From Verrucomicrobiota bacterium (lineage in GTDB: Bacteria; Verrucomicrobiota; Verrucomicrobiia; Limisphaerales; UBA11358): a DNA stretch of 64,000 nucleotides. The stretch is taken from contig JBEKBA010000003.1 of the NCBI GenBank assembly GCA_050015635.1, positions 73 to 64,072 of the forward strand. The letters run 5' to 3'. The translations under genes were made by a program, and so were the position numbers. Position 1 is the first letter of the stretch; each line of letters opens with the position of its first letter. The notes beneath the pieces were generated by a model. The model ran no database searches. It worked only from the letters and a program-made list of their open reading frames with translations, and was not told the origin of the DNA. This document shows positions 1 to 64,000 of the stretch, piece after piece.

Positions 1-53
1 AAATTCACTTTCTCAGTCGCGGAATGCTACAACCTGAGCTCATTTAACTATAA

Positions 54-1124
54 TTATGCAGGTACAATTACGTCAGCATTTCCAGCCCTGATTCGTTTCT
101 GGCACGCATTGACGTTGAAAGTCGATGAGACCTTATTAAGAGAATTGAACCGTCGCAAAAATGCTTTGTGACTTTTCGCTTCGTTGTCTGGCAGTTCAAC
201 CTGCAATTGCAGGCCAACCCTTGCAGCGCAGACTACTGCAGCCTTCCAGAGCGTAGCGTATTGACAAAATTCGTCTGCTTTACTAAGCACGCCATCGAGT
301 CCGGCGCGATTGCTTGTAAATCCAATTCCGTCGATGAGGGCGAGAAGTAGGGGCCGATGATTGTCATCGAATTTTGTGTCGAGCATTCTCCTCGCCTCCT
401 CAACCTCCAGATAGTCCTTCGATTCACCAAATTGCCCAATGTTGGAAGTATGGACGGTAGCCTTAAAACAGACGTGCGGGGCGCGTACATTAGGTACTAC
501 GATATCAAAAGAAACTCCATTAATCTGTTCGTCCGGACAGAGTGGATTATCTGCCTTCTCACCTGGTTCAAATGGAATACCACATTCGGACAACATTGTT
601 GCCACTCGGTATTCACCTTCATGGCCACTTCTCTTTGCACGTTCCTGCCGGATAAAACCGGGCCATGTCGCTTGGTTTAGGGCTTCGGCGACCTTATTGA
701 GTTCTGTTTTTGTGAGTCCACCGAAAACGCGCCTAAGCCTGACAGCGAGGTACGGCCCTGCAAGCAACCACCCAGATTTGCTACATGCAAGCGCTTGATA
801 GTTGGAGGGGAAATCTACTTGGGGCTTCTTCGATGCACCAACAGCCTTCAGGTCGGTAATTATTTTGCTTCGTGTCAGTCCTGATAACTGAAGCGCGAGA
901 GCAAGGCTGGTTGGTGAGCCACCCACAATCTCAAACAATTGAACGCCTAATTCCTGATCGTCCGAACAGGAGTGTATGGCGTCGATTACTGCTTCCAGAA
1001 AATGGAGTTCTTCGGTTCTCAAAGAGCGGCGTGCATCAAACTTCATTTGAAAAGGATCTTCAGAATGATTCCATACGTTCCGGAAAAACTCGTCACGTCG
1101 AAGCTCAATTTCAGCGTTTGCCAT
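54..1124 (-). CDS. Putative restriction-endonuclease-like protein coupled to a controller (C)-type HTH gene
   Basis: 356-aa ORF at the window edge. Its ATG overlaps the stop of the upstream 75-aa XRE/C-like ORF by 14 nt (1111-1124). The C-terminal half carries a PD-(D/E)XK-like pattern (GHEGEY...FDIVVP...VCFKAT). By eye it is more AT-rich than the backbone. Exact family not recognised. Confidence 0.45.
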
Positions 1125-1338
1125 ATGAATTTTTGAAGAGCTCTGAAGTGCTTACCCCAAGTCCACTGGCAATCTTTACGATATTCTGAAGGGAAATGTT
1201 GCGTTCACCGCGCTCTACGCTACCGATGTAACTTCGATCTAAATCCGCGGCCTCTGCCAATGCCTCTTGACTTAATCCTTTGGCCCGGCGCAGAGTCCGC
1301 ACGCGCTCTCCGAATTTCCTTTGTATCATATCGGTCAC
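1111..1338 (-). CDS. XRE-family helix-turn-helix protein, R-M controller (C)-protein-like
   Basis: 75 aa with a classic XRE HTH ([42 protein letters not shown]). Its size and its position overlapping the start of a nuclease-like gene match C proteins. Confidence 0.7.
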
Positions 1339-1687
1339 GAAGTTTCTGTATTGGTTTTCGCAGCGGAGTATGAAGAAATGGGTAAAAGAATTCCACGGAC
1401 GTTACGTACCATTTCAGCAATTCAGGGATAAAAAAAGGCAGGAGCAGCAGATTCGCGGCAAAGTCATTCGCAAACTTGTGACATCTCGTCGCGCGCGATT
1501 TGTCCTGGTGGTGTCGGATTTGAAACCAGTTCTGCGGGCGGGGTCAGGGCGCAGTGCCGGTGGCAAATATGACACGATCAGTCTTGCGTGGGGTGAGAGT
1601 TCGCGTGATTGGCAACTGGCAGGCAATTTGATCGACTATGCGCAGAATGTAATCTCTGGCGATTGGAATTTTCTTTTGAACGGTGTT

Positions 1688-3214
1688 TTATTGTGTTTTT
1701 GTGGCCTGTGTCGTAACCGGCGGACTGTGGATGTAACGATCCGCCCATTTCAAAAACGTCGGCCAGTTTGGGCCGTCAGTGTGTCCGCCATCGTGCTGGC
1801 GCCACGCGAGATCGCCATCAATCAATGCAGTATTTAATGGCGGCATCGGGTCGGTGAGATAGTTGCCGGCAGTGCCCAAATCTTTTTTGCCAAGAAGCTT
1901 GAACACGGCGCCGGCAGCGACCGCAGCCATGAAACTGCCGTGCTGATCCACCCACGTGCCTTCCGCGCCGGGGGTGCCTGACGAAGCGCCGTAACTGATG
2001 AACGTTGGACGTGGAGCGCAAAGCGCAATCAATTCATGCGCGTCCACCGGCAAATCACCGGGTGTCAACGGGCCGCCGTATTTGAGAAAATTGCCCGCCA
2101 TCCAATGATATTCGCCGGAGCCGGTCAGATTTTCAACCACTTCGCCCCAATTGCGCCGCGAAAGTTTTGCGCCGCCTTCACCGGACGAACCGACCAGCGC
2201 AATGGCGAAACGCTGGTCATACGCCATCGTGACCAGGGTCGCTTTGCCATAGCGCGAGAGCCCTTCGATGCCGACTTGTTTCGCGTCCACAGCCGGGTCA
2301 GTTTCAAAATAATCCAAAGCCCGACTCGCACCCCAGGCCCACGCGCGCAACGCGCCCCAATCATCCGGCTTGCGCGGCTGGCCTTTATTGCAAAGACCAA
2401 TGATCCCCCGGGTCAATCCCGCGCCATTGTCGGCCTGATAACTTGTAGGCACGATGACGGCATAACCCCAACCCCTGGCCAGAACCAGTTGCCGCCAATT
2501 AGTTCCGCCGCCCAATCCGCCACCGAAACTTCCCCGTGCAAATCTGTTCGTCCCGTCAAAACCGCCAATACCGTTTGTTCCGCTGAAGCGGCCACGCCCG
2601 CCAAATCCGGGAAAATTTCCAAAACTAAAATCCATCATCACCGGCACCGGACCCGTCGCATTGGCGGGCGTGGTCAATGTCAATTGAATGTCAACCTTGA
2701 TGAGCGGGTATGAAGTATTATCCACGTGTCCGACGAGTTGTTTGGTGATCACCGGCACAGTGCCGTTGTTTGTCTTCGTCACGCTCGTAACTTCCCAATT
2801 CACTTTGGGCACGTTTGCCGGAACCCGACCATATACTTCGCGATCAAAATCTTCGACGATCTCGGAGCGGCGCTGATTCCACCACATTTTCGGCGTCGTG
2901 ACTCTTTCTCCATTCTTCAATGTCAGCGGGTCAGGCAAATTTGGAAATGGATTGGCTTTGGACTCGTCGGTGTTCTGATAATTAGGCGCCTGACGATTAA
3001 GGCCATTTGCGCCCGGCCGCAATGTTTTGATGCCCAGTTGCTCCATCATATTCTGATGATCCTGTTCCGCGCTCCAATTCATCGGTGCCGGCAGATTCGT
3101 TTCCGTGAAAGGTACTGTCGTTTGCTGCGCGCGGGAAAAATCGGGCGCCATTAAAATAACAAACGTAAATGCAAAAAAAGAAGCAGGTTGAATTCGCATG
3201 ATTTTGCCGGTCAA
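1688..3214 (-). CDS. Secreted alpha/beta hydrolase, carbohydrate esterase family 15 (glucuronoyl esterase)-like
   Basis: 508 aa with an N-terminal signal peptide. The nucleophile elbow G-L-S-R-Y-G-K resembles the CE15 G-C-S-R-x-G-K motif. Long Gly-rich insert. Confidence 0.65.
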   Translation of the reverse strand: MTGKIMRIQPASFFAFTFVILMAPDFSRAQQTTVPFTETNLPAPMNWSAEQDHQNMMEQLGIKTLRPGANGLNRQAPNYQNTDESKANPFPNLPDPLTLKNGERVTTPKMWWNQRRSEIVEDFDREVYGRVPANVPKVNWEVTSVTKTNNGTVPVITKQLVGHVDNTSYPLIKVDIQLTLTTPANATGPVPVMMDFSFGNFPGFGGRGRFSGTNGIGGFDGTNRFARGSFGGGLGGGTNWRQLVLARGWGYAVIVPTSYQADNGAGLTRGIIGLCNKGQPRKPDDWGALRAWAWGASRALDYFETDPAVDAKQVGIEGLSRYGKATLVTMAYDQRFAIALVGSSGEGGAKLSRRNWGEVVENLTGSGEYHWMAGNFLKYGGPLTPGDLPVDAHELIALCAPRPTFISYGASSGTPGAEGTWVDQHGSFMAAVAAGAVFKLLGKKDLGTAGNYLTDPMPPLNTALIDGDLAWRQHDGGHTDGPNWPTFLKWADRYIHSPPVTTQATKTQ

Positions 3215-3403
3215 TTGTCGTTCAAGGGTAAATTAGTCTTTCTTCACATCAATTAAAAACTGCCGGGTAAAATTCACCTTAAATTGATAATGGCAGGGAT
3301 AGTCTGGTGCGCGGCGAATAGGGTAGAGAGAGGTTTCAGGATTCTATTACGCCGCAATCATTGGCATTAACAATGAGTGTCTGTCAGTTGCCTCACTCTG
3401 GAG

Positions 3404-3491
3404 TGGCGGAAGGAACAGGAATCGAACCTGTGACCGTTTTTATCGGCAACTGTTTTCAAAACAGTATCCTCGTCCATGCCGGACCCCTTCC
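3404..3491 (-). tRNA. tRNA-Ser (anticodon UGA), type II with long variable arm, CCA encoded
   Basis: Minus strand reads GGAAGGGGTCCGGCATGGACGAGGATACTGTTTTGAAAACAGTTGCCGATAAAAACGGTCACAGGTTCGATTCCTGTTCCTTCCGCCA. Acceptor is GGAAGGG/TCCTTCC. Anticodon stem is ACTGT/ACAGT with loop TTTGAAA. T arm is ACAGG-TTCGATT-CCTGT. 3' end is G-CCA. Confidence 0.85.
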
Positions 3492-3587
3492 ACAAAAGCG
3501 TAATAACTGATGAAGCCTAGCCTTGATTTACTCCAAAAACAATGGGGTGTTGTACCCGGGTGTTGTACCCCATCCACCTTTTGGCTT

Positions 3588-3625
3588 GGGTTTGTGAAAG
3601 ATACAATCCCGAAGAATTTCGGGAC
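3588..3625 (+). repeat. REP-like element, copy 1 (TTTGTGAAA...CAATCCCGAAGAATTTCGGG)
   Basis: Shares TTTGTGAAA and CAATCCCGAAGAATTTCGGG with 3979-4017. Contains hairpin CCCGAA-GAAT-TTCGGG. Confidence 0.6.
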
Positions 3626-3698
3626 TATGTATCACCGCCGGAATATGAAGAAATCATGCGGGTGGTGCGTGAATCCGGCGATGCCAGGACCGGGTGGG

Positions 3699-3890
3699 TC
3701 AGGGAAGATCTGATTGCGGCACGTCGGGCTTAAATTGGACTGATCCTTTTAGCATCATCACCAATCCAAAGAGAGCAATAATAATGAGAATTATTACCGC
3801 GGCAACAACGAGCGATTTAACATTGCGCCTGCGCTCCCACCGTTGTTTTCGCGGATATAAAACCTTCCCTATTAAATCTGTAATTGGCAT
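3699..3890 (-). CDS. Small single-pass membrane protein (hypothetical)
   Basis: 63-aa reading from the internal ATG of the 155-aa ORF. Basic stretch followed by a hydrophobic helix (SLVVAAVIILIIIALFGLVMML). Bracketed by the two REP copies. Confidence 0.3.
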   Translation of the reverse strand: MPITDLIGKVLYPRKQRWERRRNVKSLVVAAVIILIIIALFGLVMMLKGSVQFKPDVPQSDLP

Positions 3891-3978
3891 GGATATACCT
3901 GTCTGATTTAGGCTGTAATTACCTCCAACGAATTGATTTAGATGATAATCTCCTCCAATGTCCAGCAAAATTTCGTTT

Positions 3979-4017
3979 CGGATTTGTGAAATTTTCAATC
4001 CCGAAGAATTTCGGGCG
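3979..4017 (+). repeat. REP-like element, copy 2
   Basis: Same core CAATCCCGAAGAATTTCGGG and same orientation as 3588-3625. Confidence 0.6.
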
Positions 4018-4038
4018 AAGCGTATATTGCACGGGCCA

Positions 4039-4416
4039 TCACCGAAGCGTGATGGTATCGCCCGGTTCCAGCGGCACATCGTGGCCGCCCAACAAATCCG
4101 TTGGGTCAATGCTGGCGCTTTCGCCCCGGCGCAGCAGGATGATTTCCTTGGGACTGCCGGGGGCACTGTAATTCGCCGCGACGATGGCCTGTGCCAGCGT
4201 CAAACCGTCCGTCCAGGGAATTTCGCGATTTTGCACCGGTCCAATGACGACGATGCTCGTGCTTTGCGCCCTGACCATGCTGGCCAGCGCGTCCCGCTGG
4301 CCGGCCAGATAGGCCGTTTGTGCGTCGGCTTTGGCCTTTGAATGCGTCGTGCAACCGCTCGCCGCCGTAGCCAGGATCAAAAGGCTGCAACAAATAATTT
4401 CATCAACCTCCTGCAA
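4039..4416 (-). CDS. Lipoprotein with SLBB (soluble-ligand-binding beta-grasp)-like domain
   Basis: 125 aa. Lipobox LATAASGC. The C-terminal region VVIGPVQN...GLTLAQAIVAANY...LEPGDTI is typical of SLBB/polysaccharide-export-type domains. Confidence 0.6.
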   Translation of the reverse strand: MQEVDEIICCSLLILATAASGCTTHSKAKADAQTAYLAGQRDALASMVRAQSTSIVVIGPVQNREIPWTDGLTLAQAIVAANYSAPGSPKEIILLRRGESASIDPTDLLGGHDVPLEPGDTITLR

Positions 4417-4419
4417 AAA

Positions 4420-5202
4420 CTAAATTCCTTCGCGCGGCGATTCCACGGAATTTTTCCAGGCCGCGACCGCCGATTTGATTTCCGCCGCGCACTTCGCCCG
4501 TGGTGTTACAAAACGGGGTGTGAACCATGGAAATGTCCCGATTAAATCCGGCGTCACCAAAATCTGTCCGTCGCAATCCGGCCCGCTGCCAATGCCGAGG
4601 GTCGGAATGGAAATTTTTCCGGAGATTTCCCCGGCAACCGGCGGGGTCACGAGTTCGAGCACAATCGCAAACGCGCCCGCGTCCGTCAGCGCTTGGGCGT
4701 CTTCAAGCAATGCTTGATGCTCCTTTTCCTTTTTGCCTTTGATGTGATAACCGCCTTCTTCCAAAACATGCTGCGGCAACATTCCCAGATGCCCGCAAAA
4801 TGAAATTCCCGCCGACACCATCGAGCGGACCTGTTCGATGATTTCGCGTCCGCCCTCGGCTTTCACAAATTCCGCGCCCGCCGTGATGAGGCGCCTTGCA
4901 TTCGCAACCGCGCCCTCAACCGTTTCATAACTTTGGTAAGGCAGATCCGCGCCGAGCAACGCGCGTGGTTTGGCGCGGGCGGCGGCGCGCACGTGATGCT
5001 CCATTTCCGCCATCGTCACGTGCGTCGTGTCGGGATAACCCAGCGTGACCATGCCGAGCGAATCGCCGACGAGAATGAGCGGAACGCCCGCCTCGTCGAG
5101 CAGTTTTGCCATCGGAAAATCATAAGCCGTGAGCGCGGTGATTTTTTCGCCGCGATTTTTCATCGCGCGAATCGTTTCGACGGTGATTTTCCCCGGATTC
5201 AT
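4420..5202 (-). CDS. panB: 3-methyl-2-oxobutanoate hydroxymethyltransferase
   Basis: 260 aa from MNPGKITVETIR. PanB hallmarks are LTAYDF and VGDSLGMV. The ATG overlaps the upstream stop by 1 nt (TGATG). The track ORF's N-terminal extension overlaps the upstream gene and was trimmed. Confidence 0.9.
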   Translation of the reverse strand: MNPGKITVETIRAMKNRGEKITALTAYDFPMAKLLDEAGVPLILVGDSLGMVTLGYPDTTHVTMAEMEHHVRAAARAKPRALLGADLPYQSYETVEGAVANARRLITAGAEFVKAEGGREIIEQVRSMVSAGISFCGHLGMLPQHVLEEGGYHIKGKKEKEHQALLEDAQALTDAGAFAIVLELVTPPVAGEISGKISIPTLGIGSGPDCDGQILVTPDLIGTFPWFTPRFVTPRAKCAAEIKSAVAAWKNSVESPREGI

Positions 5203-6215
5203 CAGCGGCTGAAACTTTTCAGCAATTCCTCCGGCGATGTCGTCGCAGTGCCGATTTTGCCAACGACAATTCCGGCCGCGTGGTTTGATAAAATTGCCGC
5301 TTCCAGCGGCGAGGCTCCGGCGGCAATCGCCAGTGTGAAGGTGGCGATGACCGAGTCGCCCGCGCCCGAAACGTCGAAAACTTCCTGCGCGACCGTCGGA
5401 ATGTGGAACGGTTTTTGTCCGCGCTGACAAAGCAACATTCCAAGTTCGCCGAGCGTGACGAGCAAAACCGCCGGTTGAAGTTTGTTCAGCAGCCGTTCCG
5501 CGACGAGCAGGAGATTTTTATCCGCGAGTGGATTGGGATTTTTTGTTTCGTCCGGCAGAGTGGCGAGTTCAAACGCTTCCTTGCGGTTCGGCGTGATGAG
5601 CGACAGCCCGCTTAAATTCAAATGATGAACTGGTTTGGGATCAAAACTCAACCAGACGCCGCGCGCGTGGCAAAGTGATTTGATTTCGTCCAGCAACGGC
5701 TGCGTGACGACGCCTTTGCCGTAATCGCCGACGATGACGGCGGCGGCGCCCTTTAATCCGGATTTCAGCGAGCCCGACAATTGTCCTGTCAATCGCGCGT
5801 CCAGGCCATCGCGTGTCTCGCGGTCAATGCGCACGATTTGTTGTTTGTGCGCGACAATCCGCGTTTTAACGCTTGTGTGCCGCGCGGCGTGTTTCATCAG
5901 TCCGCCGCAACCGATTTTTTGCGCGGCCAGAAGTTTTTGCAGGCGTCGTCCGGCTTCGTCTGTGCCAATCGCGCCGAAAAGTTCCGTCGGCACATTGAGT
6001 GCGGTCAGATTGCGCGCCACATTGGCTGCGCCGCCGGGGATGAAACTTTCACGCTCGAACTCGACCACCGGCACGGGCGCTTCCGGCGAGATGCGCGACA
6101 CGCCGCCCCAGATAAACTGGTCGAGCATCACGTCGCCCAGGACAAGTATTCGGGTCTTCGTCGCGGCAGTCAAAATGTGCCGCGCGCGGGAAGCGGATAA
6201 TGTTTTCGCGTTCAT
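5202..6215 (-). CDS. rfaE: PfkB-family sugar kinase, D-glycero-beta-D-manno-heptose-7-phosphate kinase (RfaE domain I)-like
   Basis: 337 aa with N-terminal ILVLGDVMLD and C-terminal DVSGAGDSV (GAGD anion hole) of PfkB kinases. Overall resembles HldA/RfaE domain I. Confidence 0.75.
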   Translation of the reverse strand: MNAKTLSASRARHILTAATKTRILVLGDVMLDQFIWGGVSRISPEAPVPVVEFERESFIPGGAANVARNLTALNVPTELFGAIGTDEAGRRLQKLLAAQKIGCGGLMKHAARHTSVKTRIVAHKQQIVRIDRETRDGLDARLTGQLSGSLKSGLKGAAAVIVGDYGKGVVTQPLLDEIKSLCHARGVWLSFDPKPVHHLNLSGLSLITPNRKEAFELATLPDETKNPNPLADKNLLLVAERLLNKLQPAVLLVTLGELGMLLCQRGQKPFHIPTVAQEVFDVSGAGDSVIATFTLAIAAGASPLEAAILSNHAAGIVVGKIGTATTSPEELLKSFSR

Positions 6216-6218
6216 ATT

Positions 6219-7007
6219 TTAATTCAAAAACGCCGTCAACGGGCTGGTCGGACTGGCGGTTTCCTGGGTTGCGCCAGGTCCGGCTTCAAACGCGGCGCGT
6301 CCGGCTTCAACGGCCATTTTGAAGGCAACGGCCATTTTGTTCGGGTCGTTCGCCACGGCAATGGCGGTGTTCACCAGTGCGGCGTCCGCGCCCATTTCCA
6401 TCGCTTCGGCGGCGTGACTCGGCGCGCCCAGCCCCGCATCCACGACAACGGGCACGGTGGCTTGTTCGATGATGATGCGGATTTGGTCGCGTGTCTGGAT
6501 GCCTCGATTCGAACCAATCGGCGAACCGAGCGGCATCACGGTCGCAACCCCGACATCCTGCAAACGCCTGGCCAAAACCGGGTCGGCATTGATGTAAGGC
6601 AACACGGTGAAACCTTCCTTCACCAGAATTTCGGCGGCCTTGAACGTCTCGACCGGGTCGGGCAGCAAATATCGCGGGTCGGGATGAATTTCGAGTTTGA
6701 CCCATTTGGGCAGACCGGCGGCAACGGCAAGGCGCGCGAGTCGTATGGCTTCCTCGGCATTCATCGCGCCGCTGGTGTTGGGCAACAGGAGAAATTTTTC
6801 CGGGTCAATGAATTCCAGTATGTTCGCGAACGGATCGCGCTTGCCGCTCAAGTCGGCGCGGCGCAGGGCGACGGTGACCATTTCCGCGCCGCTGGCGCCC
6901 AGCGCGTCGCGCATTGCTTCGGGCGAGGAGAATTTTCCCGTGCCCAAAATCAAACGCGAACGAAAAATTCGTCCGGCAATGACCAATGGCTGATTTGCAG
7001 GCGACAT
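6219..7007 (-). CDS. thiG: Thiazole synthase
   Basis: 262 aa from [12 protein letters not shown]. ThiG-like throughout ([23 protein letters not shown]). The alternative upstream start at 7082 would overlap the preceding gene. Confidence 0.9.
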
Positions 7008-7062
7008 CGCAACCAATTTAGAAAATCGCGCCGGTTTGTCGAGGCGCGAAGCAACGCGCAGA

Positions 7063-9960
7063 TTACTGCGTAACCGCAACATTGTCGAACAGCACCGAAT
7101 TCAAAGCGGAATTATTGTGCGCGGTTACCGCGAGGCCCACGTAAATGGTTTTGCCCATGGGAACCGCGATGCTGTCCACGTGTTTCCAGTCTTTTCCATC
7201 CGCTGAAATTTCACCGGTGAATGTGTCGCCGGTGCGGGTCAGTCGCACCCAGTAAGGAATGCTGGGGGACGAGCCATCGGTGTTGCGGCTCGGGCTGTTC
7301 GCCTTCGGACGCCATTGAAAAGCCCAGCCGCCGCCGGCGGTGACAATCATGAGCGCGTGTTTCGAGCCGGGCGCGAGTGATTCACGGAACATGACGCCCG
7401 CCTTCGCCCACGGGTCGGTGAATTGCATGGAGATGATGTGCGCAACGATTTGGCCGTCCCCCGTCATCGGCGTGTACGCGTATTGAAACCCGTCAACGTT
7501 TTCCCAGATGTCAACGCCGGAGGCGATGAGGTTGAAACGTCCGTTCAAATAACTTGCATCACCTGGAAAACCGACGTTGCCGATGTCCGTGTGCGACCAG
7601 TTTGGCGGAAGCAAAGACGCGGCATGTGGCAGCGAACTGATCCACGCGGAGATGGCGGTGACGGCGTTGTGGTCGGTCAGATTGCGCGCGAGCGGCGGCA
7701 TTTGCAAATTGCCGGTGATGCTGATGCGGTGGAGCAAAACGGATTTGGAAATGTCGCCGGGCACGATGATTTTTGCGCCGGGAATGCCGATCGGATTTTC
7801 GACCGGGCCATTGATCAAATCCTGCTTGGCGGGCGGCGTGTCAAATCGCGCGTCGAAAAACGACTCGACTCCGCCGGGGCGATGGCATTGCGCGCAGTTC
7901 GCGTCGAGATAAGAGCGGACGCGCAGTTCCAGCGGCGCGCTCGTGTTGGTGACGGCAACGAGCCGGGCGAATTGCGCAATTTCTGTTTCGTCTAATTTTG
8001 AGTCGAAAAGTCCAATGTGATTCCACGCGCGAATTTGGTTGTCCACGACCCCGGAGGGATATTTGAAATCGCCGTTGAGTTGGCGCGTCTTGACGCCGAG
8101 CACGCCGCCGGATGCGGTGGTGTGGCAGGTCAGACAATCCTGGCGTCCGGGATAAAACCATTTTTGCACCCGCGTGCCGGTGGCGGTTTTAATCGCTATG
8201 TCCTCGGTCAATCCCGCCGTCACCAAATCCGCATCGTGGTTGTCCGCGCGCCATTTATAGCTCGCGCCATAGACGGTGCCGTTTGTGTCGCGCACGAGCA
8301 GGCGCGTTTCGAGCCGCCGCAGGATCTTCGGATTCGTATCGTCCACCGGCAATTCAAAGTTTTTCACGAAAACCGTTCCGGCGGGAAAGGCCCATTCGCC
8401 GTTGGCAAAAAAATTGATTTTTGAGTTTTCCGGCAGCGCCAGCCAGCGCATTTTCACCGCGCCGTCCGACCACAGCGGCGAATTGACGGTGTAGGGAATC
8501 AAAAAATTTGCCGGCTTTAATTTATCAGGATCGGCAAACGCGCCGGTTTGCGAAAGTAATTTTGGCATCGGATGCGTCGGGGGTGGTGGCCCGCCGCGCG
8601 CGAGTTTGTAAATGCGCCCGCCGATGCTGCTCATCTGGCAAAAATAAATTTCACCTTCCGCGTCCACGCCGAATGACGACAGCCCGGTGTAATCGGAGCC
8701 GGAGTTCGGCCCATTACCCTTGGGCATCACGCATAGCAGATTTTTTTGAATGGGCGTGGTCGTTTCATCCATCGCCCAGATCGTCCGATAGACATTGTCG
8801 CCGAAAATGTATTTGCCGCCCAGGTCGCGCGCGAATTCCCTGCCGCGATAAACGTAGCCGCCAATCACCGCGCGGCCGTCGCTGTGCGGGTAATCCAGAA
8901 CCGGTCCGCGGCTGATGCCGATGTAGGGCGATTTCATAACGCCCAGCGTGCCTTCGCAGTAGGGCCACTGAAAATTCAACCCGGATTCGCCCGGTTCGAT
9001 GATATCCACTTCTTCACGCGCGCTTTCCCCAACATCGCCGATATAAATCCTTCCCGTCGGTGGATCGTAAGTCATGCGATGCGGGCTGCGCAGGCCGAGA
9101 CAGAAAAATTCCTCCAGCACGTTTGGCTGGCCGACGAACGGGTTGTCGTTCGGGATGAAATAATGCGCCGTGACGCCGTTGACCGGCTGGCGCGGAATCG
9201 GATGGCTGATGTTTCCGCCGCGACAATCCACATCAATTCGGAAAACACCGGAATACAGACTTTTGTTGATGATCTGGTCGTTGTCACCGACGGAATTATC
9301 GCCGTCCGTCCAATAAAGAAAGCCGTTGATCGGATGAAAAAACATTCCGCCGCCGTGGTGCCAGATCGTTTGGTCGGTCAAATCCACAAACACAACTTCC
9401 GAACCGGGAATCGCCACGCCATTCGCATCAAGCGTGAATCGCGAGAGCCGGTCGTGATAATTGCCTATCGGCGGCGGGCGGGTTGTCGGGCTGCCGGCGA
9501 CGGTGCCCGGCTTGCACCAGGTGTAATAAACGAATACAAAATGGTTCGTCGCGAAGCCCGGATGAAATGCCACGCCGAGCAGCCCTGAATCATCCCAGCC
9601 CTGACATTGATTGCTGACATCAATCACGAGCTTTTTTTGCGTCGCGCCCGGTGAATTTTCAAACGTCCACACCCGGCCTTCGCGTTCCCACACGCAAAGT
9701 AGATTGGAATCAGGAACGTGAGTGAGTCCGACGGAGTTGGTGAACGCCAGATTCGTGAACGCGACCACCGCCGACCAATTGCCCGAAATGCCCGGCGCGG
9801 TTTCCGGCATCGCGCCGTTCAAAAACGCGCCGACATCCGGGCGTGTGGTGAGACCGTAAGGATTTGCATCGGCGGAGAAAATGAAGCTGCCCAGCAACGC
9901 GGGCATTAGCAGCCATTGGTGGTTTTTGAAAAACGTCTTGTTCACAACCGGGACGCGCAT
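7063..9960 (-). CDS. Secreted multidomain protein: PQQ-dependent sugar dehydrogenase-like beta-propeller + dihaem cytochrome c-like region + concanavalin/DUF1349-like C-terminal domain
   Basis: 965 aa with a signal peptide. The N-terminal part is glucose/sorbosone-dehydrogenase-like. Two CxxCH motifs (CLTCH, CAQCH). The C-terminal ~190 aa are LamG/DUF1349-like. Confidence 0.7.
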
Positions 9961-10172
9961 AAGATTCTCCGCCGCGTGCGCGCCGTCAAACTTTTACGCA
10001 GTTAATTCTTCGCTGGTGTCGCTTGGAGCATTGGCAGCATGGATGGAAATCATCTTAATCAAAGCTGAAAACGTCCCCGGATCCACCCCTTCGCTGTTCG
10101 TTATCACAACTATTCCTGCGGGCCGGTCACTTTGGCCTTTGAACTTTGGCTGCCTGAATTTAGCTTGAGCGC

Positions 10173-10958
10173 ATGTTTCGTCCGTGCATTGACCTGCATG
10201 AAGGCAAAGTGAAGCAAATTATCGGCGGCACGCTCGGCGATTCCAGCTTGCGCACGAACTTTGTCTCTGAAAAACCCGCGGCGTGGTTTGCGGAACTTTA
10301 CCGGCGCGACGGCTTGAAAGGCGGTCACGTCATCATGCTTGGCGCGGGAAATGAAAGTGAGGCGCGCGCCGCGCTTGCGGCGTTTCCCGGCGGCTTGCAC
10401 CTCGGCGGCGGCGTCAACGCGCAAAATGCGCGCGACTGGCTCGACGCCGGGGCGTCGCACGTCATCGTCACCAGTTGGGTTTTCCGCGAAGGCCGTGTGG
10501 ATTGGGCGCGGCTGGATGAACTGATAAAAGTCGTCGGCAAAGACCGGCTGGTGCTGGACTTGAGCTGCCGCAGGCGCGGAGAAAATTATTTCGTCGTCAC
10601 CGACCGCTGGAAGAATTTTACTGAACTCGTGGTCAACGCGGAAACGCTCCGGAAATTTTCCGGATCCTGCGCGGAATTTTTAATTCACGCCGTGGACGTA
10701 GAAGGCCTCTGTCTCGGCATTGACCGTGAACTGGTTGAAAAGCTTGGCCGGTGGACGCCGGTGCCGGCGACTTACGCCGGCGGCGCAAATTCAATTTCAG
10801 ATTTGGAGGAAGTCACGAAGTTGGGGCAGGGGAAGATTGATCTGACCATTGGCTCGGCGCTGGATATTTTCGGCGGCAACGGCGTGCGTTACCGGGACGC
10901 GGTAAAATTTAATCGGCACCAGCGGGAAAAATCCGGCGGCGATCAGCCTCAAGTTTGA
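10173..10958 (+). CDS. hisA: ProFAR isomerase, HIS6 (eukaryote-like) type
   Basis: 261 aa. Collinear similarity to yeast His6 (CIDLH.G.VKQI.GGTL; VTSW.F; FLIHA.DVEGLC.GID; YAGGA; DLT.GS.LDIFGG). Confidence 0.85.
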   Translation: MFRPCIDLHEGKVKQIIGGTLGDSSLRTNFVSEKPAAWFAELYRRDGLKGGHVIMLGAGNESEARAALAAFPGGLHLGGGVNAQNARDWLDAGASHVIVTSWVFREGRVDWARLDELIKVVGKDRLVLDLSCRRRGENYFVVTDRWKNFTELVVNAETLRKFSGSCAEFLIHAVDVEGLCLGIDRELVEKLGRWTPVPATYAGGANSISDLEEVTKLGQGKIDLTIGSALDIFGGNGVRYRDAVKFNRHQREKSGGDQPQV

Positions 10959-11060
10959 ACTACAACGGTATCCGTGTTAATACAACATGGATTTGTGTGA
11001 ATGCAGCATTCATGCAGGGTCGCTGCAGCCGGTCTGCAATGTCGCTGCAACTCGCCCGCT

Positions 11061-11116
11061 CTTTTTTGTTCCCGATTCACTGGACCTTGTCCCCCATCCC
11101 CGCGCCGTCAGGCGCA
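11061..11116 (+). repeat. REP-like interspersed element, uninterrupted copy
   Basis: CTTTTTTGTTCCCGATTCACTGGACCTTGTCCCCCATCCCCGCGCCGTCAGGCGCAT. Its reverse complement matches 44366-44422. Contains hairpin GCGCC-GTCA-GGCGC. Confidence 0.75.
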
Positions 11117-11147
11117 TCCGTGTTCATCCGTGGTAAAAAATGCAAGT

Positions 11148-11630
11148 TCAAGTCGCTTTCGGCGCGGCGAATAATTCGGCGACAACCAGTTGAAATTTGG
11201 GAACCAGCTTTTCCGAGAGCACTTCGCTTCCGGTCAAAGTGCCCTGAAGCGCCAGTCCCATGCCCGTGCTGTGATAAATCTCCACCGTGTCGTAGCGCGG
11301 GTCAATCATCCACAACCGCGGCACGCGCATTTCCTCGTAAAGCTGCTTTTTGATGACGGTGTCGGTTCGGTGATCCTCGGTATCGATGATTTCCGCCGCG
11401 AGCCAGAGTTTGTTCGTGGCGGTCGTCACCAGCGCAAGGTCGGGACAGATCATTGTGGAGTGTGAAACGCGGACTTTTGCGCGCGGCAAATGCAGTCGCG
11501 TGATTGTCAGATTTGTCAGGCCGGTGTTCATCGCGGCGTGCAGGCGGGTGCAAATCATCTCATGCCGCGTGCCCGGAGTGGAACGCAACAAGGACGTGCC
11601 TCCCAGAATTTCTTCGTAAGGCTGGCTCAT
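11148..11630 (-). CDS. Uma2-family (DUF820) endonuclease-like protein
   Basis: 160-aa C-terminal portion of the 595-aa track ORF. PDLALV, AAEIIDTED and RLWMIDP are typical Uma2 motifs. An alternative start is at 11711. The rest of the long ORF is antisense to rpsP-trmD. Confidence 0.65.
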   Translation of the reverse strand: MSQPYEEILGGTSLLRSTPGTRHEMICTRLHAAMNTGLTNLTITRLHLPRAKVRVSHSTMICPDLALVTTATNKLWLAAEIIDTEDHRTDTVIKKQLYEEMRVPRLWMIDPRYDTVEIYHSTGMGLALQGTLTGSEVLSEKLVPKFQLVVAELFAAPKAT

Positions 11631-11747
11631 CTGCGCCGGAAGCAAAGCAGTGATTCGCGCCGACGGCAAGCGCGACGTTTCTTGCCTGAAAACAGGACTT
11701 GCAAAAAACATTTCGTTTGTTAGTCTCTTCGTTCTTTTGAAACATTT

Positions 11748-12005
11748 ATGGCAGTAAAAATTCGCATGAAACGGGTCGGGACAAAGAATACTCCGGTGTT
11801 CCGCATTGTCGTGGCCGATGGTCGCAGCCCGCGTGATGGCAAATTCATCGAGGAAATCGGCACTTATCAACCGCTCAAGCAGGGTGACAACTTCACCCTC
11901 AAGCTCGACCGCGCCCAATACTGGATCAGCAAAGGCGCGCAGCCCAGCGATACCGTCGCCAGCTTCATCAAAAAATTGGGCAAGGCGGTCCCGGCAGCGG
12001 TTTAA
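11748..12005 (+). CDS. rpsP: 30S ribosomal protein S16
   Basis: [24 protein letters not shown]... is canonical S16. Confidence 0.95.
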
Positions 12006-12017
12006 TTTTTCCGCGCG

Positions 12018-12263
12018 ATGCAGGAGTTCCTGGAATATGTCGTCAAAGGACTTGTGCAGAATCCCGGCGCGGTCACGGTGACGCCCGTGGAACGTGAGGG
12101 CATCACGGTTTACGAACTGCGCCTCGACCCGCAGGATGTTGGCAAAATAATTGGCCGGCAGGGCATGACGATTAATGCGATTCGTTCGCTGCTGCTCGTC
12201 GGCAGTGCGAAGAAAGGTTTGCGTTGTTCGGTGGAAATTGTCGAAGACCGGCCGGCGGGTTGA
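12018..12263 (+). CDS. KH-domain RNA-binding protein (UPF0109/YlqC-like)
   Basis: 81 aa with the GxxG KH motif (IIGRQGMTINAIR). Conserved position after rpsP. Confidence 0.85.
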   Translation: MQEFLEYVVKGLVQNPGAVTVTPVEREGITVYELRLDPQDVGKIIGRQGMTINAIRSLLLVGSAKKGLRCSVEIVEDRPAG

Positions 12264-12287
12264 ACGAAAATTTTGGCACGTTGCAAA

Positions 12288-12956
12288 ATGAAAATTGACG
12301 TGCTCACTTTGTTTCCGGCGATGTTCGCCGGGCCGCTCGATGAAAGTATCATCAGGCGCGCGCGCGACGCCGGTCTGCTGGATTTGAAAATCCACAACAT
12401 GCGCGACTGGACGCGCGACCGGCACAAGACCGTGGACGACCGGCCGTTCGGCGGTGGGCCGGGAATGTTGTTGAAACCGGAACCGCTTTTTGAAGCGGTT
12501 GAAAATTTGCAGCGCGAAAACACGCGCGTGATTTTGCTGTCGCCGTCGGGAAGAAAGTTCGACCAGTCCATCGCGCGCGAACTGGCGGCGCAAAAAGATC
12601 TGCTGCTCGTCACCGGCCATTACGAAGGCTTCGACGAGCGCGTGCGCGAAGCGCTGGCCGACGACGAATTGTCCATCGGCGATTACGTGCTGACGAACGG
12701 CGCGTTGCCGGCGATGGTTGTGATTGACGCGGTCGTGCGGTTGCTGCCCGGGGTTTTGGGTGATGACGAAAGTTCGCGCGACGAATCGTTCAGTCGGGGA
12801 TTGCTGGAATATCCGCAATACACGCGGCCGGCGGAATTTCGAGGGATGAAAGTTCCCGACGTTTTGGTTTCCGGCAACCACGCTGAAATTGAAAAATGGC
12901 GGCGCGAGCAGGCGGAGTTGCGGACAAAAAAGCAACGACCGGATTTATTAAAATGA
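12288..12956 (+). CDS. trmD: tRNA (guanine37-N1)-methyltransferase
   Basis: Starts [13 protein letters not shown]. TrmD motifs are present ([29 protein letters not shown]). The track start at 12273 is TTG, so the ATG at 12288 is preferred. Confidence 0.9.
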
Positions 12957-13007
12957 TTTTGGCATGGCCGTCATGTAAATGATTGTATCAGTTTGAAAGT
13001 GGCAATT

Positions 13008-13031
13008 GGGTGCAGCGTTACGCTGCCCGTC
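13008..13031 (+). repeat. REP-like hairpin GGGTGCAGCGTTACGCTGCCCGTC
   Basis: Contains palindrome GCAGCGT-N-ACGCTGC. Paralogues are at 13532-13555 and 47666-47695 (reverse complement). Confidence 0.7.
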
Positions 13032-13045
13032 ATGCAAACGACTTT

Positions 13046-13453
13046 ATGAACCAAGCATTACAGGAAAAAATTGAATCGGAACAGTATCGCAAAGACGGCG
13101 TAAAATTCGCGGTCGGCGACTCGGTTAAAGTGCATACCAAGGTCGTCGAAGGCGACAAGGAACGCATCCAGATTTTCGCGGGCGTCGTCATGGGCAGGCG
13201 CGGACACGGCCTGAACGAGACCTTCAGCGTCCGCCGCATCAGCTATGGCGAAGGTGTGGAGCGCGTGTTTCCGCTGCACTCGCCGCGCGTGGACAAGATT
13301 GAAGTCGAGCGCCAGGGCTCCGTGCGCCGTGCCAAACTCACCTATCTGCGTAAACGCCTCGGCAAAGGCGCGACGCTGGTAAATGAAAAACAGGAAAAAG
13401 CCGTGGCTGCACCGAAGGAAGAAAAAACCGTCGCTGAAACTGTGGCAAAATAA
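13046..13453 (+). CDS. rplS: 50S ribosomal protein L19
   Basis: Starts [11 protein letters not shown]19 core is F.VGD.V.V...V.EG.KERIQ.F.GVV with a Lys/Glu-rich tail. The track N-terminal extension reads through the REP hairpin. Confidence 0.9.
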
Positions 13454-13497
13454 TTCCGCGAACAAATTTTCATCGTCCCGGTGGGGACAACCGGAAA

Positions 13498-14664
13498 TTA
13501 GTGTAATGGGTCATTTTCAAGGGTGGTAATCGGGTGCAGCGTCACGCTGCCCGTCCGCAAGGACCGCGCCGCCGCGGCTGCCGCAAGTTGGTCTTTCACG
13601 ATTTGACCGAAAACTGTCGGTTCGTAATCCCAATTTTTAATCAACGTCGGTCCGGCGGAAACATGCAAGTCCCAGGCGGTCCAGGGTAAATGATATTTCT
13701 GCATGTAATTCAACAGGCTGTGCGCGTAATCCAGATTATTCGTCCGGTGCCCGCCAAAACCCCATTCGCCGACATACACCGGGTATTGCCTGCTGACCTC
13801 GCCGAAACTTTTGTCCCAATCCTTTTTATTCGCGTAAGGATGTGTTTCATAAGTGTAATTTATCCCGGCAATCGCATAACCTTGCAACACGCCGCTTAAA
13901 TCGTAACCCCAATTAAGTCCGCCGACCGTCACCACGTTCGTTGCGCCGGTCGCGCGAACCGCGTCATAAAGTTTTTGCAAACCCACCGCCTCGTAAACGA
14001 CTTTTGTCTGATCCGGATTCCACCACGCCGGATTGTCCGTGACCGACCCGCCGTCGAGCCAGACATTCCACGACACGTCATGCGGCTCATTGTAAAGGCC
14101 AAAAATTACATTCGGCTGATTTTTAAAGCGGGTCGCCGCGTCCTGCCAGAACGCGATTGAATTTTTATCCGGCATGTTGTGCTCGCCGAGCGTGCCACCT
14201 TCGCTAATCCATTTGCCGCTATCCGACCAATGCAAATCCAGATCAATATAAACCCGCGCCGCTGCGCAAGTGCTCACGATGTTGTCCACTATGGCGCGAT
14301 ACCCCGCGCCGCCGTCCGTCTGACTCATCATCTTGCCGAACCAGCGGTCCTGCGCCAGCGGCAGCCGGATAAGACTCACCTTCCAGTCAATGATGGCGCG
14401 CTCCACCGATTCCTGCACGTGGTCGCCGTCGTTCCGCCATTCGAGTGACGCGATGTTGACGCCGTAAAGCCAGACCGGTTTGCCGCTCGCGTCGAGCACC
14501 CGGTTGCCTTCCGTGTGCAAACGCATCGGCTCAAGTTTGGAATCGAATGGCCGCGTTTGGCTCGACGGCAGATTATTTGTGACAACTTCATCCGCCTTCG
14601 CTGAATCAAAAAAGGCGATGAACGCCAACGCCGCAACAATTTCAATAAAATTGATTCTTTGCAT
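13498..14664 (-). CDS. Secreted glycoside hydrolase family 5 (endoglucanase-like)
   Basis: 388 aa with a signal peptide. GH5 acid/base motif (LYNEPHD) and nucleophile region (VGEWG). The extreme C-terminus reads into the REP hairpin at 13532-13555. Confidence 0.8.
   Translation of the reverse strand: MQRINFIEIVAALAFIAFFDSAKADEVVTNNLPSSQTRPFDSKLEPMRLHTEGNRVLDASGKPVWLYGVNIASLEWRNDGDHVQESVERAIIDWKVSLIRLPLAQDRWFGKMMSQTDGGAGYRAIVDNIVSTCAAARVYIDLDLHWSDSGKWISEGGTLGEHNMPDKNSIAFWQDAATRFKNQPNVIFGLYNEPHDVSWNVWLDGGSVTDNPAWWNPDQTKVVYEAVGLQKLYDAVRATGATNVVTVGGLNWGYDLSGVLQGYAIAGINYTYETHPYANKKDWDKSFGEVSRQYPVYVGEWGFGGHRTNNLDYAHSLLNYMQKYHLPWTAWDLHVSAGPTLIKNWDYEPTVFGQIVKDQLAAAAAARSLRTGSVTLHPITTLENDPLH
13532..13555 (+). 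repeat. REP-like hairpin GGGTGCAGCGTCACGCTGCCCGTC
   Basis: Same family as 13008-13031. The extended match is GTGGYAATYGGGTGCAGCGTYACGCTGCCCGTC. Confidence 0.7.
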
Positions 14665-15072
14665 GAACGGATTTTAACAATTCAAAATGATTCCATGAAC
14701 AAATTTTTGCGAGTTTTCATTGCCCCGGCAGGGACACCCAATGGTAAGGATGCGTTCCAACGCGTCCCAAAAATTGTCGGTAGGACAGCGCGCTGCGCTG
14801 TCCGGTTTGGCGTTCTTGGCGTCTTGGCGGTCAAATTCCTTTTCGGAAAGCATCCGGCCAATTTCATCGTGCCTTGCCGCTTGCTCGGTCAGCCCGATAT
14901 TTGAAAAGGGTCTTTCGGGACTATCCCGATGATAAACAACCCCAACTTGCATGTTCCATCGGTCGAAAGCCTGACAGTACTCCGGTGGGGAAGGCTGCAC
15001 CCACTAAGCCAAACCCAGCCTTGGTTCACGTCTTCAATTTTAGTGGCGTAGATTTTGAATTGTTTCATGGGT

Positions 15073-15501
15073 TCACTTTAGTTTTATCGCAAGATAAGAG
15101 GCTGATTTGCGACGTATTGGCACTGAAACGCCAGTGCCTTCATAAATGGTTGTGTTTCCATAAGTTTGAGTATTACCAAAGCTGGAATGTTCAGTACCTA
15201 CTTGAATTGTGTCTTCATTGATCAAAATGAGCGCATTGGCACCACGTTGAATCGCTTGCTGACTGGCAACCTTGTCAGGGTTTCGGAGACGTGAGGTTTC
15301 AACATTTATTGTTCCGATCACGTCATAGGGTGCGGTTGGGGGCGAAAGGTAAATTGGCAAAATGGCGTCATCTCTAATTACAGCACCATTTATCGTGGTG
15401 GAAGGAGTGAATGACGAATGTGCACATCCGGCGACGATCAGCAAAACAAACAGAGGCAACGCTTTTTTTATAAAAGGTGCAATTGTCGGTGGCTTTTTCA
15501 T
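15073..15501 (-). CDS. Lipoprotein (hypothetical)
   Basis: 142 aa from MKKPPTIAPF. Lipobox LIVAGC. More AT-rich than the backbone. Confidence 0.6.
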   Translation of the reverse strand: MKKPPTIAPFIKKALPLFVLLIVAGCAHSSFTPSTTINGAVIRDDAILPIYLSPPTAPYDVIGTINVETSRLRNPDKVASQQAIQRGANALILINEDTIQVGTEHSSFGNTQTYGNTTIYEGTGVSVPIRRKSASYLAIKLK

Positions 15502-15527
15502 AGTCACTTCGCCCAGTTGAATCGTTT

Positions 15528-16760
15528 TCACCGTAAATGATTCACCACATCGGCAAAGCCGGCGACAACTTCGTCGCGCGTCTTGAAATTGCGGATGCGC
15601 ACATAAGCGTCACTTTCGAGTTTGGCGGTGAATCCCACTTTCAATTCCTGCGCGCGTTTGAATTGTTTGTCCGATTTGGCGGGTGTGAGTGAATACTCGA
15701 TGGCAAATCCGGCGGCGCGCAAATCTTGAATGAGTTTCAGTGATTGCCCGCGGAGATTTTCGTCTTCGATCAAAACGAAAACGTCCACGTTTGCGTCGAA
15801 TTCAGGCAATAACCCGCGCTCTTTGAGTAAATCCCGTAGCACCGCATCGCCCATGCCGAAGCCCAGCGCGGACAAATCCACTTTGCCGCCGCTGACGAGC
15901 TTGACGAGGTTGTCATAACGCCCGCCGCCCGCGATGGCGCGGAACTCGCCCCTGGCGTCGAACGCCTCAAACACGACGCCGGTGTAATACGCCAGCCCGC
16001 GAATGACCTTGTAATCCACCTTCACAAAATCGCCCAGCCCGCGCGCGGCGAGGTTCTTTAAAATGTTCTCCAGTTCCGCCGTCGGCTTGCCGGATTCGAT
16101 GAAATGATTCACGTCCGCAAGGGAAAATCCTAGCGCGGATAATTTCTTTTCGGCTTCTTCCTTTGGCGTGCGTTCCAATTTGTCAATGACTTGAAAAAAT
16201 TCGTATTCAAGTTTGCCATGCTTGCTGACAAAGAACTCATGCCAGGCGTTGCGGCTGCTCAGGCGGATGACGAAATCCTGTTCGGTCAAACCAAATGCGC
16301 GCAGCGTGTCAATGAGTAGCGCAATCAATTCCGCGTCCGCCGCCGCGTCGCCTTCGCCGATGATGTCGGCGTTGAACTGAAAGTGTTCTCGAAATCTGCC
16401 TTTTTGTGGTTTTTCGTAACGGAAAACTTGCGGGATGGCGAACCACTTGAGGGGCTTTTTGTAACTGCGTTCGTATGCGCCAATCATACGCGCAAGCGTC
16501 GGCGTCATTTCAGGTCGCATCGCAACCCGTCTGGCGCTCTTGTCTTCAAATTGAAATAGCTGATTGACAATTTCCTCGCCGCTTTTGGTGGTGAAAAGTT
16601 CGAGCGGTTCGAGCGGCGGGCCGTCGTATTCGCGGAAGTTGTAGCGGCGGGCGACCGTTCGCCATGTTTCAAAAATAAACTGGCGTGCATCAGAGCTCCA
16701 CACATCTGTGTGCGGCAAGGGTTCGGGATAAAAATCACGAAAGCCGGGCAATCGTTCCAT
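15528..16760 (-). CDS. hisS: Histidine--tRNA ligase
   Basis: 410 aa. Start is MERLPGFRDFYPE. Class II HisRS motifs are present (RPEMT, FRYE.PQ.GR.REF.Q, GGGRYD). Confidence 0.95.
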   Translation of the reverse strand: MERLPGFRDFYPEPLPHTDVWSSDARQFIFETWRTVARRYNFREYDGPPLEPLELFTTKSGEEIVNQLFQFEDKSARRVAMRPEMTPTLARMIGAYERSYKKPLKWFAIPQVFRYEKPQKGRFREHFQFNADIIGEGDAAADAELIALLIDTLRAFGLTEQDFVIRLSSRNAWHEFFVSKHGKLEYEFFQVIDKLERTPKEEAEKKLSALGFSLADVNHFIESGKPTAELENILKNLAARGLGDFVKVDYKVIRGLAYYTGVVFEAFDARGEFRAIAGGGRYDNLVKLVSGGKVDLSALGFGMGDAVLRDLLKERGLLPEFDANVDVFVLIEDENLRGQSLKLIQDLRAAGFAIEYSLTPAKSDKQFKRAQELKVGFTAKLESDAYVRIRNFKTRDEVVAGFADVVNHLR

Positions 16761-16894
16761 AGACGTTGCTGAAACTAAATGGCGGGCGACAAAAAGAGAA
16801 GGCGAATTGGAGTTTTAACCACGAATGATGCGGATGGACGCGGATGGTTTTTGCCGCGGAATTTTTTTCCACGTGGATTTGTGTTCGCCACGGT

Positions 16895-17197
16895 TCAGAA
16901 GTTTGACGGCGAAAGTTTCAGCACGTCGGCGCGCATTTCTTTGCCGGCCTTGAATTTCACCATTGAACGGGCCGGGATGGGCACGTCGGTTTCCGGTTTG
17001 TTTGGATTGCGGCCTATGCGCGCTTTGCGGATTTTGACTTCGAAAACACCAAAATTCCGCAATTCCACCTTGTCGCCTTTGGCGAGCGCCTCGGTGATGT
17101 AGTCGAGCGTCTTTTGCACCACGTCAAACACTTGCTGTTGGACGAGGCCGGTTTCGTTGGTGATGCGGATGACAAGATCGCGTTTTGTGAGGGTCAT
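16895..17197 (-). CDS. HU/IHF-family DNA-binding protein
   Basis: 100 aa. V.L..FG.F.V..R.AR.GRNP.. arm motif. Confidence 0.9.
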   Translation of the reverse strand: MTLTKRDLVIRITNETGLVQQQVFDVVQKTLDYITEALAKGDKVELRNFGVFEVKIRKARIGRNPNKPETDVPIPARSMVKFKAGKEMRADVLKLSPSNF

Positions 17198-17574
17198 AAT
17201 TTTTTGAGTTGAATGGATTTAATCATTGAATGACGCGGATTGTCCAGAAATCACTGGCGGGATTTGCGGCGGCAATCGTGTTTCGGTGTTTTTCGGTCAT
17301 AAACCGTTGATCTTCTGCAATATTCGGCATTATTCAGCGCGCCAGCGGGTTCAACCCGCGCGGCGTAAACGTGATCCCGATGATCCGGCAGGTTAAACAG
17401 GCAGCCGTAACGGGAAACCTGATAGTTCATAAGTTCCGATCTTTTCGAATTAAGTGTCGTTTTCAACTATGGGAATTTACAAAACTTGTCCACAAAAAAA
17501 TGAAACAGCTTTGCCGCGCAAACATCCAGCACTAAAAACTTTACAGTTTTGGCGCGGCTTCGCAGAGTGTTCGC

Positions 17575-19605
17575 GTGTTGACTGACAGCGAATCAAGGGT
17601 TCAGCCGGCGCAATCGCCGGAGGCAACCCGACTGGATTTTTCGACGGATTTGGAAACCACCATCCTGCGGTCTCAGGAATTTCTGCTCGGCAATCAAAAA
17701 CCGGAAGGCTACTGGGTTGGCGAATTGATGGTGGATTCCACGCTCATTTCCGACATGGCCGCGTATCATCATTGGAACGGAAAAATTGACGCTAATTGGG
17801 AGCGCAAGGCGGTCAACTACATTTTCTCCATGCAATCGCCGGACGGCGGCTGGAATATATATTACGGCGGTCCAGCGGAGGTGAACGCCACCATCAAGGC
17901 ATATCTGGCGCTCAAGCTCGCCGGCGTGTCCGTCACCGATCCGCGAATGTTGCGCGCGCGCGAAGTTGCGTTGAGCTTGGGCGGTGTGCCGCGCATGAAC
18001 ACATTTTCCAAATTGTATCTCGCGTTGCTCGGACTTTTCCCGTGGGAATATGTCCCGACCATTCCGTGTGAAGTCCTGCTCATCGGCAAATGGTTTCATG
18101 TGAATTTTTGGGACATGAGCAACTGGTCGCGTGGCATGATCGTGCCGCTGGCCATAATCAATCATTTCAAACCAACGCGCCCGGTGAGGGTGAATTTGGA
18201 CGAGCTTTTTCCAGCCGGTTATCACGAACGCGACCTTGCGCTCGCGCCTGACCCGGAGAAAATTTCACTGCGAAATTTTTTTCTCTGGCTCGACCGCCTG
18301 CACAAACTGGCCGAATGGTTTGCCGAACACAAAATTCATCCATTCCGCAAGCTCGCCTTGAAAAAGTGCAAGAACTGGATGCTCGAACGTTTTGAAGGCA
18401 GCGACGGCTTGGCTGCGATTTTTCCAGCGATGCTCAATTCGCTCATCGCGCTCAAGGTGCTGGGTTATCCTGACGACCATCCACAGGTTGTTCGCGCCGC
18501 GCATGAATTAAAAAAACTCGAACACGAGACCGCCGACAGCGTGCGTATGGAACCATGCTTTTCGCCGGTTTGGGACACGGCCATCGTTACGATGTGCCTG
18601 AGTGAATCAGGCGTTCCCGAAGATCATCCCAGGTTGAAAAAGGCCGCCGAGTGGCTGATGGAAAAGGAAATTCGTTTTCGCGGCGACTGGAAATACAAAA
18701 ACCCTGCGAAGGTCGAGCCGAGCGGCTGGGTTTTTGAATTCAACAACCAATGGAATCCCGACGTGGACGACACGGCGATGGTGCTGCTCGCGCTTCGGAA
18801 AATCCCGACGGACAATCCAAAAAAACGCGATGAATGTTTTCAGCGCGGCTTGAGGTGGATGATGACCTTTCAATGCAAAGACGGTGGCTGGGCTTCGTTC
18901 GATAAGGATTGCACGAAAAACATTCTGGAAAAAGTTCCGTTCGCCGACCACAACGCCATGATTGACCCCGAGTGCGCTGACATCACCGCGCGCATTCTGG
19001 AATTGCTCGGCTACGAAAATTTCAGCGTTGAACACCGGCAGGTGAAAAATGCCTTGCAATTCATCCGCGACATACAAGAAGCGGACGGCTCATGGTATGG
19101 CCGCTGGGGCGTGAATTACATTTATGGCACATGGCAGGTTTTACGCGGCTTACGCGCGATGAACCTGGACATGAACCAGAAATGGCTTTTGAAAGCGCGC
19201 GCCTGGCTGGAAAGTGTCCAACACGACGACGGCGGCTGGGGCGAACGTTGCAACACCTATGACGATCCGGTTTTCAAAGGCTGCGGGCCGAGTACCGCGT
19301 CACAAACCGCATGGGCTGTCATGGGTTTGTGCGCTTTCGACGACCCGGAAAATCCCGCGCTTAAACGTGGTGTCGAGTATTTGACGCGCACTCAAAATCC
19401 CGATGGCTCGTGGACAGAACACGAGACGACCGGCACGGGTTTTCCGAAAGTCTTTTATTTGAAATACGATATGTATCGCAACGCCTGGCCGTTGCTCGCG
19501 CTGGCAACTTACAAAAAATTGATCCGACACGCCAATGCGCAGCGCGACAGCAAGTTAAATGGTGAAATAAAATTGGATACAACAACACAAACCACATTTC
19601 GTTAA
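17575..19605 (+). CDS. shc: Squalene-hopene cyclase
   Basis: 676 aa with a GTG start. DxDD catalytic motif (NPDVDDTAMVL) and multiple QW repeats (Q..DGGW). Confidence 0.95.
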   Translation: MLTDSESRVQPAQSPEATRLDFSTDLETTILRSQEFLLGNQKPEGYWVGELMVDSTLISDMAAYHHWNGKIDANWERKAVNYIFSMQSPDGGWNIYYGGPAEVNATIKAYLALKLAGVSVTDPRMLRAREVALSLGGVPRMNTFSKLYLALLGLFPWEYVPTIPCEVLLIGKWFHVNFWDMSNWSRGMIVPLAIINHFKPTRPVRVNLDELFPAGYHERDLALAPDPEKISLRNFFLWLDRLHKLAEWFAEHKIHPFRKLALKKCKNWMLERFEGSDGLAAIFPAMLNSLIALKVLGYPDDHPQVVRAAHELKKLEHETADSVRMEPCFSPVWDTAIVTMCLSESGVPEDHPRLKKAAEWLMEKEIRFRGDWKYKNPAKVEPSGWVFEFNNQWNPDVDDTAMVLLALRKIPTDNPKKRDECFQRGLRWMMTFQCKDGGWASFDKDCTKNILEKVPFADHNAMIDPECADITARILELLGYENFSVEHRQVKNALQFIRDIQEADGSWYGRWGVNYIYGTWQVLRGLRAMNLDMNQKWLLKARAWLESVQHDDGGWGERCNTYDDPVFKGCGPSTASQTAWAVMGLCAFDDPENPALKRGVEYLTRTQNPDGSWTEHETTGTGFPKVFYLKYDMYRNAWPLLALATYKKLIRHANAQRDSKLNGEIKLDTTTQTTFR

Positions 19606-19610
19606 ATCGC

Positions 19611-20705
19611 ATGGGCTGGCCCTATCGAAAACTGGTTCGCCCGATTCTCTTCGCGCAAGACGCGGAACACACGCACGATTTAACCCTGAAAATTCTTGGC
19701 CGTGCCAGCCAAAGCAAATTTGCGTGTGCCACGCTCAATGCGTTTTTCGCCGCGCCAGAATTGCCCGTTGAAATTTTTGGTCTTGAATTTCAAAATCCCG
19801 TTGGGCTTGCCGCCGGCATGGACAAATTTGCCGTTGCCGTTCCGATTTGGGAAAAACTTGGTTTCGGTTTCAGCGAGCTTGGCGGCGTGACATGGCATGC
19901 CCAAGACGGCAACCCACCGCCGCGAATGTTTCGTGCCGTCGCCGACGAAGCCATTGTGAACCGCATGGGCTTCAATAATGCCGGGGCCGAAGCCGTTGCG
20001 CAAAAGCTCGCCGAATGGAAAAAATCCGGACGCTGGCCGAACCATCCCGTCGGCATCAACCTCGGCAAATCAAAAATCACGCCTATGGGAAAATCCGCCG
20101 AAGATTACGCGAACTCGTTTCGTGTGCTGCGCGAACTTGCGGATTTTTTTGTCGTCAACGTCAGTTCGCCCAACACGCCGGATTTGCGCCAACTTCAGGA
20201 CAAGGCCGCACTCGATGAAATTCTCGCCGCGATTCAGGAACAAAATCGAACTCAAAATTCAAAGCCAATGCTTGTCAAAGTCGCGCCCGACCTTTCGTTC
20301 GAAGCGCTTGATGAAATTTTGGAACTTGTCGGTCCACGCCAAATCGCGGGCATGGTCGCGACGAACACAACGATTGCGCGTCCGCAAAGGGGTGATTCAA
20401 AATTGGAACGAATTTATTCCGAGACTGGCGGCTTGAGCGGCAAGCCGTTGCGCGCGCGCAGCACGGAAATCATCCGCCATCTTTTCAAGCAAACGCGCGG
20501 CCAATTGCCTATCATCGGCGTCGGCGGAATTTTCAATGCGGATGACGCTTGGGAAAAGATCACGGCGGGCGCGAATTTGGTTCAAATTTACACCGGCCTC
20601 GTTTTTGAAGGGCCGGACATCACCAGGAAAATAGTCGCCGGCTTGATTCAGCGAATAAAAGCAAGGGGCATTCGTAGTTTGAAGGAAATTGTCGGTTCGG
20701 CCTGA
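19611..20705 (+). CDS. pyrD: Dihydroorotate dehydrogenase (quinone), class 2
   Basis: 364 aa. Motifs GLAAG.DK, NRMGFNN.G, NVSSPNTP.LR and IGVGGI. Starts 5 nt after the shc stop. Confidence 0.9.
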   Translation: MGWPYRKLVRPILFAQDAEHTHDLTLKILGRASQSKFACATLNAFFAAPELPVEIFGLEFQNPVGLAAGMDKFAVAVPIWEKLGFGFSELGGVTWHAQDGNPPPRMFRAVADEAIVNRMGFNNAGAEAVAQKLAEWKKSGRWPNHPVGINLGKSKITPMGKSAEDYANSFRVLRELADFFVVNVSSPNTPDLRQLQDKAALDEILAAIQEQNRTQNSKPMLVKVAPDLSFEALDEILELVGPRQIAGMVATNTTIARPQRGDSKLERIYSETGGLSGKPLRARSTEIIRHLFKQTRGQLPIIGVGGIFNADDAWEKITAGANLVQIYTGLVFEGPDITRKIVAGLIQRIKARGIRSLKEIVGSA

Positions 20706-20745
20706 TTCTATTTTGCACTTCGTGCTCGGCGCGGTATTCTTTCTC

Positions 20746-21603
20746 ATGCTTTTGGCGTTCACAAAATATCACGCGCTGGGCAACGACTACATCGTCATTG
20801 ACCCGAAAAATCTACCGTCGCCGCTGACGGCTGCGCAGATCAAGACGATTTGCCACCGCAATTTCGGCGTTGGCTCGGACGGAATTTTGCTTGGTCCATT
20901 GCCGTCAAAAAAGGCAAAGTTCGCGCTGCGGATTTTTAATCCCGACGGTGGCGAGGCGGAAAAAAGCGGAAACGGCCTGCGAATTTTTTCACGTTACTTG
21001 TGGGATTGCAAACTTGTCCGCAATGACGAATTCACCGTTGAAACTCCCGGCGGCCTTGTGCAAGCCACAGTCATGGAACGCGGCAAAATCGTGCGCGTCG
21101 AAATGGGCCGGGTCAGTTTTTGGAGCGACGAAATCCCCGTGGCCGGCCCGCGCCGCGAAGTCATCAATGAACCGATTCATCTGCGCGGTGAACGATTCAA
21201 TTTTTGCGCAGCCACCGTAGGCAATCCGCATTGCGTGCTGCCGCTCCCGAAAATCAACGCTGACCTTGCGCGGCAAATCGGGCCGCTGCTGGAAACGCAT
21301 CTGCGCTTTCCGAACCGCACCAACGTGCAGTTCATGAAAGTGCTCGACCGCAACAATATTCAGATTGAGATTTGGGAGCGCGGCGCCGGTTACACGCTGG
21401 CAAGCGGCAGCAGCAGCAGCGCGGCGGCGGCAGTGGCGCACCGGCTCGGCCTGTGCGACCGTGAGATTTCTGTCCATATGCCTGGTGGAAGAATTGAGAT
21501 TGAGATTGGTGACGGTTTTACGATTCGAATGACGGGCGCGGTGACAAAAGTTGCGGATGGCGTGATGACAAAGGAAATATTCGGCGCGGTCATTGCGGCT
21601 TGA
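20746..21603 (+). CDS. Diaminopimelate epimerase homologue lacking both catalytic cysteines
   Basis: Collinear with DapF (KYHALGNDY, RIFNPDG, VGNPHCV, WERGAGYT). Ser occupies both thiol positions (EKSGNG instead of CGNG; LASGSS instead of ACG(T/S)G). The alternative start at 20689 overlaps pyrD. Confidence 0.8.
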   Translation: MLLAFTKYHALGNDYIVIDPKNLPSPLTAAQIKTICHRNFGVGSDGILLGPLPSKKAKFALRIFNPDGGEAEKSGNGLRIFSRYLWDCKLVRNDEFTVETPGGLVQATVMERGKIVRVEMGRVSFWSDEIPVAGPRREVINEPIHLRGERFNFCAATVGNPHCVLPLPKINADLARQIGPLLETHLRFPNRTNVQFMKVLDRNNIQIEIWERGAGYTLASGSSSSAAAAVAHRLGLCDREISVHMPGGRIEIEIGDGFTIRMTGAVTKVADGVMTKEIFGAVIAA

Positions 21604-21622
21604 ACCGATTTGGCGCGCGGAG

Positions 21623-21652
21623 TGACTGGAATTGACTGGAATTGACTGGAAT
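21623..21652 (+). repeat. Tandem repeat (TGACTGGAAT)x3
   Basis: Three perfect head-to-tail 10-mers in the convergent intergenic region after the dapF-like gene. Confidence 0.8.
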
Positions 21653-21851
21653 ACGCCGGAAATCAAGGACTTACGAAGGAAAAAGAGGCCGATTTCGAAA
21701 AAACACGATTTTCATGCGGTTTAACAGGATAATATGTTGAACTTTTGGAGACTATCCCGTTTCATGGTTTTTTCCCAAGCTTGGATTTATTGTTGTCCAG
21801 CGTGATTATATTTCGCTTTGGCGTATAATTTTTGCGGACAAAGGGCTGCAT

Positions 21852-23036
21852 TTATTTCACCGGCTGCAATTTTCCGCGCAGGACATGGATGAGGGCTTTG
21901 ACGGTGAGTTCGATGAAAAGGAAGGGTTTGGCGATGAAGTCGTTGCCGCCGGCCATCATGGAGCTGGTGCGGCTGTCGAAATCGCTCAAGGCAGTGACGA
22001 AGACGACGGGGGTTTTTTTGTGCGCGGGCAGAGTGCGCAGTTTGGTGCAGAGTTCAAAGCCGGTCATGCCGGGCATATTCACGTCGAGAAACACGAGGTC
22101 GAATTTTTTTTCGGCAAGCATGTCGAGCGCGGTCTGCGGGTCTCCGACTTCGACATGCTGAAGGTAGGCTTTTTCGAGCGCGTAAACGATGGCGCGGCGG
22201 GAGATGGGTTCGTCGTCCACGACGAGGATGCTGGCTGCGGGCAGTTCCTGTTTATCCGGGGCGGTGCCGCATTCAAACAGGAAACCCAGAAAATCCACGG
22301 CGGCGACGATGGTGCGCAGGTTCGAGGTGCTGATGCTGTCCGGTTTTTCATAAAGTTCCTTGAGCAGCGCCTCGATTGCGGCGGACATTTGGGCGATTTG
22401 AACGAGATTGACGACACTGGCGTTGCTGTTGATCGCGCGCATCCGGCGGTAAAGTTGATGAATCTGCTGGATCTGGTCGGTTTGACGGTCGGTCTTGGTG
22501 AGGTTTTTCAAGTCAGCGCGCAATGTGGAGAGCGTCATGGGCAGACTATCAATGAACGATTTTTGCAGGTCGGTTTTGAATTCGGAATCCGCCGCGGCAG
22601 CGAGCGTCTCGGGTTTGGATTTTCGCCGGAATTTGGTGTCGCCGGAACCGGGACGCGAAATGGCACCGCTGTGGCCAACGGTCTGACGCACGACGTCAAT
22701 AAATTCGCGCGGCGAGCAGCCGGTTTTGGAAATGCACTTGGTCGCGCCCGCCCGCCATGCGTCCTGAATCATGTTGGTCAGGTAAATGTTTGAGAAGACG
22801 ATGATGGGCAGTTTGGAAAATTCCGATTCACTGCGGATTTGCTTGATGACTTCAACGCCGGACATTTTGGGCAACATGAGATCGAGGATGATGATGTCGG
22901 GGTGGAACGTCCGCACCAGCTTGAGTCCGGTTTCACCGTCCGGTGCGGTCTCAACCTCGTAGCCTTCGACAGTAAGCTTGTTGCGATAAACATTGGTGAT
23001 GATCTGGTCGTCTTCGACGATGAGGACTTTTTTCAT
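21852..23036 (-). CDS. Response regulator with two receiver domains joined by a helical linker
   Basis: 394 aa. N-terminal REC (ILIVEDD...IIILDLMLP) and C-terminal REC (ILVVDDE...LVFLDVNMP). No output domain. The start overlaps the upstream kinase stop (ATGA). Confidence 0.85.
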
Positions 23037-25465
23037 GATTTAACGGTTGTCACAAGCATTGTTGCCGAAGCCGGCTGCGCCGCCAGAAAATTCTGGATCA
23101 GCTTGAACTCGCGCCGGGCGTTTTCGCAGATTTCCACGGCGTTTGTCAACCTGCCTTCCGTGCCCTGCCGTTCCAACTCACGGAGCAGGGGAACGATGCG
23201 GACCATCCCGAGCGTCGCGCTCGCGCCCGCGCAACTATGCGCCACATGACGGACTTTATCCGCATCGTTCGCGCCTACCGCCGCCCCGATTTGATCAAGC
23301 TGCTGCGCGGTTTGCTTAAAATAAAGCTCGACGAGTTCGCGGAAATTTTCGGCGTTGCCGTCGGTCATGTCATTGAGTCGTTCCATGTCAACGGGCGGCG
23401 TTTCGGTGGTGGCGGACGGCTCGCTTTTCACCGGCGCGGGTTCCGCAGGAGATGTTTGTGAACTCCAGCGTTCGACGACGCCGCGGATGTCGGCCAAACG
23501 GATCGGTTTGGTCAGATAATCGTCCATGCCGGCAGCGAGGCATTTTTCACGATCGCCTTGCATGGCCTGCGCGGTCATGGCGATGATGATGATACGCGAC
23601 TGGTAATTTGGATGCGCGCCGCGCTCCTGCCGTTCGCGAATCAGACGCGTGGCTTCCAAGCCGTCCATTTCCGGCATCATCACGTCCATGAAAATCAGAT
23701 CATATTGCTTGTGTTCAAGCGCCTCAAGCGCCTCGAGGCCGTTCGCCGTGATGTCGGATTGATAACCGATCTGCTGCAAGAGGCGCGAAGCGACTTTCTG
23801 ATTGATGGAATTGTCGTCGCACAAAAGAATCCGCAACGGCAAATTTTTGACGGGCAACGGTTCCGTTTTCACCGGCGGTGTCTGGACGACGGTTTTAAGA
23901 TTGAACAACGCCTGTTCGAGCGCTTCGCAGAGTTGCGCGGATTTGACGGGTTTGGCGACGCATTGCGCAAACGCGATGTGCGCGGCACCCGGCATATCGG
24001 AACGGGTTCCCGGCGGGGTAAGCAACACCAGCGGCAGCATGATTGCGCGCGGCAATTTGCGGATTTCCGTGGCGAGTTCCAGACCATCCACGCCGGGCAT
24101 ATTCAGGTCGAGGATTGCCAGGTCAAATTGTTCGTCACGTTGAAGCTGTTCAAGCGCCTGTTGCGCGGTTTCAACGCATTCAGGAATCAGCCCCCACTTG
24201 GCCGTCTGCCTGACGAGCGCGCGCCGGCTCATCTCGTTGTCATCCACGATCAAAATCCGCAAATCGGCCAGTTTGGGCCGGCGTGTTTCGGGCGCGGCGG
24301 CCGATTCGGCCTGAAGCATCGCGGTGAAATGGAATGTCGAACTTTTTCCCGGCACGCTCTCCGCCCACATTTTGCCGCCCATCAGTTCGACCAACCGCTT
24401 GCTGATGGCCAGACCCAACCCCGTGCCGCCATATTGCCGCGTCGTTGAAATGTCCGCCTGCATAAACGGTTTGAACAGCCGCACCAGCTTGTCCGGCGTG
24501 ATGCCGATGCCCGTGTCGCTCACGGAAAAATGCAGGTGCAGCCCTGAACGGTTTGTCGCCGCCACCGGTTGCGACGAGAGTAATCTGACCTGGACAAAAA
24601 TACCGCCGATTTCGGTGAACTTGACGGCGTTGCTCAAAAGATTTGCCAGCACCTGCCGCAAACGCAACGGATCACCTTCGACCGTCACCGGAATTTCGTC
24701 ATCCGTTTGATAGGTCAGATCGAGATTTTTTTCCGAGGCCTTGACGGACATGATGTCGAGCGCGTCCTCGAGGCTGGCGCGCAAATTGAACGGTCGGGAG
24801 TCGAGTTCCATCTTGCCCGCCTCGATTTTTGAAAAGTCGAGGATATCGTTGATGATCGTCAGCAATGCTTCACCGCTCGTGTGAATGGTTTCCAGATAAC
24901 CGCGCTGCTCGGTGGTCAAAGGCGTCTCCATCAACAATCCGATCATCGCGATGATGCCATTCATCGGCGTGCGGATTTCGTGGCTCATTGCCGCGAGAAA
25001 ATCCGCCTTGGCGCGCACGGAAGACTCGGCGGCGGCGCAGGCATTGATCAATTCACGATTGTCCCGGCTTAATTCATCGTGCCGCCGTTTGGTCTGCAAC
25101 GCGGCGCGGATGCGGGCGCGAAAAACCGGAGATTCGAACGGTTTACCGAGACAATCAATCGCGCCCATTTCGAACGCGCGCAATTGGGTCTCCGTGTCGC
25201 CAGAGGCGGTGAGCGCGATGACGGGGGTGAACGGCGTCAGCGGATTTTGCTGAAGCTCGCGCAGCAATTCAAAACCCGGAGCCTCCAGCGTTTCCAAATC
25301 CACCAAAATCAGGTCCGCCGGTCGTTCAGGGAGAGACTGGAACAGCCCGTCCGCGCCGTGCGCGAAACGGAGAGTGAGGTCGTCTTCCCGAAACGTCGCT
25401 GACAACGTCTCCAGCGTTTTCGGGTCGTTGCCGACCAGCAAGACTTGAATTTCGGCCTGATTCAT
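23033..25465 (-). CDS. Hybrid sensor histidine kinase (REC-HisKA-HATPase-REC-REC-Hpt)
   Basis: 810 aa. H-box is [14 protein letters not shown]. HATPase G-boxes are DTGIGI and GGTGLGL. Three REC domains. C-terminal Hpt is [13 protein letters not shown]. Confidence 0.9.
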
Positions 25466-25615
25466 AACTGCGAATTTAACCCGTCTGTGGCTTTAGTCCG
25501 ACCTTGCGTATTCAACATAAATTCACTGACTTGGCCAGTTCGATTTTGACTTCACCGCAATTTTAATGCCGAAAGAAACATTGCTGGCACACAATTTCAC
25601 CCCTAAAATCGCGTC

Positions 25616-26656
25616 ATGCTGCAAACGGTGCTCGACGCCAAACCAGCCAGTGAAGCTGCCGTTGCGCGCGAAGCGCACATTGCCGCGTATCGCTTCATGT
25701 TGCTGGCACGCGTGCTGGACGACAAATACGCCGCGCTCTATCGAGCCGGGAAAATCCACGGCGGCGTTTTTCTCGGACGCGGGCAGGAAGCGCTGAGCGC
25801 GGCCATTGGCGTTTCGCTCAAAAAAGGCGATGTCTTTGCGCCGCTCATTCGCGATGCGGCGGGACGGCTGGCTTTTGGCGAAACGGTTTTGGACGCCGTG
25901 CGCACCTATCTCGGCTCGGCGCTCGGTCCGATGCGTGGTCGCGACGGCAATGTTCATCGCGGCAGACCGAGGGAAGGTTATCTACCGATGCTCAGCCACC
26001 TTGGGGCGATGATTTCAGTCGTCAACGGAATTTTGCTGGCGCGAAAATTCAAAAAAATTTCCAATACGGTCGGTGCGACCTGTATCGGAGACGGCGCGAC
26101 TTCCACCGGCGCGTTTCACGAAGCGCTAAATCAAGCCGCCGTCGAAAGACTGCCGCTGGTTTTGATCGTGGCTGACAATCAATACGCCTACTCGACGCCG
26201 ACCGCGCGCCAGTTCGCCTGTGAAAATCTTGCGGACAAGGCCGTCGGCTACGGGGTCGAAGCCCATTCGGTGGATGGGACGGATTTGTCCGCCTGTTTGA
26301 AAGTTACCGGCAATGCGGTTTCCAAGGCGAGGGCAGGCGAAGGGCCGCAACTGGTCGTTGCCACATTGCTCCGGCTTTGCGGGCACGGTGAACATGACGA
26401 TTCCAGTTACATTGATCCAAAATTGAAAGGGTTGCCGATGGGCCGCGACTGTCTGAAAGTCGCTGAGGAAAATTTACTTCGTCAAAAATGGGCGGACGCT
26501 TCGCAACTCGCCGTGTGGCGCAGTGAAGTCATCCGCGAAATTGAGGAGGCCGTTGGTCAGGCGCAACGCGAACCGGCGCCCGATCCATTTACGGAAAATT
26601 GGCGCGCCATTTTATCAAAGCATCTGGGTGAAACGCACGACGGAACTGAAAGTTGA
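25616..26656 (+). CDS. 2-oxoacid dehydrogenase E1 component, alpha subunit (TPP-dependent)
   Basis: 346 aa. TPP-binding GDGATS...N motif region (CIGDGATSTGAFHEALN...VADNQYA). Confidence 0.85.
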   Translation: MLQTVLDAKPASEAAVAREAHIAAYRFMLLARVLDDKYAALYRAGKIHGGVFLGRGQEALSAAIGVSLKKGDVFAPLIRDAAGRLAFGETVLDAVRTYLGSALGPMRGRDGNVHRGRPREGYLPMLSHLGAMISVVNGILLARKFKKISNTVGATCIGDGATSTGAFHEALNQAAVERLPLVLIVADNQYAYSTPTARQFACENLADKAVGYGVEAHSVDGTDLSACLKVTGNAVSKARAGEGPQLVVATLLRLCGHGEHDDSSYIDPKLKGLPMGRDCLKVAEENLLRQKWADASQLAVWRSEVIREIEEAVGQAQREPAPDPFTENWRAILSKHLGETHDGTES

Positions 26657-26664
26657 AATTGGGC

Positions 26665-27630
26665 ATGAGCATCACCTATCTCGAAGCTATCCGCGAAGCG
26701 CAGGCTCACGCGCTGCGCGATGATTCGCGCGTTTTCATTTACGGGCAGGACGTCGGCGCGTTTGGCGGCGCGTTCAAGGCCACAAAAAATCTGGCGAAGG
26801 AATTTCCCGGTCGGGTGCTGGATTCACCCATCAGCGAGGACGCGATGGTGGGCATGGCCGTCGGCGCGGCGATTGAAGGCATGAGGCCGATTATCGAAAT
26901 GCAGTTCGCCGATTTTTCAACCGTCGGTTTCAACCAAATCGTCAATCAGGCCGCGACATTATTCTGGCGGACAAATGTTCCGTGCCCAATCACCGTGCGT
27001 CTGCCCTTTGGCGGCACGTCGGGCAGCGGGCCGTTTCACAGCCAGTGCATCGAGGCGATCTACGCGCATTATCCCGGCCTGATTGTGCTCACGCCCGCGA
27101 CCGTGGAGGACGCTTACAGCATGTTGCTTGAAGCCGTGGCGCTGGATGACCCGGTGATATTCTGCGAGCACAAATTTCTTTACTACCATCTCAAGGCCGA
27201 AAAATTGCCGAGCGAGGCGTTGCCCGTTGGCAAGGCGCGCATCGCCCGCGAAGGCCGCGATTTAACGATGGTTACTTACAGCGCGATGGTTCATGAAGCG
27301 CTCGAAGCCGCGACGGAACTCGCGACGGAAGGCTGGGAGGTTGAAGTGGTTGATTTGCGTTCCGTGAAACCGCTCGACACGGACACAGTGATCGCATCCG
27401 TCGCGCGAACCGGAAAATTACTTTGTGTGGGCGAAGCATGGCCGTGGGGCGGCGTGACGGCGGAAATCATTGCGCGGGTGGCGAGCGAAGGATTTGGTTT
27501 GCTGGACGCGCCGCCGCAACGGCTCAACGCCAAGGACACGCCCGTGCCGTATCATCCGAATTTATGGACGGCGCACCGGCCCACGGCGAGGAGCGTTGCG
27601 GTTGCCGCGCGAAGCCTTTTAAGGCTCTAA
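26665..27630 (+). CDS. 2-oxoacid dehydrogenase E1 component, beta subunit
   Basis: Starts MSITYLEAIREA. Transketolase-like pyrimidine-binding and C-terminal domains. The track start at 26653 is TTG. Confidence 0.9.
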   Translation: MSITYLEAIREAQAHALRDDSRVFIYGQDVGAFGGAFKATKNLAKEFPGRVLDSPISEDAMVGMAVGAAIEGMRPIIEMQFADFSTVGFNQIVNQAATLFWRTNVPCPITVRLPFGGTSGSGPFHSQCIEAIYAHYPGLIVLTPATVEDAYSMLLEAVALDDPVIFCEHKFLYYHLKAEKLPSEALPVGKARIAREGRDLTMVTYSAMVHEALEAATELATEGWEVEVVDLRSVKPLDTDTVIASVARTGKLLCVGEAWPWGGVTAEIIARVASEGFGLLDAPPQRLNAKDTPVPYHPNLWTAHRPTARSVAVAARSLLRL

Positions 27631-27634
27631 AATT

Positions 27635-28825
27635 ATGCCACAAATTCCCATCATCATGCCGCAACTCGGCGAATCCATTGCCGAGGCCGCCATCATCAAT
27701 TTTCTGGTGAAGCCCGGGGACAACGTTGAGGCCGACCAGAATCTCATCGAGGTCGAGACGAACAAAGCCACGATGACCGTAGCATCGCCCTGCAGCGGGC
27801 GAATCGAAAAATTCACCGTGCAATTGAATGAAAGTTACGCGGTTGGCGCAACGCTGGGACAAATTGAAGCGACCAGGGAGGAAGTCACGCGTTTGGGACT
27901 CGATGTATCACCGGCAAAAACTTCCGACATTGACCCCGTTTCCAAATCTGAATCCAACGGCGGCAAATCCCGCGTGCAGCCGACCGTGCGCGGTCTGCCT
28001 GTGCCCGCAAACGCAGCAGGCGCGAGTTATCTTTCGCCGCGGCTCAAGGCGCGCATGGACGAACTGGGATTGCACGCCGCCGATCTCGCGGGCGTCGCGG
28101 GCAGCGGGGCGGCGGGGCGCGTGACCGTCGAGGATTTCGAGAGATACATCGCCAGTCTTGAAAAACACAAAATGAGCGGCGCTTCGACCATGCGCGTGGC
28201 CGTGGCCGATGCCATGCGCCGCAGTTGGACGCGCCCGCTGGCCACGGTTGGTTTGCCCGTGCAACTGGAGGCGATTCTCGCGCACCGGAAAAGTTCGAAT
28301 CCAAAACCCGGCCCGGCGCTTTACGCCTTGCGCGCACTGGCGATTGCGCTGGCGGAAAATTCCGCGCCCGCCGGCCGGCTGGTCGGAAATAAAATTGTTC
28401 ATCCGGGTTCAATTGACATCGGCTTTGCCGTGGAAGCCGAGGACGGCGTGCTTGTTCCCGTTTTGCGCGGCGCGGACAAAAAATCATTGTCGGAACTGGT
28501 CGTGCGCTACAACGAACTGGTGGAACTGGCGCGCGAACGCAAACTTCCGGCGGACGCGACCGGCGGCTCGATAGCGACGGTGACGAACTACGGCACGTTC
28601 GGGCTGATCTGGGCGACGCCGATTCCGCTGCCGGAGCAGACGCTCGTGCTGGGCATGGGCGCGGGACGGCGCACACCGAGTTGGGACGAGGCGAAAAAAC
28701 AATTTATGCCGGTGATGGAAGCGAACCTGACTTTGAGCTTTGACCATCGCGTGCTGGATGGCGGCGCGGCAGGTCGCCTCCTCACGCGCATCGCGGATTT
28801 GATGTCGAGGCCGGAGAAGTTGTGA
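27635..28825 (+). CDS. Dihydrolipoamide acyltransferase (E2) component
   Basis: 396 aa. Lipoyl domain with VETNKATM. Peripheral subunit-binding domain (SPRLKARMDELG). Catalytic domain ending SFDHRVLDG. Confidence 0.9.
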   Translation: MPQIPIIMPQLGESIAEAAIINFLVKPGDNVEADQNLIEVETNKATMTVASPCSGRIEKFTVQLNESYAVGATLGQIEATREEVTRLGLDVSPAKTSDIDPVSKSESNGGKSRVQPTVRGLPVPANAAGASYLSPRLKARMDELGLHAADLAGVAGSGAAGRVTVEDFERYIASLEKHKMSGASTMRVAVADAMRRSWTRPLATVGLPVQLEAILAHRKSSNPKPGPALYALRALAIALAENSAPAGRLVGNKIVHPGSIDIGFAVEAEDGVLVPVLRGADKKSLSELVVRYNELVELARERKLPADATGGSIATVTNYGTFGLIWATPIPLPEQTLVLGMGAGRRTPSWDEAKKQFMPVMEANLTLSFDHRVLDGGAAGRLLTRIADLMSRPEKL

Positions 28826-28885
28826 TTTTGGAAATCCGATACTGTGAGCCTGAACTCGCAGTCGGGTTAGTCCGCTTCAATCCCC

Positions 28886-29026
28886 ATGGCTCAACTTCCA
28901 AACTATTTGCTGTCCAACCGAAAACGCCTGTCTCTGTCTCAAGAGGACGTGGCTTTTCTTCCGGGAAATCAAGACGGAGCCAAAGTCTCCCGCTTTGAGC
29001 GGTTTGCCCGCGAACCGAGCCTGGAA
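28886..29026 (+). pseudogene. Truncated XRE-family HTH gene fragment
   Basis: Reads MAQLPNYLLSNRKRLSLSQEDVAFLPGNQDGAKVSRFERFAREPSLE, and the HTH-like sequence then breaks off. No full-length domain. Confidence 0.4.
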
Positions 29027-29169
29027 ATCCGGTGTTTACCGTTAGCGTGTAGTGGGAGAGCGCATACGAATTGTTTCAGTGCAATTCAAAGTGCGTCTTG
29101 CTGCTCACGTTTTTGCTCACAGTTTCCTCTTTAACCCCATAGAACCCCAAAAAACATTAGTGTTTTGGC

Positions 29170-29193
29170 TGGAGGCGGAGGTCGGAATCGAAC
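29170..29193 (-). other. Orphan tRNA 3'-end fragment (T-loop half + acceptor + CCA), att-like scar
   Basis: Minus strand reads GTTCGATTCCGACCTCCGCCTCCA. No matching 5' half, D arm or anticodon arm lies upstream. Confidence 0.5.
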
Positions 29194-29223
29194 GAGGAAG
29201 CTTTACCGTTCCAAGCCTATCCG

Positions 29224-30117
29224 CTAGTCAAACCGGATGTCCATCCCCATGTACCCGCCGGACGAAATGATGACCGCCACGATACGGCCACATGACATAT
29301 CCACCACAAAATTTTCCACTTTGCCGAGTTTCTCATTCTGTAAATCGTTCACCGACGTGCCCATGAGCTTGCTCGCTTTCTGGACATAACCCAAGTTTGA
29401 CCATGATGAGTTTGCTCCGCTCCCATTCGAGTAATAAGTCCGGGTCCAAGTCCCATCCGGGTTGCGGGTTGAAATATTATTGTTTTGCTCCTCCACATTA
29501 CGGACTACTTCCGCATTATGTGCTGTATCCACCTGATGCTCTCCGGCGGTATTGATTGTCCCATCCATGTTGCGGGGCAATGAATTGGCAAATGCCGCTC
29601 CCATATTGTTGGCTTCGTTTCCGTCATGGACGAAGTAACGTTGCTGCCCGTAATAACCATAAACTTCACTCACCCGGTTGGATTGCGTGTCTTCGTCCCA
29701 CTTCGCGGTGTCACATTTCGGCGCGGCATTGAATTTATCCGTGCTAGCATCCAGATGAAGGGCTTTCTGGCCGACCTCGTGATGCAACGCTCCCGGCGGC
29801 ACCGGGGTGAGCGTCTCGCCCATGCCGAGAAATCCGCCGCTGGAAATAATCACCTGCACGATCCGGCCGGATTCCACATCCACCGCGAGGTCGGCCACTT
29901 TTCCGAGCTTTTCATGCTGATAGTTTTTAACGGTCATCCCGATGATGTCGCTGGCCTTGGCCGTGTCTTTTAGCTGGTCATCGCCTCCTTGTGCCATGTA
30001 CTGACGCGGAGATTGGGTTTCATCCATTTTGGAATTAGAGGTGTCTTGAGCGAGAGCCGAGAACGCCAGAACCGAGGCGGCGGAGGCACTGACGATGATT
30101 TGTAATTTCCGTTTCAT
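29224..30117 (-). CDS. Secreted protein with two PRC-barrel domains (second one truncated)
   Basis: 297 aa from MKRKLQIIVSASAA (signal peptide). The PRC-barrel repeat is ...KLGKV.D..VD...GRIV.VIISSGG.(L/M)GM. The second repeat ends abruptly (GGYMGMDIRFD*) at the tRNA-fragment junction. Confidence 0.7.
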   Translation of the reverse strand: MKRKLQIIVSASAASVLAFSALAQDTSNSKMDETQSPRQYMAQGGDDQLKDTAKASDIIGMTVKNYQHEKLGKVADLAVDVESGRIVQVIISSGGFLGMGETLTPVPPGALHHEVGQKALHLDASTDKFNAAPKCDTAKWDEDTQSNRVSEVYGYYGQQRYFVHDGNEANNMGAAFANSLPRNMDGTINTAGEHQVDTAHNAEVVRNVEEQNNNISTRNPDGTWTRTYYSNGSGANSSWSNLGYVQKASKLMGTSVNDLQNEKLGKVENFVVDMSCGRIVAVIISSGGYMGMDIRFD

Positions 30118-30312
30118 ATAGTTTTTTCTTGTGTTTAAATTTTTCGCAAAGAAAAGTTTTTCTTTGTCTCGAAGTCCAAAGTAGCTGTGAAACAGGGTGA
30201 GTGCCATGGGGAGTTACCCTACCAATCAACAAGTACAGCCGCACAGGGTAGATTCGGCGCGTGCTCCTTGTCCACCTACCAGCTTTAACCCGCCACATAC
30301 CCGGTGCCCACC

Positions 30313-30337
30313 CGGTTATTGAAGAAATCGTCGAAGG
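30313..30337 (+). repeat. 25-nt direct repeat CGGTTATTGAAGAAATCGTCGAAGG (copy 1)
   Basis: 24/25 identical to 34204-34228 in the same orientation. Together they bracket the RR/PAS-kinase pair. Confidence 0.6.
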
Positions 30338-30376
30338 TTTCGTTGAAGGTTTTTCATCTGCGTTTGGCGCATAAGG

Positions 30377-30757
30377 TCAGACAGTCTGCGATTCCGCCCT
30401 TAGGACTTTCTCTACTGCAGATAGCAGATCTTTGATGCCAAACGGCTTTTCAAGAATTCTATCGGCCCCTAGTCCCCGGGCCACGGACAACATGTTTGCT
30501 GAGAGAACGTTTCCGCCCGATATGGCTATAACAGGAATCTCCGGAAAATATTTCTTAAACGCGATGATGGTTTCCAACCCGTCCTGTTCCGGCATAAAGA
30601 GATCGGTGATTATCAAATCCAAGGGATTTATGTGATGCTCTTCCATCGCTTCTTTGCCGTCGGAAGCCAAAACAACCTCGTGACCACTCTCCTTGAGCGC
30701 CTGCCCGATAACTGTTCTCATGCCAGCCTCATCGTCAATAACCAGAATCCTTGCCAT
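30377..30757 (-). CDS. Single-domain (CheY-like) response regulator
   Basis: 126 aa. ILVIDDE...LIITDLFMP...K. Confidence 0.9.
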   Translation of the reverse strand: MARILVIDDEAGMRTVIGQALKESGHEVVLASDGKEAMEEHHINPLDLIITDLFMPEQDGLETIIAFKKYFPEIPVIAISGGNVLSANMLSVARGLGADRILEKPFGIKDLLSAVEKVLRAESQTV

Positions 30758-30948
30758 GCCTTTCTGAACCAGCAGACCACATGCCAGTTGCCTATTTCGT
30801 GGCCGTATTGGGAGATTGTCTAGTTTACAAACTGAAATCGTTGCGCCGCTTTTAACTGCAACCAGTTACGGGGTTTAACGCCGCGCTTTGCGGCTGGCTT
30901 TGATGGCTTTTTTGAAATTCTGGCCGTTTACAATCACTCTGGCATGAA

Positions 30949-33900
30949 TTGTCTGGATTTATGGCATTTCAAGTGCTGACAAAACAATTTGTTTCAACCC
31001 ATACTATGCAGGCTGAACAGCAACTCAAAGCTTCGCTCAAAGAAATTGACGACCTGAAGGCCGCGCTGGACGAACACGCCATCGTGGCCATTACCGACCC
31101 GCAGGGAAAGATTACTTACGTCAACGACAAGTTCTGCACCATTTCCAAATACTCCCGCGAAGAGTTGCTCGGCCAGGATCACCGCATCATCAATTCAGGT
31201 TTTCATCCCAAAGAATTCATCCGCGATTTGTGGACGACCATTGGACAAGGGAAAGTCTGGAAAGGCGAAATCAAAAATAAAGCCAAGGACGGTTCGTTTT
31301 ATTGGGTGGACACGACCATCGTTCCGTTTCTCAACGAGGACGGCAAACCGCGTCAATACGTTGCCATTCGCGCCGACATTACCGAACGCAAGCAGGCAGA
31401 AATATCTTCAATGCGGTTGGCGGCGATTGTTGACTCTTCGGACGACGCCATCATCGGCAAAGACCTGAACAGCGTCATCACCAGTTGGAATAAAGGTGCA
31501 AAAAAGATTTTCGGCTACAATACCGGCGAGATGGTGGGGACTTCCATCATGCGGCTGATTCCGGCTGACCGGCAGAATGAGGAGAATCACATTCTGAGTA
31601 AAATCAAACGTGGCGAAAGTGTGGAGCACTTTGAAACGTTGCGACAAACCAAGGACGGACGGCTGATTGATGTCTCGATCACGGCATCACCGATCAGGGA
31701 TGCCACCGGCAAGATCATTGGCGTGTCGAAAGTGGCGCGCGACATCGCGGAGCGCAAGCAGGTGGAAGAGGCATTGCGAGCGAGCGAGGCGCAGCTTCAA
31801 ACAATTGTTGAAAGTCTCGACGAGGGTGTGGTGGTTTCCGACATCAACGGCGAGGTGTTGCATTTCAACCTTGCGGCGCTGGCCATGCATGGGTTTGCCA
31901 GCCTGGACGAGATCCGCCTCCATCTAGACGAATTTGCCAGCATATTTGAACTCTCTGCATTGGACGGCACGGTGTGGGCCGTAGACCAATGGCCGCTTGC
32001 CCGTGTGATGCGTGGTGAGAAGCTGAACGATTTGGAAGTCCGCATCCGGCGTATCCACTCCGACTGGCAGCGTATCTTCAGTTATGGCGGCACGCTCGTC
32101 CGTGACGCCGCCAGCAAACCCATGCTGGCAATCGTCACCATCCGCGACATCACCGAGCGCAAACGGGTCGAAGAAGAATTGCGCATCACGCACGAAAAAT
32201 TGTTCCGAGTGCTCGAACACAGCCCGGCGGTGATTTATTCGCTCAAGGTGGAAGGCGAACGCGTGATCCCTGAAGTGGTCAGCGAGAACATGATACGACT
32301 GCTCGGCTTCACGGTGGAGGAATCATGCAACTTCAACTGGTGGGCGGCGCAACTGCATCCGGAGGATCAGGAACGGCAGTTCGCCAGCATTCCGGAAACG
32401 ATCAAACACGACAGACTGACGTGTGAATACCGCATGCGGCACAAGGATGGACACTACATCTGGGTTGAAGATAAACGACAGACAGTGCGCGATGCCACTG
32501 GTAAGCCTGTGTCAATCGCCGGCGTATGGACGGACATCACCGAGCGCAAACGGGCGGAGGACGAATTACGCTGGAAAACGGCTTTCCTTGAAGCCCAAGT
32601 GAATTCCTCACCCGACGCCATTCTGGTGGTGGACAACCAGAAAAAGAAAATCCTGCAAAACCTGCGGCTCTTCGAATTGTTTCACGTTCCCAAAGAGATT
32701 GCGGAAGACGACGATGACGCCAAGCTGTTGCGGCACGTCACCGACCAGATGAAAAACCCGAAGCAGTTTCTCGAACGGGTGGAACACTTATACGCGCACC
32801 CGGATGAGATTGGCCTGGATGAAATTGAACTAACTAAAGGAACGATTCTGGACCGCTACTCGTCGCCCATCCGTGACAAGGCCGGAAAATATTACGGACG
32901 AATCTGGGCTTTTCGCGACATCACTGAAAACCGAAAATTAGAAGCGCAATTCCGCCAGTCTCAAAAAATGGAGGGGATCGGTCAGTTGGCCGGCGGCGTG
33001 GCGCATGACTTCAACAACATTCTGGCGATCATTCAAATGCAGTCTGATTTGCTGAAAAACAGCGGCAGTCTTTCTGCCGAACAGTCGGAATTTACTGACG
33101 AGATTGGCATCACCGTTCAACGGGCCGCCGCCCTCACCCGCCAATTGCTTCTATTCAGCCGCCGCGAAGTTTTCCAACCACGCGATCTGGACTTGAGCGA
33201 ATCCATCACCAACACGACAAAAATGTTGAGGCGCATCCTCGGCGAAGATATCCAGATACAACTCAAATTGGCGTCGCAACCGATGTTCATTCATGCCGAC
33301 GCGGGCATGATGGATCAAGTCTTGTTGAACCTCGCGGTGAACGCGCGCGACGCCATGCCCAAAGGCGGCCAGCTTGTCATCGAGACTTCCGGCGTGGAAT
33401 TAGACGAATTTGCCGCTTCTCAATCAGCCCAGGCGCGTCCGGGTTCATTTGTGTGTTTGAACCTAAGCGATAGTGGTTGCGGCATTCCACCGGAAATTCT
33501 TCCAAAGATTTTTGAACCGTTCTTTACCACCAAGGATGTTGGCAAAGGCACTGGCCTTGGATTGGCGACCGTTTTCGGCATCGTTCAGCAACATCAAGGC
33601 TGGATTAACGTTTATAGCGAACTCAATCACGGAACGACGTTCCGGGTTTATCTCCCGCGACTGGCCAAAAATGGAGGCCAAAAGTCCTCACAAATGGCAC
33701 TGACGGCCATGCGCGGTGGCAATGAGACGATTTTGCTGGCCGAAGACGACCCCTCACTGCGCGTTTCCGTGCGAAAAGGCCTCTCACAACTCGGCTACCG
33801 TATTCTTGAAGCGCCCACCGGGATCAAAGCCTTTGAAGTCTGGAAACAAAACCGCGACGAAATTCGTTTGTTGTTGACTGATTTGGTGATGCCGGATGGA

Positions 33901-34092
33901 ATGACCGGAAAAGATTTGGCTCAACGTGTCCTTCAGGAAAATCCCAAATTGAAAGTGATTTATATGAGCGGTTATAGTGCCGAGGTTGTCGGCAAGGATT
34001 TTCCGTTGAGTGAAGGCGTTAATTTTCTCACCAAACCATTCCAAGCACTCAAGCTCGCCCAAACCGTCAGGAATTGTCTGGATAAAAATTGA
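30949..34092 (+). CDS. Multi-PAS hybrid sensor histidine kinase with C-terminal receiver
   Basis: About 1040 aa. At least four PAS/PAC modules (recurring ITERK boundaries). H-box [11 protein letters not shown]. HATPase DSGCGI and GTGLGL. C-terminal REC (ILLAEDD...LLLTDLVMP). Start uncertain: TTG 30949, ATG 30961 or ATG 31006. Confidence 0.9.
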
Positions 34093-34203
34093 CTTCGGTC
34101 GTTCTCAATGTTCCAGATCCTTGCAAAGGTTACACTACCGAATCATTCGTCACATTTTCAGCGTTCAAATCATTGCGCCGGGCATTCTTTCGCCGCCAGT
34201 ATT

Positions 34204-34228
34204 CGGTTATTGAAGAAATCGTTGAAGG
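34204..34228 (+). repeat. 25-nt direct repeat CGGTTATTGAAGAAATCGTTGAAGG (copy 2)
   Basis: See 30313-30337. Confidence 0.6.
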
Positions 34229-34345
34229 GGTGGGGTTTTACCCCATAGAGAAGAGTTGCCGGATCGAGTAGGGTGGCTCCAGTGTTAAGACCAACACAAC
34301 AAGCCGTAAAAAACAGCTTAAACAAAACAGACTTAAAATGTATTT

Positions 34346-34660
34346 ATGTTTAGAATTCTAAGGGCTTTTATTAATATTGTCGTGGGAATCATCGAACTGC
34401 TTTTAACTTTCAGATTGATATTCAAGTTTTTGGTAGTTAATACAGGCACGCCGTTTGTTGCCTGGCTTTATGGTGTCACGGCGCCGCTTGTAGCACCATT
34501 CGCTAAAATTCTTCCGAACTGGAAATTTTCAGGTTTCGTGGTTGATTTTGCCACCGTTGCCGCGATTATCGTGTTTGCTTTAGCCGGATCCTTGCTTCTG
34601 ATGCTTTTTCCCTATCCTCGTAAAGTGGTTGTAACATCTGAGGTGTCCCCTAATGACTAG
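34346..34660 (+). CDS. YggT-family-like small membrane protein
   Basis: 104 aa with two hydrophobic segments. The pattern LLTFRLIFKFL...T.PLV.PF is reminiscent of YggT. AT-rich. Confidence 0.6.
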   Translation: MFRILRAFINIVVGIIELLLTFRLIFKFLVVNTGTPFVAWLYGVTAPLVAPFAKILPNWKFSGFVVDFATVAAIIVFALAGSLLLMLFPYPRKVVVTSEVSPND

Positions 34661-34870
34661 ACAATGGTTGCGGTGATTTAGGATTTGTCCCGCGCTTAAG
34701 CATGATGCACCGCTTTGGAATTATGACCCAACGGCCATTTCAAACAAAGTCGGGCGACGCGATAAAACAGACGTTTTGATGAATTAGTTTTCGACCGGTG
34801 AGATTTCCCATTAATTCATAGTAGGGTTACACCCCATAGCAACCGTGCAGCGGCGTGTTATCTTACCGGC

Positions 34871-35029
34871 ATGAATATATTATTACTCATGGTTGTTCTG
34901 CTTCTCTTGTTCGGTGGCGGCGGGTTTTACTTTGGCGGTCCCGTCATCGGCGGCGGCGGGCTTGGCCTGGTTCTGCTGATATGCCTTATCATCTTTCTCG
35001 CGGGCGGATTCCGCACCACGAAAAGCTGA
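34871..35029 (+). CDS. Small Gly-rich membrane peptide (hypothetical; not in ORF track, <60 aa)
   Basis: Reads MNILLLMVVLLLLFGGGGFYFGGPVIGGGGLGLVLLICLIIFLAGGFRTTKS. Two hydrophobic helices with an ATG start and TGA stop, in an otherwise empty intergenic region. Confidence 0.45.
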   Translation: MNILLLMVVLLLLFGGGGFYFGGPVIGGGGLGLVLLICLIIFLAGGFRTTKS

Positions 35030-35096
35030 CGGGATATACAGCCGCATAAATTTTCAAGGGGACGGCGGACAATCCTCCGTATTTACCACCGCCCGC

Positions 35097-35786
35097 TCAC
35101 GGCCAATGATAACCCGGAAAGAAATCGTTTTTGATTCGTTTTTTGGGAACGCCGATTTTTTTTAATGTCTTGTCCAAAGATTCAACCATCGGTTCCGGTC
35201 CCGAAACGTAAAATGTCGGATTATCCATGTCCGGCACCCACTGCGGAATGTTTTTTTCATCAACCCGCTCCGGGCTGACGACATAATCAATCCTGAATTC
35301 GGGATGGCGTTTCTTCAATGCCTCCAGTTCTTTGCGATACGGAAAATCACTGTTCCGGTTGGCATAGAGCAGTTGCACATTCAGGGGTTTCCGGTTGCGA
35401 TCCAAATCGATCAAAATGGCGCGGAACGGCGTGATGCCGATTCCTCCGGCGATGAACACAAACATTTTCCTCCGGTGATCCAAAACAAAATCTCCGCCCT
35501 TTTCACGGGCTTCGATGGCATCGCCCGGCTTGAGCTTTTTCAACGCTTTCTTGAACGAACTGCCCTTCGGTGCGAAACGCGTCGTCAGCATCACCTACTT
35601 TTCGTGAGGCGCTGATGCGATTGAGAAATAACGTTCCACACCGCGATCATCAGGCTTTGGATGGTTGAGGATGTAATGCAGATATTGTCCGGCCTGCCAT
35701 CGCAATGGCCGCTCCGGCGTAAAAATAAAAGAGAAGATGTCGCTGGCTTCCTGCCTGGTCGCGCGGAGCGTTAGTTTCATGATCAA
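35097..35786 (-). pseudogene. Ferredoxin-reductase-type FAD/NAD(P)-binding oxidoreductase interrupted by one in-frame TAG (35595-35597)
   Basis: Track ORFs 35595-35786 and 35097-35594 are in the same frame, separated only by TAG (...RYFSIASAPHEK-TAG-VMLTTRF...). The R-x-Y-S FAD motif lies before the stop. GGIGITPF NAD(P) motif lies after it. Confidence 0.75.
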
Positions 35787-36051
35787 AAAGATACAAAGTT
35801 TGACTGTCGCTGTCAGGCAGAAATGATTCTCCTTCTCCGGGTAGAGGGAAATTTGTCAGCGTCAACGCGGAAGGTTTGGTGGCGAAGGAGGTTGAACAAA
35901 GCAGCGCAAAAAACAGGAGAACGCAACGGCTTTGAAATTTCATCCGGCCATGAAAATTGTCAGAGAGTGGATGGTTTTCAAGAGAACATTTTGCCAATTA
36001 CCCGAAATCTGCTACCATTTTCCCATGCTCAAGATCAGGCGACGCCGGGCG

Positions 36052-36843
36052 ATGAAACAAAATTCCGCCGCGCATTTGCACGACAAGCAGAGCGAACGCG
36101 ACACGCGCGAATTGCGCATCGACAAGGTGGGCGTACGCGGGCTGCGTTTTCCGATCCAGGTGCGCGACAAGGCGCGCAGCGTGCAAAACACCGTGGCGAC
36201 CATCGGCATGTTCGTGGATTTGCCGAAGGAATTCAAAGGCACACACATGAGCCGCTTCATTGAGGTGCTCAACGCACACGGCAGTGTCATCCACGTCGAG
36301 AACATTTCGGAGATTTTACATTCGTTGCGGAAAAGATTGAACGCGGCCACGTCACATCTGGAAATTGAGTTTCCCTATTTCATGGTCAAGAAGGCGCCCG
36401 TATCCGGCGGCGAAGGCGTGATGGATTACACCGCGCGTTTCGACGCGACGGCGTGCGGTTCGGAAATTGATTTTGTCCTGACGGTGAAGGCGAACGTGAC
36501 GACGCTCTGTCCGTGCTCAAAGGCGATTGCCAAATACGGCGCGCACAATCAGCGCGGCGAAGTGACGGTAAAGATCCGTTCGACGAAATCGGTCTGGATT
36601 GAGGATTTAATCGCAATGATTGAAAGCGCGGCGAGCTCGGAACTTTACGCGTTACTCAAGCGGCAGGATGAAAAGGCGGTGACGGAGCGCGCGTATGAAA
36701 ATCCGGTGTTCGTCGAGGATTTAGTGCGCATCGTGGCGCTGCGGTTGAACGCGGACGCGCGGGTGAGTTGGTATAAAGTCGAGGCGGAAAATTTCGAGAG
36801 CATCCACAATCACAACGCCTATGCGTGCATTGAGAAGGGGTGA
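36052..36843 (+). CDS. folE2: GTP cyclohydrolase I type 2 (FolE2/MptA family)
   Basis: 263 aa from MKQNSAAHL. FolE2 hallmarks are I.KVGV..LRFPI, KGTHMSRF and CPCSK. Upstream in-frame starts (35932, 36025) are less likely by alignment to known N-termini. Confidence 0.85.
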   Translation: MKQNSAAHLHDKQSERDTRELRIDKVGVRGLRFPIQVRDKARSVQNTVATIGMFVDLPKEFKGTHMSRFIEVLNAHGSVIHVENISEILHSLRKRLNAATSHLEIEFPYFMVKKAPVSGGEGVMDYTARFDATACGSEIDFVLTVKANVTTLCPCSKAIAKYGAHNQRGEVTVKIRSTKSVWIEDLIAMIESAASSELYALLKRQDEKAVTERAYENPVFVEDLVRIVALRLNADARVSWYKVEAENFESIHNHNAYACIEKG

Positions 36844-37112
36844 AAGGTTTGATTTGAGGAGCGGTAACTGCAAGGAAAGATTGGTTGGTTGGACGGCAAA
36901 ATGAGCGACGGCAGCACCGCTGCAGCACCACTGCCGCAGGGTTGCAGCGACCCTGCAACGCCCCAAAATCAGATAGTGGGTCAGTATTGAAGGGCAGGGG
37001 ACGTGGCATTAATCTTGCGGTACCTGGCCTCCGGCCATGGACATTTGGGAAGTGGTGGAACGCATCCCTGTCAGGCGGCTGCGCGCTGAAGAACAGCGTC
37101 ATTGACCGCCTT

Positions 37113-37130
37113 AAAATTTCCGGAAATTTT
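37113..37130. promoter_or_regulatory. Perfect 18-nt palindrome AAAATTTCCGGAAATTTT upstream of the dksA-like gene (candidate operator)
   Basis: Read directly. Lies 54 nt upstream of the ATG at 37184. A related inverted pair CCGGAAA-N5-TTTCCGG (37178-37196) spans that ATG. Confidence 0.3.
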
Positions 37131-37183
37131 TGTGGCTTATTTAAGTTCGTTTGTTACATTCCAACGCCCCTGCCGGGCCGGAA

Positions 37184-37828
37184 ATGGTTTTTCCGGATTT
37201 GCGGAGGGCTGATTTGAACAAAAAAAACAATTTTGAACCCGTGACTACGAAGAAAAAAGAAACAAAAAAATCCGCGCCGCGCGGCAAGTCGCCGGCGTCC
37301 GCCACTTCCGCAGCGATCCTGGGCCGGCCGGTGTCGAAAGCCAATGTGACCGCCGTTGACGCGAAGAAAATCAAGGGTGAATGGCAGAAGTATTACAATC
37401 ATCTGCTAGGATTGCGCGAGCAGTTGCTGCACCAGATGAACGGGCTGGCGAAGGAATCCGCGCAGGAATTGCCGGGATACAGCCTGCACATGGCGGATTC
37501 AGGGACGGATAATTTTGACCGCGATTTTGCGTTGAGCCTGCTCTCGGCGGATCAGGACGCGGTCTATGAAATCGAGGAAGCGCTCAAACGCATCGAGAGA
37601 AAAACCTACGGAGTTTGTGAATTGACCGGCAAAAACATTCCACGCGCGCGGCTCGAAGCGATTCCGTGGGCGCGGTTCACGGTCGAGGCGCAGGGGCAAT
37701 TGGAACGCGATGGCGCGTTGCGTCAGCGCCGGATTGGCGCTTTGGGCACGGTGGATTCCGTCGGTGTCACGGAAGCTGAAACCGACGAGGACGAGCCGGA
37801 AGAAAAGCCGGCGAAGGAAAAGGAGTAA
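37184..37828 (+). CDS. DksA/TraR-family protein with degenerate (Cys-poor) zinc finger and long basic N-terminal extension
   Basis: C-terminal YGVCELTGKNIPRARLEAIPWARFTVEAQ aligns to the DksA C4 finger, but only the first Cys is retained (C,T,T,A). Acidic tail. Start uncertain (TTG 37151 or ATG 37184). Confidence 0.7.
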   Translation: MVFPDLRRADLNKKNNFEPVTTKKKETKKSAPRGKSPASATSAAILGRPVSKANVTAVDAKKIKGEWQKYYNHLLGLREQLLHQMNGLAKESAQELPGYSLHMADSGTDNFDRDFALSLLSADQDAVYEIEEALKRIERKTYGVCELTGKNIPRARLEAIPWARFTVEAQGQLERDGALRQRRIGALGTVDSVGVTEAETDEDEPEEKPAKEKE

Positions 37829-37831
37829 TTT

Positions 37832-37999
37832 ATGGCACGGGAAATCATCACCCTTGAATGCAGCGAAGCGCGCAAAGAAGGCAAAACACCTTCACGCTAC
37901 ACGACCACCCGCAATAAAAAGTTAAAGCCGGATAAACTGGAAATCAAAAAATTCAATCCGTTTCTGCGCCGCCACACCCTGCACAAGGAGGTCAAGTAA
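37832..37999 (+). CDS. rpmG: 50S ribosomal protein L33 (Cys-less, C- form; not in ORF track, <60 aa)
   Basis: Reads [56 protein letters not shown]33 core is Y.TT.NKK....KLE.KKF.P..R.HT.HKE.K. The CxxC pairs are absent. Confidence 0.9.
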
Positions 38000-38001
38000 T
38001 T

Positions 38002-38256
38002 ATGCCCCGCAAGACGAACACCGAAAAAGACCGGCGCGGTTCGCGCCGGACGACGGAAAACCGCACCCCCCGCCCGAAGCCTAAAATTGACTTCACCGAG
38101 GACGCGCTCGATTTCAAAAACACCAATCTGCTCCGGCAATACGTGACCGACCAGGGCCGCATCCTGCCGCGCAAATACACGGGCATGCCCGCGCATTACC
38201 AGCGGCGGCTGACCCGCGCGATCAAACGCGCGCGGCAGATGTTGCTGATGAAATAA
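38002..38256 (+). CDS. rpsR: 30S ribosomal protein S18
   Basis: 84 aa. S18 core is DFKN..LL..Y....GRILPR..TG.....QR.L..AIKRAR...L. Starts 2 nt after rpmG. Confidence 0.9.
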   Translation: MPRKTNTEKDRRGSRRTTENRTPRPKPKIDFTEDALDFKNTNLLRQYVTDQGRILPRKYTGMPAHYQRRLTRAIKRARQMLLMK

Positions 38257-38311
38257 TGGAATCCGGCCGCCCGATTGCCTTGTGATTGAGCGGCTTTTTT
38301 GTGAGCATGAG

Positions 38312-38328
38312 TTGCAAACAGTTTGCAA
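38312..38328. promoter_or_regulatory. Palindrome TTGCAAAC-A-GTTTGCAA upstream of the fur-family gene (candidate operator)
   Basis: Perfect 8-1-8 inverted repeat, 47 nt upstream of the GTG start at 38375. Confidence 0.3.
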
Positions 38329-38374
38329 TGGCCGGCTTGCTTTTTGGAATTGCCGGTGAGATTTTTGAACGGCA

Positions 38375-38827
38375 GTGAAACCGCACGCACATTCGCACAA
38401 GCGACAGGAATTATCCGCGCTGACAAATCGTTTGCGCGGGCAATCGCGTAAAATCACCGGGCCGCGCGCGGCGATTCTGGAAATTTTGCGCGCGCATCCG
38501 CATCCGCTCACGAACCGGGAAATTTTCGCCACGCTGCCGAAAGGGGATTGCGATCTGGCAACGATTTACCGCTCGATGCATCTGCTGGAAAAAATGGGCA
38601 TGGTGAAACGGTTTGATTTCGGCGATGGCGCGGCGCGGTTTGAGCTGGTCGGTGAAGACGACGACGGCCATCACCACCATCTGGTCTGCACACACTGCTC
38701 GGAAGTCGTTGAGATTGGAGAATGTTTTCCCAGGAAAATCGAGCAAGGCATCGCCGCCCGAAACGGCTTCAAAGCCGTGACCCACAAGCTTGAATTTTTT
38801 GGAATCTGCCCGGACTGTCAGCGGTGA
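38375..38827 (+). CDS. Fur-family metalloregulator (Zur-like by context)
   Basis: 150 aa with a GTG start. Winged-helix region R.AIL..L; H-rich site (DDDGHHHHLVC); two CxxC pairs (CTHC, CPDC). Confidence 0.85.
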   Translation: MKPHAHSHKRQELSALTNRLRGQSRKITGPRAAILEILRAHPHPLTNREIFATLPKGDCDLATIYRSMHLLEKMGMVKRFDFGDGAARFELVGEDDDGHHHHLVCTHCSEVVEIGECFPRKIEQGIAARNGFKAVTHKLEFFGICPDCQR

Positions 38828-38895
38828 ATTTTGCAGCGAACCAGTTTTTAATTAACCAAACTGGCTCTTTTTGGACAGACTATGAAAAACCAGCC

Positions 38896-39060
38896 TTACG
38901 CCAATTCTTCGGCCATCCAGTCTCCGAGGTGCAAGTATTCCTTGATTTTCCGGCGCTCGTAGCGATGTTTGAGCGCCTTTTTTGGTTGATGTTCAATTTT
39001 GCGAAACGGATATTTCGGATTACGAACCGCTTCGCCGATGGCTTCCAATGTCTTCATCAT
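38896..39060 (-). CDS. Small basic protein (hypothetical)
   Basis: 54 aa from MMKTLEAIGEAV..., convergent with the fur-family gene. No recognised family. Confidence 0.3.
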   Translation of the reverse strand: MMKTLEAIGEAVRNPKYPFRKIEHQPKKALKHRYERRKIKEYLHLGDWMAEELA

Positions 39061-39185
39061 AACTCGATTCCTTTCCCCTAAATTTCGCAGCGTAAACGAT
39101 GCCAACCGCCGCAAATTTATTTAAAATCTTTTATCCAAACTTCAGAAATAAGACGCGCCCGCGCGCCCGTTCGTTCAAAAGATTT

Positions 39186-40085
39186 TCACGCGAAACAAAA
39201 CGCACCCGAACGCCACTCCTTATCACTTTTTGCCGAAGCCAGTTTCAAGCCCGATTTTTCGAACGCCGTCTGCACGTGTGAAAATTCCGATCTTAAAATT
39301 CCCGCCAATACGAGGGTTCCGCCACGCCGCAACTGTTTTGCAATTCGTCTCCGTTCCGCGACCAGCAAGCCGGACATCAGATTTGCGCAGATTAAATCGT
39401 ATTGCCGGGGCGCGGGCAGCGGAAGTTTTGCCACGTCGCCACGCGATATCTTAATCCGGTTCAAAAGGCCGTTCACGCGGGCGTTGGCGCGCGCGATGCG
39501 GACCGCTTTGGGATCGGAATCCAGCGCGTGAACCGGTCGGCAGCCAAGTTTCGCCGCCGCGATTGCCAGAATTCCCGAACCCGTGCCGAGGTCCAGAAAC
39601 GATTGTGGTCGCCCACCGATCCGGCGCTTCACGATTTGGCCGAGGCAAAATGAAGTCGTGGGATGCCGGCCGGTGCCAAAACTCAATCCGGGATCCAGCA
39701 CGACGACTGCTTGATTTTTGAGCGGACGACGTTTGATCCAACCGGGTTTGACCAGCAGTTTGTCACCGATCACGAACGATTTAAAATGTCGTTTCCATGA
39801 TTCCGCCCAATCTTCGCGGCGCACTTTTGAAACCGTGATTTTGCCGGAGCCAATTTTCAGTCCGCAATTTTTGATTCGTTTCAGTCCGGCCAGGATTTTT
39901 TCGCGGATTTTGAGCGGCAGAATTTTTTTTCGCGCGGAATAAACGCTGACGGCGCAAGCCCGGGTTTCAAGGTCGAAATAGGACGAGATGGATTGGCCTA
40001 GGGTCGCCCCGAGAAGTTCCGCAACGGCGTCCCCGGCTTCGAGCGTCGTGGCGATGGAAATCCGCCAGAGCGGTTTTTGTTTCAT
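39186..40085 (-). CDS. prmA: Ribosomal protein L11 methyltransferase
   Basis: Starts MKQKPLWRISI. Motifs are DPGLSFGTG.HPTT and the SAM motif DLGTGSGILAIAAAKLG. The ATG overlaps the upstream stop (ATGA). Confidence 0.85.
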   Translation of the reverse strand: MKQKPLWRISIATTLEAGDAVAELLGATLGQSISSYFDLETRACAVSVYSARKKILPLKIREKILAGLKRIKNCGLKIGSGKITVSKVRREDWAESWKRHFKSFVIGDKLLVKPGWIKRRPLKNQAVVVLDPGLSFGTGRHPTTSFCLGQIVKRRIGGRPQSFLDLGTGSGILAIAAAKLGCRPVHALDSDPKAVRIARANARVNGLLNRIKISRGDVAKLPLPAPRQYDLICANLMSGLLVAERRRIAKQLRRGGTLVLAGILRSEFSHVQTAFEKSGLKLASAKSDKEWRSGAFCFA

Positions 40086-40741
40086 GCAACCCGATCGCGC
40101 CACGGCGTAAAGTTGAGCAATTCAATTTCATTCAAGTGCGGGTGCAGTGCGATCTGGGTGACGCTGGTATATTCAATTTCGAATGCGGCGGTTTTCGGCA
40201 GCGGCACATCGAGCAGAATCGCGAGCATCATGCGGATGACGCCGCCATGACAAAAAATGGCGGCGGTCTTCCCGCGATTTTGGCGGATGATTTTACGCAG
40301 GCAGGGTTCGACGCGCCTGCGGAAGTGAAGGGTGCTTTCGCCGTTTGGCACGACGCCAAGTTCGATTTTGTCGAGCCACTCGTAAGGATGGATGCCGAAC
40401 TTTTCGCGCACGGCATCCCAGCCGAATCCCGTCCAATCTCCGAAATCAATTTCGCGGAGTTCGGGAAAAATAACCGGCCTGGCCGCGCTCTTTTTGAGGG
40501 TCGGCGCGAGGGTTTGCTGCACCCGTTTCATCGGGCTGGCGTAGATGGCGTCGAATTTTTTGTCGCGAAGAAATTTTTCGAGTGTTTTGGCCTGCCGATG
40601 ACCGCGTTTGGAGAGGTTCATGTCAATGTTCCCGCCGAAAGCGCCTTGATAGCGCGGCTCAACTTCGGCGTGGCGGATGAGCAGCAGGCGGGTGGGCTGC
40701 GATGGCTTGATTTTTTGCCGGGGGCGTTTGGAAGAGGACAT
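40082..40741 (-). CDS. Histidine phosphatase family (phosphoglycerate mutase-like) protein
   Basis: 219 aa from MSSSKRPRQK. Catalytic RHAE motif (LLLIRHAEV) and a downstream H (FCHGGVIR). Confidence 0.8.
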   Translation of the reverse strand: MSSSKRPRQKIKPSQPTRLLLIRHAEVEPRYQGAFGGNIDMNLSKRGHRQAKTLEKFLRDKKFDAIYASPMKRVQQTLAPTLKKSAARPVIFPELREIDFGDWTGFGWDAVREKFGIHPYEWLDKIELGVVPNGESTLHFRRRVEPCLRKIIRQNRGKTAAIFCHGGVIRMMLAILLDVPLPKTAAFEIEYTSVTQIALHPHLNEIELLNFTPWRDRVA

Positions 40742-40748
40742 GGTGAAC

Positions 40749-41492
40749 TCAGGCCAGAGCTTTTTCCTGCGCGGCCAATAATTGGCGGATGCCCGACTTG
40801 CCGAGCGCAAGCAAACCGGCAAGTTGAGATTCCGTGAACGTTGCCTCCTCGCCGCTGCCTTGAAGTTCAATGAATTCGCCGGCGGAATTCATCACCAGAT
40901 TCAGGTCCACCGTCGCGGCCACGTCTTCGGTGTAACACAAATCCAGCAGCGGCCGGCCGTTGACGATGCCGACGCTCGCGGCGGCGACGGCCTGCAAAAC
41001 GGGATTCTCCGGCAATTTCCTTTCGGACAGCAATTTTTTTACCGCGAGCGACAAGGCGACAAATGCCCCCGTGATGGCTGCGGTGCGCGTGCCGCCGTCC
41101 GCCTGCAACACGTCGCAATCAATACAGATCGTGCGCGCGCCGATTTTTTCGAGATCAATCGCCGCGCGCATGGCGCGACCGATCAGGCGCTGGATTTCGG
41201 ACGAGCGCCCGTCAAGCCTGCCTTTGGTAATGTCGCGCGGTTTGCGTTGCAGCGTGGAATACGGAAGCATCGAATACTCGGCGGTGAGCCAGCCGCCGGT
41301 GACTTTTTGTTCTTTCATCCAGCGCGGCACGTTTTCCTCAATGGTCACGCCGCAGATGACGCGCGTTTGTCCCCATTCGATGAGTGTGGAACCGGCGGCG
41401 TAGGGCGCGATGTGATTTTGAAAGCAGATGGGCCGCAATTGGTCCACGGCGCGGGCATCGGCGCGCGGCGCGTTGGGATTTTCTGTTTGCAC
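40749..41492 (-). CDS. rph: Ribonuclease PH
   Basis: Collinear with E. coli RNase PH from RADARAVDQLRP (GS.L.E.G.T.V.C; WLTAEY.MLP; GR..EIQRLI.RA.R; DCDVLQADGGTRTA.ITGA). The GTG at 41492 best matches known N-termini. The track start at 41612 adds 40 unaligned aa. Confidence 0.85.
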   Translation of the reverse strand: MQTENPNAPRADARAVDQLRPICFQNHIAPYAAGSTLIEWGQTRVICGVTIEENVPRWMKEQKVTGGWLTAEYSMLPYSTLQRKPRDITKGRLDGRSSEIQRLIGRAMRAAIDLEKIGARTICIDCDVLQADGGTRTAAITGAFVALSLAVKKLLSERKLPENPVLQAVAAASVGIVNGRPLLDLCYTEDVAATVDLNLVMNSAGEFIELQGSGEEATFTESQLAGLLALGKSGIRQLLAAQEKALA

Positions 41493-41742
41493 GCGGCCAG
41501 CGTAAAGTTTCGGGTCAGGCAGGTCAAAATGGTTTTTTGCCGCAAATAAAATGGACGGCGTGAAATGAATGGAATAAATCTGCCGCCGAAGGCCCATATT
41601 GAATCCAGACACGTCTGGTTCTTCCTCGAAAAATTGTCTGGAATAAACCGCCCGTTCCTGTCTCTAATCCCCGAAGCCTTGTTGTGCGGCAGGCGGAACG
41701 TTTGCCGCAAGGAACGCAAACAAAAACAACAAAATAAAAATT

Positions 41743-42006
41743 ATGACCAGAACACAAAGAACACTCCTTGTCAGCGCGGCTATCACCGGCTTGCTGACGG
41801 GCGTCTGTGCGAAAACTTACGCGCAGAGCACCAACGCGCCGGGCACCAACGCGCCGAGCGGCGACACGGGCAAACACGACTGCCAGGGCAAAAACACCTG
41901 CAAAGGCCTGGGCGGTTGCAAGGGCAGCGACAATGGCTGCACAGGCAAGAACAGTTGCAGCGGCAAGGGCGGCTGCAATACCAAGGGCAGTTGCAAATCC
42001 GTGTAA
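41743..42006 (+). CDS. Cys-rich, Sec-signal-bearing RiPP precursor (bufferin BufA2-like)
   Basis: 87 aa. Signal peptide is MTRTQRTLLVSAAITGLLTGVCAKTYA. The core has 7 Cys in about 44 aa, with two C-x-G-K-N-x-C-x-G-x-G-G-C units. Sits immediately upstream of a DUF692 gene. Confidence 0.7.
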   Translation: MTRTQRTLLVSAAITGLLTGVCAKTYAQSTNAPGTNAPSGDTGKHDCQGKNTCKGLGGCKGSDNGCTGKNSCSGKGGCNTKGSCKSV

Positions 42007-42072
42007 TGTCCGGTTTCATTTTGGAGAGCGAAGTTGTGGAAATTTCGCTCTCCAATTTTTATTTGGAGAGCC

Positions 42073-42927
42073 ATGCCCGCCAATCCATTCAATAACTTTA
42101 CCGATTACGGCATCGGCATCGGCCTGCGCGTGCCGCATTACGATCATATTCTTTCCCGGAAGCCGGCCGTGGGATGGTTTGAGATTATCTCGGAAAATTT
42201 CATGTGCGATGGCGGGCGACCCCTGAAGGTGCTTGATCAAATCCTTGAACAATATCGCGTGGTGCAGCACGGCGTCTCAATGTATTTCGGTTCGTCGGAA
42301 AAATTGAATCGCGAGCATCTGAAAAAAATCAAGCGGCTCGTCAAACGTACGAACACGCCGTGGCTGTCCGACCATCTTTGCTGGGGCAGCGTGGACGGAC
42401 GCTACACGCACGATCTGCTGCCGATGCCCTACACCTTCGCCGCCGCGCGCGTCACCGCGCAACGCATCCGCGAGGCGCGCGATTTTCTCGAAGTTCCCAT
42501 CGCCGTCGAAAACGTAAGCAGCTACGCGGAATTCCACGTTTCGGAAATGACCGAATGGGAATTTCTCAACGAAGTGGTCGAGCGCGCCGACTGCGGAATT
42601 TTGCTGGACGTGAACAACATTTACGTCTCCTCGCGCAACCACGGTTTCAACCCGTTCGATTACGTGAACGGCATTCCGGCGCATCGCGTCGCGCAGATTC
42701 ACATCGCCGGCCACAGCAAATTCCAGAAATATATTCTGGACACGCACGACCATCCGGTCATTGACCCGGTCTGGAAACTTTACGAACGGGCGATCCAACG
42801 CACCGGCAAAACCGCGACGCTTTTGGAATGGGACGACCGTATTCCCTCGTTCGACGAAGTCCACGATGAAGCGTTAAAAGCCGGAAAATTCCTGAAACGT
42901 CTTGAAAACGAACTTGTCAGCGCGTAA
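42073..42927 (+). CDS. DUF692 / MbnB-like multinuclear non-haem iron oxidative (MNIO) enzyme
   Basis: 284 aa from MPANPFNN. DUF692 pattern runs throughout (GIGLR..H...I......WFE.ISEN; HGVS; LSDHLCW; LLP.P; ENVS.Y; LLDVNN.YVS..N; IHIAGH; DTHD; LLEWD..IP). Confidence 0.85.
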   Translation: MPANPFNNFTDYGIGIGLRVPHYDHILSRKPAVGWFEIISENFMCDGGRPLKVLDQILEQYRVVQHGVSMYFGSSEKLNREHLKKIKRLVKRTNTPWLSDHLCWGSVDGRYTHDLLPMPYTFAAARVTAQRIREARDFLEVPIAVENVSSYAEFHVSEMTEWEFLNEVVERADCGILLDVNNIYVSSRNHGFNPFDYVNGIPAHRVAQIHIAGHSKFQKYILDTHDHPVIDPVWKLYERAIQRTGKTATLLEWDDRIPSFDEVHDEALKAGKFLKRLENELVSA

Positions 42928-43840
42928 CCCGCAAACCCAGCGCGAATTTCACGAGTTGCAACGGCTCATGGCCCGCGCGGTCATGCGCCCGCTCGGTCGC
43001 GGCGACGCGATGCAACGCAAATGGATTGACGGTCGTCCGACAAAAAAAATCGCGGAAAGTTTCATCAAACCAAACGATCGGTTGAATTCCTTCGAGCGGC
43101 TCGAGATTTACAATCGTCAATACTGGTTTCGTATCCGCGATTGTTTTTACGACGATTATCCCGGCCTGCGCGCCATTCTCGGCGACAAAAAATTCGAGCG
43201 GCTCGCCGACAAATATCTCACGCATTGCCCGTCGCAATCCTTCACGCTGCGGAATCTGGGGTCGCGACTGGTGAAATTTTTGGAGGCTGAACCAAAGCTG
43301 GCTGCGCCACATCAGGAACTCGCGCTCGACCTGGCGCGGCTTGAATGGGCGCACACCGAAGCCTTCGACAACGAAGCTAAACCCCCGTTGCAAGCCAACG
43401 ATTTGTTGGACGCCGACCCGGCCAAAATTCGTTTGCAATTGCAGCCGCACTTGACGTTGTTGACACTCGAAAATGAAGTGGATGATTTTCTAATTGAGTT
43501 GAAAAAAAAATCAGGTTTGCGCAGCGAAGCAAGCAACGCGATGGAACAAAATCATCGCCACAAAAAAACGAAAATCGCGCGGGGACTGAAACGCGGGAAA
43601 AATTTTCTCGTGGTTCACCGTTATAATGACGGTGTTTATTACAAGCGGCTTGAACCGGGTCAATTTCTGGTTTTATCCGCGCTGCAACGCGGCGCGACGC
43701 TGGAAAAAGGCTGCGCGACCCTGATTCAATTAAAATCCTTCAAGGGCGATTTGAGCGAAAAGATCACAAAATGGTTTTCAAGCTGGGCCGCACTCGGCTG
43801 GTTTTGCGGTCTGGAAAATCCGGCGAAAGGAAAATCATGA
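42902..43840 (+). CDS. DUF2063-family partner protein (BufC/HvfC-like)
   Basis: 312 aa. Overlaps the DUF692 gene by 26 nt. N-terminal LQRLMARAVM...Y.RQYWFR pattern. Conserved position in DUF692 operons. Confidence 0.7.
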   Translation: MKTNLSARNPQTQREFHELQRLMARAVMRPLGRGDAMQRKWIDGRPTKKIAESFIKPNDRLNSFERLEIYNRQYWFRIRDCFYDDYPGLRAILGDKKFERLADKYLTHCPSQSFTLRNLGSRLVKFLEAEPKLAAPHQELALDLARLEWAHTEAFDNEAKPPLQANDLLDADPAKIRLQLQPHLTLLTLENEVDDFLIELKKKSGLRSEASNAMEQNHRHKKTKIARGLKRGKNFLVVHRYNDGVYYKRLEPGQFLVLSALQRGATLEKGCATLIQLKSFKGDLSEKITKWFSSWAALGWFCGLENPAKGKS

Positions 43841-44310
43841 AAAGATTGGGAAAAGGTCATCATTTTTTTGTTAAGGCGGCGAATTTTCTGCAGTCGCCAT
43901 TCCTGCTGGCCATCCGGCTTTACTGGGGCTGGCAATTTTTTGAAACGGGAAAAGGCAAGCTGGAAAATATACAAAACGTCGTCCAATTTTTTCAGACGCT
44001 TAACATTCCCATGCCCGAAGTGAACGCGTGGATCGTCGCCATCATGGAATGCTTCGGCGGACTGCTGCTGATGGCCGGACTCGGCTCGCGGCTGGTCGCG
44101 TTTGCGCTCGCGTTCGACATGGTCATCGCCTACATCACCGCCGATTCGGAGGCGTTGAAGTCCATCTTCACCGATTCGGACAAATTTGTGCAGGCCGCCC
44201 CGTTTCCGTTTCTACTGATGACGTTGACGGTTTTGGTTTTTGGGGCCGGCGTCTTCTCGCTCGACTGGCTGATGGGAAGAATATTTTTCCGCAAAACCGG
44301 AAATGCCTGA
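43837..44310 (+). CDS. DoxX-family membrane protein
   Basis: 157 aa from MKRLGKGHHF. LAIRLYWGWQF..TG..K and four hydrophobic helices. ATGA overlap with the upstream gene. Confidence 0.8.
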   Translation: MKRLGKGHHFFVKAANFLQSPFLLAIRLYWGWQFFETGKGKLENIQNVVQFFQTLNIPMPEVNAWIVAIMECFGGLLLMAGLGSRLVAFALAFDMVIAYITADSEALKSIFTDSDKFVQAAPFPFLLMTLTVLVFGAGVFSLDWLMGRIFFRKTGNA

Positions 44311-44365
44311 TGGCTGTTTTTTCGTCGGGCGCGAGCATTTTCGGATGCCCCTTGCGGGGCGGCCA

Positions 44366-44422
44366 ATGCGCCTGACGGCGCGGGGATGTGGGATAGGATC
44401 CAGGAAATCGGGAACAAAAAAG
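44366..44422 (-). repeat. REP-like interspersed element, copy interrupted at its end by the IS
   Basis: ATGCGCCTGACGGCGCGGGGATGTGGGATAGGATCCAGGAAATCGGGAACAAAAAAG is the reverse-complement paralogue of 11061-11116. Confidence 0.75.
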
Positions 44423-44451
44423 GGTAACAATATACCTGTCACAACATAGCC
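44423..44451 (+). repeat. Left terminal inverted repeat of the IS1595-family element
   Basis: GGTAACAATATACCTGTCACAACATAGCC. Confidence 0.85.
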
Positions 44452-44485
44452 ATTGGAGGTCGTTTGCCAGTATGTGACCTGATTT

Positions 44486-44659
44486 TCAACGGTGCTTTTT
44501 GGCTTCCCGTTTTTTTAAGTTGCTGGCCTGAAACGCAGCCAACTGTCTGTCTGATTCCGATTTGCTGACTGACAGCACTTTCTTGATGACTCTTTTGAAG
44601 CCGCCAAGCGAAATCAGCGGAACATCGTCGGCTGATTGATGTTTTGTTTTATTGTTCAC
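44486..44659 (-). CDS. Possible fourth passenger ORF, small basic protein (not in ORF track)
   Basis: 57 codons from a GTG that overlaps the upstream stop as GTGA. Reads VNNKTKHQSADDVPLISLGGFKRVIKKVLSVSKSESDRQLAAFQASNLKKREAKKHR. No in-frame ATG. Confidence 0.3.
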   Translation of the reverse strand: MNNKTKHQSADDVPLISLGGFKRVIKKVLSVSKSESDRQLAAFQASNLKKREAKKHR

Positions 44660-45189
44660 TTACTAAATATCTTAAACAGGCGTTTGAAAAATCCAATTCT
44701 ATCTCTTTGTAAGATTTTAACTGGTTCTCCGTAGGCTGGAAAGTTTCCATTAAGACACTCAATCGTATAATGTTCGATGACTTGATACGGGCCAAGTTTG
44801 CTTCTCCAATTTCCATTTACCATTTGTCTAGCGGCGTGCGTTGGCATATCGGGAGTCGTGGCCGGAAAAGCTCCAACGGGATCATAATAAATAACTACCT
44901 TTTCAAGATTTGGTTCGGAGGTAGAAAACTTGTTTTTTTGCTCGGTATATCTGAATAATCCAAACGCCTGAACAAACCCATCTACTGTTTCTTCTCGTTT
45001 TTGTAGTGGCCAATAATACTGTCCGTAAGGGTCTGGCCACCACCATCTAGTTTTATCGCCAGCGGCGTAAGCGATACAATTATATCTTTTAGTTGGCCAG
45101 ATAGTGACAGCGTGATATAAATCTCTTGTCAAAGATGGAAAACAGCCTTCAAGGTCGCGGGCTAGATACCATTTAATTCGGATAGCCAT
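44656..45189 (-). CDS. Passenger protein C: hypothetical, Trp-rich, with Cys...His pattern suggestive of a papain-like fold
   Basis: 177 aa. Motifs YNCIAYAAGD...WWWPDPYGQYYWP and, later, PTHAARQMVNGNWRSKLG. Overlaps protein B by 17 nt. Confidence 0.6.
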   Translation of the reverse strand: MAIRIKWYLARDLEGCFPSLTRDLYHAVTIWPTKRYNCIAYAAGDKTRWWWPDPYGQYYWPLQKREETVDGFVQAFGLFRYTEQKNKFSTSEPNLEKVVIYYDPVGAFPATTPDMPTHAARQMVNGNWRSKLGPYQVIEHYTIECLNGNFPAYGEPVKILQRDRIGFFKRLFKIFSK

Positions 45190-45832
45190 TCTCTTTTCCC
45201 CATTTCAACCAAGCTTCCCTCATCTTTTTTAGATTTCCAGCGTCCTCTGGCTTAATTGGAGAAATTTTTGCGATTGCTCTTAAGGCGGTGAACCAGTGGT
45301 TTGTTTCTTTTTTCAAATCACGATGAATAAATTTAATTGCCGGTCGCCCCATTCCAATAATATCCAAATAGGCAGGGTGCATTACAATTGCAGAGATTGA
45401 AGATTGAAATTGAGTTTCTTTTTTCCATCTTTTTGACAATAGATCAAATTCTGATTCTAATTGCGAAACGTCAACGGAAACAGTTGGGGCAACTATGTCG
45501 GTCGGAGAAATTACACTCGTCAGAGGGAAACTTCCATAATCGAACGTAATAGCATATCCATTTGTTTTCAATTCACATAAATCCCACTTTTTTTGCAATT
45601 CCTGCCAGAGAGATGTTAAATCACAAACACTCTGCTCTGACTTGCGGAAAAGAACATTATTTGGATTCATATCCAAGTGCAGCACGTCAACTTTTGGCGC
45701 TGGCACTTGTTTTTTAGCCGAAAACTGTGGATGATTAAACCAATTCAAAACGGCGCGACGTGGCTTCAGGGCAGGCGTATCATCATACTCCATCCATGAT
45801 TCTCTTTCAGATTTAGCTGCTAGTGTCTGCAT
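45173..45832 (-). CDS. Passenger protein B: hypothetical
   Basis: 219 aa with a helical C-terminal region (NHWFTALRAIAKISPIKPEDAGNLKKMREAWLKWGKENGY). Starts 10 nt after the protein A stop. Confidence 0.6.
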   Translation of the reverse strand: MQTLAAKSERESWMEYDDTPALKPRRAVLNWFNHPQFSAKKQVPAPKVDVLHLDMNPNNVLFRKSEQSVCDLTSLWQELQKKWDLCELKTNGYAITFDYGSFPLTSVISPTDIVAPTVSVDVSQLESEFDLLSKRWKKETQFQSSISAIVMHPAYLDIIGMGRPAIKFIHRDLKKETNHWFTALRAIAKISPIKPEDAGNLKKMREAWLKWGKENGYPN

Positions 45833-45842
45833 GAAAATTTAT

Positions 45843-46520
45843 TTATACTTCGAGATATGGAACGCTTGAGCTTTTTAGTATTGATTCAAGTGCTTTCGTC
45901 TTTTTCTCTGCACGAGCAATCACTTCTTTCAGAGACTTAATATCATCTGTGTCTAAAGCAACGTAAAATTCCTTGTGTTTGCCTGTTCCGCCATCATGGA
46001 ATCCAATTTGTAAATTGTGAATTATCATAGCACCTGACGCCGAATCAGCCGTGCTTGTGAACACTGGCCGTATGTCGGAGAGAACTCTTGCGCGGCAAAA
46101 AGTGTGCTTATGTTCGGTCATCACATCAAATGCTTTCGATGTAACCGCCATTGTTTTTTCAAAGCCGAGCAGCTTTTGGAGGCGGCTGATTAAAATCTCC
46201 TTTTTTCCTGTTGAAAATTCAAAGTCCTTTGATACGGATTCTAAAATTGATTCACCAACGTCGTTTGCTAAATCTTTAGCAGACAATTCCGCCCTCTCTT
46301 TCATCGCATACAAAATGAAAATAACCCTGCAAATCTCTGACAATTCATCAGTCTCAATTGTTTTAACTTTTTCTTTAACATTGCCGATGAATTGCCTGCG
46401 CCTCAAAGTGGGATTCGTCTCGCCAAATGCAGAAATCAAGGAATTGAATTGAGGATCGTCAAGTTCTGAAATCGCTTTTAGAACCGGCAAATCTTCGTCT
46501 GGAATGGTTAATGAAGCCAT
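45843..46520 (-). CDS. Passenger protein A: hypothetical
   Basis: 225 aa. Helical N-terminal half and a beta-rich C-terminal half (GAMIIHNLQIGFHDGGTGKHKEFYVALD). No recognised family. Confidence 0.6.
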   Translation of the reverse strand: MASLTIPDEDLPVLKAISELDDPQFNSLISAFGETNPTLRRRQFIGNVKEKVKTIETDELSEICRVIFILYAMKERAELSAKDLANDVGESILESVSKDFEFSTGKKEILISRLQKLLGFEKTMAVTSKAFDVMTEHKHTFCRARVLSDIRPVFTSTADSASGAMIIHNLQIGFHDGGTGKHKEFYVALDTDDIKSLKEVIARAEKKTKALESILKSSSVPYLEV

Positions 46521-46636
46521 ATAATTCCTATAAAAGACGCTCGTTTTGTTTCATTTCCATATAAATATAGCCGCAAAAATCAGCCGTCAAACGATTATTT
46601 TTTCTGTTGGCCGCGACGCTGACGGCTATTTGCCAT

Positions 46637-47584
46637 TCAATTTCCATCGGCGTTACCGCCGATTAACTGCTGATATGTCAATCTTCGTCCCGAAATTCCG
46701 CCCAACGCTTTCTGAAATCGTTCGCCGTCATTGTTCTCACGATTGTTGAATCGAAACGCCTGCTCATCAAGATAACGAAACAGGTGAAACGGCTCAACGC
46801 TGACGTATGTTCCCTTAAAGCAACGCTTCAGCAAGCACCAAAAATTCTCCAATCCGTTCGTGTGGACGTTGCCGCGCACATATTCCTTTGCGTGGTCAAT
46901 CGCTTCGTGAACGTAATCCTTGCTCAATCCGTAATATGACGGCAACGCATCGGTGAACACCTGCGAACCGGCGGCGACGTGCTGGCGAATTTCACCTTGA
47001 ACCGTGCTGCGTCTGGCGTTCGGAACGTGCTTCAATTTAATTTTGCCCTTGCGTTCCAAAAGTCCCATGACAATCGCTTTGCCGACGCCACCAGTGCCAC
47101 GACCGCGTTTTCGTTTTTTGTCGGTGTGCATATTGCGAACTTTTCCGCCGATATAAGTTTCATCCGCTTCAATTTCGCCGGACAATTTTTCAATCGTGCC
47201 GGACTGCAAAGCCAAACGGATTCTTTGTTCTAAAAACCACGCGCTCTTTTGCGTGATGCCCAATGCGCGGTGCAATTCGTGAGAACTGATTCCGTTTTTT
47301 GCGCTGGCGACAAGCCACATTCCAAGCAGCCACTTGTCCAAACCGATAGGGCTATCTTCCATGACAGTTCCGACCTTGAACGAAAACTGGCGACGGTTCG
47401 GGCAATCTTCGCACGTCCAAACTCTGCGCTTGGCGGTGAATGACACATGGACAGAACCGCAGCGCGGACATTTCACGCCGTCCGGCCAGCGCATTGCAAC
47501 GGCAAATTTCAGGGCGGTGTCGGCATCGGCAAAATGCGCCGTGGCTTCTTTCAGCGTCTTTGGGAACTCGGTTTTATCTTTCAT
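46637..47584 (-). CDS. IS1595-family (ISXO2-like) transposase
   Basis: 315 aa. N-terminal zinc ribbon (CPRCGS...CEDC), an HTH, and a DDE region with EADETYIGGK. Confidence 0.9.
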   Translation of the reverse strand: MKDKTEFPKTLKEATAHFADADTALKFAVAMRWPDGVKCPRCGSVHVSFTAKRRVWTCEDCPNRRQFSFKVGTVMEDSPIGLDKWLLGMWLVASAKNGISSHELHRALGITQKSAWFLEQRIRLALQSGTIEKLSGEIEADETYIGGKVRNMHTDKKRKRGRGTGGVGKAIVMGLLERKGKIKLKHVPNARRSTVQGEIRQHVAAGSQVFTDALPSYYGLSKDYVHEAIDHAKEYVRGNVHTNGLENFWCLLKRCFKGTYVSVEPFHLFRYLDEQAFRFNNRENNDGERFQKALGGISGRRLTYQQLIGGNADGN

Positions 47585-47603
47585 GCGCTCAATATCGCAG
47601 AAA

Positions 47604-47632
47604 GTCTATGTTGTGTCAAGTATATTATTACC
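47604..47632 (-). repeat. Right terminal inverted repeat of the IS1595-family element
   Basis: The reverse complement reads GGTAATAATATACTTGACACAACATAGAC. Confidence 0.85.
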
Positions 47633-47665
47633 CAAAAAAGAGTGGGAGCGCAAGCGGTCCTTGTG

Positions 47666-47695
47666 GACGGGCAACGTGACGCTGCACCCGATTAC
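47666..47695 (-). repeat. REP-like hairpin (GTAATCGGGTGCAGCGTCACGTTGCCCGTC on minus strand)
   Basis: Same family as 13008-13031 and 13532-13555. Confidence 0.7.
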
Positions 47696-47994
47696 GGACG
47701 CCGCAGTCGCCGTCGCGCGTTCCGCTATGGCGGCCGGGGCGCGGCGTCCCTACCGTCCAAATTGGCCAATTTCAGCTTGTTGTTTTTGCGGCTTAGTTGA
47801 GTCATTTGTGACTATCGCGTGATGCCCTGCAAGTCGTTTTTTTTGGTTGATTTTGTTGGTGTTTTTCGTTGTTAATAAGTCGTTGGGAATTATTGTTGCG
47901 TCGCATGAACGGATATATTATTAACCATTCAACTGCTGGAATGGCAGGCTTGAATAAATTTTAAAAAGCGAATCGAACAAACCAAAGAGACAAA

Positions 47995-48747
47995 ATGAAA
48001 CTGAAAAACAAAATCATCACTGTAGGCGCCGCGCTGGCATTTTTAACTTTTGCGACTTGCGGGCTGCAGGCGCAAATAACAAACCTGGTTACAATCACCG
48101 CGACAGCCTGGGAGCAAGGCACCAACTACAACATCACCAATATCGTTATCAAGCTTGGTACCACTAATGTCACTGTTTACACCAAGTATGTGAAACCACC
48201 CCAAGAATCTCTTGACACGAAAGATATACTCAAAGAGCTGGCTAAGGATGAAGACGCGGCGGGACTTTGGACCTCCAACAACTTTCCCTCCGGCGCGCAA
48301 CTGGCGGTTATAGACGGTGGTGATATTACCAACAAATTTGTGGTGTTGGGCAAGACGAACAACCTTCTCGTTGTTGTTACCAATATTGTAAGTCTCGCAA
48401 AAGGAACCAACGACATTGACGTTGTCAGCGGCGAAGAGAATGACACGACCGGTCTTTACTCCCCTTCCAAGACCGACATGCACCTTTTGGATTTCATTTT
48501 TGACGATACCGCAATCACCAACGCTGGAAGCGGCGACATTAAGTTCGATCTGCTCGGTTTGGATACGCAAAAGGTAACCGACACCAAACCCGTGGCGTCG
48601 GGAGCACATGAGGGAGACTATACGGAGACCGTTTCAACCTCGGTGCCTTCAGCCGTTGGCGAAGGGACTGATAATGGCATCGATGTTGTCCTGACCGGCA
48701 GCATTACCGGAACGGGATCAGTAAAGCTTGTATACGTTGCTCCGTAG
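47995..48747 (+). CDS. Secreted hypothetical protein
   Basis: 250 aa with a signal peptide (ITVGAALAFLTFATCGLQA). Thr/Asn/Val-rich and beta-rich. AT-richer than the backbone. Confidence 0.6.
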   Translation: MKLKNKIITVGAALAFLTFATCGLQAQITNLVTITATAWEQGTNYNITNIVIKLGTTNVTVYTKYVKPPQESLDTKDILKELAKDEDAAGLWTSNNFPSGAQLAVIDGGDITNKFVVLGKTNNLLVVVTNIVSLAKGTNDIDVVSGEENDTTGLYSPSKTDMHLLDFIFDDTAITNAGSGDIKFDLLGLDTQKVTDTKPVASGAHEGDYTETVSTSVPSAVGEGTDNGIDVVLTGSITGTGSVKLVYVAP

Positions 48748-48918
48748 AGCAATTAAGTCCGTCGAGTAATATCGCCGGAATCTGTCATCTGACGTGCGTT
48801 TGGTTCGACACATTATTTTTCTGTGTCGAACCAAATTTTTTGGGGCAGCCGACCATCTTGACCTGCCGACTCTTGGCGAATTGAAACGCACACAATAAAC
48901 AGCGGATTGCGGCATAAT

Positions 48919-48950
48919 GCAGTCTTGCTGCACAAGGTCTGCAAGACTGC
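48919..48950. repeat. GC-rich hairpin (10-bp stem GCAGTCTTGC/GCAAGACTGC, 12-nt loop)
   Basis: Read directly. Lies between convergent genes and has no U-tract. Confidence 0.5.
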
Positions 48951-49010
48951 TGCAGCAGTGCTGCCGCGCCCAAATTGCGGCGGGAAGGGCAAAAGTTTTC
49001 ATGGCCCGGA

Positions 49011-50375
49011 TCAGGCAGCCGTTTTATGGGTGAATTGATGTTGCCTGCTGATTTTGGCGAGTCGCTTTTCCCAATCGCTCCTGTGTGCGAGCGGGTCGGC
49101 GTCTGTTCCCCACAATTTTTTCACCATCTCGCGTTGCGGCACAAACGGGCATTTGGACTTCGGATTCCTGTGCGCGTCGTCGAGTTGACGCAAGGCCAAT
49201 TGTGCGCCGGTCATCAACGCCGGTTTTTCCGGGCGGACAAATTGCGCATTCAATTTGTGCGCCGCTTCATCCAGCGCGCCCCAGCGTTCGGCATCGGTTG
49301 TTCCCCATAGTGTCGGTTGGGTGTCCAGCCGCGACAAATTTCCAAACCCGATGCGGATTTGCCGCACGGATTTAAAAGCGCGGCTCATCAAATCACGGAA
49401 AATCTCTTCCAGCACGGAATTGATGATTGAGTTTTGGAATTGCGCGTGTTGAAAACGATGGCTGCCGCCGGCTTCGGTGAAATCGTTGAAACGAATCGTC
49501 AAACTCAATTCACGCGGTTGCAACTGTTCGCGCCGCAACTGGCCGACCAGCCGGGTGGCTTCGCTCAAGGTGAAGGTCAGCGCCGCTTCGTAGTCCGGTT
49601 CGTCGTAGGGCAGGGTGGTGTTGCTCGAAATGCTGGCACGGTCCTTGACTTCAAGCAAAAGCGGCTCATGCCATTTGCCATTTGAGAAAAGCCAAAGTTG
49701 TTGTCCCCAGATTCCAAATTTCTGTTTGAGCAACATTGACGGCAGATTTGCCACGTCGCCAAATGTGGTTGCGCCCAAAGCGGCCAATGCCCGTTCGCGA
49801 TTTTTGGCAATGCCGGAAAGCTCGCGCACGGAACGATCTTTCAAAAATTCCTTTTCCTGTCCGGCGGGAATTTCGATGAAGCCGGGCTTGGCCGCATCGG
49901 TCGCCAATTTTGCCAGACGCGATGAACTTGCCAAGCCGCCGGACACCGGCAATCCAACTTCCCTGCGGATGCGTTCGCCAATCTGCCTCATGTAATCCAT
50001 CGGGGTCGTGTGCTGCCAGACGTGTTTGTCCATTGTGGTGAAATCCAGAAAACCTTCGTCAATGGAGATCGGCACGAGCGTGGGCGAGTATTCTTCGAGG
50101 ATGCGAAACATCTCCTGCGACAATCGCCGGTATTCGTCATAGTGCGGACGGCACAGAACACCTTTGGGGCAAAGCCGTTTCGCCTCGAAACACGCCATGC
50201 CGGTTTTGACGCCAAATTTTTTAGCGAGCCGGTTGGCGGCAATCACGATGCCGTCGCCGCGCCGTCCGCCGCCCACCCAAACGGCTCGCGCCTGCAATTT
50301 GGAATTCAACGCCACTTCGCAACTGGCGAAGAAGCTGTCACCGTCAACGTGGAGGATTCGGTTGTTGTTGCTCAT
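49011..50375 (-). CDS. dinB: Y-family DNA polymerase (Pol IV-like)
   Basis: 454 aa from MSNNNRILHVDGDSFFASCE. SIDEGFLD motif. Little-finger region plus a C-terminal extension. Confidence 0.85.
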   Translation of the reverse strand: MSNNNRILHVDGDSFFASCEVALNSKLQARAVWVGGGRRGDGIVIAANRLAKKFGVKTGMACFEAKRLCPKGVLCRPHYDEYRRLSQEMFRILEEYSPTLVPISIDEGFLDFTTMDKHVWQHTTPMDYMRQIGERIRREVGLPVSGGLASSSRLAKLATDAAKPGFIEIPAGQEKEFLKDRSVRELSGIAKNRERALAALGATTFGDVANLPSMLLKQKFGIWGQQLWLFSNGKWHEPLLLEVKDRASISSNTTLPYDEPDYEAALTFTLSEATRLVGQLRREQLQPRELSLTIRFNDFTEAGGSHRFQHAQFQNSIINSVLEEIFRDLMSRAFKSVRQIRIGFGNLSRLDTQPTLWGTTDAERWGALDEAAHKLNAQFVRPEKPALMTGAQLALRQLDDAHRNPKSKCPFVPQREMVKKLWGTDADPLAHRSDWEKRLAKISRQHQFTHKTAA

Positions 50376-50510
50376 GCGCGGCAAACAATTTAGCGCGACG
50401 CGGGATTCCGCCAAGAAACAAAGATGAGAAAATTCTCAGCTTCCGCTTTCCCTTTGAGACGAAACAACGCCCGGAGCGGGTTAATTACTGAATCGGATGA
50501 TGGCGGGTGT

Positions 50511-53500
50511 TCAAGGCAGTTCAACAATGCGATAGAACCGGCTGGGCGACGAAATGAGGGCGTTTGTGTCAGAGACAGAAAGCGTATTGGTAGTGGCGGT
50601 GATCGGACTACCGAGGTTAATCCAGTTGGTCTGGAGCAGATTGGTATTGTATTGCACTTGATAAACCAGACCAGCCACTGCGCTCCAGGTGAGATTGAAA
50701 GCGGTGGTTGGGGTGGTTGCCTGTTGTGCCGTCTCAAACGCCGGCGGCGAAATCTGCGTCACACTGATGTCGTCCAGGCCGAGATAGTATGGGGTATCTT
50801 CAAATCCAAACTTCAGAAGCGTGCTGGCGCCGGTGGCCGTGACAATGAATTGCAGATTTGTCCAGGCGGCAAATGGGATGTTGGTCTGGTTGAAGATGGT
50901 TGTTCCATTCCATTGCACGAGAAATTGATTTGGGGTTGCTCCCGCCGAGTTCTCGGGATTGTCCAGCCACAGGGAAAGCAGATAGTTTTGTCCGGGTGAA
51001 GTTGTCAGAGTTTGATAAAGGTAACCCAGCGAACCGTCCTGACCCAAGGCCGAGCCATAACTGCCAGAGTGAACGTAACTGCTGCTGGTCGTCACGAAGT
51101 CGTATTTGCTGCTGGCGTTCAGCGTCCAGCCGGTGAAATTACCGGTTTCAAATCCACCGTTGTTCACGATTGACTGGCCGACACTGATTGTGAATGGCAG
51201 GCTGGCGGCCACGCCGGTGGGGTTGGTGACCAGCACATCGGCCGTATAAACGCCGGATGCCAGACTGTTCGCCGCCGCCGTCAGGCTGATCGTCATGGTT
51301 GATTGTGCGCCACCCGCCAAAGTGCCGCTGGATGGTGAAGCGTCCAGCCAGGACGGGGTGTTGATGATGCTCCACGGCAGCGAACTGTCACCCTGGTTGG
51401 TCAACAAGTAATTTTGCGAGGTCACGTTAAACGCGCCGCCGATCGGGCCGGAAGCGGCAAATCCATTGGTCGGCGAAACTACCAATGGCTGGTTGACCTG
51501 GAGCGTGAAGAGCGCGGCCAGCGCAGCCGCGGACGTCCAATTGGAAAAAGTCAGATTTGCCGTGTAAGTCCCCACGGCCAGATTGCCGGCAGCGGCCGTG
51601 AGGCTGCAGGTGAGATTGGTTTGAGCCGCCACTGCCAGCGTGCCGCTGGTCGCGGAAATATTCAGCCACGCCGAGGTGTTGACCAGCGACCAGGTGAGCG
51701 GGGAACTACTGGCGTTGGTCAGCACAAAATTTCCGGAGGCAATACTGAACGGCCCGCCGGCCACGCCGGAGGCGGAACCGGACAATGGAGAAACAATCAA
51801 GGCCCCGGAGCCGGCCAGGGCGTTGATCAAACTTTGTCCCGCCGGCGTGCCCAGGCCGGTGCAAAGATCGTAGCCGTTGGTGGCATAAAATAAATCCGGA
51901 CTGCTCGACGAGGTATTATTGCCGGTCGCGACATCGTGAAAACAGTTGGCATAATCGGGTCTCGCAGCAATGGCGTATATGGCCGGATTGATGAAGCCAA
52001 CGCTTGACTGACCGTTGGCCCCCGCCTGCTGGTTGACCAGTGCCATAAAACCAGCCCACAACTGCGAGGCGCAACTTGTGCCGCCAAATCCGCCGCTGCT
52101 GCCATTGCCATAGTCAACAAAGACATCGTCCGCCGTCAGCGCCACATCGGGAATATTCCGAAAACTGGCCGAGCCGCCTCTTTCCACCATATTGTTGACG
52201 TTCATCTGCCAGCCTGGAATGGAATAATGGCTGCTAATGCCGCCGCTGCTGCCGAGATATTCGGCGTCACTGGACACATAACCCCAGTTCCAAACTGTTT
52301 CTGAACTGTAGGCGGCATTTGCGCCGGTCGTGAGAGTCGTTCCGCCCACTTGTGTGATAATTGGACTGCTGCACGGCGCATTAAACAATGAAGTATTGTC
52401 AACGCCGTTGACGGAATTAGCGCCGGTTGTGTAAGCATCACTATCGCCGGAAGAGGTGAAAAATGATTGTCCCATTGCGGCCATGTTGGTGAAAATGGTG
52501 CCCGTGGTCGTGCTCGGCCCGCCGCTCCAGCCCCATGAGCAGCTCAAATTTTTCACCGTGTTACTGCCGTCCAACATCGCGTTCAAAATGTCGTTGGGGA
52601 TGAAATTGTCCGGATTTCCCTCATAGACGATGATTTTAGAGAGCCCCGGCGCCATGGACATGGCCATTTCAATATCCAGTGAAACTTCGGGATTGCCGCT
52701 GTCGGCCCCGGTTGTTGGCACGCCGTTGTAACCGTCCAGCAAAACCGTCTGGATGACAATGTTCGTCCGCCCGTTTCCCGCCACCGTCGCATAAGCAGCA
52801 ATGTCGTTGGAATAATAACCATCAGCCTCAAACATCCCGACCGTCTGTCCCGCGCCAGTCAAGGTCGTGTCCGGCACATAGGCGTTGCGAAAATCGTTGC
52901 CAAAATAGTCCCCGGAGCCGTCCGGAGCGGAACCAGTTCTGGGTATTGCCTTCGCCGCCACTGCCGGATGCATGCGGTGCAATCTCGGGTGCGGCCGCGA
53001 AAAATCGCTTAAACCTTGAATATCCACCACCGGCAAGGCCACGTCCACGGTTGGCTCGGTGTCCGGCGCATAAAAATCCCGCGCCTCGGTTGGATGCCGG
53101 TAAATGTGCAGCGTAATGTGAAACGCTTTTTCGACCGCCGCCGCCGGGCCGGTCACATCCAGCACCAGCCGGTTGTGGTAAGTGGTGGTGACAGTCAGAC
53201 CGTTCGTTCGCGCGAAATTTTTCACCGCCTCGTAATCCTGTTCCGTCGGGCCGAACCGGGCGGTGAACTCTTCGGGGGACAGAAACCGGCGGAAGTTCGG
53301 ACTGGACGGGTCATAAACCTGCGCCAGAAAATTGTCCAGGCCTGCCGGATCGCGCAGCGGCAGCCCGATGGCCAGCCGCAACCGGCTGGTTGCGGGGAGC
53401 AGTCCTTTGGCTGTCAAACTTGACACCACGGGCGGCACGTGACCGGGCAAAATTTTCCAATCTGCGGCAAAAACAGGGCAAATTCCGCAAAGCAGAATAA

Positions 53501-53546
53501 TCGCAGTCCCAAGGAAACACCCGGACAGAGGTTTTGATTTAAGCAT
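50511..53546 (-). CDS. Secreted sedolisin (S53) family peptidase with multiple Ig-like repeats
   Basis: About 1011 aa from MLKSKPLSGC (signal peptide). Pro-kumamolisin activation domain (LSPEEFTARFGPTEQDY). Catalytic Ser region GGTSCASQLWAGF. Three or four ~95-aa repeats (SP..G.....GGPF...S.N..LTN....L.WS..NT..WL). C-terminal beta-sandwich domains. Confidence 0.8.
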   Translation of the reverse strand: MLKSKPLSGCFLGTAIILLCGICPVFAADWKILPGHVPPVVSSLTAKGLLPATSRLRLAIGLPLRDPAGLDNFLAQVYDPSSPNFRRFLSPEEFTARFGPTEQDYEAVKNFARTNGLTVTTTYHNRLVLDVTGPAAAVEKAFHITLHIYRHPTEARDFYAPDTEPTVDVALPVVDIQGLSDFSRPHPRLHRMHPAVAAKAIPRTGSAPDGSGDYFGNDFRNAYVPDTTLTGAGQTVGMFEADGYYSNDIAAYATVAGNGRTNIVIQTVLLDGYNGVPTTGADSGNPEVSLDIEMAMSMAPGLSKIIVYEGNPDNFIPNDILNAMLDGSNTVKNLSCSWGWSGGPSTTTGTIFTNMAAMGQSFFTSSGDSDAYTTGANSVNGVDNTSLFNAPCSSPIITQVGGTTLTTGANAAYSSETVWNWGYVSSDAEYLGSSGGISSHYSIPGWQMNVNNMVERGGSASFRNIPDVALTADDVFVDYGNGSSGGFGGTSCASQLWAGFMALVNQQAGANGQSSVGFINPAIYAIAARPDYANCFHDVATGNNTSSSSPDLFYATNGYDLCTGLGTPAGQSLINALAGSGALIVSPLSGSASGVAGGPFSIASGNFVLTNASSSPLTWSLVNTSAWLNISATSGTLAVAAQTNLTCSLTAAAGNLAVGTYTANLTFSNWTSAAALAALFTLQVNQPLVVSPTNGFAASGPIGGAFNVTSQNYLLTNQGDSSLPWSIINTPSWLDASPSSGTLAGGAQSTMTISLTAAANSLASGVYTADVLVTNPTGVAASLPFTISVGQSIVNNGGFETGNFTGWTLNASSKYDFVTTSSSYVHSGSYGSALGQDGSLGYLYQTLTTSPGQNYLLSLWLDNPENSAGATPNQFLVQWNGTTIFNQTNIPFAAWTNLQFIVTATGASTLLKFGFEDTPYYLGLDDISVTQISPPAFETAQQATTPTTAFNLTWSAVAGLVYQVQYNTNLLQTNWINLGSPITATTNTLSVSDTNALISSPSRFYRIVELP

Positions 53547-53714
53547 GTTTTGCGGCCTTTTCCAAAAATTGCCGATCTTAAAAGTGTATTTAGCACGTCG
53601 CATTCCAAAATCCGGCAGCTTATGGCGAAAAGCTACTTGAGAACCAGCCAAAGTCAAATACGTCAAACTACTGATGACAACTTGTGTCAATACCAGGGAC
53701 TGCCCCCTTTGGGA

Positions 53715-55139
53715 CTATCGCAGCGCGGATTTGAGGAGTTCGCGCGGATAGACAGAGGGGCCGGGAATTTTCTGTTGGGCGTTTGTCTCCACCTGTGCCG
53801 GTTCGCCCGGGAACCGGAAGGCATCAAGCCTCTCCAGCAACCCTGTGCCGGGCTGCAGGCTCGAGAGAAAGGCGTCCCATTCACCGCCTCGCTGCATATC
53901 CAGACTGCTTCGCCACAAGCAGTATTGAGTCAATTCATCCCCGGTCAACGCCACCCTGCCGAGATGTTCACTTTGAAATCTTTTGTCAGCTCGAGCCCAA
54001 CTGACATAACAAGAAAAGGGCAAATGGTTCGTCGTGGTTCTGTCCGCGATGGCTGTGTCCCAAACCACCTGCTTGAGCGCCTCATCCCACCGGCCGTTAC
54101 TGTGAAGGGGTGACGATGGCAGTGACAACCGGACAACCAGATGATCCGTTTGGTCAAACGAATAGAGTTCAATCAGGTTGTTCGACGCGTCATCCCCCAA
54201 GTCCGCTGGCTGCGGTTTTTTGAGGTCGGGCTTCAGTTTCCGGTCCTTCTTCCATTGCTTGAGTTTGGCGCGGTAAGCATCCGTGCCGGCGAGATATTTA
54301 TCAAATGATTTTTCCATCATTGTCTCGTCGGCAAGGAAGGCGAGTGATGCGGGCACGGGTTCGGTCTCCGGCACTCCCATTTTGCGCGCCACCAGCCGTT
54401 GAATCCGGCGCAACAACGCCTGCGTGTCACCTCCGGACACATCCCGGACCAGTCCCGGAATTTCTCCGAGCGTGAAATAGCCGCGTTCGAAGAGGTATTG
54501 ACCATACCGAACGTCAAATTCCTCGTCCGCATTGGTCTTGTATCCGCTGACCAACTGCCCCTCCCACCAATACTCGCCGAGGTTCTTGAGATCGCATCGA
54601 AAATCCACATCCAGAAACCGGTGCAACTTGTCATAGCCGGGTTCCCGACCCAACTCCATCCGGCTCCAGCCGACGAGCTGGTCTGCCAACTGGTCAGCCG
54701 CCTTGAAGCGCCGTTCGGTCATGCCGGCCAGATCGTCATTGCCTCGGAACCGCTCCACGTAGAAGCCCGCCTCTCCCAGGCTGGTGGTCAGATTGGTATA
54801 AGCGCCCGCACCACCGACATCATCCGGCAGTTCATTGGTGAATACGCCATGCGCAAAGTAACGCATGCCGTCGTTGGTCAGACCATGCGCCGGATACAGG
54901 GCGGCGATCGCCGCCAGCTCATTCGTTCCAAAGGACTCGTAATTGGGGATGCCGGTGTTGGTATTTACGCCATCTTCACAGTAAAAGACGAGCGTTCGTT
55001 CGATAGCGTTGCCCCGGGGTTTGAGTTGGACAATGTATTCATTGTGCGGACAACCCGTTACCACAAGGGCCATCACCGCCAGAGCAAAAGGCAGGCATTT
55101 AGAAAATCTTCCGCGCATGAGAATTCCCAGTTTTTTCAT
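53715..55139 (-). CDS. Lipoprotein (hypothetical)
   Basis: 474 aa from MKKLGILMRG. Lipobox LVVTGC. No recognised domain. Confidence 0.6.
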   Translation of the reverse strand: MKKLGILMRGRFSKCLPFALAVMALVVTGCPHNEYIVQLKPRGNAIERTLVFYCEDGVNTNTGIPNYESFGTNELAAIAALYPAHGLTNDGMRYFAHGVFTNELPDDVGGAGAYTNLTTSLGEAGFYVERFRGNDDLAGMTERRFKAADQLADQLVGWSRMELGREPGYDKLHRFLDVDFRCDLKNLGEYWWEGQLVSGYKTNADEEFDVRYGQYLFERGYFTLGEIPGLVRDVSGGDTQALLRRIQRLVARKMGVPETEPVPASLAFLADETMMEKSFDKYLAGTDAYRAKLKQWKKDRKLKPDLKKPQPADLGDDASNNLIELYSFDQTDHLVVRLSLPSSPLHSNGRWDEALKQVVWDTAIADRTTTNHLPFSCYVSWARADKRFQSEHLGRVALTGDELTQYCLWRSSLDMQRGGEWDAFLSSLQPGTGLLERLDAFRFPGEPAQVETNAQQKIPGPSVYPRELLKSALR

Positions 55140-55218
55140 AATTGTGTTTTCCACTGCCGTCCGGATCGGAGTTGTGCCGGCTGGAATTCAAATTGCAAAG
55201 CACCTGCAACCGCATGGG

Positions 55219-56163
55219 TTACCGCTTTTGGGCTTCGATGCCGGCAAAAAGATTTTCCAGACTGTTGAGCCGCGACTGCTGGGTTTCTTTTTTGATGTTC
55301 AAAATTTGTTGCAGGTATTCGACGCCATCGGAAACATTGCGGACGGATTTAGGCAGGAGCGCGCCGGCGGCGTTGGCGTGGCCACCGCCTTGAAATTTTT
55401 CGGCGACCTTGAGCGCCTCGCTGTTGCGGCTGCGAAAGCTGGCAAAAACGGCATTGCCGCGCCGGAACAAGGTGACCAGCACCGTGTATTTTGTGGCCTG
55501 CTGTTCAAGCAATTGATGGATAATGAGATTGTTGTTGCCGACGACGGTGTCCACGAAGCCGATGGTGGGGCTGATTTCGGTGATATTTGATTTGCTCCAC
55601 TCGAAGCCGAGGGGATTTTCAATGCGACGTTTGACGGCCATGACTTCGAGCAGGGGATGGTCCAGCAATTTTTCAATGTCGCCACCGATGAGCGTGTGCA
55701 AATTCCAAAACTGATAAATTTTGACAAGGTTCGCGTAATCCCCCGCGAGGACGAAGTCGGGATCGTCTTCGATAAACAAATCGGCGACGTTGTTCAAATG
55801 CACGAGCCGGTCGAGCGCGGGCGATTGAATTCCGTTTTGTTTACAAAGCTCGTAACAAAGCAGTCCGGCGGATTTGTTTACGTCGTGAATGAGCCGCGCA
55901 TTTTTCGGTGAAAATTCCGTGACGTGATGATCAATGACGACCCAATCGGGCTTGTCGAGCCGCGGCTCAAAAGTGAAATCCGCGACCCACGCGGCGTGCT
56001 CACGCAATTCGCGCTGCTTCCAGAAATTGTAATGATGCGCTTCAAGCGGCGTGTCCGTGCCGAAAAGTTTTCCGGCCAGTTTTTGCAGCAACGCGCCCGC
56101 GAGCAGTCCGTCGAGATCACTTTCATGGGTGAAAATGATGTCCGGTTTTGGCAATGGCTCCAT
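55219..56163 (-). CDS. DHH/DHHA1-family phosphoesterase (NrnA-like)
   Basis: 314 aa. Motifs HESDLDG, DHH (VVIDHHV) and GGGH (FQGGGHANAAG). Confidence 0.85.
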   Translation of the reverse strand: MEPLPKPDIIFTHESDLDGLLAGALLQKLAGKLFGTDTPLEAHHYNFWKQRELREHAAWVADFTFEPRLDKPDWVVIDHHVTEFSPKNARLIHDVNKSAGLLCYELCKQNGIQSPALDRLVHLNNVADLFIEDDPDFVLAGDYANLVKIYQFWNLHTLIGGDIEKLLDHPLLEVMAVKRRIENPLGFEWSKSNITEISPTIGFVDTVVGNNNLIIHQLLEQQATKYTVLVTLFRRGNAVFASFRSRNSEALKVAEKFQGGGHANAAGALLPKSVRNVSDGVEYLQQILNIKKETQQSRLNSLENLFAGIEAQKR

Positions 56164-56510
56164 GTCGGTGAAAATTTAATTCAATTGGCCGCGTCTGGCG
56201 AGACAGGAATTTGTCAAACCGATATCAGAGAGCGGGTTTGACATTAATGAAATTTCGTTGGGCAGGAGCAGGAAAATTCCTAATCTTCAATTCAAACCGG
56301 ACAAAATTGCCGTTCCAAACAGGAACTATAACAAGCGGTCCCGGAGAACGCAAACGAGCCAATGTCAGTTCCAGTCACGAATTCAGCTTTGGATAATTTG
56401 AAATCAGATAGCGCCGAAACGTCGCCATGCAGCCGTCCCCGGGATTACAGGTCGTCAACAACATCCGAATCGTGGCCACCGAACTGTTGTGAACCGCTTG
56501 TCGGTGGTGC

Positions 56511-57080
56511 TCAAATCCGAATTTCCCGGCTGTGATTTTGCTGATGGGCCCGGGGGTGCGGGCGGGAGACCGCGTGAGTGAATGGGTACATGAAGCTGTC
56601 GGCCACGCGACTCATGTCCTCGCCGGGATATTTCTGCGCCAGAAATTTCCTCACCTGCGCATTAATGTCCTCAGCCCAAATTTTCAGCGCGTGCTCCCGT
56701 TCCCCGGCAAAGACCTTCAACACATCAACGGCATTGCGCCCCCGGTTCCAGATTTCGTTTGTGCCTCGTGCCGGAATATGTTCCACCACCGCGTACTCCA
56801 TCTGGCCGTCGATCTGGCGGTGACAGAGACAGGTATTGTCCATGAAATCAACCCCTTTGAACCATTTCTCGTTTCCGTCAACCTGGATGACATTCCCGTG
56901 AGACGTTGATGCGGCCATGTCCACCGCCAGGGCCGTTATGGCAAAATTCCGCTCCAGACGTTGGATTGCCTCCCGGGTGGCCAGGATTTGTTTCAGTTGT
57001 TCAGCAAAATGCTCTCTGGCTTCGATACAGGCTTGTTGCTCCAGCGTTGCCAGAGGGCGGTTATCGAATCGGTTGCTCAT
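56511..57080 (-). CDS. Hypothetical protein
   Basis: 189 aa from MSNRFDNRPL. No recognised family. Confidence 0.5.
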   Translation of the reverse strand: MSNRFDNRPLATLEQQACIEAREHFAEQLKQILATREAIQRLERNFAITALAVDMAASTSHGNVIQVDGNEKWFKGVDFMDNTCLCHRQIDGQMEYAVVEHIPARGTNEIWNRGRNAVDVLKVFAGEREHALKIWAEDINAQVRKFLAQKYPGEDMSRVADSFMYPFTHAVSRPHPRAHQQNHSREIRI

Positions 57081-57289
57081 ATTGGCCTCATCAGGTTTCC
57101 AACCATTACAGCAGTTCCGTGCGCGGCACAAACAATTTGCCGCGCAAAGCTCGACACAGGTTCACACAGGTTCAGTTTACGATATCTGGCTTCCGGGTGT
57201 GGAGGCGCGCGGCTTGATTTGCCGAAAAACCGTGTCAATTCGTGTCTGTTTTCCACCCGCTACCCGCTACTCGCCGCTTTTCAACTGCT

Positions 57290-58834
57290 TTACTCATACC
57301 CGAACGCCTTCACAACCGGCTCCAGTTTTTCCAGATGCGGTTCCAGATATTTCTGGTAATTGCGCCACCGGCCAACGGCGCCTTTATAGACCGGTTTGGT
57401 TACGTCGGAGTAGGTCGGGGAGCGCACCACTTTCTGCCGCGCATGCTCATCAAATTTCATTACACGCGCGTCCCACGGCACACCCAGAAAATCCAGCGTT
57501 TTGCGCGCGACCGATTCGAGGTCGTCCACCATGTCCTCGTAGCGCACTTCAAGGAATGGATTTTTTACCAGTGGCTTTAGCGTCAGCCATATCCCCATGA
57601 CCCGCGTGTAGGTTCCAACCGTGCCTTCAAGATTCAGAAAGGTCGCGTTACCTGTGCTAAGGGGCCAAAGCGGCTGCATGAAACAGCTCAAGACTGCATC
57701 CCGCGGATCACGGATTGCCACCAGCAGTTTGATTTCCGGAAAGAAACGGACAAAGGCCGGAATCAAACTTTGGAAGTCGGGATTTTTATCAATCAACAGC
57801 CTGTCCCCGATGGGCTGGTCGAGGAACAATTCCATCAAATGAAAATAGCGTTCACGAGCCTGTCCCAACGATTTGACTGATGCGCCATCGAGTGCCGCCA
57901 GCATGGGCGTGCCTTGCGGCAAGCCGCGCGTGAGAAGAACCAGGGCTTCGTCGGTAAAAACCCTGGTTTCTGCCGCCGAGACGGTGTCCGGGTGTGAATC
58001 CAGCACCTGCTCCAGCAAGGTCGTCCCGGAACGGGGATGGCCGCCCAAAAATGCCAGACGATGGGCTGTTTGAAGCTCCCGGCCGGAATCAAACCAACGT
58101 TGCAACAGTTCCGCTGAGATGTTGTTTTGCATTTCTTGCAAATGTCTGATGGTGGGTTGCAATTGGGTGAGCAGAGGCGGCGCGTCCGGCAGCAGCAGCG
58201 CCTTGGCTTCCAAATATGCGGTCATGGCCTCGTCATAACGCCCCTGCCGATCGTAAATCCCGCCCAGCTCATACCAGCCTAGGACTCGCGACTCGCGATC
58301 CGCTGCCGTCAGCATGGGGCGCAGCGCCTGTTCGGCTTCAACCAGTCGCCCCGCCTGTCGGTGCAATTTTGCCCGGGTGAGCCGGGCCAGGGGGCAGGCA
58401 TTGTCCAAATGCAGGGCGCGCTCCACCAGGACGGCGGCCTCTTCCATGCGGTGAGTGCGCTCGTAAAGTGCCGCCAGTCTTGCGATGGTTTCCGCCGTTG
58501 CATCTCTTTGTTCCACGGCGCGCCGGAAGTATCCTTCGGCCATTTGCGGTCTGCCGAACTCAATGGATGTCTTCCCGGCGGCTGCCAGGGCTTCCGTTTT
58601 ATGCGGTGCAAAGCGAACCGCCTGTTCCAAACAGCGTTCGGCTGCTGCATAGTCGTAATTAAAACCGTGGGCGCGGCCCAACTGGAGCCGGAGCCGCCAG
58701 TTGGCCGGATCCAGCCGGGTGGTGCGTTCGATAATCTCAATGCCTTGTTGAAGGTCGCCACGCTTGCAGCATTCATCGGCGGCTTGAATCATGCGATTCA
58801 AGGAACCCTGGGAAACCAACTGCGGTCGTTTCAT
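57290..58834 (-). CDS. TPR-repeat sulfotransferase-domain protein (intact copy)
   Basis: 514 aa. N-terminal TPR repeats. 5'-PSB-like loop GGHPRSGTTLLEQVL. C-terminal sulfotransferase region (IRDPRD...RYEDMV). Confidence 0.8.
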   Translation of the reverse strand: MKRPQLVSQGSLNRMIQAADECCKRGDLQQGIEIIERTTRLDPANWRLRLQLGRAHGFNYDYAAAERCLEQAVRFAPHKTEALAAAGKTSIEFGRPQMAEGYFRRAVEQRDATAETIARLAALYERTHRMEEAAVLVERALHLDNACPLARLTRAKLHRQAGRLVEAEQALRPMLTAADRESRVLGWYELGGIYDRQGRYDEAMTAYLEAKALLLPDAPPLLTQLQPTIRHLQEMQNNISAELLQRWFDSGRELQTAHRLAFLGGHPRSGTTLLEQVLDSHPDTVSAAETRVFTDEALVLLTRGLPQGTPMLAALDGASVKSLGQARERYFHLMELFLDQPIGDRLLIDKNPDFQSLIPAFVRFFPEIKLLVAIRDPRDAVLSCFMQPLWPLSTGNATFLNLEGTVGTYTRVMGIWLTLKPLVKNPFLEVRYEDMVDDLESVARKTLDFLGVPWDARVMKFDEHARQKVVRSPTYSDVTKPVYKGAVGRWRNYQKYLEPHLEKLEPVVKAFGYE

Positions 58835-59048
58835 TATGGAAAATTAGACGCTGAAGCTTTTTGCGCAAGTCAAACACCACAGTAGGGACTGGTGGCCGTC
58901 CGCAAGGACTTCCACCGTGTCCCAAACATTTTCGCGTGGTGGCCGAACCGCAAGGTGCCTTGACATCTTGGTGGTTAATTTCTGCTTTCCAAATTTCTGC
59001 CTTTTGCTCATTTGGCTCGTTGCTCGTTGCTCGCCGCTTTCAACTGCT

Positions 59049-60501
59049 TTACTCATACCCGAACGCCTTCACAAACGGCTCCAGCCTTTCCAGATGCGGT
59101 TCCAGATATTTCTGGTAATTACGCCAGCGTCCCCGGGCGCGCTTATAAACTTTCTGCGTCACGTCGGCGTAGGTCGGGGAGCGCACCATCTTTTTGCGGG
59201 CATGTTCGTCAAAGGCGAGCACGCGTTCATCCCAGGGCACGCCGAGAAAATCCAGTGTTTTGCGCGCCACCGATTCGAGGTCATCCACCATGTCCTCGTA
59301 GCGCACTTCGAGAAATGGATTTTTTATCAGCGGCCTTAGCGTCAGCCACATTCCCATCACCCGGTGATATCGTTCAACGGCGCCCTCAAGGTTCAGATAA
59401 CTGGCGTTGCCGGTGTCGAGGGGCCAATGTGACAGCATGAAGCAACTCAAGACTACATCCCGCGGGTCCCGCAATGCCACCAGCAGTTTGATTTCCGGGA
59501 AGACGCGAATCAGGGCGGGAATTAAATACTGGAGGCCGGGATTCTTATCAATCAACAGCCGGTCCCCGATGGGCTTGTCGAGGAACAATTCCATCGAACG
59601 AAAATAGCGTTCCCGGGTCTGCCGCAACGACTCGACGGGCGCGCTGTCGAGCGCCGCCACCATGGGCGTGCCTTGCGGCAAGCCGCGCGTGAGAAGAACC
59701 CGGATGTCCGCCCAAAAATGCCAGACGATGGGGTGGTTGAAGTTCCCGGCCAAAATCGGACCAATGCTGGAAAAGTTCGGCCGGGACGTCATTTTGCGCC
59801 TGCTTCAAGTATTCATGAAATGATTGTAATTCGGCGAGCAGGGGCGGCGCGTCCGGCAGCAGCAGCGCCTTGGCTTCCAAATATGCGGACATGGCCTCGT
59901 CATAACGCTCCTGCCGGTCGTAAATCCCGCCCAGCTCATACCAGCCCCGCACTCGCGACTCGCGATTCGCTGCCGTCAGGATGGGGCGCAGCGCCTCTTC
60001 GGCTTCCGTCAGCCGCCCCGCCTGCCGGTGCAATTTTGCTTGCGTGAGCCGGGCCAACGGGCACGCATTGTCCAGGTGCAGGGCGCGCTCCACCAGGACG
60101 GCGGCCTCTTCTCTGCGGCGGGTGCGCTCGTAAAGTGCCGCCAGCCGGGCGAAGATTTCCGCCGGGGCGTCTTTTCGTTCCAGGGCGCGCCGGAAGTAAT
60201 CCTCGGCCAGTTGGGGTCTGTTGAACTCAAGTAATAACCGCCCGGCGGCTGCCAAAGCCTCCGTTTTATGCGGCGCAACGCGCACGGCCTGTTCCAAACA
60301 GCGTTCGGCTGCCGCGTAGTCGTAATTGAAACCGTGAGCGTGGCCCAACTGGAGTTGGAGTCGCCAATTGGCCGGATCCAGCCGGCAGGCACGTTCGAAA
60401 AATTCGATGCCCTGTGGAAAGTTCCCGCGCTTGCAGGAATCAATACCGGCCTGAATCATCCGGTTCAAGGAACCGGCGGAAACCAACTGCGGTCGTTTCA
60501 T
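59049..60501 (-). pseudogene. Tandem paralogue of the TPR-sulfotransferase gene, disrupted by a ~92-nt deletion
   Basis: Track ORFs 59548-60501 (TPR half) and 59049-59792 (sulfotransferase half) are each highly similar to 57290-58834 but lie in different frames. The nucleotide alignment loses copy-1 positions ~57942-58033 at the junction 59700/59701, which removes the PAPS-binding loop. Confidence 0.8.
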
Positions 60502-60662
60502 TATGGAAAATTAGACGCTGAAGTTTTTTGCGCAAGCTGTCTCTGCAGGGCACGGACGCGCTGCTGCACGTCCGCTAGCTACTCCCGCTTAGCCGCTCGC
60601 AATTAAAAGAAAAAGGCGCACCCGAAGGTGCGCCTGTTGAAATCAAACTCTAAAAAACAACC

Positions 60663-61511
60663 TTACGCTGTTTTGCGTGAACGGAAGACAAACAATGCCA
60701 ATACTGCGGCGCCCGCGCCACATAGTGCCAATGTCCCCGGCTCCGGAACAATTGCAAGTAAATCAATTTCCGCTGCCCCGTCGAAAACGGTCTCAACTCC
60801 TTCAATGTCAACTGGACCAGTTGGTATCGTTGTGCCATACAGATTTTGATTGGCTAACTCATCGTCTGTCACATAATAATAGAGGGCGGCACTGCCGGTG
60901 ATATCTGTTGCCGTCAGAGTGAGGTTTTTAATTCCGAATGTCGTGACAAGGTTTGTGCCAAGGCCGATAGTTACGTTATCTATTACTATCAAATTACCTG
61001 CAACACTATTGGGCAATGTTCCATTGGCGCTTAATAAACCAGCATCGGTATTAAGAGTAGCAACGGTGGCGGTTACAGGCGCTGGCACTGTGTTTACGTT
61101 TCCGCCGCTCGAGGGATACAAAGTGAATGCGGTGCTGGCATTCGTGGCCAGCTCCGGAAGCCCTTCGTATGGACTATATTTTATTGATGTAATGCCGATC
61201 CCTTCGCCCACACTCAGTGTGGGTGAGCCGGGCTCAATCCCGAAAAATTCAAGTGAACCGCTTCCATCGTAAGCCAAAAACGACTCATCTTTGCCAGAAT
61301 ACGTAAGCCCGTTAAGTGTGCCGCCCGAGTCTAGCACTGCTGTGATAACGGGGTAATTGCCATTATAATAACTACCATACGTAACCACTGTACCAGAGGC
61401 GTCCGTTTGAATTCCCGCCGCACTTTGAGTGCCGACTTGTGCAAAAGCGTTTACAGCAACTAAAACGGCTGCGGATACTATACCACCTGTGATTAAAGAA
61501 GATTTTTTCAT
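60663..61511 (-). CDS. PEP-CTERM sorting-domain secreted protein
   Basis: 282 aa with a signal peptide. C-terminal VPEPGTLALCGAGAAVLALFVFRSRK (PEP motif + TM helix + basic tail). Confidence 0.85.
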   Translation of the reverse strand: MKKSSLITGGIVSAAVLVAVNAFAQVGTQSAAGIQTDASGTVVTYGSYYNGNYPVITAVLDSGGTLNGLTYSGKDESFLAYDGSGSLEFFGIEPGSPTLSVGEGIGITSIKYSPYEGLPELATNASTAFTLYPSSGGNVNTVPAPVTATVATLNTDAGLLSANGTLPNSVAGNLIVIDNVTIGLGTNLVTTFGIKNLTLTATDITGSAALYYYVTDDELANQNLYGTTIPTGPVDIEGVETVFDGAAEIDLLAIVPEPGTLALCGAGAAVLALFVFRSRKTA

Positions 61512-61802
61512 AAGTCTTAATAGAGTACTACTAACGTTGTTTCTGAGTTTATTGTTTTTGCTTTCTCCTTCTGAGAGGAAGCTTACTTTCCTTGAAATAA
61601 GTTATGCTTGAAACTCCTCTTTGAATCAAGGGTTTTTTAAAAATACTTATTAACATTTTATTCACAGCTTTTCTTGCGGGATAATGCCTTTAACAAATAT
61701 TCGATTTTACCCCCGTTTTCCTGCGCAAAACCTGCAAAAACAAAATGATGCAAAACCCGTCACGTTCGTTACCGCCGGTCAGAGGGCCCGGCAAATGTCC
61801 GG

Positions 61803-63113
61803 TCATCCCGTGATGATTTCAGAAATCAGCGGCGCGATTTTCTGCGGCTTTGCGGAAATTTCAAAGGCCGGTTTCAGTTGCGATATTGCGTCCCCGGCCC
61901 GGGCGCGACTGGAGGCATGAACCCGGGCGAGAACTGAATCTTTTTTGACGTGCTCGCCGGGTTTCGCGATTTTATCAACGCCGACATCATAATTGATTTT
62001 TGAATCCCGGGTGAGCCGGCCGCCACCCAGATTGCGAACCACTTCGCCGATGATTCGGGCATTACCTTTGGAAACAAATCCGTCGCCCGGCGATTTTAAT
62101 TCCAAAACGGCGGGCGCGGTTGAGTCCGGCAAAAGTTTTTGATTGAACGCCTTCAAGTCCGCGCCCTGGGCAATGAGCATTTCATCCCACTTCGCGCGTG
62201 GCGCGCCGGAATCGAGACAGTCCCCGGCCTGTTTGAGTGCGGCGGCAGGGAGTTTTGATTTTTTGGTTTGCATCAGCAGATGTGCGGCGCAGTCGAGGAC
62301 AAGTTGCCGCAAATCATCCGGACCTTTGTTGTCGAGGCAATCAACACTCTCCTTCACTTCCAGCCAATTGCCGGCGGCGCGACCCAGCGGCGTGTTCATA
62401 TCGGTCAATATTGCCCGGGTGTTCACGCCGCATTTATTGCCAAGCGCAACCATGGCCTTCGCCAGTTTGCGCGCGTCAGTTTTGGTTTGCATGAACGCGG
62501 CGCAGCCGAATTTTACGTCAAGAATGAGCGCGTCCGGATTCTCGGCGAGTTTTTTGGAGAGGATGGAAGAAACGATGAGCGGGATGCTTGGAACCGTTCC
62601 GCTGGCGTCGCGGAGCGCGTAAATTTTTTTGTCGGCGGGAACCATCCTGTCCGTCTGGCCGCAGATGACGCAGCCGGTTTTCTGGACCTGCCCGACAATT
62701 TTTTCGGCGGACAAAAGCGTTTTGAAGCCGGGAATGGAATCAAGCTTGTCGAGCGTCCCGCCGGTGATGCCTAGACCGCGACCGGAAATCATCGGCACGC
62801 GGAAGCCGAGGCACGCGAGCAACGGCGCGAGCGGCAGTGAAACCTTGTCGCCGATGCCGCCGGTGGAATGTTTGTCCACGAGCGGGCGCTGGTCCCCGGG
62901 AAATTTCAGCACGTCGCCGGAATCGCGCATGGCGAGCGTCAGCGCGGTGGTTTCGATGGTGTCCAGACCGCGAAAATAAATGACCATGAGCATCGCCGCC
63001 ATTTGGTAATCAGGGATTTTTCCGGCGGTGAATTCGCGGATAAATTCGCGGATTTGGTCCGGTGCGAGAATTTGGCCATCCCGCTTTTTTTCGATGAGGA
63101 ATAGAAAGTTCAT
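61803..63113 (-). CDS. deoA: Thymidine / pyrimidine-nucleoside phosphorylase
   Basis: 436 aa from MNFLFLIEKKRDG. Motifs DKHSTGGIGDK and SGRGLG.TGGT.DKL. Confidence 0.9.
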   Translation of the reverse strand: MNFLFLIEKKRDGQILAPDQIREFIREFTAGKIPDYQMAAMLMVIYFRGLDTIETTALTLAMRDSGDVLKFPGDQRPLVDKHSTGGIGDKVSLPLAPLLACLGFRVPMISGRGLGITGGTLDKLDSIPGFKTLLSAEKIVGQVQKTGCVICGQTDRMVPADKKIYALRDASGTVPSIPLIVSSILSKKLAENPDALILDVKFGCAAFMQTKTDARKLAKAMVALGNKCGVNTRAILTDMNTPLGRAAGNWLEVKESVDCLDNKGPDDLRQLVLDCAAHLLMQTKKSKLPAAALKQAGDCLDSGAPRAKWDEMLIAQGADLKAFNQKLLPDSTAPAVLELKSPGDGFVSKGNARIIGEVVRNLGGGRLTRDSKINYDVGVDKIAKPGEHVKKDSVLARVHASSRARAGDAISQLKPAFEISAKPQKIAPLISEIITG

Positions 63114-63711
63114 CGGATTTTTCAGCCGCCTTCGGACAAAGAATAAATGCCTTGAGTCCATTTGACCTCTGGTGGGTCATGGTGGTCAAACTCCAAATTC
63201 TGAAATCCTGCATTTGTCATATATGACAACTCCCGGCGGCACGGTTGCGTGTGTGGCCTCGAACACATCGTTGGTGCAACTTGCAATCAGCAACCGCGAA
63301 AGGCGGATTATTTTTCCCATTTGTTGTCTTGATATTCGCAGCCGACATAATTTTCGACAACAAATTTTGTGAATTTTAATTGTGTTTAAAACGTGTGAAT
63401 ATTTTTTATAAAAAAACACTTGCCATCGCCGGCGATTTGTGAGAAAAGCTTCTATTGGTTTATTGTAATAACAAGGCGAGACCAATAAAAAAGGGAAACA
63501 GGGAGAAGATTACGGTTGAATTGTAACGACGTCCGATGATGAGTGGAACATTTTGTAACGGTCAAGGCAGACCGGATTGTTTCTCACTCATTTTTTGGAG
63601 CAAAAAGAAGGCAAGTTGTTTCCAAAATGTTACGTGTGTAAGGCTGCAATTGGGATAAAATCCCAAAAGTGGTGTAATCATGAAATAATAACCATAAATT
63701 AAGAGTCACCT

Positions 63712-64000
63712 ATGAAAAAGTTAACAGTGTTTGCGCTTTTTTTGTTGCTGGCGGGGATGTCCCTGCGTGCGACTTTGTTGTTTACGGATAATTTGATTTA
63801 TCCGAACGGAATGATTGAAACCGACGGTTTATGGTATTGCTACTCGCCGGCAACGCCAAAACTTGACGCCTTTGTGTCCAATGATCTCTTGATTCTCAAT
63901 TCAACTAACAGTGACGCCGTGGCGGCGCCTACCAACGGCGAGGGTGTTGTCAATGAGCTGGGAGGTTCGATTGCCTGGGCCAGCTTTACCATCAATTGCA
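63712..64000 (+). CDS. Secreted hypothetical protein (5' part; runs off window)
   Basis: ATG at 63712 follows a purine-rich AAGAG. Signal peptide is MKKLTVFALFLLLAGMSLRA. The frame is open to the window end. Confidence 0.6.
   Translation, partial: MKKLTVFALFLLLAGMSLRATLLFTDNLIYPNGMIETDGLWYCYSPATPKLDAFVSNDLLILNSTNSDAVAAPTNGEGVVNELGGSIAWASFTINC

Follow-up and report, generated by a model that had tools for sequence, protein, structure and literature searches.

The window, a 64,000-nucleotide stretch of DNA from a Verrucomicrobiota bacterium, contains four co-directional genes on the plus strand between positions 41743 and 44310. Very probably they form a bufferin biosynthetic operon of the BufA2 type (Buf_6/12Cys, "Cys-Lys captophorin"). 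Bufferins, or captophorins, were defined in 2024-2026; they are probably the largest group of RiPPs made by MNIO enzymes and take part in a widespread defence against copper stress. They carry thiooxazoles and bind copper, and BufB and BufC are required for their formation while DoxX is dispensable (PMC11626156); the chemistry and function of the family are also described in PMC13097082 and PMC12452194. The genes are as follows.

41743-42006, plus strand: bufA, 87-aa precursor with a predicted signal peptide
42073-42927, plus strand: bufB, 284-aa MNIO (formerly DUF692) iron-dependent oxidase
42902 (TTG)-43840, plus strand: bufC, DUF2063 + RRE-like partner (PME-type 1), 312 aa from the TTG
43837-44310, plus strand: doxX (bufD/hvfX-like), 157-aa integral membrane protein

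Gene content and encoded proteins

The four co-directional ORFs were all found as the original prediction had described them, including the ATGA at 43837-40 by which the bufC stop codon overlaps the doxX ATG. The 26 nt reported between the DUF692 and DUF2063 genes are likewise present, as an overlap (42902-42927) and not as a gap, and they are conditional on bufC starting at TTG 42902. An alternative start at ATG 42968 would give 290 aa. The TTG is supported because the residues upstream of ATG 42968 (Q-T-x-x-E-F-x-x-L-Q-[RK]-[LI]-M-A) are conserved at the protein level in 10 loci; three relatives have an ATG two codons past the equivalent of the TTG, a position at which the window has ACG. 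On the other side of bufA, homology places the start of rph at GTG 41492, while the mechanical ORF list extends this gene to 41612. The rph-bufA intergenic region therefore covers 41493-41742.

BufB matches Pfam PF05114 (E=4e-107) and exceeds the NCBIfam MNIO_BufB cut-off (347.9 bits against 310), which confirms its earlier assignment as an MbnB-like MNIO, and it falls below the NCBIfam cut-offs for HvfB, MbnB, ApyH and ChrH. An alignment with VcMbnB, the ligands of which are taken from PMC8888699, shows that BufB retains the nine iron ligands in full, as well as the catalytic Asp: H66, H101, E146, D179 and N182 align with H55, H91, E135, D165 and N168, and H210, D223, H225, E252 and D254 with H194, D209, H211, E238 and D240, the catalytic residue being D254 (VcMbnB Asp240). 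Cys-Lys-type enzymes are recognized by an Asp, not a Phe, after the catalytic Asp and by the lack of a second Arg in the N-terminal region (PMC13097082). By these criteria BufB has the Cys-Lys determinants, with E252-W-D254-D255 and G-L-R19-V20, and it also has the residue for which contact with the substrate Lys after Cys has been reported (PMC13097082). Among solved structures it is matched best (E=4e-49) by 3bww, a homologue from Haemophilus somnus that belongs to the hvf/fontiphorin enzyme group and carries E-R-D-F and Y-R-R at the positions of D254-D255 and R19-V20, the window enzyme having D-D and R-V where Lys-Cys enzymes have D-F and R-R.

The partner and the membrane protein were also recovered in profile searches as expected. 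BufC matches Pfam PF09836 (DUF2063) with 56 bits, above the 27.2 cut-off, and NCBIfam HvfC with 44.8 bits, below the cut-off of 142. The best PDB fold match of its AF2 model (pLDDT 68) is NGO1945 (3dee; E=1e-6, probability 1.00), and the model also matches TglI (8hi7_A and 8hci_A, probability 1.00). Judged from these matches, BufC is a PME-type 1 partner that combines a DUF2063 domain with an RRE-type domain. Against a usual length of 250-260 aa it has ~40 aa more, and its residues 199-228 form a basic insert that is disordered. NGO1945 and TglI are both DUF2063-type MNIO partners. DoxX, which occupies the same operon position in most loci, matches Pfam PF07681 (72.6 bits) and, below the cut-off of 80, NCBIfam HvfX (67.6 bits); its hydrophobic segments span approximately residues 62-100 and 117-145.

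In the precursor, residues 1-27 are predicted to be a Sec-type signal peptide with the n-region MTRTQR and cleavage between TYA and QS. Inspection of the sequence revealed basic R3 and R6 and a 17-residue hydrophobic core with a hydropathy peak of 2.3. The T-Y-A motif followed by Q is conserved among homologues, a lipobox is absent, and Cys22 within the signal peptide is not conserved. The 59-residue core is of low complexity (14 Gly, 8 Lys, 7 Cys), with Cys at positions 47, 53, 59, 66, 72, 78 and 84. The two C-x-G-K-N-x-C-x-G-x-G-G-C units noticed previously are real (C47-C53-C59 and C66-C72-C78) and are joined by the seventh core Cys, C84. The two units together make up the module C-x5-C-x5-C-x6-C-x5-C-x5-C, the pattern of the BufA2 or Buf_6/12Cys family. 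C47, C53, C59, C72 and C78 are invariant or at least 90% conserved, and C66 is found in most homologues. An odd number of core Cys does not fit a simple Buf2 scheme of one disulfide and four thiooxazoles. AF2 modelling of the precursor gave no informative structure (pLDDT 48.8).

The sole profile match of BufA is NCBIfam BufA2 (27.2 bits, E=3e-6), below the cut-off of 60; Pfam, including DUF2282, gave no match even with E up to 10. The original prediction was thus right in calling the precursor BufA2-like rather than DUF2282. The same model is matched, below cut-off, by 29 of 31 homologues, while relatives with the same six-Cys module lie above it (P0064 with 62.5 bits and an identical x5-x5-x6-x5-x5 spacing; P0068 with 89.6 bits). 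By its profile scores, the window precursor is a divergent BufA2 relative and not the curated equivalog. In the same way BufC and DoxX, each below its NCBIfam equivalog cut-off, are divergent members of their families. Taken together, the searches matched the predicted bufferin-type operon for the MNIO, its partner, DoxX and the precursor.

Three findings show that bufA is not a chance ORF. Its close homologues number more than 60 and its profile matches exceed 7,600; in each of the 87 loci examined it immediately precedes the gene of the MNIO; and its dN/dS is 0.17-0.26. With six conserved Cys, fewer than 200 aa and a position directly upstream of an MNIO gene, it fits the published operational definition (PMC12452194). 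Purifying selection acts on all four genes (dN/dS of 0.05-0.07 for bufB and 0.13-0.24 for doxX).

Hundreds of MAGs from Verrucomicrobiota and Acidobacteriota contain the bufA-bufB-bufC-doxX operon, and therefore the window locus is unusual in neither its host nor its architecture, contrary to the earlier remark on a PVC-like host. The order bufA-bufB-bufC(-doxX) holds in all 87 loci, and 593 bufB loci were confirmed among GTDB species representatives. The locus is an ordinary but intact bufferin member, and categorically nothing new. In soil Verrucomicrobiota and Acidobacteriota, compact precursors with 6/7 Cys make up a very large group, many of them below the curated BufA2 model; those with a source name are annotated "hypothetical protein".

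Predicted promoter, hairpin and the sigma/anti-sigma pair

Four further features were identified around bufA.

41571-41585, plus strand: putative relic promoter of a lost ECF sigma gene; -35 and start of the spacer kept (GGAATAAATCTGCCG), -10 lost
41586-41614, no strand: deletion junction, 29 nt of unrelated filler in place of 1,319 nt in the closest relative
41640-41668, plus strand: predicted ECF-type promoter; -35 GGAATAAA (41640-41647), 15-nt spacer, -10 TCTAAT (41663-41668)
42021-42065, plus strand: bufA-bufB hairpin, 15-bp stem (42021-42055) followed by the T-tract TTTTTATTT, found by terminator scan

The ECF-type motif precedes the bufA ATG by ~75 nt, and no other site in the window matches it with two mismatches or fewer. 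Its -35 and -10 elements are invariant, with a variable spacer, in the window and in loci L001-L007, L009, L011 and L041, and this conservation points to 41640-41668 as the promoter of the buf operon. The two GGAAC motifs formerly suggested, as a speculation, to be -35 elements are present (~41694 and 41711) but they are missing in the closest relative and do not represent the promoter; the conserved motif lies ~50 nt upstream of them.

The hairpin between bufA and bufB has a consensus structure of 13 pairs in nine close loci, seven of them with compensatory changes, and a strong GC-rich hairpin of unrelated sequence was observed at the same position in most of 45 loci inspected. It resembles a terminator-like attenuator or a stabiliser of the bufA transcript 3' end, and it probably sets the ratio of precursor to enzyme transcript.

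In the nearest relatives (L088, L089, L091, L006 and L001) the space between rph and bufA is occupied by an ECF sigma gene and a putative anti-sigma gene. Alignment to L088 at ~90-91% identity pairs window 37072-41585 with 155-4674 and window 41615-44313 with 5994-8695. The intervening L088 sequence, 4675-5993, holds the sigma gene (4691-5191) and the gene of its 269-aa putative anti-sigma partner (5188-5997). Window 41571-41585 belongs to a region with 87-91% identity to the sequence that immediately precedes the sigma gene of L001, L006 and L088, and in 8 relatives the promoter motif of the operon is repeated there in intact form (GGAATAAA-N15-TCYTAW) and abuts the sigma start codon. Since the nearest relatives carry the pair, its absence results from a deletion and is not ancestral; the alignment resolves this deletion to the nucleotide and shows that both genes were cleanly lost in the window lineage specifically. 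An exact 24-nt probe from the filler had no match in JGI metagenome contigs.

The anti-sigma-like protein of the relatives, which is not NrsF, has no Pfam match and a weak match to a generic anti-sigma model; it crosses the membrane once, and its periplasmic domain bears invariant His, Cys, Asp and Glu. In one Verrucomicrobial clade a Buf2-type cluster is hence linked with an ECF sigma of its own and an anti-sigma-like protein other than NrsF, whereas the published survey found such regulators with Buf1 clusters only. If this pair were the metal sensor of the clade, Buf2-type bufferins of soil Verrucomicrobiota would be under the control of a new sensor family.

The lack of an adjacent ECF sigma/anti-sigma pair had been noted before, and a tblastn search (E<1e-3) found no ECF sigma homologue in the 64-kb window. 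It had also been called unusual, which does not hold, as Buf2-type clusters have no adjacent pair as a published norm (PMC12452194), even though here the state was reached by deletion. With the pair deleted, expression depends on a sigma encoded elsewhere, or else the loss is very recent, and the operon may be silent. One alternative is that the operon has been orphaned from its regulators and is decaying, with an ECF-only promoter that is no longer read and genes that look intact only since the deletion is recent. The 29-nt filler sits exactly where the five relatives carry their sigma/anti-sigma genes, no sigma-70-like promoter was found upstream of bufA, and both operon flanks are remodelled, a 4.7-kb segment with an IS1595 element beginning 4 nt past the doxX stop. 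Nevertheless, all four ORFs are intact and amino-acid changes over the buf genes are no commoner in the window than in the sigma-bearing sister lineage (24 window-specific against 29 L088-specific). BufB has 3 window-specific changes, whereas a branch that was neutral throughout should show ~80, by our own estimate from a dS of ~0.12 and ~650 non-synonymous sites. Moreover, L007, L011 and L041 keep the motif without an adjacent sigma gene, so that trans control occurs in the window clade, as in the buf2 operon of Caulobacter, which is controlled in trans by SigF (PMC11626156). Decay is therefore unlikely, and an operon that is still selected remains the preferred reading. More tentatively, the locus might represent a natural regulatory knock-out in which the ECF-only promoter was kept while the dedicated ECF sigma and an undescribed, non-NrsF anti-sigma-like sensor were deleted; this is possible, on the doubtful side. 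With its regulators lost and its operon still under selection, the window genotype offers a useful comparison for the induction of these operons, and setting it against intact relatives would reveal the inducing signal of these peptides.

Proposed pathway and chemistry

A pathway can be proposed from the homologous systems of Caulobacter (buf2), Haemophilus (hvf) and Fontimonas (fon). Transcription would start ~7 nt downstream of the ECF-sigma-type promoter, and the hairpin after bufA would yield more precursor than enzyme transcript. In the cytoplasm, the RRE-like domain of BufC would bind the precursor and present it to the iron centre of BufB, which with O2 would carry out a four-electron oxidation of each internal Cys to a 5-thiooxazole. 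By analogy with Buf2, the modified residues are most likely C53, C59, C66 and C72. After Sec export, signal peptidase I would cut behind Ala27, the outer C47 and C78 could form a disulfide, and the mature peptide of ~60 residues would buffer excess periplasmic copper. DoxX would act as a conserved membrane accessory that is dispensable for modification.

A modification or function unlike Buf2 would make the window product a distinct captophorin subtype, with at least five thiooxazoles including C84, with oxazolone/thioamide pairs, or with Zn, Hg or Au as the metal. In the window clade C84 lies within a conserved C-terminal extension, NT-K-G-S-C-K-S, and could mark a chemically distinct hepta-Cys subtype; it is nevertheless missing from many close homologues. 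The residue after several Cys also differs in this clade (C-Q, C-T, C-S and C-N) from the family consensus C-K, and the precursor falls below the BufA2 cut-off. As for the metal, MerC-bufferin fusions show that other metals are handled by some members (PMC12452194), and a Zur-like cluster is located 3-5 kb upstream. On the contrary, BufB is an above-threshold equivalog that is 80-96% identical over hundreds of loci whose precursors carry the plain 6-Cys module, which argues for the same chemistry, and related products have been reassigned to 5-thiooxazoles throughout (PMC13097082). Such a subtype thus appears even less probable than decay, and Buf2-like chemistry remains preferred. That the small ORF encodes an unmodified, metallothionein-like Cys-rich periplasmic protein or is untranslated, the MNIO acting on another substrate, agrees with its low-complexity composition and lack of a Pfam family but is highly improbable given its position just ahead of the MNIO gene in all loci examined, the purifying selection, the six (nearly) invariant Cys, BufA2 as its only profile match and the enzyme residue reported to contact the substrate Lys after Cys (PMC13097082).

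Relation to known systems

The founding Buf_6/12Cys member is buf2 of Caulobacter vibrioides (BufA2/BufB2/BufC2, CCNA_02999-03001; PMC11626156, PMC12452194). Both loci have a precursor with a six-Cys module and a Sec signal (predicted in the window) ahead of an MNIO gene, an MNIO that passes the BufB model, a DUF2063 + RRE partner, no adjacent sigma/anti-sigma pair and an ECF-type promoter (again predicted in the window), read in trans by SigF in Caulobacter. The window differs in having doxX, a shorter core (~60 aa) with a seventh Cys and almost no non-repeat sequence, a precursor, BufC and DoxX below the NCBIfam cut-offs, a Verrucomicrobiota host, and a sigma-pair absence that goes back to a recent deletion and is not ancestral.

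The hvfABCX operon of Haemophilus influenzae (oxazolin) and the fontiphorin of Fontimonas are "Lys-Cys" EGKCG captophorins (PMC11252979, PMC13097082) that share with the window a Cys-repeat precursor with a signal peptide (predicted in the window), an MNIO, a DUF2063 partner and DoxX. Their copper-binding 5-thiooxazoles are presumed for the window as well. An oxazolin/HvfA type was rejected, as the window core has no EGKCG motif and BufB scores 253.6 bits against the HvfB cut-off of 360.

Buf1/gig operons combine a DUF2282 precursor and SigF/NrsF with the MNIO, DUF2063 and DoxX core that is common to the window, and an ECF sigma and anti-sigma gene lie beside the cluster in these operons as in the close relatives of the window. 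This type was also discarded, the window precursor having no Pfam match to DUF2282 and the anti-sigma-like protein of the relatives not being NrsF. Methanobactin was rejected too (42.7 bits against the MbnB cut-off of 325, and a DUF2063 partner in place of MbnC). MbnABC and the window have in common the MNIO fold, iron ligands and catalytic Asp, and the oxidation of Cys to a copper ligand, which for the window is presumed by analogy; the window precursor carries a predicted Sec signal, whereas that of methanobactin has a leader peptide.

The operon and its products

The interpretation of the locus as a bufferin-type operon is supported; the locus adds a somewhat divergent new member to a family that is known and very widespread. 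Specific to this locus are the clean loss of the dedicated sigma/anti-sigma pair of its clade, with the ECF-type promoter kept, and a seventh Cys in the precursor. The four packed genes were found in the window as had been claimed.

Genes of the operon (window coordinates, all co-directional)
41743-42006, bufA, Cys-rich signal-peptide precursor, 87 aa
42073-42927, bufB, MNIO enzyme (formerly DUF692), 284 aa
42902-43840, bufC, DUF2063 partner, 312 aa counted from TTG
43837-44310, doxX, membrane protein, 157 aa

The ATGA common to the bufC stop and the doxX start was located at 43837-40. The 26 nt described between bufB and bufC hold as an overlap but require that bufC starts at a TTG at 42902. 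This upstream start is likely because the residues encoded in the bufC frame 5' of the first ATG (42968) are kept as protein (Q-T-x-x-E-F-x-x-L-Q-[RK]-[LI]-M-A, junction compared in 10 loci), three relatives carry an ATG two codons past the equivalent TTG, against ACG in the window, and the Pfam DUF2063 match begins ahead of Met23.

In a profile search, BufB matched the Pfam family MbnB_TglH_ChrH (E=4e-107), in line with its assignment as a DUF692/MNIO enzyme. It scored above the cut-off of the NCBIfam equivalog MNIO_BufB (347.9 bits vs 310) and below those of HvfB (253.6 of 360), ApyH, ChrH and MbnB. Alignment to solved MNIOs matched the iron ligands and general base of VcMbnB (ligand list from PMC8888699) in BufB.

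Active-site residues of BufB and their VcMbnB equivalents
H66, VcMbnB H55
H101, VcMbnB H91
E146, VcMbnB E135
D179, VcMbnB D165
N182, VcMbnB N168
H210, VcMbnB H194
D223, VcMbnB D209
H225, VcMbnB H211
E252, VcMbnB E238
D254, VcMbnB D240

According to Gadgil et al., Cys-Lys-type enzymes carry Asp, not Phe, right after the catalytic Asp and are devoid of the second N-terminal Arg found in Lys-Cys enzymes (PMC13097082). The window BufB has D254-D255 and R19-V20, whereas the Haemophilus somnus structure 3bww displays D-F and R-R at these places; judged from these residues, enzyme and precursor match in subtype (Cys-Lys).

The expected partner and last gene were both recovered in Pfam, with a DUF2063 match in BufC (56 bits) and a DoxX match in the fourth product (72.6 bits). 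Against the NCBIfam equivalogs HvfC and HvfX, the two proteins remained below cut-off (44.8 of 142 bits and 67.6 of 80 bits, respectively). The AlphaFold2 model of BufC (32 sequences, mean pLDDT 68, both domain cores 75-91) comprises a helical N-terminal domain and a C-terminal domain of three strands and three helices, with a disordered basic insert (residues 199-228) between them. In the PDB, only NGO1945 (3dee, E=1e-6) and TglI (8hi7_A, 8hci_A) matched the model significantly; both are DUF2063-type MNIO partners, 3dee being the PME-type 1 reference (PMC12452194).

A hairpin with a 15-bp stem followed by TTTTTATTT occupies 42021-42065 between bufA and bufB. Its consensus helix in nine close loci counts 13 pairs, 7 of them with compensatory changes, and distant loci hold a strong GC-rich hairpin of unrelated sequence at the same position. 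It may serve as a partial terminator or as a stabiliser of the transcript 3' end, raising the precursor transcript over that of the enzyme.

Precursor peptide and proposed maturation

The two C-x-G-K-N-x-C-x-G-x-G-G-C units reported in the precursor are present, and the extra Cys, C84, lies within a C-terminal N-T-K-G-S-C-K-S tail. Close homologues (n=63) are mostly metagenomic, those bearing an organism name being all Verrucomicrobiota or Verrucomicrobiae MAGs. Among precursor homologues, C47, C53 and C59 are invariant, C72 and C78 recur in 90% or more, and most also have C66. The AlphaFold2 model of the peptide was unusable (mean pLDDT 48.8, 31-sequence alignment).

The precursor has no match in Pfam and its sole NCBIfam match, Cu_RiPP_BufA2, reaches 27.2 bits for a cut-off of 60, but the BufA2-like flavour first attributed to it stands, as the same module is found in relatives that pass this cut-off. 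The BufA2 model was matched by 29 of 31 precursor homologues, and a profile search gathered more than 7,600 relatives. Some of these exceed the cut-off, such as the database homologues P0064 (62.5 bits) and P0068 (89.6 bits), which contain two or more copies of exactly the window precursor's module (K-H-x-C-K-G-x-N-x-C-K-G-x-G-G-C-K-x-x-D-N-x-C-x-G-K-N-S-C-K-G-K-G-G-C); the comparison with the BufA2 family was made through such database proteins. The module shows the six-or-twelve-Cys pattern that gave the Buf_6/12Cys family its name (PMC11626156; PMC12452194), and precursors of this kind form the 'Cys-Lys' group in the captophorin classification (PMC13097082). Judged from its sequence, the window peptide belongs to this Buf_6/12Cys / 'Cys-Lys' family, of which it is a compact and divergent representative.

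By homology with the Buf2, Hvf and Fon systems, the precursor would be recruited by BufC and its internal Cys would be oxidized by BufB to 5-thiooxazoles (-4 Da each). The product would then be exported by Sec and cleaved by signal peptidase I, with a site predicted after Ala27 (between T-Y-A and Q), a disulfide would form between the outer Cys pair, and copper would be bound in the periplasm. The choice of modified Cys is suggested solely by comparison with Buf2, where a disulfide joins the outer pair and modification falls on the inner four. In Caulobacter, modification did not require DoxX (PMC11626156).

Two precursor paralogues are encoded in the relatives' loci L001 (3141-3407), L002, L009, L007 (8455-8724), L013, L029, L042, L084 and L086. 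The extra copy of L001 (88 aa) is without the fourth Cys, keeps the C-terminal one and is located 5' of the sigma gene, preceded by a -35-like octamer, GGAATAAA. L084 carries a back-to-back pair of complete divergent bufABC(D) clusters.

Loss of the sigma pair and the retained putative promoter

That no sigma/anti-sigma pair is adjacent to the operon was borne out, and no ECF sigma homologue was found anywhere in the 64-kb window. Absence of an adjacent pair is the norm for Buf2-type clusters (PMC12452194); in the window's clade, comparison of syntenic loci indicates that it is a derived deletion. Synteny with relatives covers the flanking prmA, histidine phosphatase gene and rph (minus strand); between rph and bufA, these relatives carry an ECF sigma gene (about 166 aa, above the TIGR02937 sigma70-ECF threshold) and a second gene encoding 269-276 aa. 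Window 37072-41585 and 41615-44313 correspond, at about 90-91% DNA identity, to 155-4674 and 5994-8695 of the closest relative, L088, whose 1,319 nt with both regulator genes are replaced by 29 nt in the window. The left breakpoint is marked by what remains of the former sigma promoter, its -35 half, at 41571-41585. The junction filler had no exact match in JGI metagenome contigs.

The lost sigma partner (L088, in which 4691-5997 covers the pair; also L001, L004, L006 and L091) gave a weak generic anti-sigma match and no Pfam match, and is not NrsF. Its cytoplasmic N-terminal domain is followed by a single transmembrane segment and a periplasmic domain in which H138, D140, E142, H156, C177, C191, H199 and D201 are invariant. 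It may act as an anti-sigma factor that senses metal or redox state for a Buf2-type cluster.

Two recombination routes to the deletion were considered and rejected. Recombination between two bufA paralogues was conceivable from L001, where a second precursor sits between rph and the sigma gene, but the closer relatives L088 and L006 have no such paralogue, and one breakpoint falls within the spacer of the sigma promoter, the other where the anti-sigma gene ends. The two GGAATAAA promoter copies both survive, so recombination between them is dismissed.

The retained putative promoter, GGAATAAA-N15-TCTAAT, has two parts and spans 41640-41668, about 75 nt 5' of the bufA start codon. Among the window and the loci L001-L007, L009, L011 and L041, its two elements are invariant and the spacer is variable, and a near-identical GGAATAAA-N15-TCYTAW abuts the sigma start codon in 8 relatives. 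One motif shared by the sigma gene and bufA is the pattern to be expected when an ECF sigma regulates both its own gene and a target promoter. The motif is the sole match in the window at two mismatches or fewer; one or more such matches turn up in 32% of 64-kb shuffles, and the weight of the argument therefore lies in conservation across loci.

The GGAAC motifs (about 41694 and 41711) put forward as -35 elements in the original prediction were rejected: they lie 3' of the motif, in the 5' UTR, and are missing from the bufA upstream region of the 90%-identical L088. A sigma-70 promoter scan found none 5' of bufA. Scanning the entire window with Rfam at gathering thresholds returned no matches, so that no known riboswitch or leader is present in the bufA 5' UTR. 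A hairpin was observed there at 41686-41710 (GCGGCAGGCGG...TGCCGC, z = -2.55 vs shuffles), including one GGAAC pentamer with the other just downstream; its sequence is not kept in L088.

Pairwise dN/dS against L088 and the outgroup L091 was 0.17-0.26 for bufA, 0.05-0.07 for bufB, 0.17-0.25 for bufC and 0.13-0.24 for doxX. With L091 as outgroup, the four buf genes accumulated 24 lineage-specific amino-acid changes in the window vs 29 in L088, a ratio matched by the flanking housekeeping genes (30 vs 37). Neither measure gave a sign of relaxed constraint on the operon; therefore, either the deletion is very recent or the promoter is read by another sigma factor. The latter is plausible since the motif persists in L007, L011 and L041 with no sigma gene beside it, and since SigF controls buf2 of Caulobacter in trans as well (PMC11626156).

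Distribution and flanking regions

A scan of one genome per GTDB species retrieved at least 593 loci with a BufB relative, in Verrucomicrobiota, Acidobacteriota, Eremiobacterota and others, including 'Eisenbacteria' MAGs. A precursor homologue was found just 5' of bufB in all 87 loci examined, with bufC next in nearly all of them and a doxX gene in most. A PVC host and this operon architecture are thus typical, contrary to the view that a PVC-like host is unusual.

BufB identity is 80-96% among the best 80 of these at least 593 loci (L008-L087), and BufC, DoxX and BufA are only about 40-60% identical in the same loci. Between phyla, BufB is 83-86% identical vs 44-50% for BufC. A separate horizontal transfer of bufB is not needed to account for this, because bufB already evolves about 5x slower than bufC among close relatives (dN 0.023 vs 0.109). 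The constraint on BufB (dN/dS about 0.05) is unusually strong for an accessory-pathway enzyme.

Directly past the doxX stop, 4.7 kb (44314-49009) replace 267 nt of L088.

Features within and beyond the IS1595-family element
44422-47633, IS1595-family element bounded by inverted repeats
44422-44454 and 47601-47633, 33-nt inverted repeats, 85% complementary
46637-47584, minus strand, IS1595 transposase
44656-45189, minus strand as the transposase, DUF7689 passenger ORF
44486-44659, 45173-45832 and 45843-46520, minus strand, three passenger ORFs, no family match
47995-48747, 250-aa ORF beyond the element, no family match

Farther 3' (49010-56163), gene order is rearranged relative to L088: genes for a Y-family polymerase (IMS), a pro-kumamolisin-like protein (1059 aa) and a 479-aa protein are kept, and the GDSL lipase segment of L088 is missing. 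DHHA1 (55219-56163) is 11 kb from doxX in the window and abuts it in more distant relatives.

Finally, a cluster at 37151-38827, 3-5 kb 5' of the operon, is syntenic in L006 and L088. It encodes a DksA/TraR-like protein and an L33 that have only one Cys each, an S18 that has none, and a Fur-family regulator in which CxxC motifs and a His-rich stretch occur. From these features and the precomputed Pfam labels of the relatives, it resembles a Zur-type zinc-sparing cluster.

Follow-up and report, generated by a model that had tools for sequence, protein, structure and literature searches.

A recently inserted transporter insertion sequence of the IS1595 family and its three-gene cassette

Extent, ends and target of the element

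The window (the whole 64-kb stretch of DNA that was analysed) contains a single copy of an IS1595-family element of 3210 bp with an intact transposase gene, spanning positions 44423-47632. Three genes, designated A, B and C, and a small ORF, designated D57, lie inside the terminal inverted repeats together with the transposase gene (Table 1). The cargo has a lower GC content (about 0.38-0.42) than the transposase gene (about 0.45-0.58) and the flanks (about 0.54).

Table 1. Features of the element and of its target site
Feature	Position	Strand	Basis or remark
Intergenic repeat of about 63 nt with hairpin GCGCC-TGAC-GGCGC	44360..44422	+	second copy at 11055-11117, minus strand
Left copy of the target site duplication, CAAAAAAG	44415..44422	.	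single copy of the octamer in the uninterrupted locus (L088/L089)
Terminal inverted repeat distal to the transposase gene, GGTAACAATATACCTGTCACAACATAGCC	44423..44451	+	repeat finder, pattern search
D57, basic ORF of 57 aa	44486..44659	-	conserved in 19 other loci; no profile match
Cargo gene C, DUF7689, 177 aa	44656..45189	-	PF24738; predicted Cys-His-His hydrolase
Cargo gene B, 219 aa	45173..45832	-	variable, poorly predicted N-terminus and helical C-terminal domain
Cargo gene A, bacterial COMMD-like protein, 225 aa	45843..46520	-	matches PDB 9q6a/9q6c/9q6d
IS1595-family DDE transposase, 315 aa, intact	46637..47584	-	Pfam and NCBIfam profiles
Promoter-like site, -35 TTGACA inside the inverted repeat, 17-nt spacer, TG-GATATT	47591..47619	-	consensus match only
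Terminal inverted repeat adjoining the transposase gene, GGTAATAATATACTTGACACAACATAGAC (minus-strand reading)	47604..47632	-	repeat finder, pattern search
Right copy of the target site duplication, CAAAAAAG	47633..47640	.	read from the sequence and the empty-site contigs

The transposase was found to match PF12762 (ISXO2-like DDE domain; 2.6e-43, profile positions 1-153 of 153), PF12760 (zinc ribbon; residues 22-61, 5.4e-12, 45.9 bits where 25.4 is required) and the IS1595-family model NF033547 of NCBIfam (176.7 bits where 75 is required), which bears out an initial annotation of this DNA as an IS1595-family element with an ISXO2-like transposase. Read by eye, the zinc-ribbon cysteines are at positions 39, 42, 58 and 61 and the aspartates lie in ADETY and FTDA; E246 with K253 (GLENFWCLLKR, an E plus a K at +7) is a candidate ISNwi1-like signature that serves as a lead only. 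The nearest annotated plasmid transposases are at most 40% identical. The chemistry of transposition would be as in the IS1595 family. The TG-GATATT of the promoter-like site stands 7 nt ahead of the ATG of the transposase gene, and consensus matches of this kind are no more frequent in the region than chance would give.

The two 29-nt ends agree at 25 positions when the left end is compared with the reverse complement of the right end, and both abut a perfect 8-bp duplication; all of these features were found where the initial annotation had placed them. The repeat finder lengthens the inverted-repeat pair to 33 nt at 85%, and no other inverted repeat in the region is as long. Over 29 nt the left end does not differ from its counterpart in a related element, L009, and the transposase-side end is identical to that of L009 over 35 nt. 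The present element has ends that disagree at four positions, and exactly these mismatches recur in L009, where the cargo is different; they are therefore an inherited feature rather than decay.

The same locus was found uninterrupted in two other, independent metagenomes (contigs L088 and L089), with the identical DoxX gene, the downstream gene of 250 aa, a single CAAAAAAG and flanks that are more than 99.7% identical. The window aligns to these empty-site contigs at 2418 of 2424 positions in the left flank and at 2867 of 2868 positions in the right flank, and the two alignments overlap by exactly 8 bp, namely CAAAAAAG. The uninterrupted state of these closely matching loci agrees with the proposal that the insertion is relatively recent. 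Indirect signs of transposition are thus the presence and absence of the element between near-identical genomes and its intact gene and ends, whereas its single copy in the window counts against activity. In addition, a piece of the element of 1805 bp was found in another metagenome at 100% identity.

The initial annotation had relied for its empty site on a paralogue within the window. The insertion point is about 6 nt inside the 3' end of the intergenic repeat, and the second copy of this repeat is real, as it aligns over 63 nt, with 57 nt to the left of the junction and 6 nt to the right; it is weak as an empty site, however, with 5 of the 6 nt beyond the junction matching. The two contigs are far stronger empty-site evidence than this paralogue. 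The repeat had also been called REP-like, but with no more than two copies in the window, such a family is not established.

One could read the repeats and the duplication as a coincidence or an assembly chimera, with an IS of about 1 kb lying beside resident chromosomal ORFs, given that the target octamer is A-rich and readily recurring and that the support from the paralogue in the window reaches no further than 5-6 nt past the junction. The empty-site contigs, in which the two flanks meet exactly at a single octamer, refute this reading, and we assign it a negligible probability. In addition, a 27-nt degenerate pattern made from both ends occurs in the 64 kb only at these two sites and in none of 100 shuffles, the repeat finder detected no inner inverted repeat in the region that would bound the transposase gene alone, and 22 related elements in other genomes have homologous ends, each with its own perfect 8-bp duplication. 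The real empty site and these 22 relatives establish that the element truly ends at the outer inverted repeats and encloses the passengers, as had been proposed. The segment 44423-47632 is a genuine, recently inserted transporter IS (an insertion sequence with passenger genes) in an intergenic target, and the whole of it moves as a single piece, inverted repeat to inverted repeat. The host chromosome is probably that of a member of Verrucomicrobiota, as judged from the nearest relatives of the transposase.

Related elements and a two-part backbone

The 23 elements, including the present one, range from 1780 to 4884 bp in length and have a target consensus of roughly C-W-A-A-T-T-A-G. At 1.8-4.9 kb, all the relatives found carry DNA beyond the transposase gene, and they show no closer-in ends around their copies of this gene. 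A related element is present in the cultured strain Abditibacterium utsteinense LMG 29911, which provides an experimental handle.

DNA conservation with L009, L025 and L027 is restricted to two segments of the element, nt 1-1000 (84-87%) and nt 2988-3210 (83-91%). The backbone of this lineage has two parts, the transposase gene at one end and a basic protein of 57 aa at the other, and the content of the stretch between them varies from element to element. Sister elements with near-identical ends and transposases that are 88-89% identical were observed to have quite different cargo. The cargo found in sister elements includes a D12 methyltransferase with a large ORF of no assigned function, N6-methyltransferase fusions, a Peptidase_M78 (ImmA)/DUF4411 pair and DUF4760.

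The count of three to four passenger ORFs in the initial annotation holds in that four ORFs of 225, 219, 177 and 57 aa are present, but the smallest of them, D57, appears from its conservation to behave as a backbone gene of the IS lineage and not as cargo. D57 has counterparts in 19 other loci (42-85% amino-acid identity), among them elements whose cargo is unrelated (L010, L012 and L024), and its segment with the adjoining end has 83-91% DNA identity to L009, L025 and L027, in which the cargo is not conserved. Changes at the third codon position are in excess (98 against 62 and 57), although they are not in excess among the three closest relatives, which counts against D57 being a gene. No match to D57 was found in Pfam, NCBIfam, PHROG or PADLOC, and its conservation could partly reflect transposase-binding DNA near the end.

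The cargo genes and their occurrence as a cassette

Gene A was found to match a solved protein from Flavobacteriaceae ('COMMD-like protein MBK5214510', PDB 9q6a/9q6c/9q6d) with an E-value of 1.5e-14 over residues 6-211. The profile of the gene A family matches 9q6a with an E-value of 9.3e-33, positions 2-213 being aligned to chain residues 21-233. These matches identify gene A as a COMMD-like protein and a relative of the eukaryotic COMMD proteins, and since the solved protein is matched near full length, gene A has a helical N-terminal domain and a COMM domain. All 80 homologues of gene A are unnamed, save one with an apparently mistaken transporter label. A total of 250 bacterial COMMD-like proteins have been reported, their function being stated as unknown, and prokaryotic members form rings resembling the core of the eukaryotic Commander complex (Liu et al., Nat Commun 2026, PMC13392464). 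Homo-oligomeric rings of 8 or 10 subunits characterise these proteins, and by homology with the solved, ring-forming members gene A is expected to form ring oligomers as well (PMC13392464). The sole published analysis of genomic context links COMMD-like genes of Myxococcota to type VI secretion-like genes and not to defence; the words transposase, operon and mobile are absent from its text (PMC13392464).

Behind a hypervariable N-terminus, gene B has a helical C-terminal domain (about 95 aa) that is conserved. The profile of this domain matches 9,379 representative proteins at E<=1e-3, whereas none of ten members tested had a Pfam match covering it, and a Foldseek search of gene B against the PDB gave no significant match. 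In every examined locus having DUF7689, the gene B domain occurs directly before DUF7689 or is fused to it. In the present element, gene B overlaps gene C by 17 nt.

Gene C was assigned to DUF7689 (PF24738) with an E-value of 9.3e-29 and 101 bits against a cut-off of 22.6. Residues C38, H118 and H140 are invariant across 51 homologues, and in the AF2 model (pLDDT 90.7) C38 starts a helix while both histidines are on adjacent strands. We thereby predict that gene C encodes a hydrolase of the Cys-His-His type whose layout resembles that of papain and NlpC/P60 enzymes. DUF7689 resembles the NlpC/P60 and papain-like hydrolases in having a Cys at a helix start and two His on consecutive strands; TM scores against the PDB are at most 0.3, and membership is not established. 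Foldseek matches to the PDB are weak (best E 0.17, TM 0.2-0.3) and the best viral match (E 1.7e-3) is an unnamed protein. Several of the weak matches are papain-like or NlpC/P60 peptidases, including Josephin-like enzymes and staphopain; profile searches of gene C for sequence similarity to these hydrolases were empty. As no Foldseek match to the PDB is significant, the assignment of a hydrolase fold rests mainly on the invariant residues and the order of secondary structures.

Gene A is followed by B and C in 37 of the 45 loci with enough downstream sequence. Fusions were observed between B and C in L027 and between B and a methyltransferase in L009, and the B-C pair is kept in distant loci with a different first gene. 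A-B-C is therefore conserved as a unit, and it is also found without any IS. The initial annotation had held that the three ORFs lying without the transposase and repeats at homologous loci would speak against a mobile unit. The ORFs do occur in this way, but at different loci in other genomes, and the IS-free cassettes thus show an independent module and not immobility of 44423-47632.

Genes A, B and C might instead serve the IS itself as accessory factors for transposition or regulation, for instance by selecting targets or regulating the transposase, and would then not be independent cargo. They share the strand of the transposase gene and follow it at close spacing, the A-B-C order recurs in 22 metagenomic loci at gene A identities of only 30-70%, and one small ORF, D57, does behave as backbone. 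We nevertheless consider such a role very unlikely, as gene A occurs without a nearby IS1595 gene or end in 29 of the 58 classifiable loci and as the sister elements combine near-identical ends and closely similar transposases with different cargo. Furthermore, the same A-B-C cassette is carried by a separate IS1595 lineage, in which the ends differ and the transposase gene is oriented the other way.

Proposed function and comparison with known systems

The most likely role of A-B-C as independent cargo is that of a selfish or conflict module, either of the toxin-antitoxin or of the anti-phage kind. Gene C would act as a Cys-His-His hydrolase effector, gene B may serve as a cognate partner or neutraliser of C by way of its conserved C-terminal domain, and gene A could be an interchangeable third component, either a sensor or a scaffold. 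Such a module would aid the persistence and spread of the element.

Several observations on the cargo and its surroundings were counted toward a conflict function, namely the cargo of the sister elements, the toxin-antitoxin neighbours of one IS-free cassette, the restriction-modification-like neighbour of a distant DUF7689 triad, the overlap of B and C, the Cys/His/His residues of C and the hypervariable N-terminus of B. Counted against it were the empty PADLOC and PHROG searches, the lack of a significant PDB match for B and C, the metabolic neighbours of several IS-free cassettes and the published link of Myxococcota COMMD-like genes to type VI secretion-like genes.

An ordinary physiological role (for example in envelope or protein assembly, with a COMMD-like ring), with the cassette hitch-hiking incidentally on the IS, was also considered. 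None of the three cargo genes matches a PADLOC, PHROG or NCBIfam model, so that no defence-database model covers the cargo, several of the IS-free cassettes have ordinary metabolic genes as neighbours, and a secretion-system link has been proposed for other COMMD-like genes (PMC13392464). On the other hand, the cassette rides on transporter IS of two separate lineages in about half of the classifiable loci, which is typical rather of selfish or defence cargo, and the cargo of the sister elements consists mostly of methyltransferase, restriction-modification-like and ImmA/DUF4411 modules. The hypervariability of B and the interchangeable first gene also speak against a physiological passenger, as does one IS-free copy in an island rich in toxin-antitoxin genes (HepT/MNT, PemK and HTH_3). 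We therefore regard this alternative as improbable, though less so than a role in transposition. A distant DUF7689 triad was observed to adjoin a restriction-modification-like gene with MmeI/Eco57I-type methylase domains.

Taken as a whole, the locus is with high probability best explained as an intact and recent transporter IS with a two-part backbone, bearing a cassette that we infer to be a conflict module. A wider proposal, which we consider somewhat less likely than not, is that A-B-C represents a widespread three-component conflict system not described before, in which a DUF7689 Cys-His hydrolase is combined with a partner bearing a large, unannotated helical domain (at least 9,379 protein clusters), the COMMD-like ring is one among interchangeable sensors or scaffolds, and IS1595 elements with a dedicated cargo stretch have spread the system between phyla. 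If true, this would give a first functional context to the bacterial COMMD-like proteins, which are proposed ancestors of the COMMD subunits of eukaryotic Commander, and would show them to be horizontally mobile.

For the study of mobile elements, the locus offers a minimal IS that is cleanly proven to move cargo by its empty site, its duplication and 22 sisters, and a lineage with two conserved end modules enclosing cargo that is not the same from element to element; one of these modules codes for an uncharacterised small protein. The element is like the transporter IS of the IS1595 family in its zinc-ribbon DDE transposase, short inverted repeats, 8-bp duplications, size (1.8-4.9 kb) and passenger genes inside the repeats. 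Genes A, B and C are located inside the repeats, the cassette also occurs IS-free and the sisters have other cargo. Cargo-carrying IS1595 elements are already known; Siguier, Gagnevin and Chandler reportedly distinguished in 2009 the passenger-carrying subgroups ISNwi1+, ISPna2+ and ISNha5 of ISfinder. What is new is the cassette, its mobility and the layout of the backbone. To our knowledge, neither a conserved far-end ORF of 57 aa, nor DNA conservation confined to the ends around variable cargo, nor COMMD-like/B/DUF7689 cargo has been described for this family.

Toxin-antitoxin pairs ride inside transposons of the Tn3 family, and defence or restriction-modification genes are found on mobile elements. 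The present element is similar in that a compact module of small overlapping genes lies inside a transposable unit, but its carrier is a minimal IS, unlike in the Tn3 cases, and its module has three genes without a known toxin or antitoxin family.

For COMMD biology, the mobility of the cassette bears on debates over gene origin and transfer, and gene B and DUF7689 are concrete partners. Gene A is like the COMMD-like proteins of Liu et al. in its helical N-terminal and COMM domains. Unlike in their description, the gene of this subfamily opens a conserved cassette of three genes, which is frequently borne by a transposable element.

Insertion of the 3210-bp unit

Other metagenomes have the locus on two contigs, L088 (182 kb) and L089, which a look-up of the flanking DoxX protein brought up; in both, the 250-aa gene lies 468 bp downstream of the DoxX gene, compared with 3685 bp in the window. 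Positions 42000-44422 of the window are identical to L088 3230-5653 at 2418 of 2424 positions, and positions 47633-50500 to L088 5646-8513 at 2867 of 2868. On L088 the left- and right-flank alignments share exactly 8 bp, a single CAAAAAAG, and therefore the 3210-bp unit is the insertion that made the duplication. The unoccupied site that the initial annotation proposed to look for is thus available in L088 and L089. Genomes that are otherwise nearly identical differ in having or lacking this insertion, and the comparison shows that all 3.2 kb entered the site together, duplicating 8 bp. A further metagenome contributes a contig of 1805 bp (L001), which is 100% identical from the 3' end of the transposase gene through A, the COMMD-like gene, into B.

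The ends themselves were found as first described. The left end (44423-44451) and the right end (47604-47632, reverse-complemented) match at 25 of their 29 positions, and the same octamer, CAAAAAAG, adjoins both ends (44415-22 and 47633-40). The element-end pair is also the longest inverted repeat that a repeat finder reports in the region (33 nt at 85%). A 27-nt degenerate pattern derived from both ends occurs at two places only in the 64-kb window, both of them element ends, and in none of 100 shuffles. Inverted repeats one base longer outward were rejected, as the duplication would be broken.

The 315-aa protein matches PF12762 across the full model (2.6e-43), the PF12760 zinc ribbon (5.4e-12) and NF033547 (176.7 bits against a cut-off of 75), and on these profile matches it is an IS1595-family transposase, as the initial ISXO2-like assignment held. 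The passenger ORFs also lie inside the repeats, with A, B, C and a small basic 57-aa ORF placed between the transposase gene and the far end. No second copy of any element gene was found within the 64-kb window, an exact-sequence look-up of the transposase matched no record, and its identity to plasmid proteins is at most 40%. A -35-like TTGACA occurs inside the transposase-side end and a -10-like hexamer just before the ATG, both as consensus matches only.

The initial annotation had also placed an empty-site control within the window. The paralogue is real (11055-11117, minus strand) and gives a 63-nt alignment, but its strength was overstated; just 6 nt, 5 of them identical, lie past the junction, and it was rejected as an adequate empty site because of this low coverage. 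This intergenic repeat of about 63 nt has two copies in the window (44360-44422 on the plus strand being the other), either copy lying just 3' of a gene and holding the hairpin GCGCC-TGAC-GGCGC. Since it was seen only twice in the window, we do not call it a REP family.

The operon upstream of the insertion (window 42000-44310; L088 3303-5540) consists of MbnB/TglH/ChrH-like (PF05114), HvfC_N (PF09836) and DoxX genes, an arrangement known to accompany small peptides that bind metal or are modified. The insertion point is 105-112 nt past the DoxX stop. A called ORF of 100 aa in L088 (5533-5835) spans the site and would be split by the insertion, although this ORF may be spurious.

Features of the element in the window and of related elements in other genomes or metagenomes (L-numbers)
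Feature	Location	Coordinates	Strand	Description	8-bp duplication
Transposase ORF	window	46637-47584	minus	315 aa; PF12762, PF12760, NF033547	
A	window	45843-46520	minus	225 aa	
B	window	45173-45832	minus	219 aa	
B C-terminal domain	window	45176-45466	minus	~95 aa, helical	
C	window	44656-45189	minus	177 aa	
57-aa ORF	window	44486-44659	minus		
Element	L004				CAAATTAA
Element cargo	L009	2099-4726		N6-adenine methyltransferase fused to B C-terminal domain, then DUF7689	CTTTATAG
Element cargo	L010			DUF4760	CAGAAAAG
Element cargo	L016			D12 methyltransferase and uncharacterised 461-aa ORF	
Element cargo	L024			Peptidase_M78 (ImmA) and DUF4411; 57-aa ORF also present	AAACTAAA
Element cargo	L027	7473-10598		Single 1041-aa methyltransferase-B-DUF7689 fusion (N6-adenine DNA methyltransferase)	CTGTTTAG
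Second lineage	L114	5674-8861			ATCGGCTC
Second lineage	L174	about 6648-9871		Complete; from a separate protein look-up	
Second lineage	L102, L111, L112, L115, L119, L157				

Conserved end modules around variable cargo

A scan with the transposase, using one genome per species, gave 79 loci, the closest of which belong to Verrucomicrobiota MAGs (89%, 88% and 81% identity). From these, the host is inferred to be a member of this phylum. Searching these genomic loci and metagenomic loci with the end consensus recovered the further copies that the initial annotation had suggested seeking: 22 elements with homologous ends, each with both ends and a perfect 8-bp duplication, and all longer than the transposase gene alone. 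The bounded elements range from 1780 to 4884 bp, their target consensus is near C-W-A-A-T-T-A-G, and all of them hold DNA beyond the transposase gene. A plain form of about 1 kb was sought and discarded, with none among the 79 genomic loci. At one end, 35 nt of the window element are identical to the corresponding end of L009, and at the other end 29 nt are. The four positions where the two ends of the window element disagree are shared by L009, and therefore the asymmetry is inherited rather than a sign of decay.

In BLASTN comparisons with the L009, L025 and L027 elements, the DNA of the window element is conserved in two blocks only, namely nt 1-1000 (end and transposase gene, 84-87%) and nt 2988-3210 (57-aa ORF and far end, 83-91%), while the 2 kb between them shows no DNA similarity to any of the three. 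This element lineage is thereby shown to keep two conserved end modules around variable cargo. GC content is about 0.38-0.42 in the cargo, 0.45-0.58 in the transposase gene and 0.54 in the flanks.

The 57-aa ORF, with the motif PLxP..FK..KKxLS..KxESDxQLAxFQASN..KRxAKK, is present in 19 other loci, among them elements with cargo not related to A, B or C (such as L010, L012 and L024), and it is missing from IS-free cassettes. Differences from the window copy fall at third codon positions 98 times, against 62 and 57 at the others (chi-square p = 0.001, the comparisons not being independent); the three closest relatives do not have this third-position excess. We read the 57-aa ORF as a putative backbone gene.

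The cargo of the sister elements is diverse (Table), and when many of the variable first genes and other cargo ORFs were scanned against Pfam, most had no match. The methyltransferase fusions in L027 and L009 hint that DNA modification can be linked with the B-DUF7689 core. By analogy with the IS1595 family as a whole, the DDE transposase would act on both ends to transpose the element, and cargo may be swapped by recombination within the conserved end modules.

One sister element of 3098 bp (L024, 443-3540) resides in the cultured Abditibacterium utsteinense LMG 29911 (NZ_NIGF01000018.1), flanked by AAACTAAA, and could serve as an experimental handle. Another (L023, 5133-7941; duplication TAAATTAG) is unusual in both position and cargo, in that a 274-aa ORF lies upstream of its transposase gene, between that gene and the end, and weakly matches a Proteasome-subunit model (PF00227, 7e-06).

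The A-B-C cassette

A metagenome scan with the A-family profile confirmed at least 393 relatives, the best 80 loci of which were analysed. Among these best 80, B and C follow A in 37 of the 45 loci with at least 1.2 kb of downstream sequence, and IS association could be judged for 58 loci. The window layout transposase-A-B-C was found in 22 of the 58, eight of them with the 57-aa ORF after C; seven are of a second lineage within IS1595, whose ends are GGGATTATGCACTT... and whose transposase gene follows C in inverted orientation; and 29 have no IS. Of the classifiable copies among the best 80 of at least 393, about half are therefore carried by IS1595 elements with cargo, and at least two lineages of such elements are involved. 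These distributions show that the three genes A, B and C are conserved together and that the cassette is also found without an IS. The ends of the second lineage (GGGATTATGCACTTCACAAA) are unlike those of the window element, and the cassette was thus apparently captured independently.

A matches the solved 'COMMD-like protein MBK5214510' (9q6a, 9q6c and 9q6d) over residues 6-211 (E 1.5e-14), and a profile of 55 A-family members matches it over almost the whole chain (9.3e-33). None of the homologues of A collected here is identical to the solved protein, and MBK5214510 was rejected as a member of this set. Prokaryotic COMMD-like proteins, with 250 bacterial and 111 archaeal members, form rings of 8 or 10 subunits, and their function is stated as unknown (PMC13392464). 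The discussion of gene context in that paper is limited to type VI secretion-like genes in Myxococcota, and the words transposase, operon and mobile do not occur in its text. A tblastn search of plasmids with A gave no match. Eight loci (L107, L128, L136, L142, L147, L151, L156 and L165) carry COMMD-like genes about 30-45% identical to A and, although their downstream sequence is long enough, have neither B nor C, so not every member of the A subfamily belongs to the cassette.

B consists of a variable, poorly predicted N-terminus and a conserved helical C-terminal domain, its model being good only for residues ~120-219. The domain motif is WK.ET...S...MHPAY..I...G..A.P.IL..L......WF.AL......P........AWL.WG, and its profile matches 9,379 representative proteins (clusters at 50% identity) at E<=1e-3, of which 7,383 remain at E<=1e-10; among the 150 best matches, the domain is mostly at or near the C-terminus. 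Pfam gave no match for nine of ten B-domain members, and the sole match of the tenth lies outside the domain. Judged by these searches, the domain appears to define a very large family that no Pfam model covers. Foldseek of B against PDB gave no match.

C belongs to DUF7689 (9.3e-29), and C38, H118 and H140 are invariant among 51 homologues. In the AF2 model (pLDDT 90.7) the cysteine begins a helix and both histidines are on adjacent strands, a predicted layout that suggests a papain- or NlpC/P60-like hydrolase. Foldseek of C found nothing significant in PDB (best E 0.17), though the weak matches repeatedly include Josephin-like, staphopain and NlpC/P60 entries, and no significant named match in a viral library (best E 1.7e-3, TM 0.47, an unnamed protein). 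PDB sequence and profile searches with B and C gave nothing meaningful.

In every locus examined, DUF7689 comes immediately after the B domain; this and the L027 fusion mark B and C as a core linked in function, and the fusion also predicts that the two proteins touch directly. The pair also occurs in distant loci, in one MAG each of Cloacimonetes and Bryobacteraceae, behind a first gene that is not COMMD-like; the first gene is thus an interchangeable third component. In the Cloacimonetes locus (L170, 3803-5456 and 6349-10456) the first gene encodes 248 aa, and the DUF7689 triad adjoins a restriction-modification-like gene with MmeI/Eco57I-type methylase domains, with a Lactamase_B/anti-Pycsar-like gene close by.

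Possible role and relation to known elements

A toxin-antitoxin or defence-type (conflict) module is a tentative reading of the cassette, to which we give slightly less than an even chance. On this view C would act as effector with B as its partner, and A would serve as a ring-shaped sensor or scaffold. The reading is favoured because sister elements carry conflict-type cargo, one cassette sits among HepT/MNT and PemK genes, a distant DUF7689 triad adjoins a restriction-modification-like gene, the cassette genes overlap, the B N-terminus is hypervariable and C has invariant catalytic-type residues. Against it, several cassettes lie among ordinary genes and no defence or toxin-antitoxin model matches the cargo: PADLOC and PHROG gave no match to the cargo proteins, and NCBIfam none above its cut-offs. 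Literature searches on DUF7689, and on COMMD with anti-phage defence, found nothing relevant.

The unit in the window is almost certainly a cargo-carrying IS. Passenger-carrying IS1595 elements are an established category, and compared with them it falls in the same category. Three features add to it, none of which was found in the literature searched: a backbone laid out with a small conserved ORF at one terminus, the B-DUF7689 core with interchangeable first genes, and a COMMD-like gene subfamily that IS elements frequently carry.

Follow-up and report, generated by a model that had tools for sequence, protein, structure and literature searches.

Positions 44423 to 47632 of the window (the whole 64,000-nucleotide stretch of DNA that was analysed) are occupied by a cargo-bearing transposon of the IS1595 family, 3,210 bp in length, which contains an IS1595 transposase gene and four serially coupled minus-strand genes, here denoted A, B, C and D. 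The features of the element and its borders are the following.

44415-44422, no strand: left copy of the target site duplication (TSD), CAAAAAAG, identical to the 8-mer at 47633-47640 and immediately outside the inverted repeats
44422-44454, no strand: cargo-distal terminal inverted repeat (IR; GGTAACAATATACCTGTCACAACATAGCCA...), a 33-nt arm
44486-44659, minus strand: gene D, a small basic protein of 57 aa with a GTG start, overlapping the stop of C as GTGA
44656-45189, minus strand: gene C, a DUF7689 protein of 177 aa (Pfam PF24738), candidate effector
45173-45832, minus strand: gene B, 219 aa, an adaptor- or antitoxin-like candidate adjoining the DUF7689 gene
45843-46520, minus strand: gene A, a bacterial COMMD-like protein of 225 aa, from profile and structure matches
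46637-47584, minus strand: IS1595-family DDE transposase of 315 aa with an N-terminal zinc ribbon (Pfam, NCBIfam)
47591-47619, minus strand: candidate promoter-like site, TTGACA-17-GATATT with TG, inside the transposase-proximal IR
47601-47633, no strand: transposase-proximal terminal IR (GGTAATAATATACTTGACACAACATAG), a 33-nt arm
47633-47640, no strand: right copy of the TSD, CAAAAAAG, completing an 8-bp direct duplication

The gene coordinates proposed in the first-pass annotation were reproduced by ORF calling, as were the junctions: A and B are separated by 10 nt, B runs 17 nt into C, and C and D share the 4 nt GTGA. The suggestion that the genes are carried by an insertion sequence can now be made precise. 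The transposase matches DDE_Tnp_IS1595 (2.6e-43) and Zn_ribbon_IS1595 (5.4e-12) in Pfam and transpos_IS1595 (5.7e-52) in NCBIfam, and the two IR arms, which are 85% complementary, enclose both the transposase gene and the cargo. A duplication of 8 bp is typical of IS1595 elements. Furthermore, an IR-bounded unit with the order transposase-A-B-C-D was found at six other loci (L001, L093, L098, L119, L137 and L047), five of which have 8-bp TSDs of their own; the sequence of the cargo-distal IR bounds all six, and GGTAATAATATACTTGACACAACATAG lies at the transposase-proximal end of the same six and of L109 with 0-5 mismatches, and in L157 and L161 with 6-7 mismatches. Because the same gene order and the same IRs recur at independent loci, five of the six with TSDs, the IR and TSD structure of the element is beyond chance. 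The related copies are independent insertions, with TSDs that differ among genomes, which points, indirectly, to transposition.

The gene block is AT-rich, as had been noted at the outset, with a GC content of 0.407; the window as a whole has 0.535 and the transposase gene 0.512. In every copy, the GC content of the cargo is 4-8 points lower than that of the transposase gene, which suggests a separate origin of the two. Promoter-like sites are no more numerous in the region than expected by chance (6 found, 5.4 expected), so the site at 47591-47619 is ranked only as a candidate promoter; between the transposase gene and A, there is no promoter-like site better than this one, and a transcript that starts in the IR and continues through the cargo would be compatible with this absence. 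Cargo-carrying IS1595 variants of the ISPna2 and ISNwi1 groups are classified in ISfinder as 'transporter IS'. The element in the window likewise has a zinc-ribbon DDE_Tnp_IS1595 transposase, IRs and a TSD of 8 bp, with its passenger genes placed between one IR and the transposase gene, but differs from the known transporter IS in its cargo, no description of the combination of COMMD-like, B, DUF7689 and D genes having been found in the literature that could be searched.

None of the cargo proteins had initially been matched to a family that could be named; this no longer holds for A and C. Gene A encodes a COMMD-like protein. Residues 3-214 match the profile of the COMMD-like protein MBK5214510 (PDB 9q6a; hmmsearch E=1.1e-33), and a Foldseek search with the AlphaFold model of A (pLDDT 89.9) retrieves the same structure first (E=2e-12, TM 0.75-0.79), followed by subunits of the human COMMD ring (E from 4e-6 to 1e-3). 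The model consists of seven helices (residues 8-135), three long strands (139-153, 163-176 and 182-189) and a long helix (191-217), so that the predicted fold is an N-terminal helical HN domain joined to a C-terminal COMM domain with a three-stranded sheet and a long helix. A shares this two-domain architecture with the published COMMD-like proteins, being homologous to MBK5214510 and structurally related to human COMMD1-10. The published prokaryotic structures (PDB 9q6a, 9q6c and 9q6d), that of MBK5214510 included, are homo-octameric or homo-decameric rings, assembled via dimers of COMM domains (Liu et al., Nat Commun 2026, PMC13392464), and by analogy a putative octameric or decameric ring is expected to be formed by A. 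Prokaryotic COMMD-like proteins, the function of which has been called unknown, have been argued to be ancestral to the ring of ten COMMD proteins in Commander, a eukaryotic trafficking complex (PMC13392464; bioRxiv 10.64898/2026.02.02.703414). The gene-context analysis in the former study covers only Myxococcota, where the COMMD-like genes have T6SS-like neighbours and lie near VgrG, PAAR and DUF2169 genes, Chlamydia and Haloarcula; no partners among nearby genes were predicted by AlphaFold for the COMMD-like proteins of these three groups, and the text makes no mention of operon, transposase, cysteine, peptidase, toxin, mobile or defence (PMC13392464). In contrast to these contexts, the clade to which A belongs heads three-gene cassettes, followed by either B and DUF7689 genes or MbcA-like and RES genes, and often lies inside IS1595 elements.

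The product of gene C matches Pfam PF24738 (DUF7689) with E=9.3e-29 and 101 bits, against a gathering cut-off of 22.6, residues 32-160 spanning profile positions 6-117 of 118. It has 443 homologues, and the family was also found at no fewer than 583 genome loci (species-level genomes), sporadically distributed over many phyla; all 120 of the 443 homologues that were listed are stand-alone proteins of 145-190 aa. The motifs YNCIAYAAGD and PTHAARQ and the Trp-rich segment RWWWPDPYGQYYWP, to which attention had been drawn early on, are all present in the translation, although the distance between the cysteine and the histidine is 80 residues (C38 to H118) rather than the approximately 90 first given. 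Among the homologues, Cys38 is conserved in 234 of 234, His118 in 232 of 234 and His140 in 231 of 234; a distinctive Trp-rich loop (W50, P52, W60, P61) is invariant, and there is an additional S130-K131-x-G133 motif. In the AlphaFold model (pLDDT 90.9), the helix of residues 38-42 begins at C38, whereas H118 lies in strand 115-122 and H140 ends the consecutive strand 137-140. C thus shares with NlpC/P60, CHAP and Josephin proteins the order of a cysteine at a helix N-terminus, a histidine in a strand and a polar third residue, here a histidine, in the next strand, and it is predicted to be a papain-fold Cys38/His118/His140 hydrolase. It differs from these families in having no significant match to them, no secretion signal and no cell-wall-binding domain. 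Searches against PDB profiles found nothing relevant, and Foldseek returned no match at E<=0.001 in either structure library (PDB, BFVD); the best match in PDB was PaJOS (9g7g; E=0.12, TM 0.24), with 3npf at E=0.64, and the best in BFVD an unnamed viral protein of 179 aa (E=1.6e-3, TM 0.47), with named NlpC/P60 or CHAP proteins at E of 0.05-0.9. Such weak matches recur on Josephin, NlpC/P60 and CHAP proteins. Because there is no statistically significant structural or sequence neighbour, the fold is assigned by topology and motif, and membership of C in the NlpC/P60 or papain families is not established; the early proposal of a papain- or NlpC/P60-like enzyme therefore stands with respect to the conserved Cys and His residues and the model topology but not with respect to family.

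Gene B, the partner of C, encodes a protein that consists of a variable N-terminal region and a conserved, helical C-terminal domain of about 90 aa with the motif MHPAY..IIGMG..AIP.IL..L....HWF.AL.AI......AWL.WG..NGY, which includes the segment HWFTALRAI...AWLKWGKENGY previously singled out in the window copy. B has no Pfam or PDB match; its domain defines a very large family, in which clustering at 50% identity leaves 9,409 representatives. No DNA-binding domain was detected in the B protein of the window or in most of 66 orthologues, two of which show weak N-terminal matches (FitA-like RHH, 5.6e-5; PhdYeFM, that is, Phd/YefM, 1.5e-4). The N-terminal region of B is significantly longer when a COMMD-like gene precedes it (median 84 compared to 55 aa, p=2e-11). 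Because this extension is not one conserved domain, its profile reaching only 8 sequences, the contact that A may make with the longer N-terminal region of B is speculative.

The 57-codon ORF after C, previously listed as possible, is a real gene, as it is kept in 12 distinct loci with a median pN/pS of 0.46 and synonymous sites near saturation. The D family is characterised by the motif PLxP..F+.AxKKxLS.SK.ESD+QLA.FQASN..KREAKK, has no match in Pfam, NCBIfam, PADLOC or PHROGs and is found in 7 of the 36 A-seeded loci with room downstream.

The organisation of the cassette was compared across loci obtained from the best 80 matches per scan, a non-random sample in which genes were called by a naive ORF finder. 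In 82 of 85 genome loci, the DUF7689 gene is directly preceded or overlapped by a B-domain gene, and the other three loci end at a contig edge, so that the association holds in all 82 informative loci; in A-seeded loci, B adjoins C in 48 of 59. The conserved core is accordingly the two-gene unit B-C, whereas the first gene is optional and can be swapped: it is COMMD-like in one subset of loci and a member of TIGR04255 in 31 of the 69 others. The tight coupling recognised in the original description of a three- or four-gene unit is borne out, but a uniform operon is not. The exchange extends to the other genes as well. At two loci (L139 and L154), a homologous COMMD-like gene is followed not by B-C but by another pair: an upstream partner whose C-terminus resembles the toxin-binding domain of Xre/MbcA/ParS proteins (Pfam 0.0045; the same region matches the Xre antitoxin 6gw6_B in PDB), and a RES-domain toxin, whose Pfam match (3.6e-9) exceeds the curated cut-off. 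In this respect, the second and third genes of the cassette behave like exchangeable antitoxin/toxin pairs.

TIGR04255-B-C lies on the same strand between hsdR and hsdS/hsdM at two loci (L011 and L048). Among nearest neighbours, Methylase_S is the most frequent (9 of 144), and among second neighbours it is HsdR domains that occur most often. At a further locus (L087), A-B-C is located amid MNT/HepT, PemK and HTH_3 genes in a toxin-antitoxin (TA) island. Many flanking genes are housekeeping singletons, and no homologues were found on sequenced plasmids or phages. No TA or defence model for A, B, C or D was found in Pfam, NCBIfam or PADLOC, and PADLOC-DB v2 yielded no family at E<=1 for any of these four proteins or the transposase.

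Given the synteny of B and C, their replacement by an MbcA-like/RES pair, and the positions in type I restriction-modification (R-M) operons and a TA island, the reading that fits best is that the cargo represents a mobile tripartite cassette of TA or defence type, which we regard as probable on balance. Under this model, C would be a cytoplasmic papain-fold hydrolase or transferase that acts as an effector or toxin on some cellular substrate, and B would neutralise or control it via the conserved C-terminal helical domain. A would be an optional upstream third component, a ring scaffold, chaperone or regulator, probably engaging the longer N-terminal region of B, and D a conserved small basic accessory protein. 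Lying between the IRs, the cassette might stabilise the transposon or the host locus by addiction and/or provide defence of the abortive-infection type. The toxin-immunity or defence interpretation of the first-pass annotation is thus retained as the best fit to the comparative evidence, albeit with no match to a known TA or defence model in PADLOC. The B-C pair has two traits of type II TA systems, being composed of small, co-oriented, overlapping genes that strictly co-occur and being sporadically distributed, in association with mobile or defence regions.

By positional analogy, the RES/MbcA-like pair in the places of B and C supports a TA nature of B-C. The logic is that of the RES-Xre type II systems (MbcT-MbcA/ParT-ParS), in which an upstream partner with a variable N-terminal region and a conserved, toxin-binding C-terminal domain overlaps a downstream enzyme effector. 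However, C lacks a RES domain and B does not resemble Xre/MbcA; the classical RES-Xre systems are bipartite, with an HTH in the antitoxin, whereas the present cassette has a third upstream gene and most B proteins have no detectable DNA-binding domain. TAC (toxin-antitoxin-chaperone) systems are tripartite TA systems with a SecB-like chaperone. There, too, the third, co-transcribed gene is present only in a subset of a bipartite family and the antitoxin-like partner is extended in that subset, the chaperone-addiction extension being comparable to the longer N-terminus of B in the presence of A; instead of a SecB-like chaperone encoded downstream, the present cassettes have an upstream gene for either a COMMD-like ring candidate or TIGR04255. 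The location of TIGR04255-B-C between hsd genes can be likened to that of abortive-infection or TA genes in type I R-M operons, an example of which is the anticodon nuclease PrrC within the EcoprrI hsd locus, although there is no homology to PrrC/RloC and it is relatives of B-C that are embedded in this way, the copy in the window being borne by the IS.

An alternative explanation, which we consider unlikely, is that B-C is a non-toxic enzyme with a regulatory or specificity subunit, C acting for example as a deacylase, amidase or peptidase that serves the stress response, repairs proteins or removes modifications, with A or TIGR04255 as alternative scaffolds, and that the IS and R-M locations reflect ordinary mobility of accessory genes. 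The lack of an antitoxin-type DNA-binding domain in most B proteins, the large size of the B-domain family, the housekeeping flanks and the absence of a PADLOC match are all in line with this explanation. It does not readily account for the sporadic occurrence of B-C across phyla, its embedding in type I R-M operons and TA islands, its repeated carriage inside IS1595 elements, or the RES toxin and MbcA-like partner that take the places of B-C after the same COMMD-like gene.

Considerably less probable is a secreted or contact-dependent polymorphic-toxin pair, possibly linked to type VI-like machinery, as has been proposed for the COMMD-like genes of Myxococcota, in which C would be an amidase of the NlpC/P60 type and B its immunity protein. 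The weak resemblance of the C fold to NlpC/P60 and CHAP cell-wall hydrolases and the VgrG, PAAR and DUF2169 neighbours of the Myxococcota genes (PMC13392464) could be interpreted in this way. However, inspection of the translations revealed no signal peptide or trafficking domain in B or C, C is a stand-alone protein in all the listed homologues, the gene that would confer immunity precedes C and overlaps it, an arrangement known from TA systems, and T6SS families are absent from the 25 most frequent flanking families listed.

Least probable of all, and hardly credible, is the view that the cargo genes are not passengers but serve the transposition of this IS1595 lineage as accessory factors, whether in its regulation, in choosing targets or in manipulating host factors: even though the five genes are kept as a unit inside the IRs in several genomes, the transposase gene is directly upstream of A in 14 of the 36 loci with enough sequence and no convincing separate cargo promoter was found, most B-C pairs (about 93% of the genome loci that lack A) and roughly half of the A-B-C trios have no transposase nearby, both orientations of the transposase relative to the cargo occur (it varies in L004, L047 and L086), the cargo has a lower GC content than the transposase gene in every copy, and typical IS1595 elements need only their transposase to move.

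Returning to the TA-type or defence-type cassette, the locus and its relatives place one clade of COMMD-like proteins in a testable context, as the first gene of compact three-gene cassettes spread by a transposon, so that a functional context of bacterial COMMD-like proteins can be put to the test for the first time. A likely role is also suggested for three uncharacterised groups, namely DUF7689, the B domain with its approximately 9,400 representatives, and NCBIfam TIGR04255, the widespread alternative first gene. Should the toxin or defence reading be true, it would add a new class of papain-fold effectors and a new kind of third component of TA or defence systems, and would provide a tractable bacterial system for the function of COMMD rings. 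A bolder and doubtful proposition, offered tentatively, is that COMMD-like rings are the scaffold or regulatory hub of mobile tripartite TA or defence cassettes. They would bind the variable N-terminal extension of the second-gene product, whether B or MbcA-like, in a manner similar to that in which CCDC22 and CCDC93 are held by their N-terminal regions in the eukaryotic COMMD decamer, and would thereby control how exchangeable effectors, among them DUF7689 hydrolases and RES NADases, are set free. If so, this would be the first function for bacterial COMMD-like proteins, and the core of the eukaryotic Commander would have its origin in a conflict system that moved horizontally on IS1595 transposons. 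The A-B-C trio is also carried by a cultured isolate, Methylovulum miyakonense HT12 (L016).

The four serially coupled ORFs of the AT-rich block, A to D, lie on the minus strand where the first-pass annotation had placed them, and its account of the block as a tightly coupled, compositionally distinct cargo of an insertion sequence was confirmed. A and B are separated by a 10-nt gap, B and C overlap by 17 nt, and C and D overlap in the tetranucleotide GTGA; the GC content is 0.407 in the block, 0.512 in the adjoining transposase gene and 0.535 over the window as a whole. The features are as follows.

46520..45843, minus strand, gene A, 225 aa
45832..45173, minus strand, gene B, 219 aa
45189..44656, minus strand, gene C, 177 aa
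44659..44486, minus strand, gene D, 57 aa, GTG start
47584..46637, IS1595-family transposase, 315 aa, adjoining the A-D block (Pfam and NCBIfam matches)
44422-44454 and 47601-47633, inverted repeats, 33 nt, 85% complementary
44415-44422 and 47633-47640, perfect 8-bp direct repeat CAAAAAAG flanking the inverted repeats
within the transposase-proximal inverted repeat, candidate sigma-70-like site TTGACA-17-GATATT

The transposase ORF matches DDE_Tnp_IS1595 (2.6e-43) and Zn_ribbon_IS1595 (5.4e-12) in Pfam and transpos_IS1595 (5.7e-52) in NCBIfam. From the transposase, the inverted repeats and the flanking 8-bp target duplication, we delimit the element as 44423-47632 (3,210 bp, a single copy in the window), with A-D as its cargo. 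A separate cargo promoter between the transposase gene and A was considered and rejected, the sites there being not above chance.

The same order, transposase-A-B-C-D, was seen again on unrelated metagenome contigs (L001, L002/L003). When element ends were searched for with a 24-nt probe taken from the window's inverted repeat, inverted probe copies were found to enclose the whole unit in L001, L093, L098, L119, L137 and L047, the last with its transposase gene inverted and located at the far end. A distinct 8-bp target duplication flanks each of five of the six copies, and in all six the GC content of the cargo is 4-8 points under that of the transposase gene. Cargo-carrying IS1595 elements of this type form a genuine family. 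D, initially proposed as a possible 57-codon ORF, proved to be a real gene: basic homologues of 52-67 aa are encoded in 12 distinct loci, with a median pN/pS of 0.46 at synonymous differences close to saturation. The PADLOC comparison that had been suggested was run, and A-D gave no meaningful match to the PADLOC, PHROGs or NCBIfam family libraries.

The first-pass annotation could name no family for A, B or C. This does not hold for A, which matches the COMMD-like protein 9q6a, or for C, which belongs to Pfam DUF7689 (E=9.3e-29). DUF7689 comprises 443 clusters in a large protein collection, the matches listed being stand-alone proteins, unnamed and about 145-190 aa long, and is present in at least 583 species-level genomes of many phyla, including Verrucomicrobiota, Planctomycetota, Nitrospirota, Acidobacteriota, Chloroflexota, Cyanobacteriota and Pseudomonadota. 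Among 234 distinct homologues, C38 is kept in all, H118 in 232 and H140 in 231; Y36, N37, W50, P52, W60, P61, W128, S130, K131 and G133 are also near-invariant. In the AlphaFold model (pLDDT 90.9), C38 sits at a helix N-terminus and H118 and H140 on consecutive sheet strands, a modeled placement that is papain-like. A profile search of the PDB found nothing relevant, and Foldseek against the PDB and BFVD returned no match at E<=0.001 (best PDB match E=0.12, TM 0.24); the weak matches were, repeatedly, to papain-fold proteins (Josephin clippases 9g7g/9fpa, NlpC/P60 3npf, phage NlpC/P60 domains and CHAP). Because no structure match was significant, C was not filed under NlpC/P60, CHAP or Josephin. 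The earlier suggestion of a papain/NlpC-P60-like hydrolase is backed by the conserved Cys-His-His residues and the papain-like model, which do not establish membership of the NlpC/P60 or papain families. Given the recurring papain-fold matches, yet no significant neighbor, C is predicted, from topology and invariant residues, to be a papain-fold Cys-His-His hydrolase or transferase outside any named peptidase family. No match to C was obtained by tblastn against PLSDB plasmids and INPHARED phages.

The partner of C is far more constant than the rest of the cargo. In a survey with HMMs built from the homologues and run on naive ORF sets, the DUF7689 gene was directly preceded or overlapped by a B-domain gene in 82 of 85 loci, and the other three end at a contig edge; this neighborhood analysis, proposed in the earlier annotation, indicates that the conserved unit is B-C rather than A-B-C-D. 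The original three/four-gene module accordingly describes the coupling in the window, but across the 85 loci only the B-C pair is conserved. Conservation within B is confined to the last ~90 residues (MHPAYQxIIGMGxxAxPLILxEL...HWFWALxAI...AWLxWGxExGY), the N-terminal part being variable in both length and sequence, and no relatives were found in Pfam, NCBIfam or the PDB. An exhaustive profile search yielded 9,409 representatives of the B-domain family at 50% identity, of which 7,720 reach E<=1e-10; most are 110-240 aa long and carry the domain C-terminally. At the N-terminus, 2 of 66 B orthologues weakly match folds by which antitoxins bind DNA (FitA-like RHH, Phd/YefM). Two B-domain stretches are present in some family members (P0217, P0218, P0221, P0222 and P0230), and P0218 (449 aa) has an N-terminal match to DUF7387 (3e-07).

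A profile of A built from 80 homologues matched one solved protein full-length in the PDB, 9q6a, 'COMMD-like protein MBK5214510' (E=1.1e-33). The model of A (pLDDT 89.9) consists of a helical N-terminal domain, three long strands and, last, a long helix, and its top Foldseek matches were 9q6a/9q6c (E=2e-12, TM 0.75-0.79), then human COMMD ring subunits. Liu et al. argued that the eukaryotic COMMD family arose in bacteria, stated that the prokaryotic role is unclear, and analyzed gene context in Myxococcota (with T6SS-like neighbors), Chlamydia and Haloarcula; the words operon, transposase, cysteine, peptidase, toxin, mobile and defence are all absent from their text (PMC13392464). The searchable literature yielded nothing tying COMMD or COMM domains to toxin-antitoxin or anti-phage systems, and nothing relevant on DUF7689 or TIGR04255.

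The link between A and B-C was assessed in 80 loci from a metagenome scan seeded with the A alignment, with L086-L088 added for the downstream count; each scan retained its best 80 matches, a non-random sample. B-C directly follows A in 48 of the 59 A-seeded loci with at least 900 nt downstream. A same-strand IS1595 transposase gene lies directly upstream of A in 14 of 36 loci with more than 1.1 kb upstream, and a transposase gene adjoins 6 of the 13 A-B-C trios with both flanks visible. Among C-seeded genome loci, A was found in 9/85 and a transposase in 10/85. A is therefore an optional first gene, strongly linked with IS carriage. A trio without a transposase occurs in the cultured isolate Methylovulum miyakonense HT12 (L016 5766-7438, NZ_KB913025.1). 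On PLSDB plasmids, A had no match by tblastn. The region of B ahead of the conserved core is longer when A is present, with a median of 84 aa as against 55 aa (Mann-Whitney p=2e-11). Throughout the locus surveys, genes were called by a simple ORF finder, so that starts are possibly over-extended, and many metagenome contigs are short. A shared N-terminal 'COMMD-binding' domain was rejected, the iterative profile built on the N-terminus of the window B having reached only 8 close relatives; the extension is not one conserved domain, and the length difference alone stands.

Both the first gene and the pair that follows it appear in exchangeable form. Of the 69 genome loci that lack A, 31 have a TIGR04255 gene (E down to 6e-43) for a protein of roughly 250 aa on the same strand, abutting B and translationally coupled upstream of B-DUF7689. 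TIGR04255 is not a divergent COMMD-like protein (hhalign probability 0.5%), and profile searches of Pfam and the PDB found no relatives; NCBIfam describes it as 'sporadically distributed'. B-C is lacking from 11 A-seeded loci, in which other coupled pairs come after A, including two cassettes of a COMMD-like gene, an MbcA/ParS-like partner and a RES gene.

L139 375-2119, COMMD-like + MbcA/ParS-like partner + RES
L154 5001-7003, COMMD-like + MbcA/ParS-like partner + RES

Their third gene encodes a RES-domain toxin (Pfam 3.6e-9, exceeding the gathering score), a call that rests on Pfam because a single-sequence search of the PDB with the L139 protein gave no match. The C-terminus of the second gene product (WLDTPNERIGG..PR.FLDTEKEWVIVDLI.NIEQG) weakly matches the Xre/MbcA/ParS toxin-binding domain in Pfam (0.0045) and aligns weakly with the equivalent C-terminal part of the Xre antitoxin from P. 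putida (PDB 6gw6_B); no HTH domain was detectable in this partner. These matches place a recognizable antitoxin-toxin pair at the B and C positions after the same COMMD-like gene, and the cassettes resemble a three-component form of the RES-Xre toxin-antitoxin family. The RES-linked second gene is laid out like B, its N-terminal part being variable and its toxin-binding domain C-terminal. No other argument for B as neutralizer and C as effector is as strong as this positional analogy. Further COMMD-like-headed cassettes (L142/L145, L148, L160, L106, L125/L144, L133, L163) have second and third genes that matched no Pfam family; motifs seen in them include '...G.S.DW.KY', in a protein of ~130 aa, and 'SR.IL.LE..WD..G', in second genes, and 'WFNHPQ' is common to the L133 second gene and the N-terminus of the window B.

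The genomic context of B-C includes several defense-related genes. Among nearest neighbors in genome loci, Methylase_S, the type I R-M specificity subunit, is the commonest (9/144), with N6_Mtase and IS1595 transposase at 3 each; among second neighbors, HsdR components are the commonest (HSDR_N 6, ResIII 6, SWI2_SNF2 6, EcoEI_R_C 2), and two STAND NTPases also occur. In two loci, hsdR, TIGR04255, B and C, then hsdM/S or hsdS, follow one another in this order on one strand.

L011 5656-7435, TIGR04255-B-DUF7689 trio in type I R-M operon
L048 5770-7438, TIGR04255-B-DUF7689 trio in type I R-M operon

In a Sphingomonadales MAG (L044 2944-7474), the IS1595 cargo is a 966-aa ORF followed by DUF7689; this ORF combines HsdR_N, an HsdM-like N6-adenine methylase and a C-terminal B domain in an apparent fusion. 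In L087/L088, A-B-C-D lies in a toxin-antitoxin island that also holds two MNT/HepT pairs, an HTH_3 gene and a gene for a PemK toxin. The remaining neighbors are unrelated housekeeping genes, as expected of a sporadically inserted module.

How the element is built, to which families its proteins belong, and the synteny, part exchange and context of the cassette are matters of observation. We lean modestly towards interpreting the A-D cargo as a mobile toxin-antitoxin-type or defense-type cassette, with C as effector, B as neutralizer and A as third component. Under this model, C would be a cytoplasmic papain-fold Cys-His-His enzyme, presumably toxic, that B would contact and restrain via its conserved C-terminal domain. 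In a subset of cassettes, the predicted COMMD-like ring of A could serve as scaffold, chaperone or regulator and possibly contacts the longer N-terminus of B; TIGR04255 might occupy the equivalent position in other loci, and D would be a small basic accessory protein. Carriage inside an IS could be of benefit by favoring retention of the element or by protecting the host. That B-C is instead a non-toxic enzyme-regulator pair seems to us unlikely, and a secreted toxin-immunity pair quite improbable. We give very little credence to A-D as accessory transposition factors; since no transposase lies near most B-C modules, or near about half of the A-B-C ones, we reject this as the principal reading. 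A small remainder of credence goes to none of these readings.

Some precedent exists for each part, namely IS1595 cargo elements, the DUF7689 Pfam entry, the COMMD-like structural family and tripartite toxin-antitoxin logic. What appears to be undescribed in the searchable literature is the occurrence of cassettes in which a COMMD-like gene stands first and the antitoxin-like/effector pair is exchangeable, the obligate partnership of DUF7689 with an unmodeled domain of about 9,400 representatives, and the transposon-borne spread of a COMMD-like cassette. The cassette makes the function of the prokaryotic COMMD ring directly testable.

Directly to the left of the IS, on the plus strand at 41743-44310, lie genes resembling a RiPP cluster of the bufferin type, a label based on DUF692/DUF2063/DoxX operons.

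41743-42006, plus strand, Cys-rich secreted precursor, 87 aa, no Pfam match
42034-42927, plus strand, MbnB/TglH/ChrH (DUF692) enzyme, 4.7e-107
42902-43840, plus strand, DUF2063 protein, 4.8e-15
43771-44310, plus strand, DoxX, 5.9e-20

The IS insertion point is about 105 nt past the DoxX stop, on the downstream side. Just to the right of the IS, a 250-aa plus-strand ORF (47995-48747) with no Pfam match begins like a lipoprotein or a protein with a signal peptide (MKLKNKIITVGAALAFLTFATCG...) and sits in a second locally AT-rich stretch (47750-48250, GC about 0.42).
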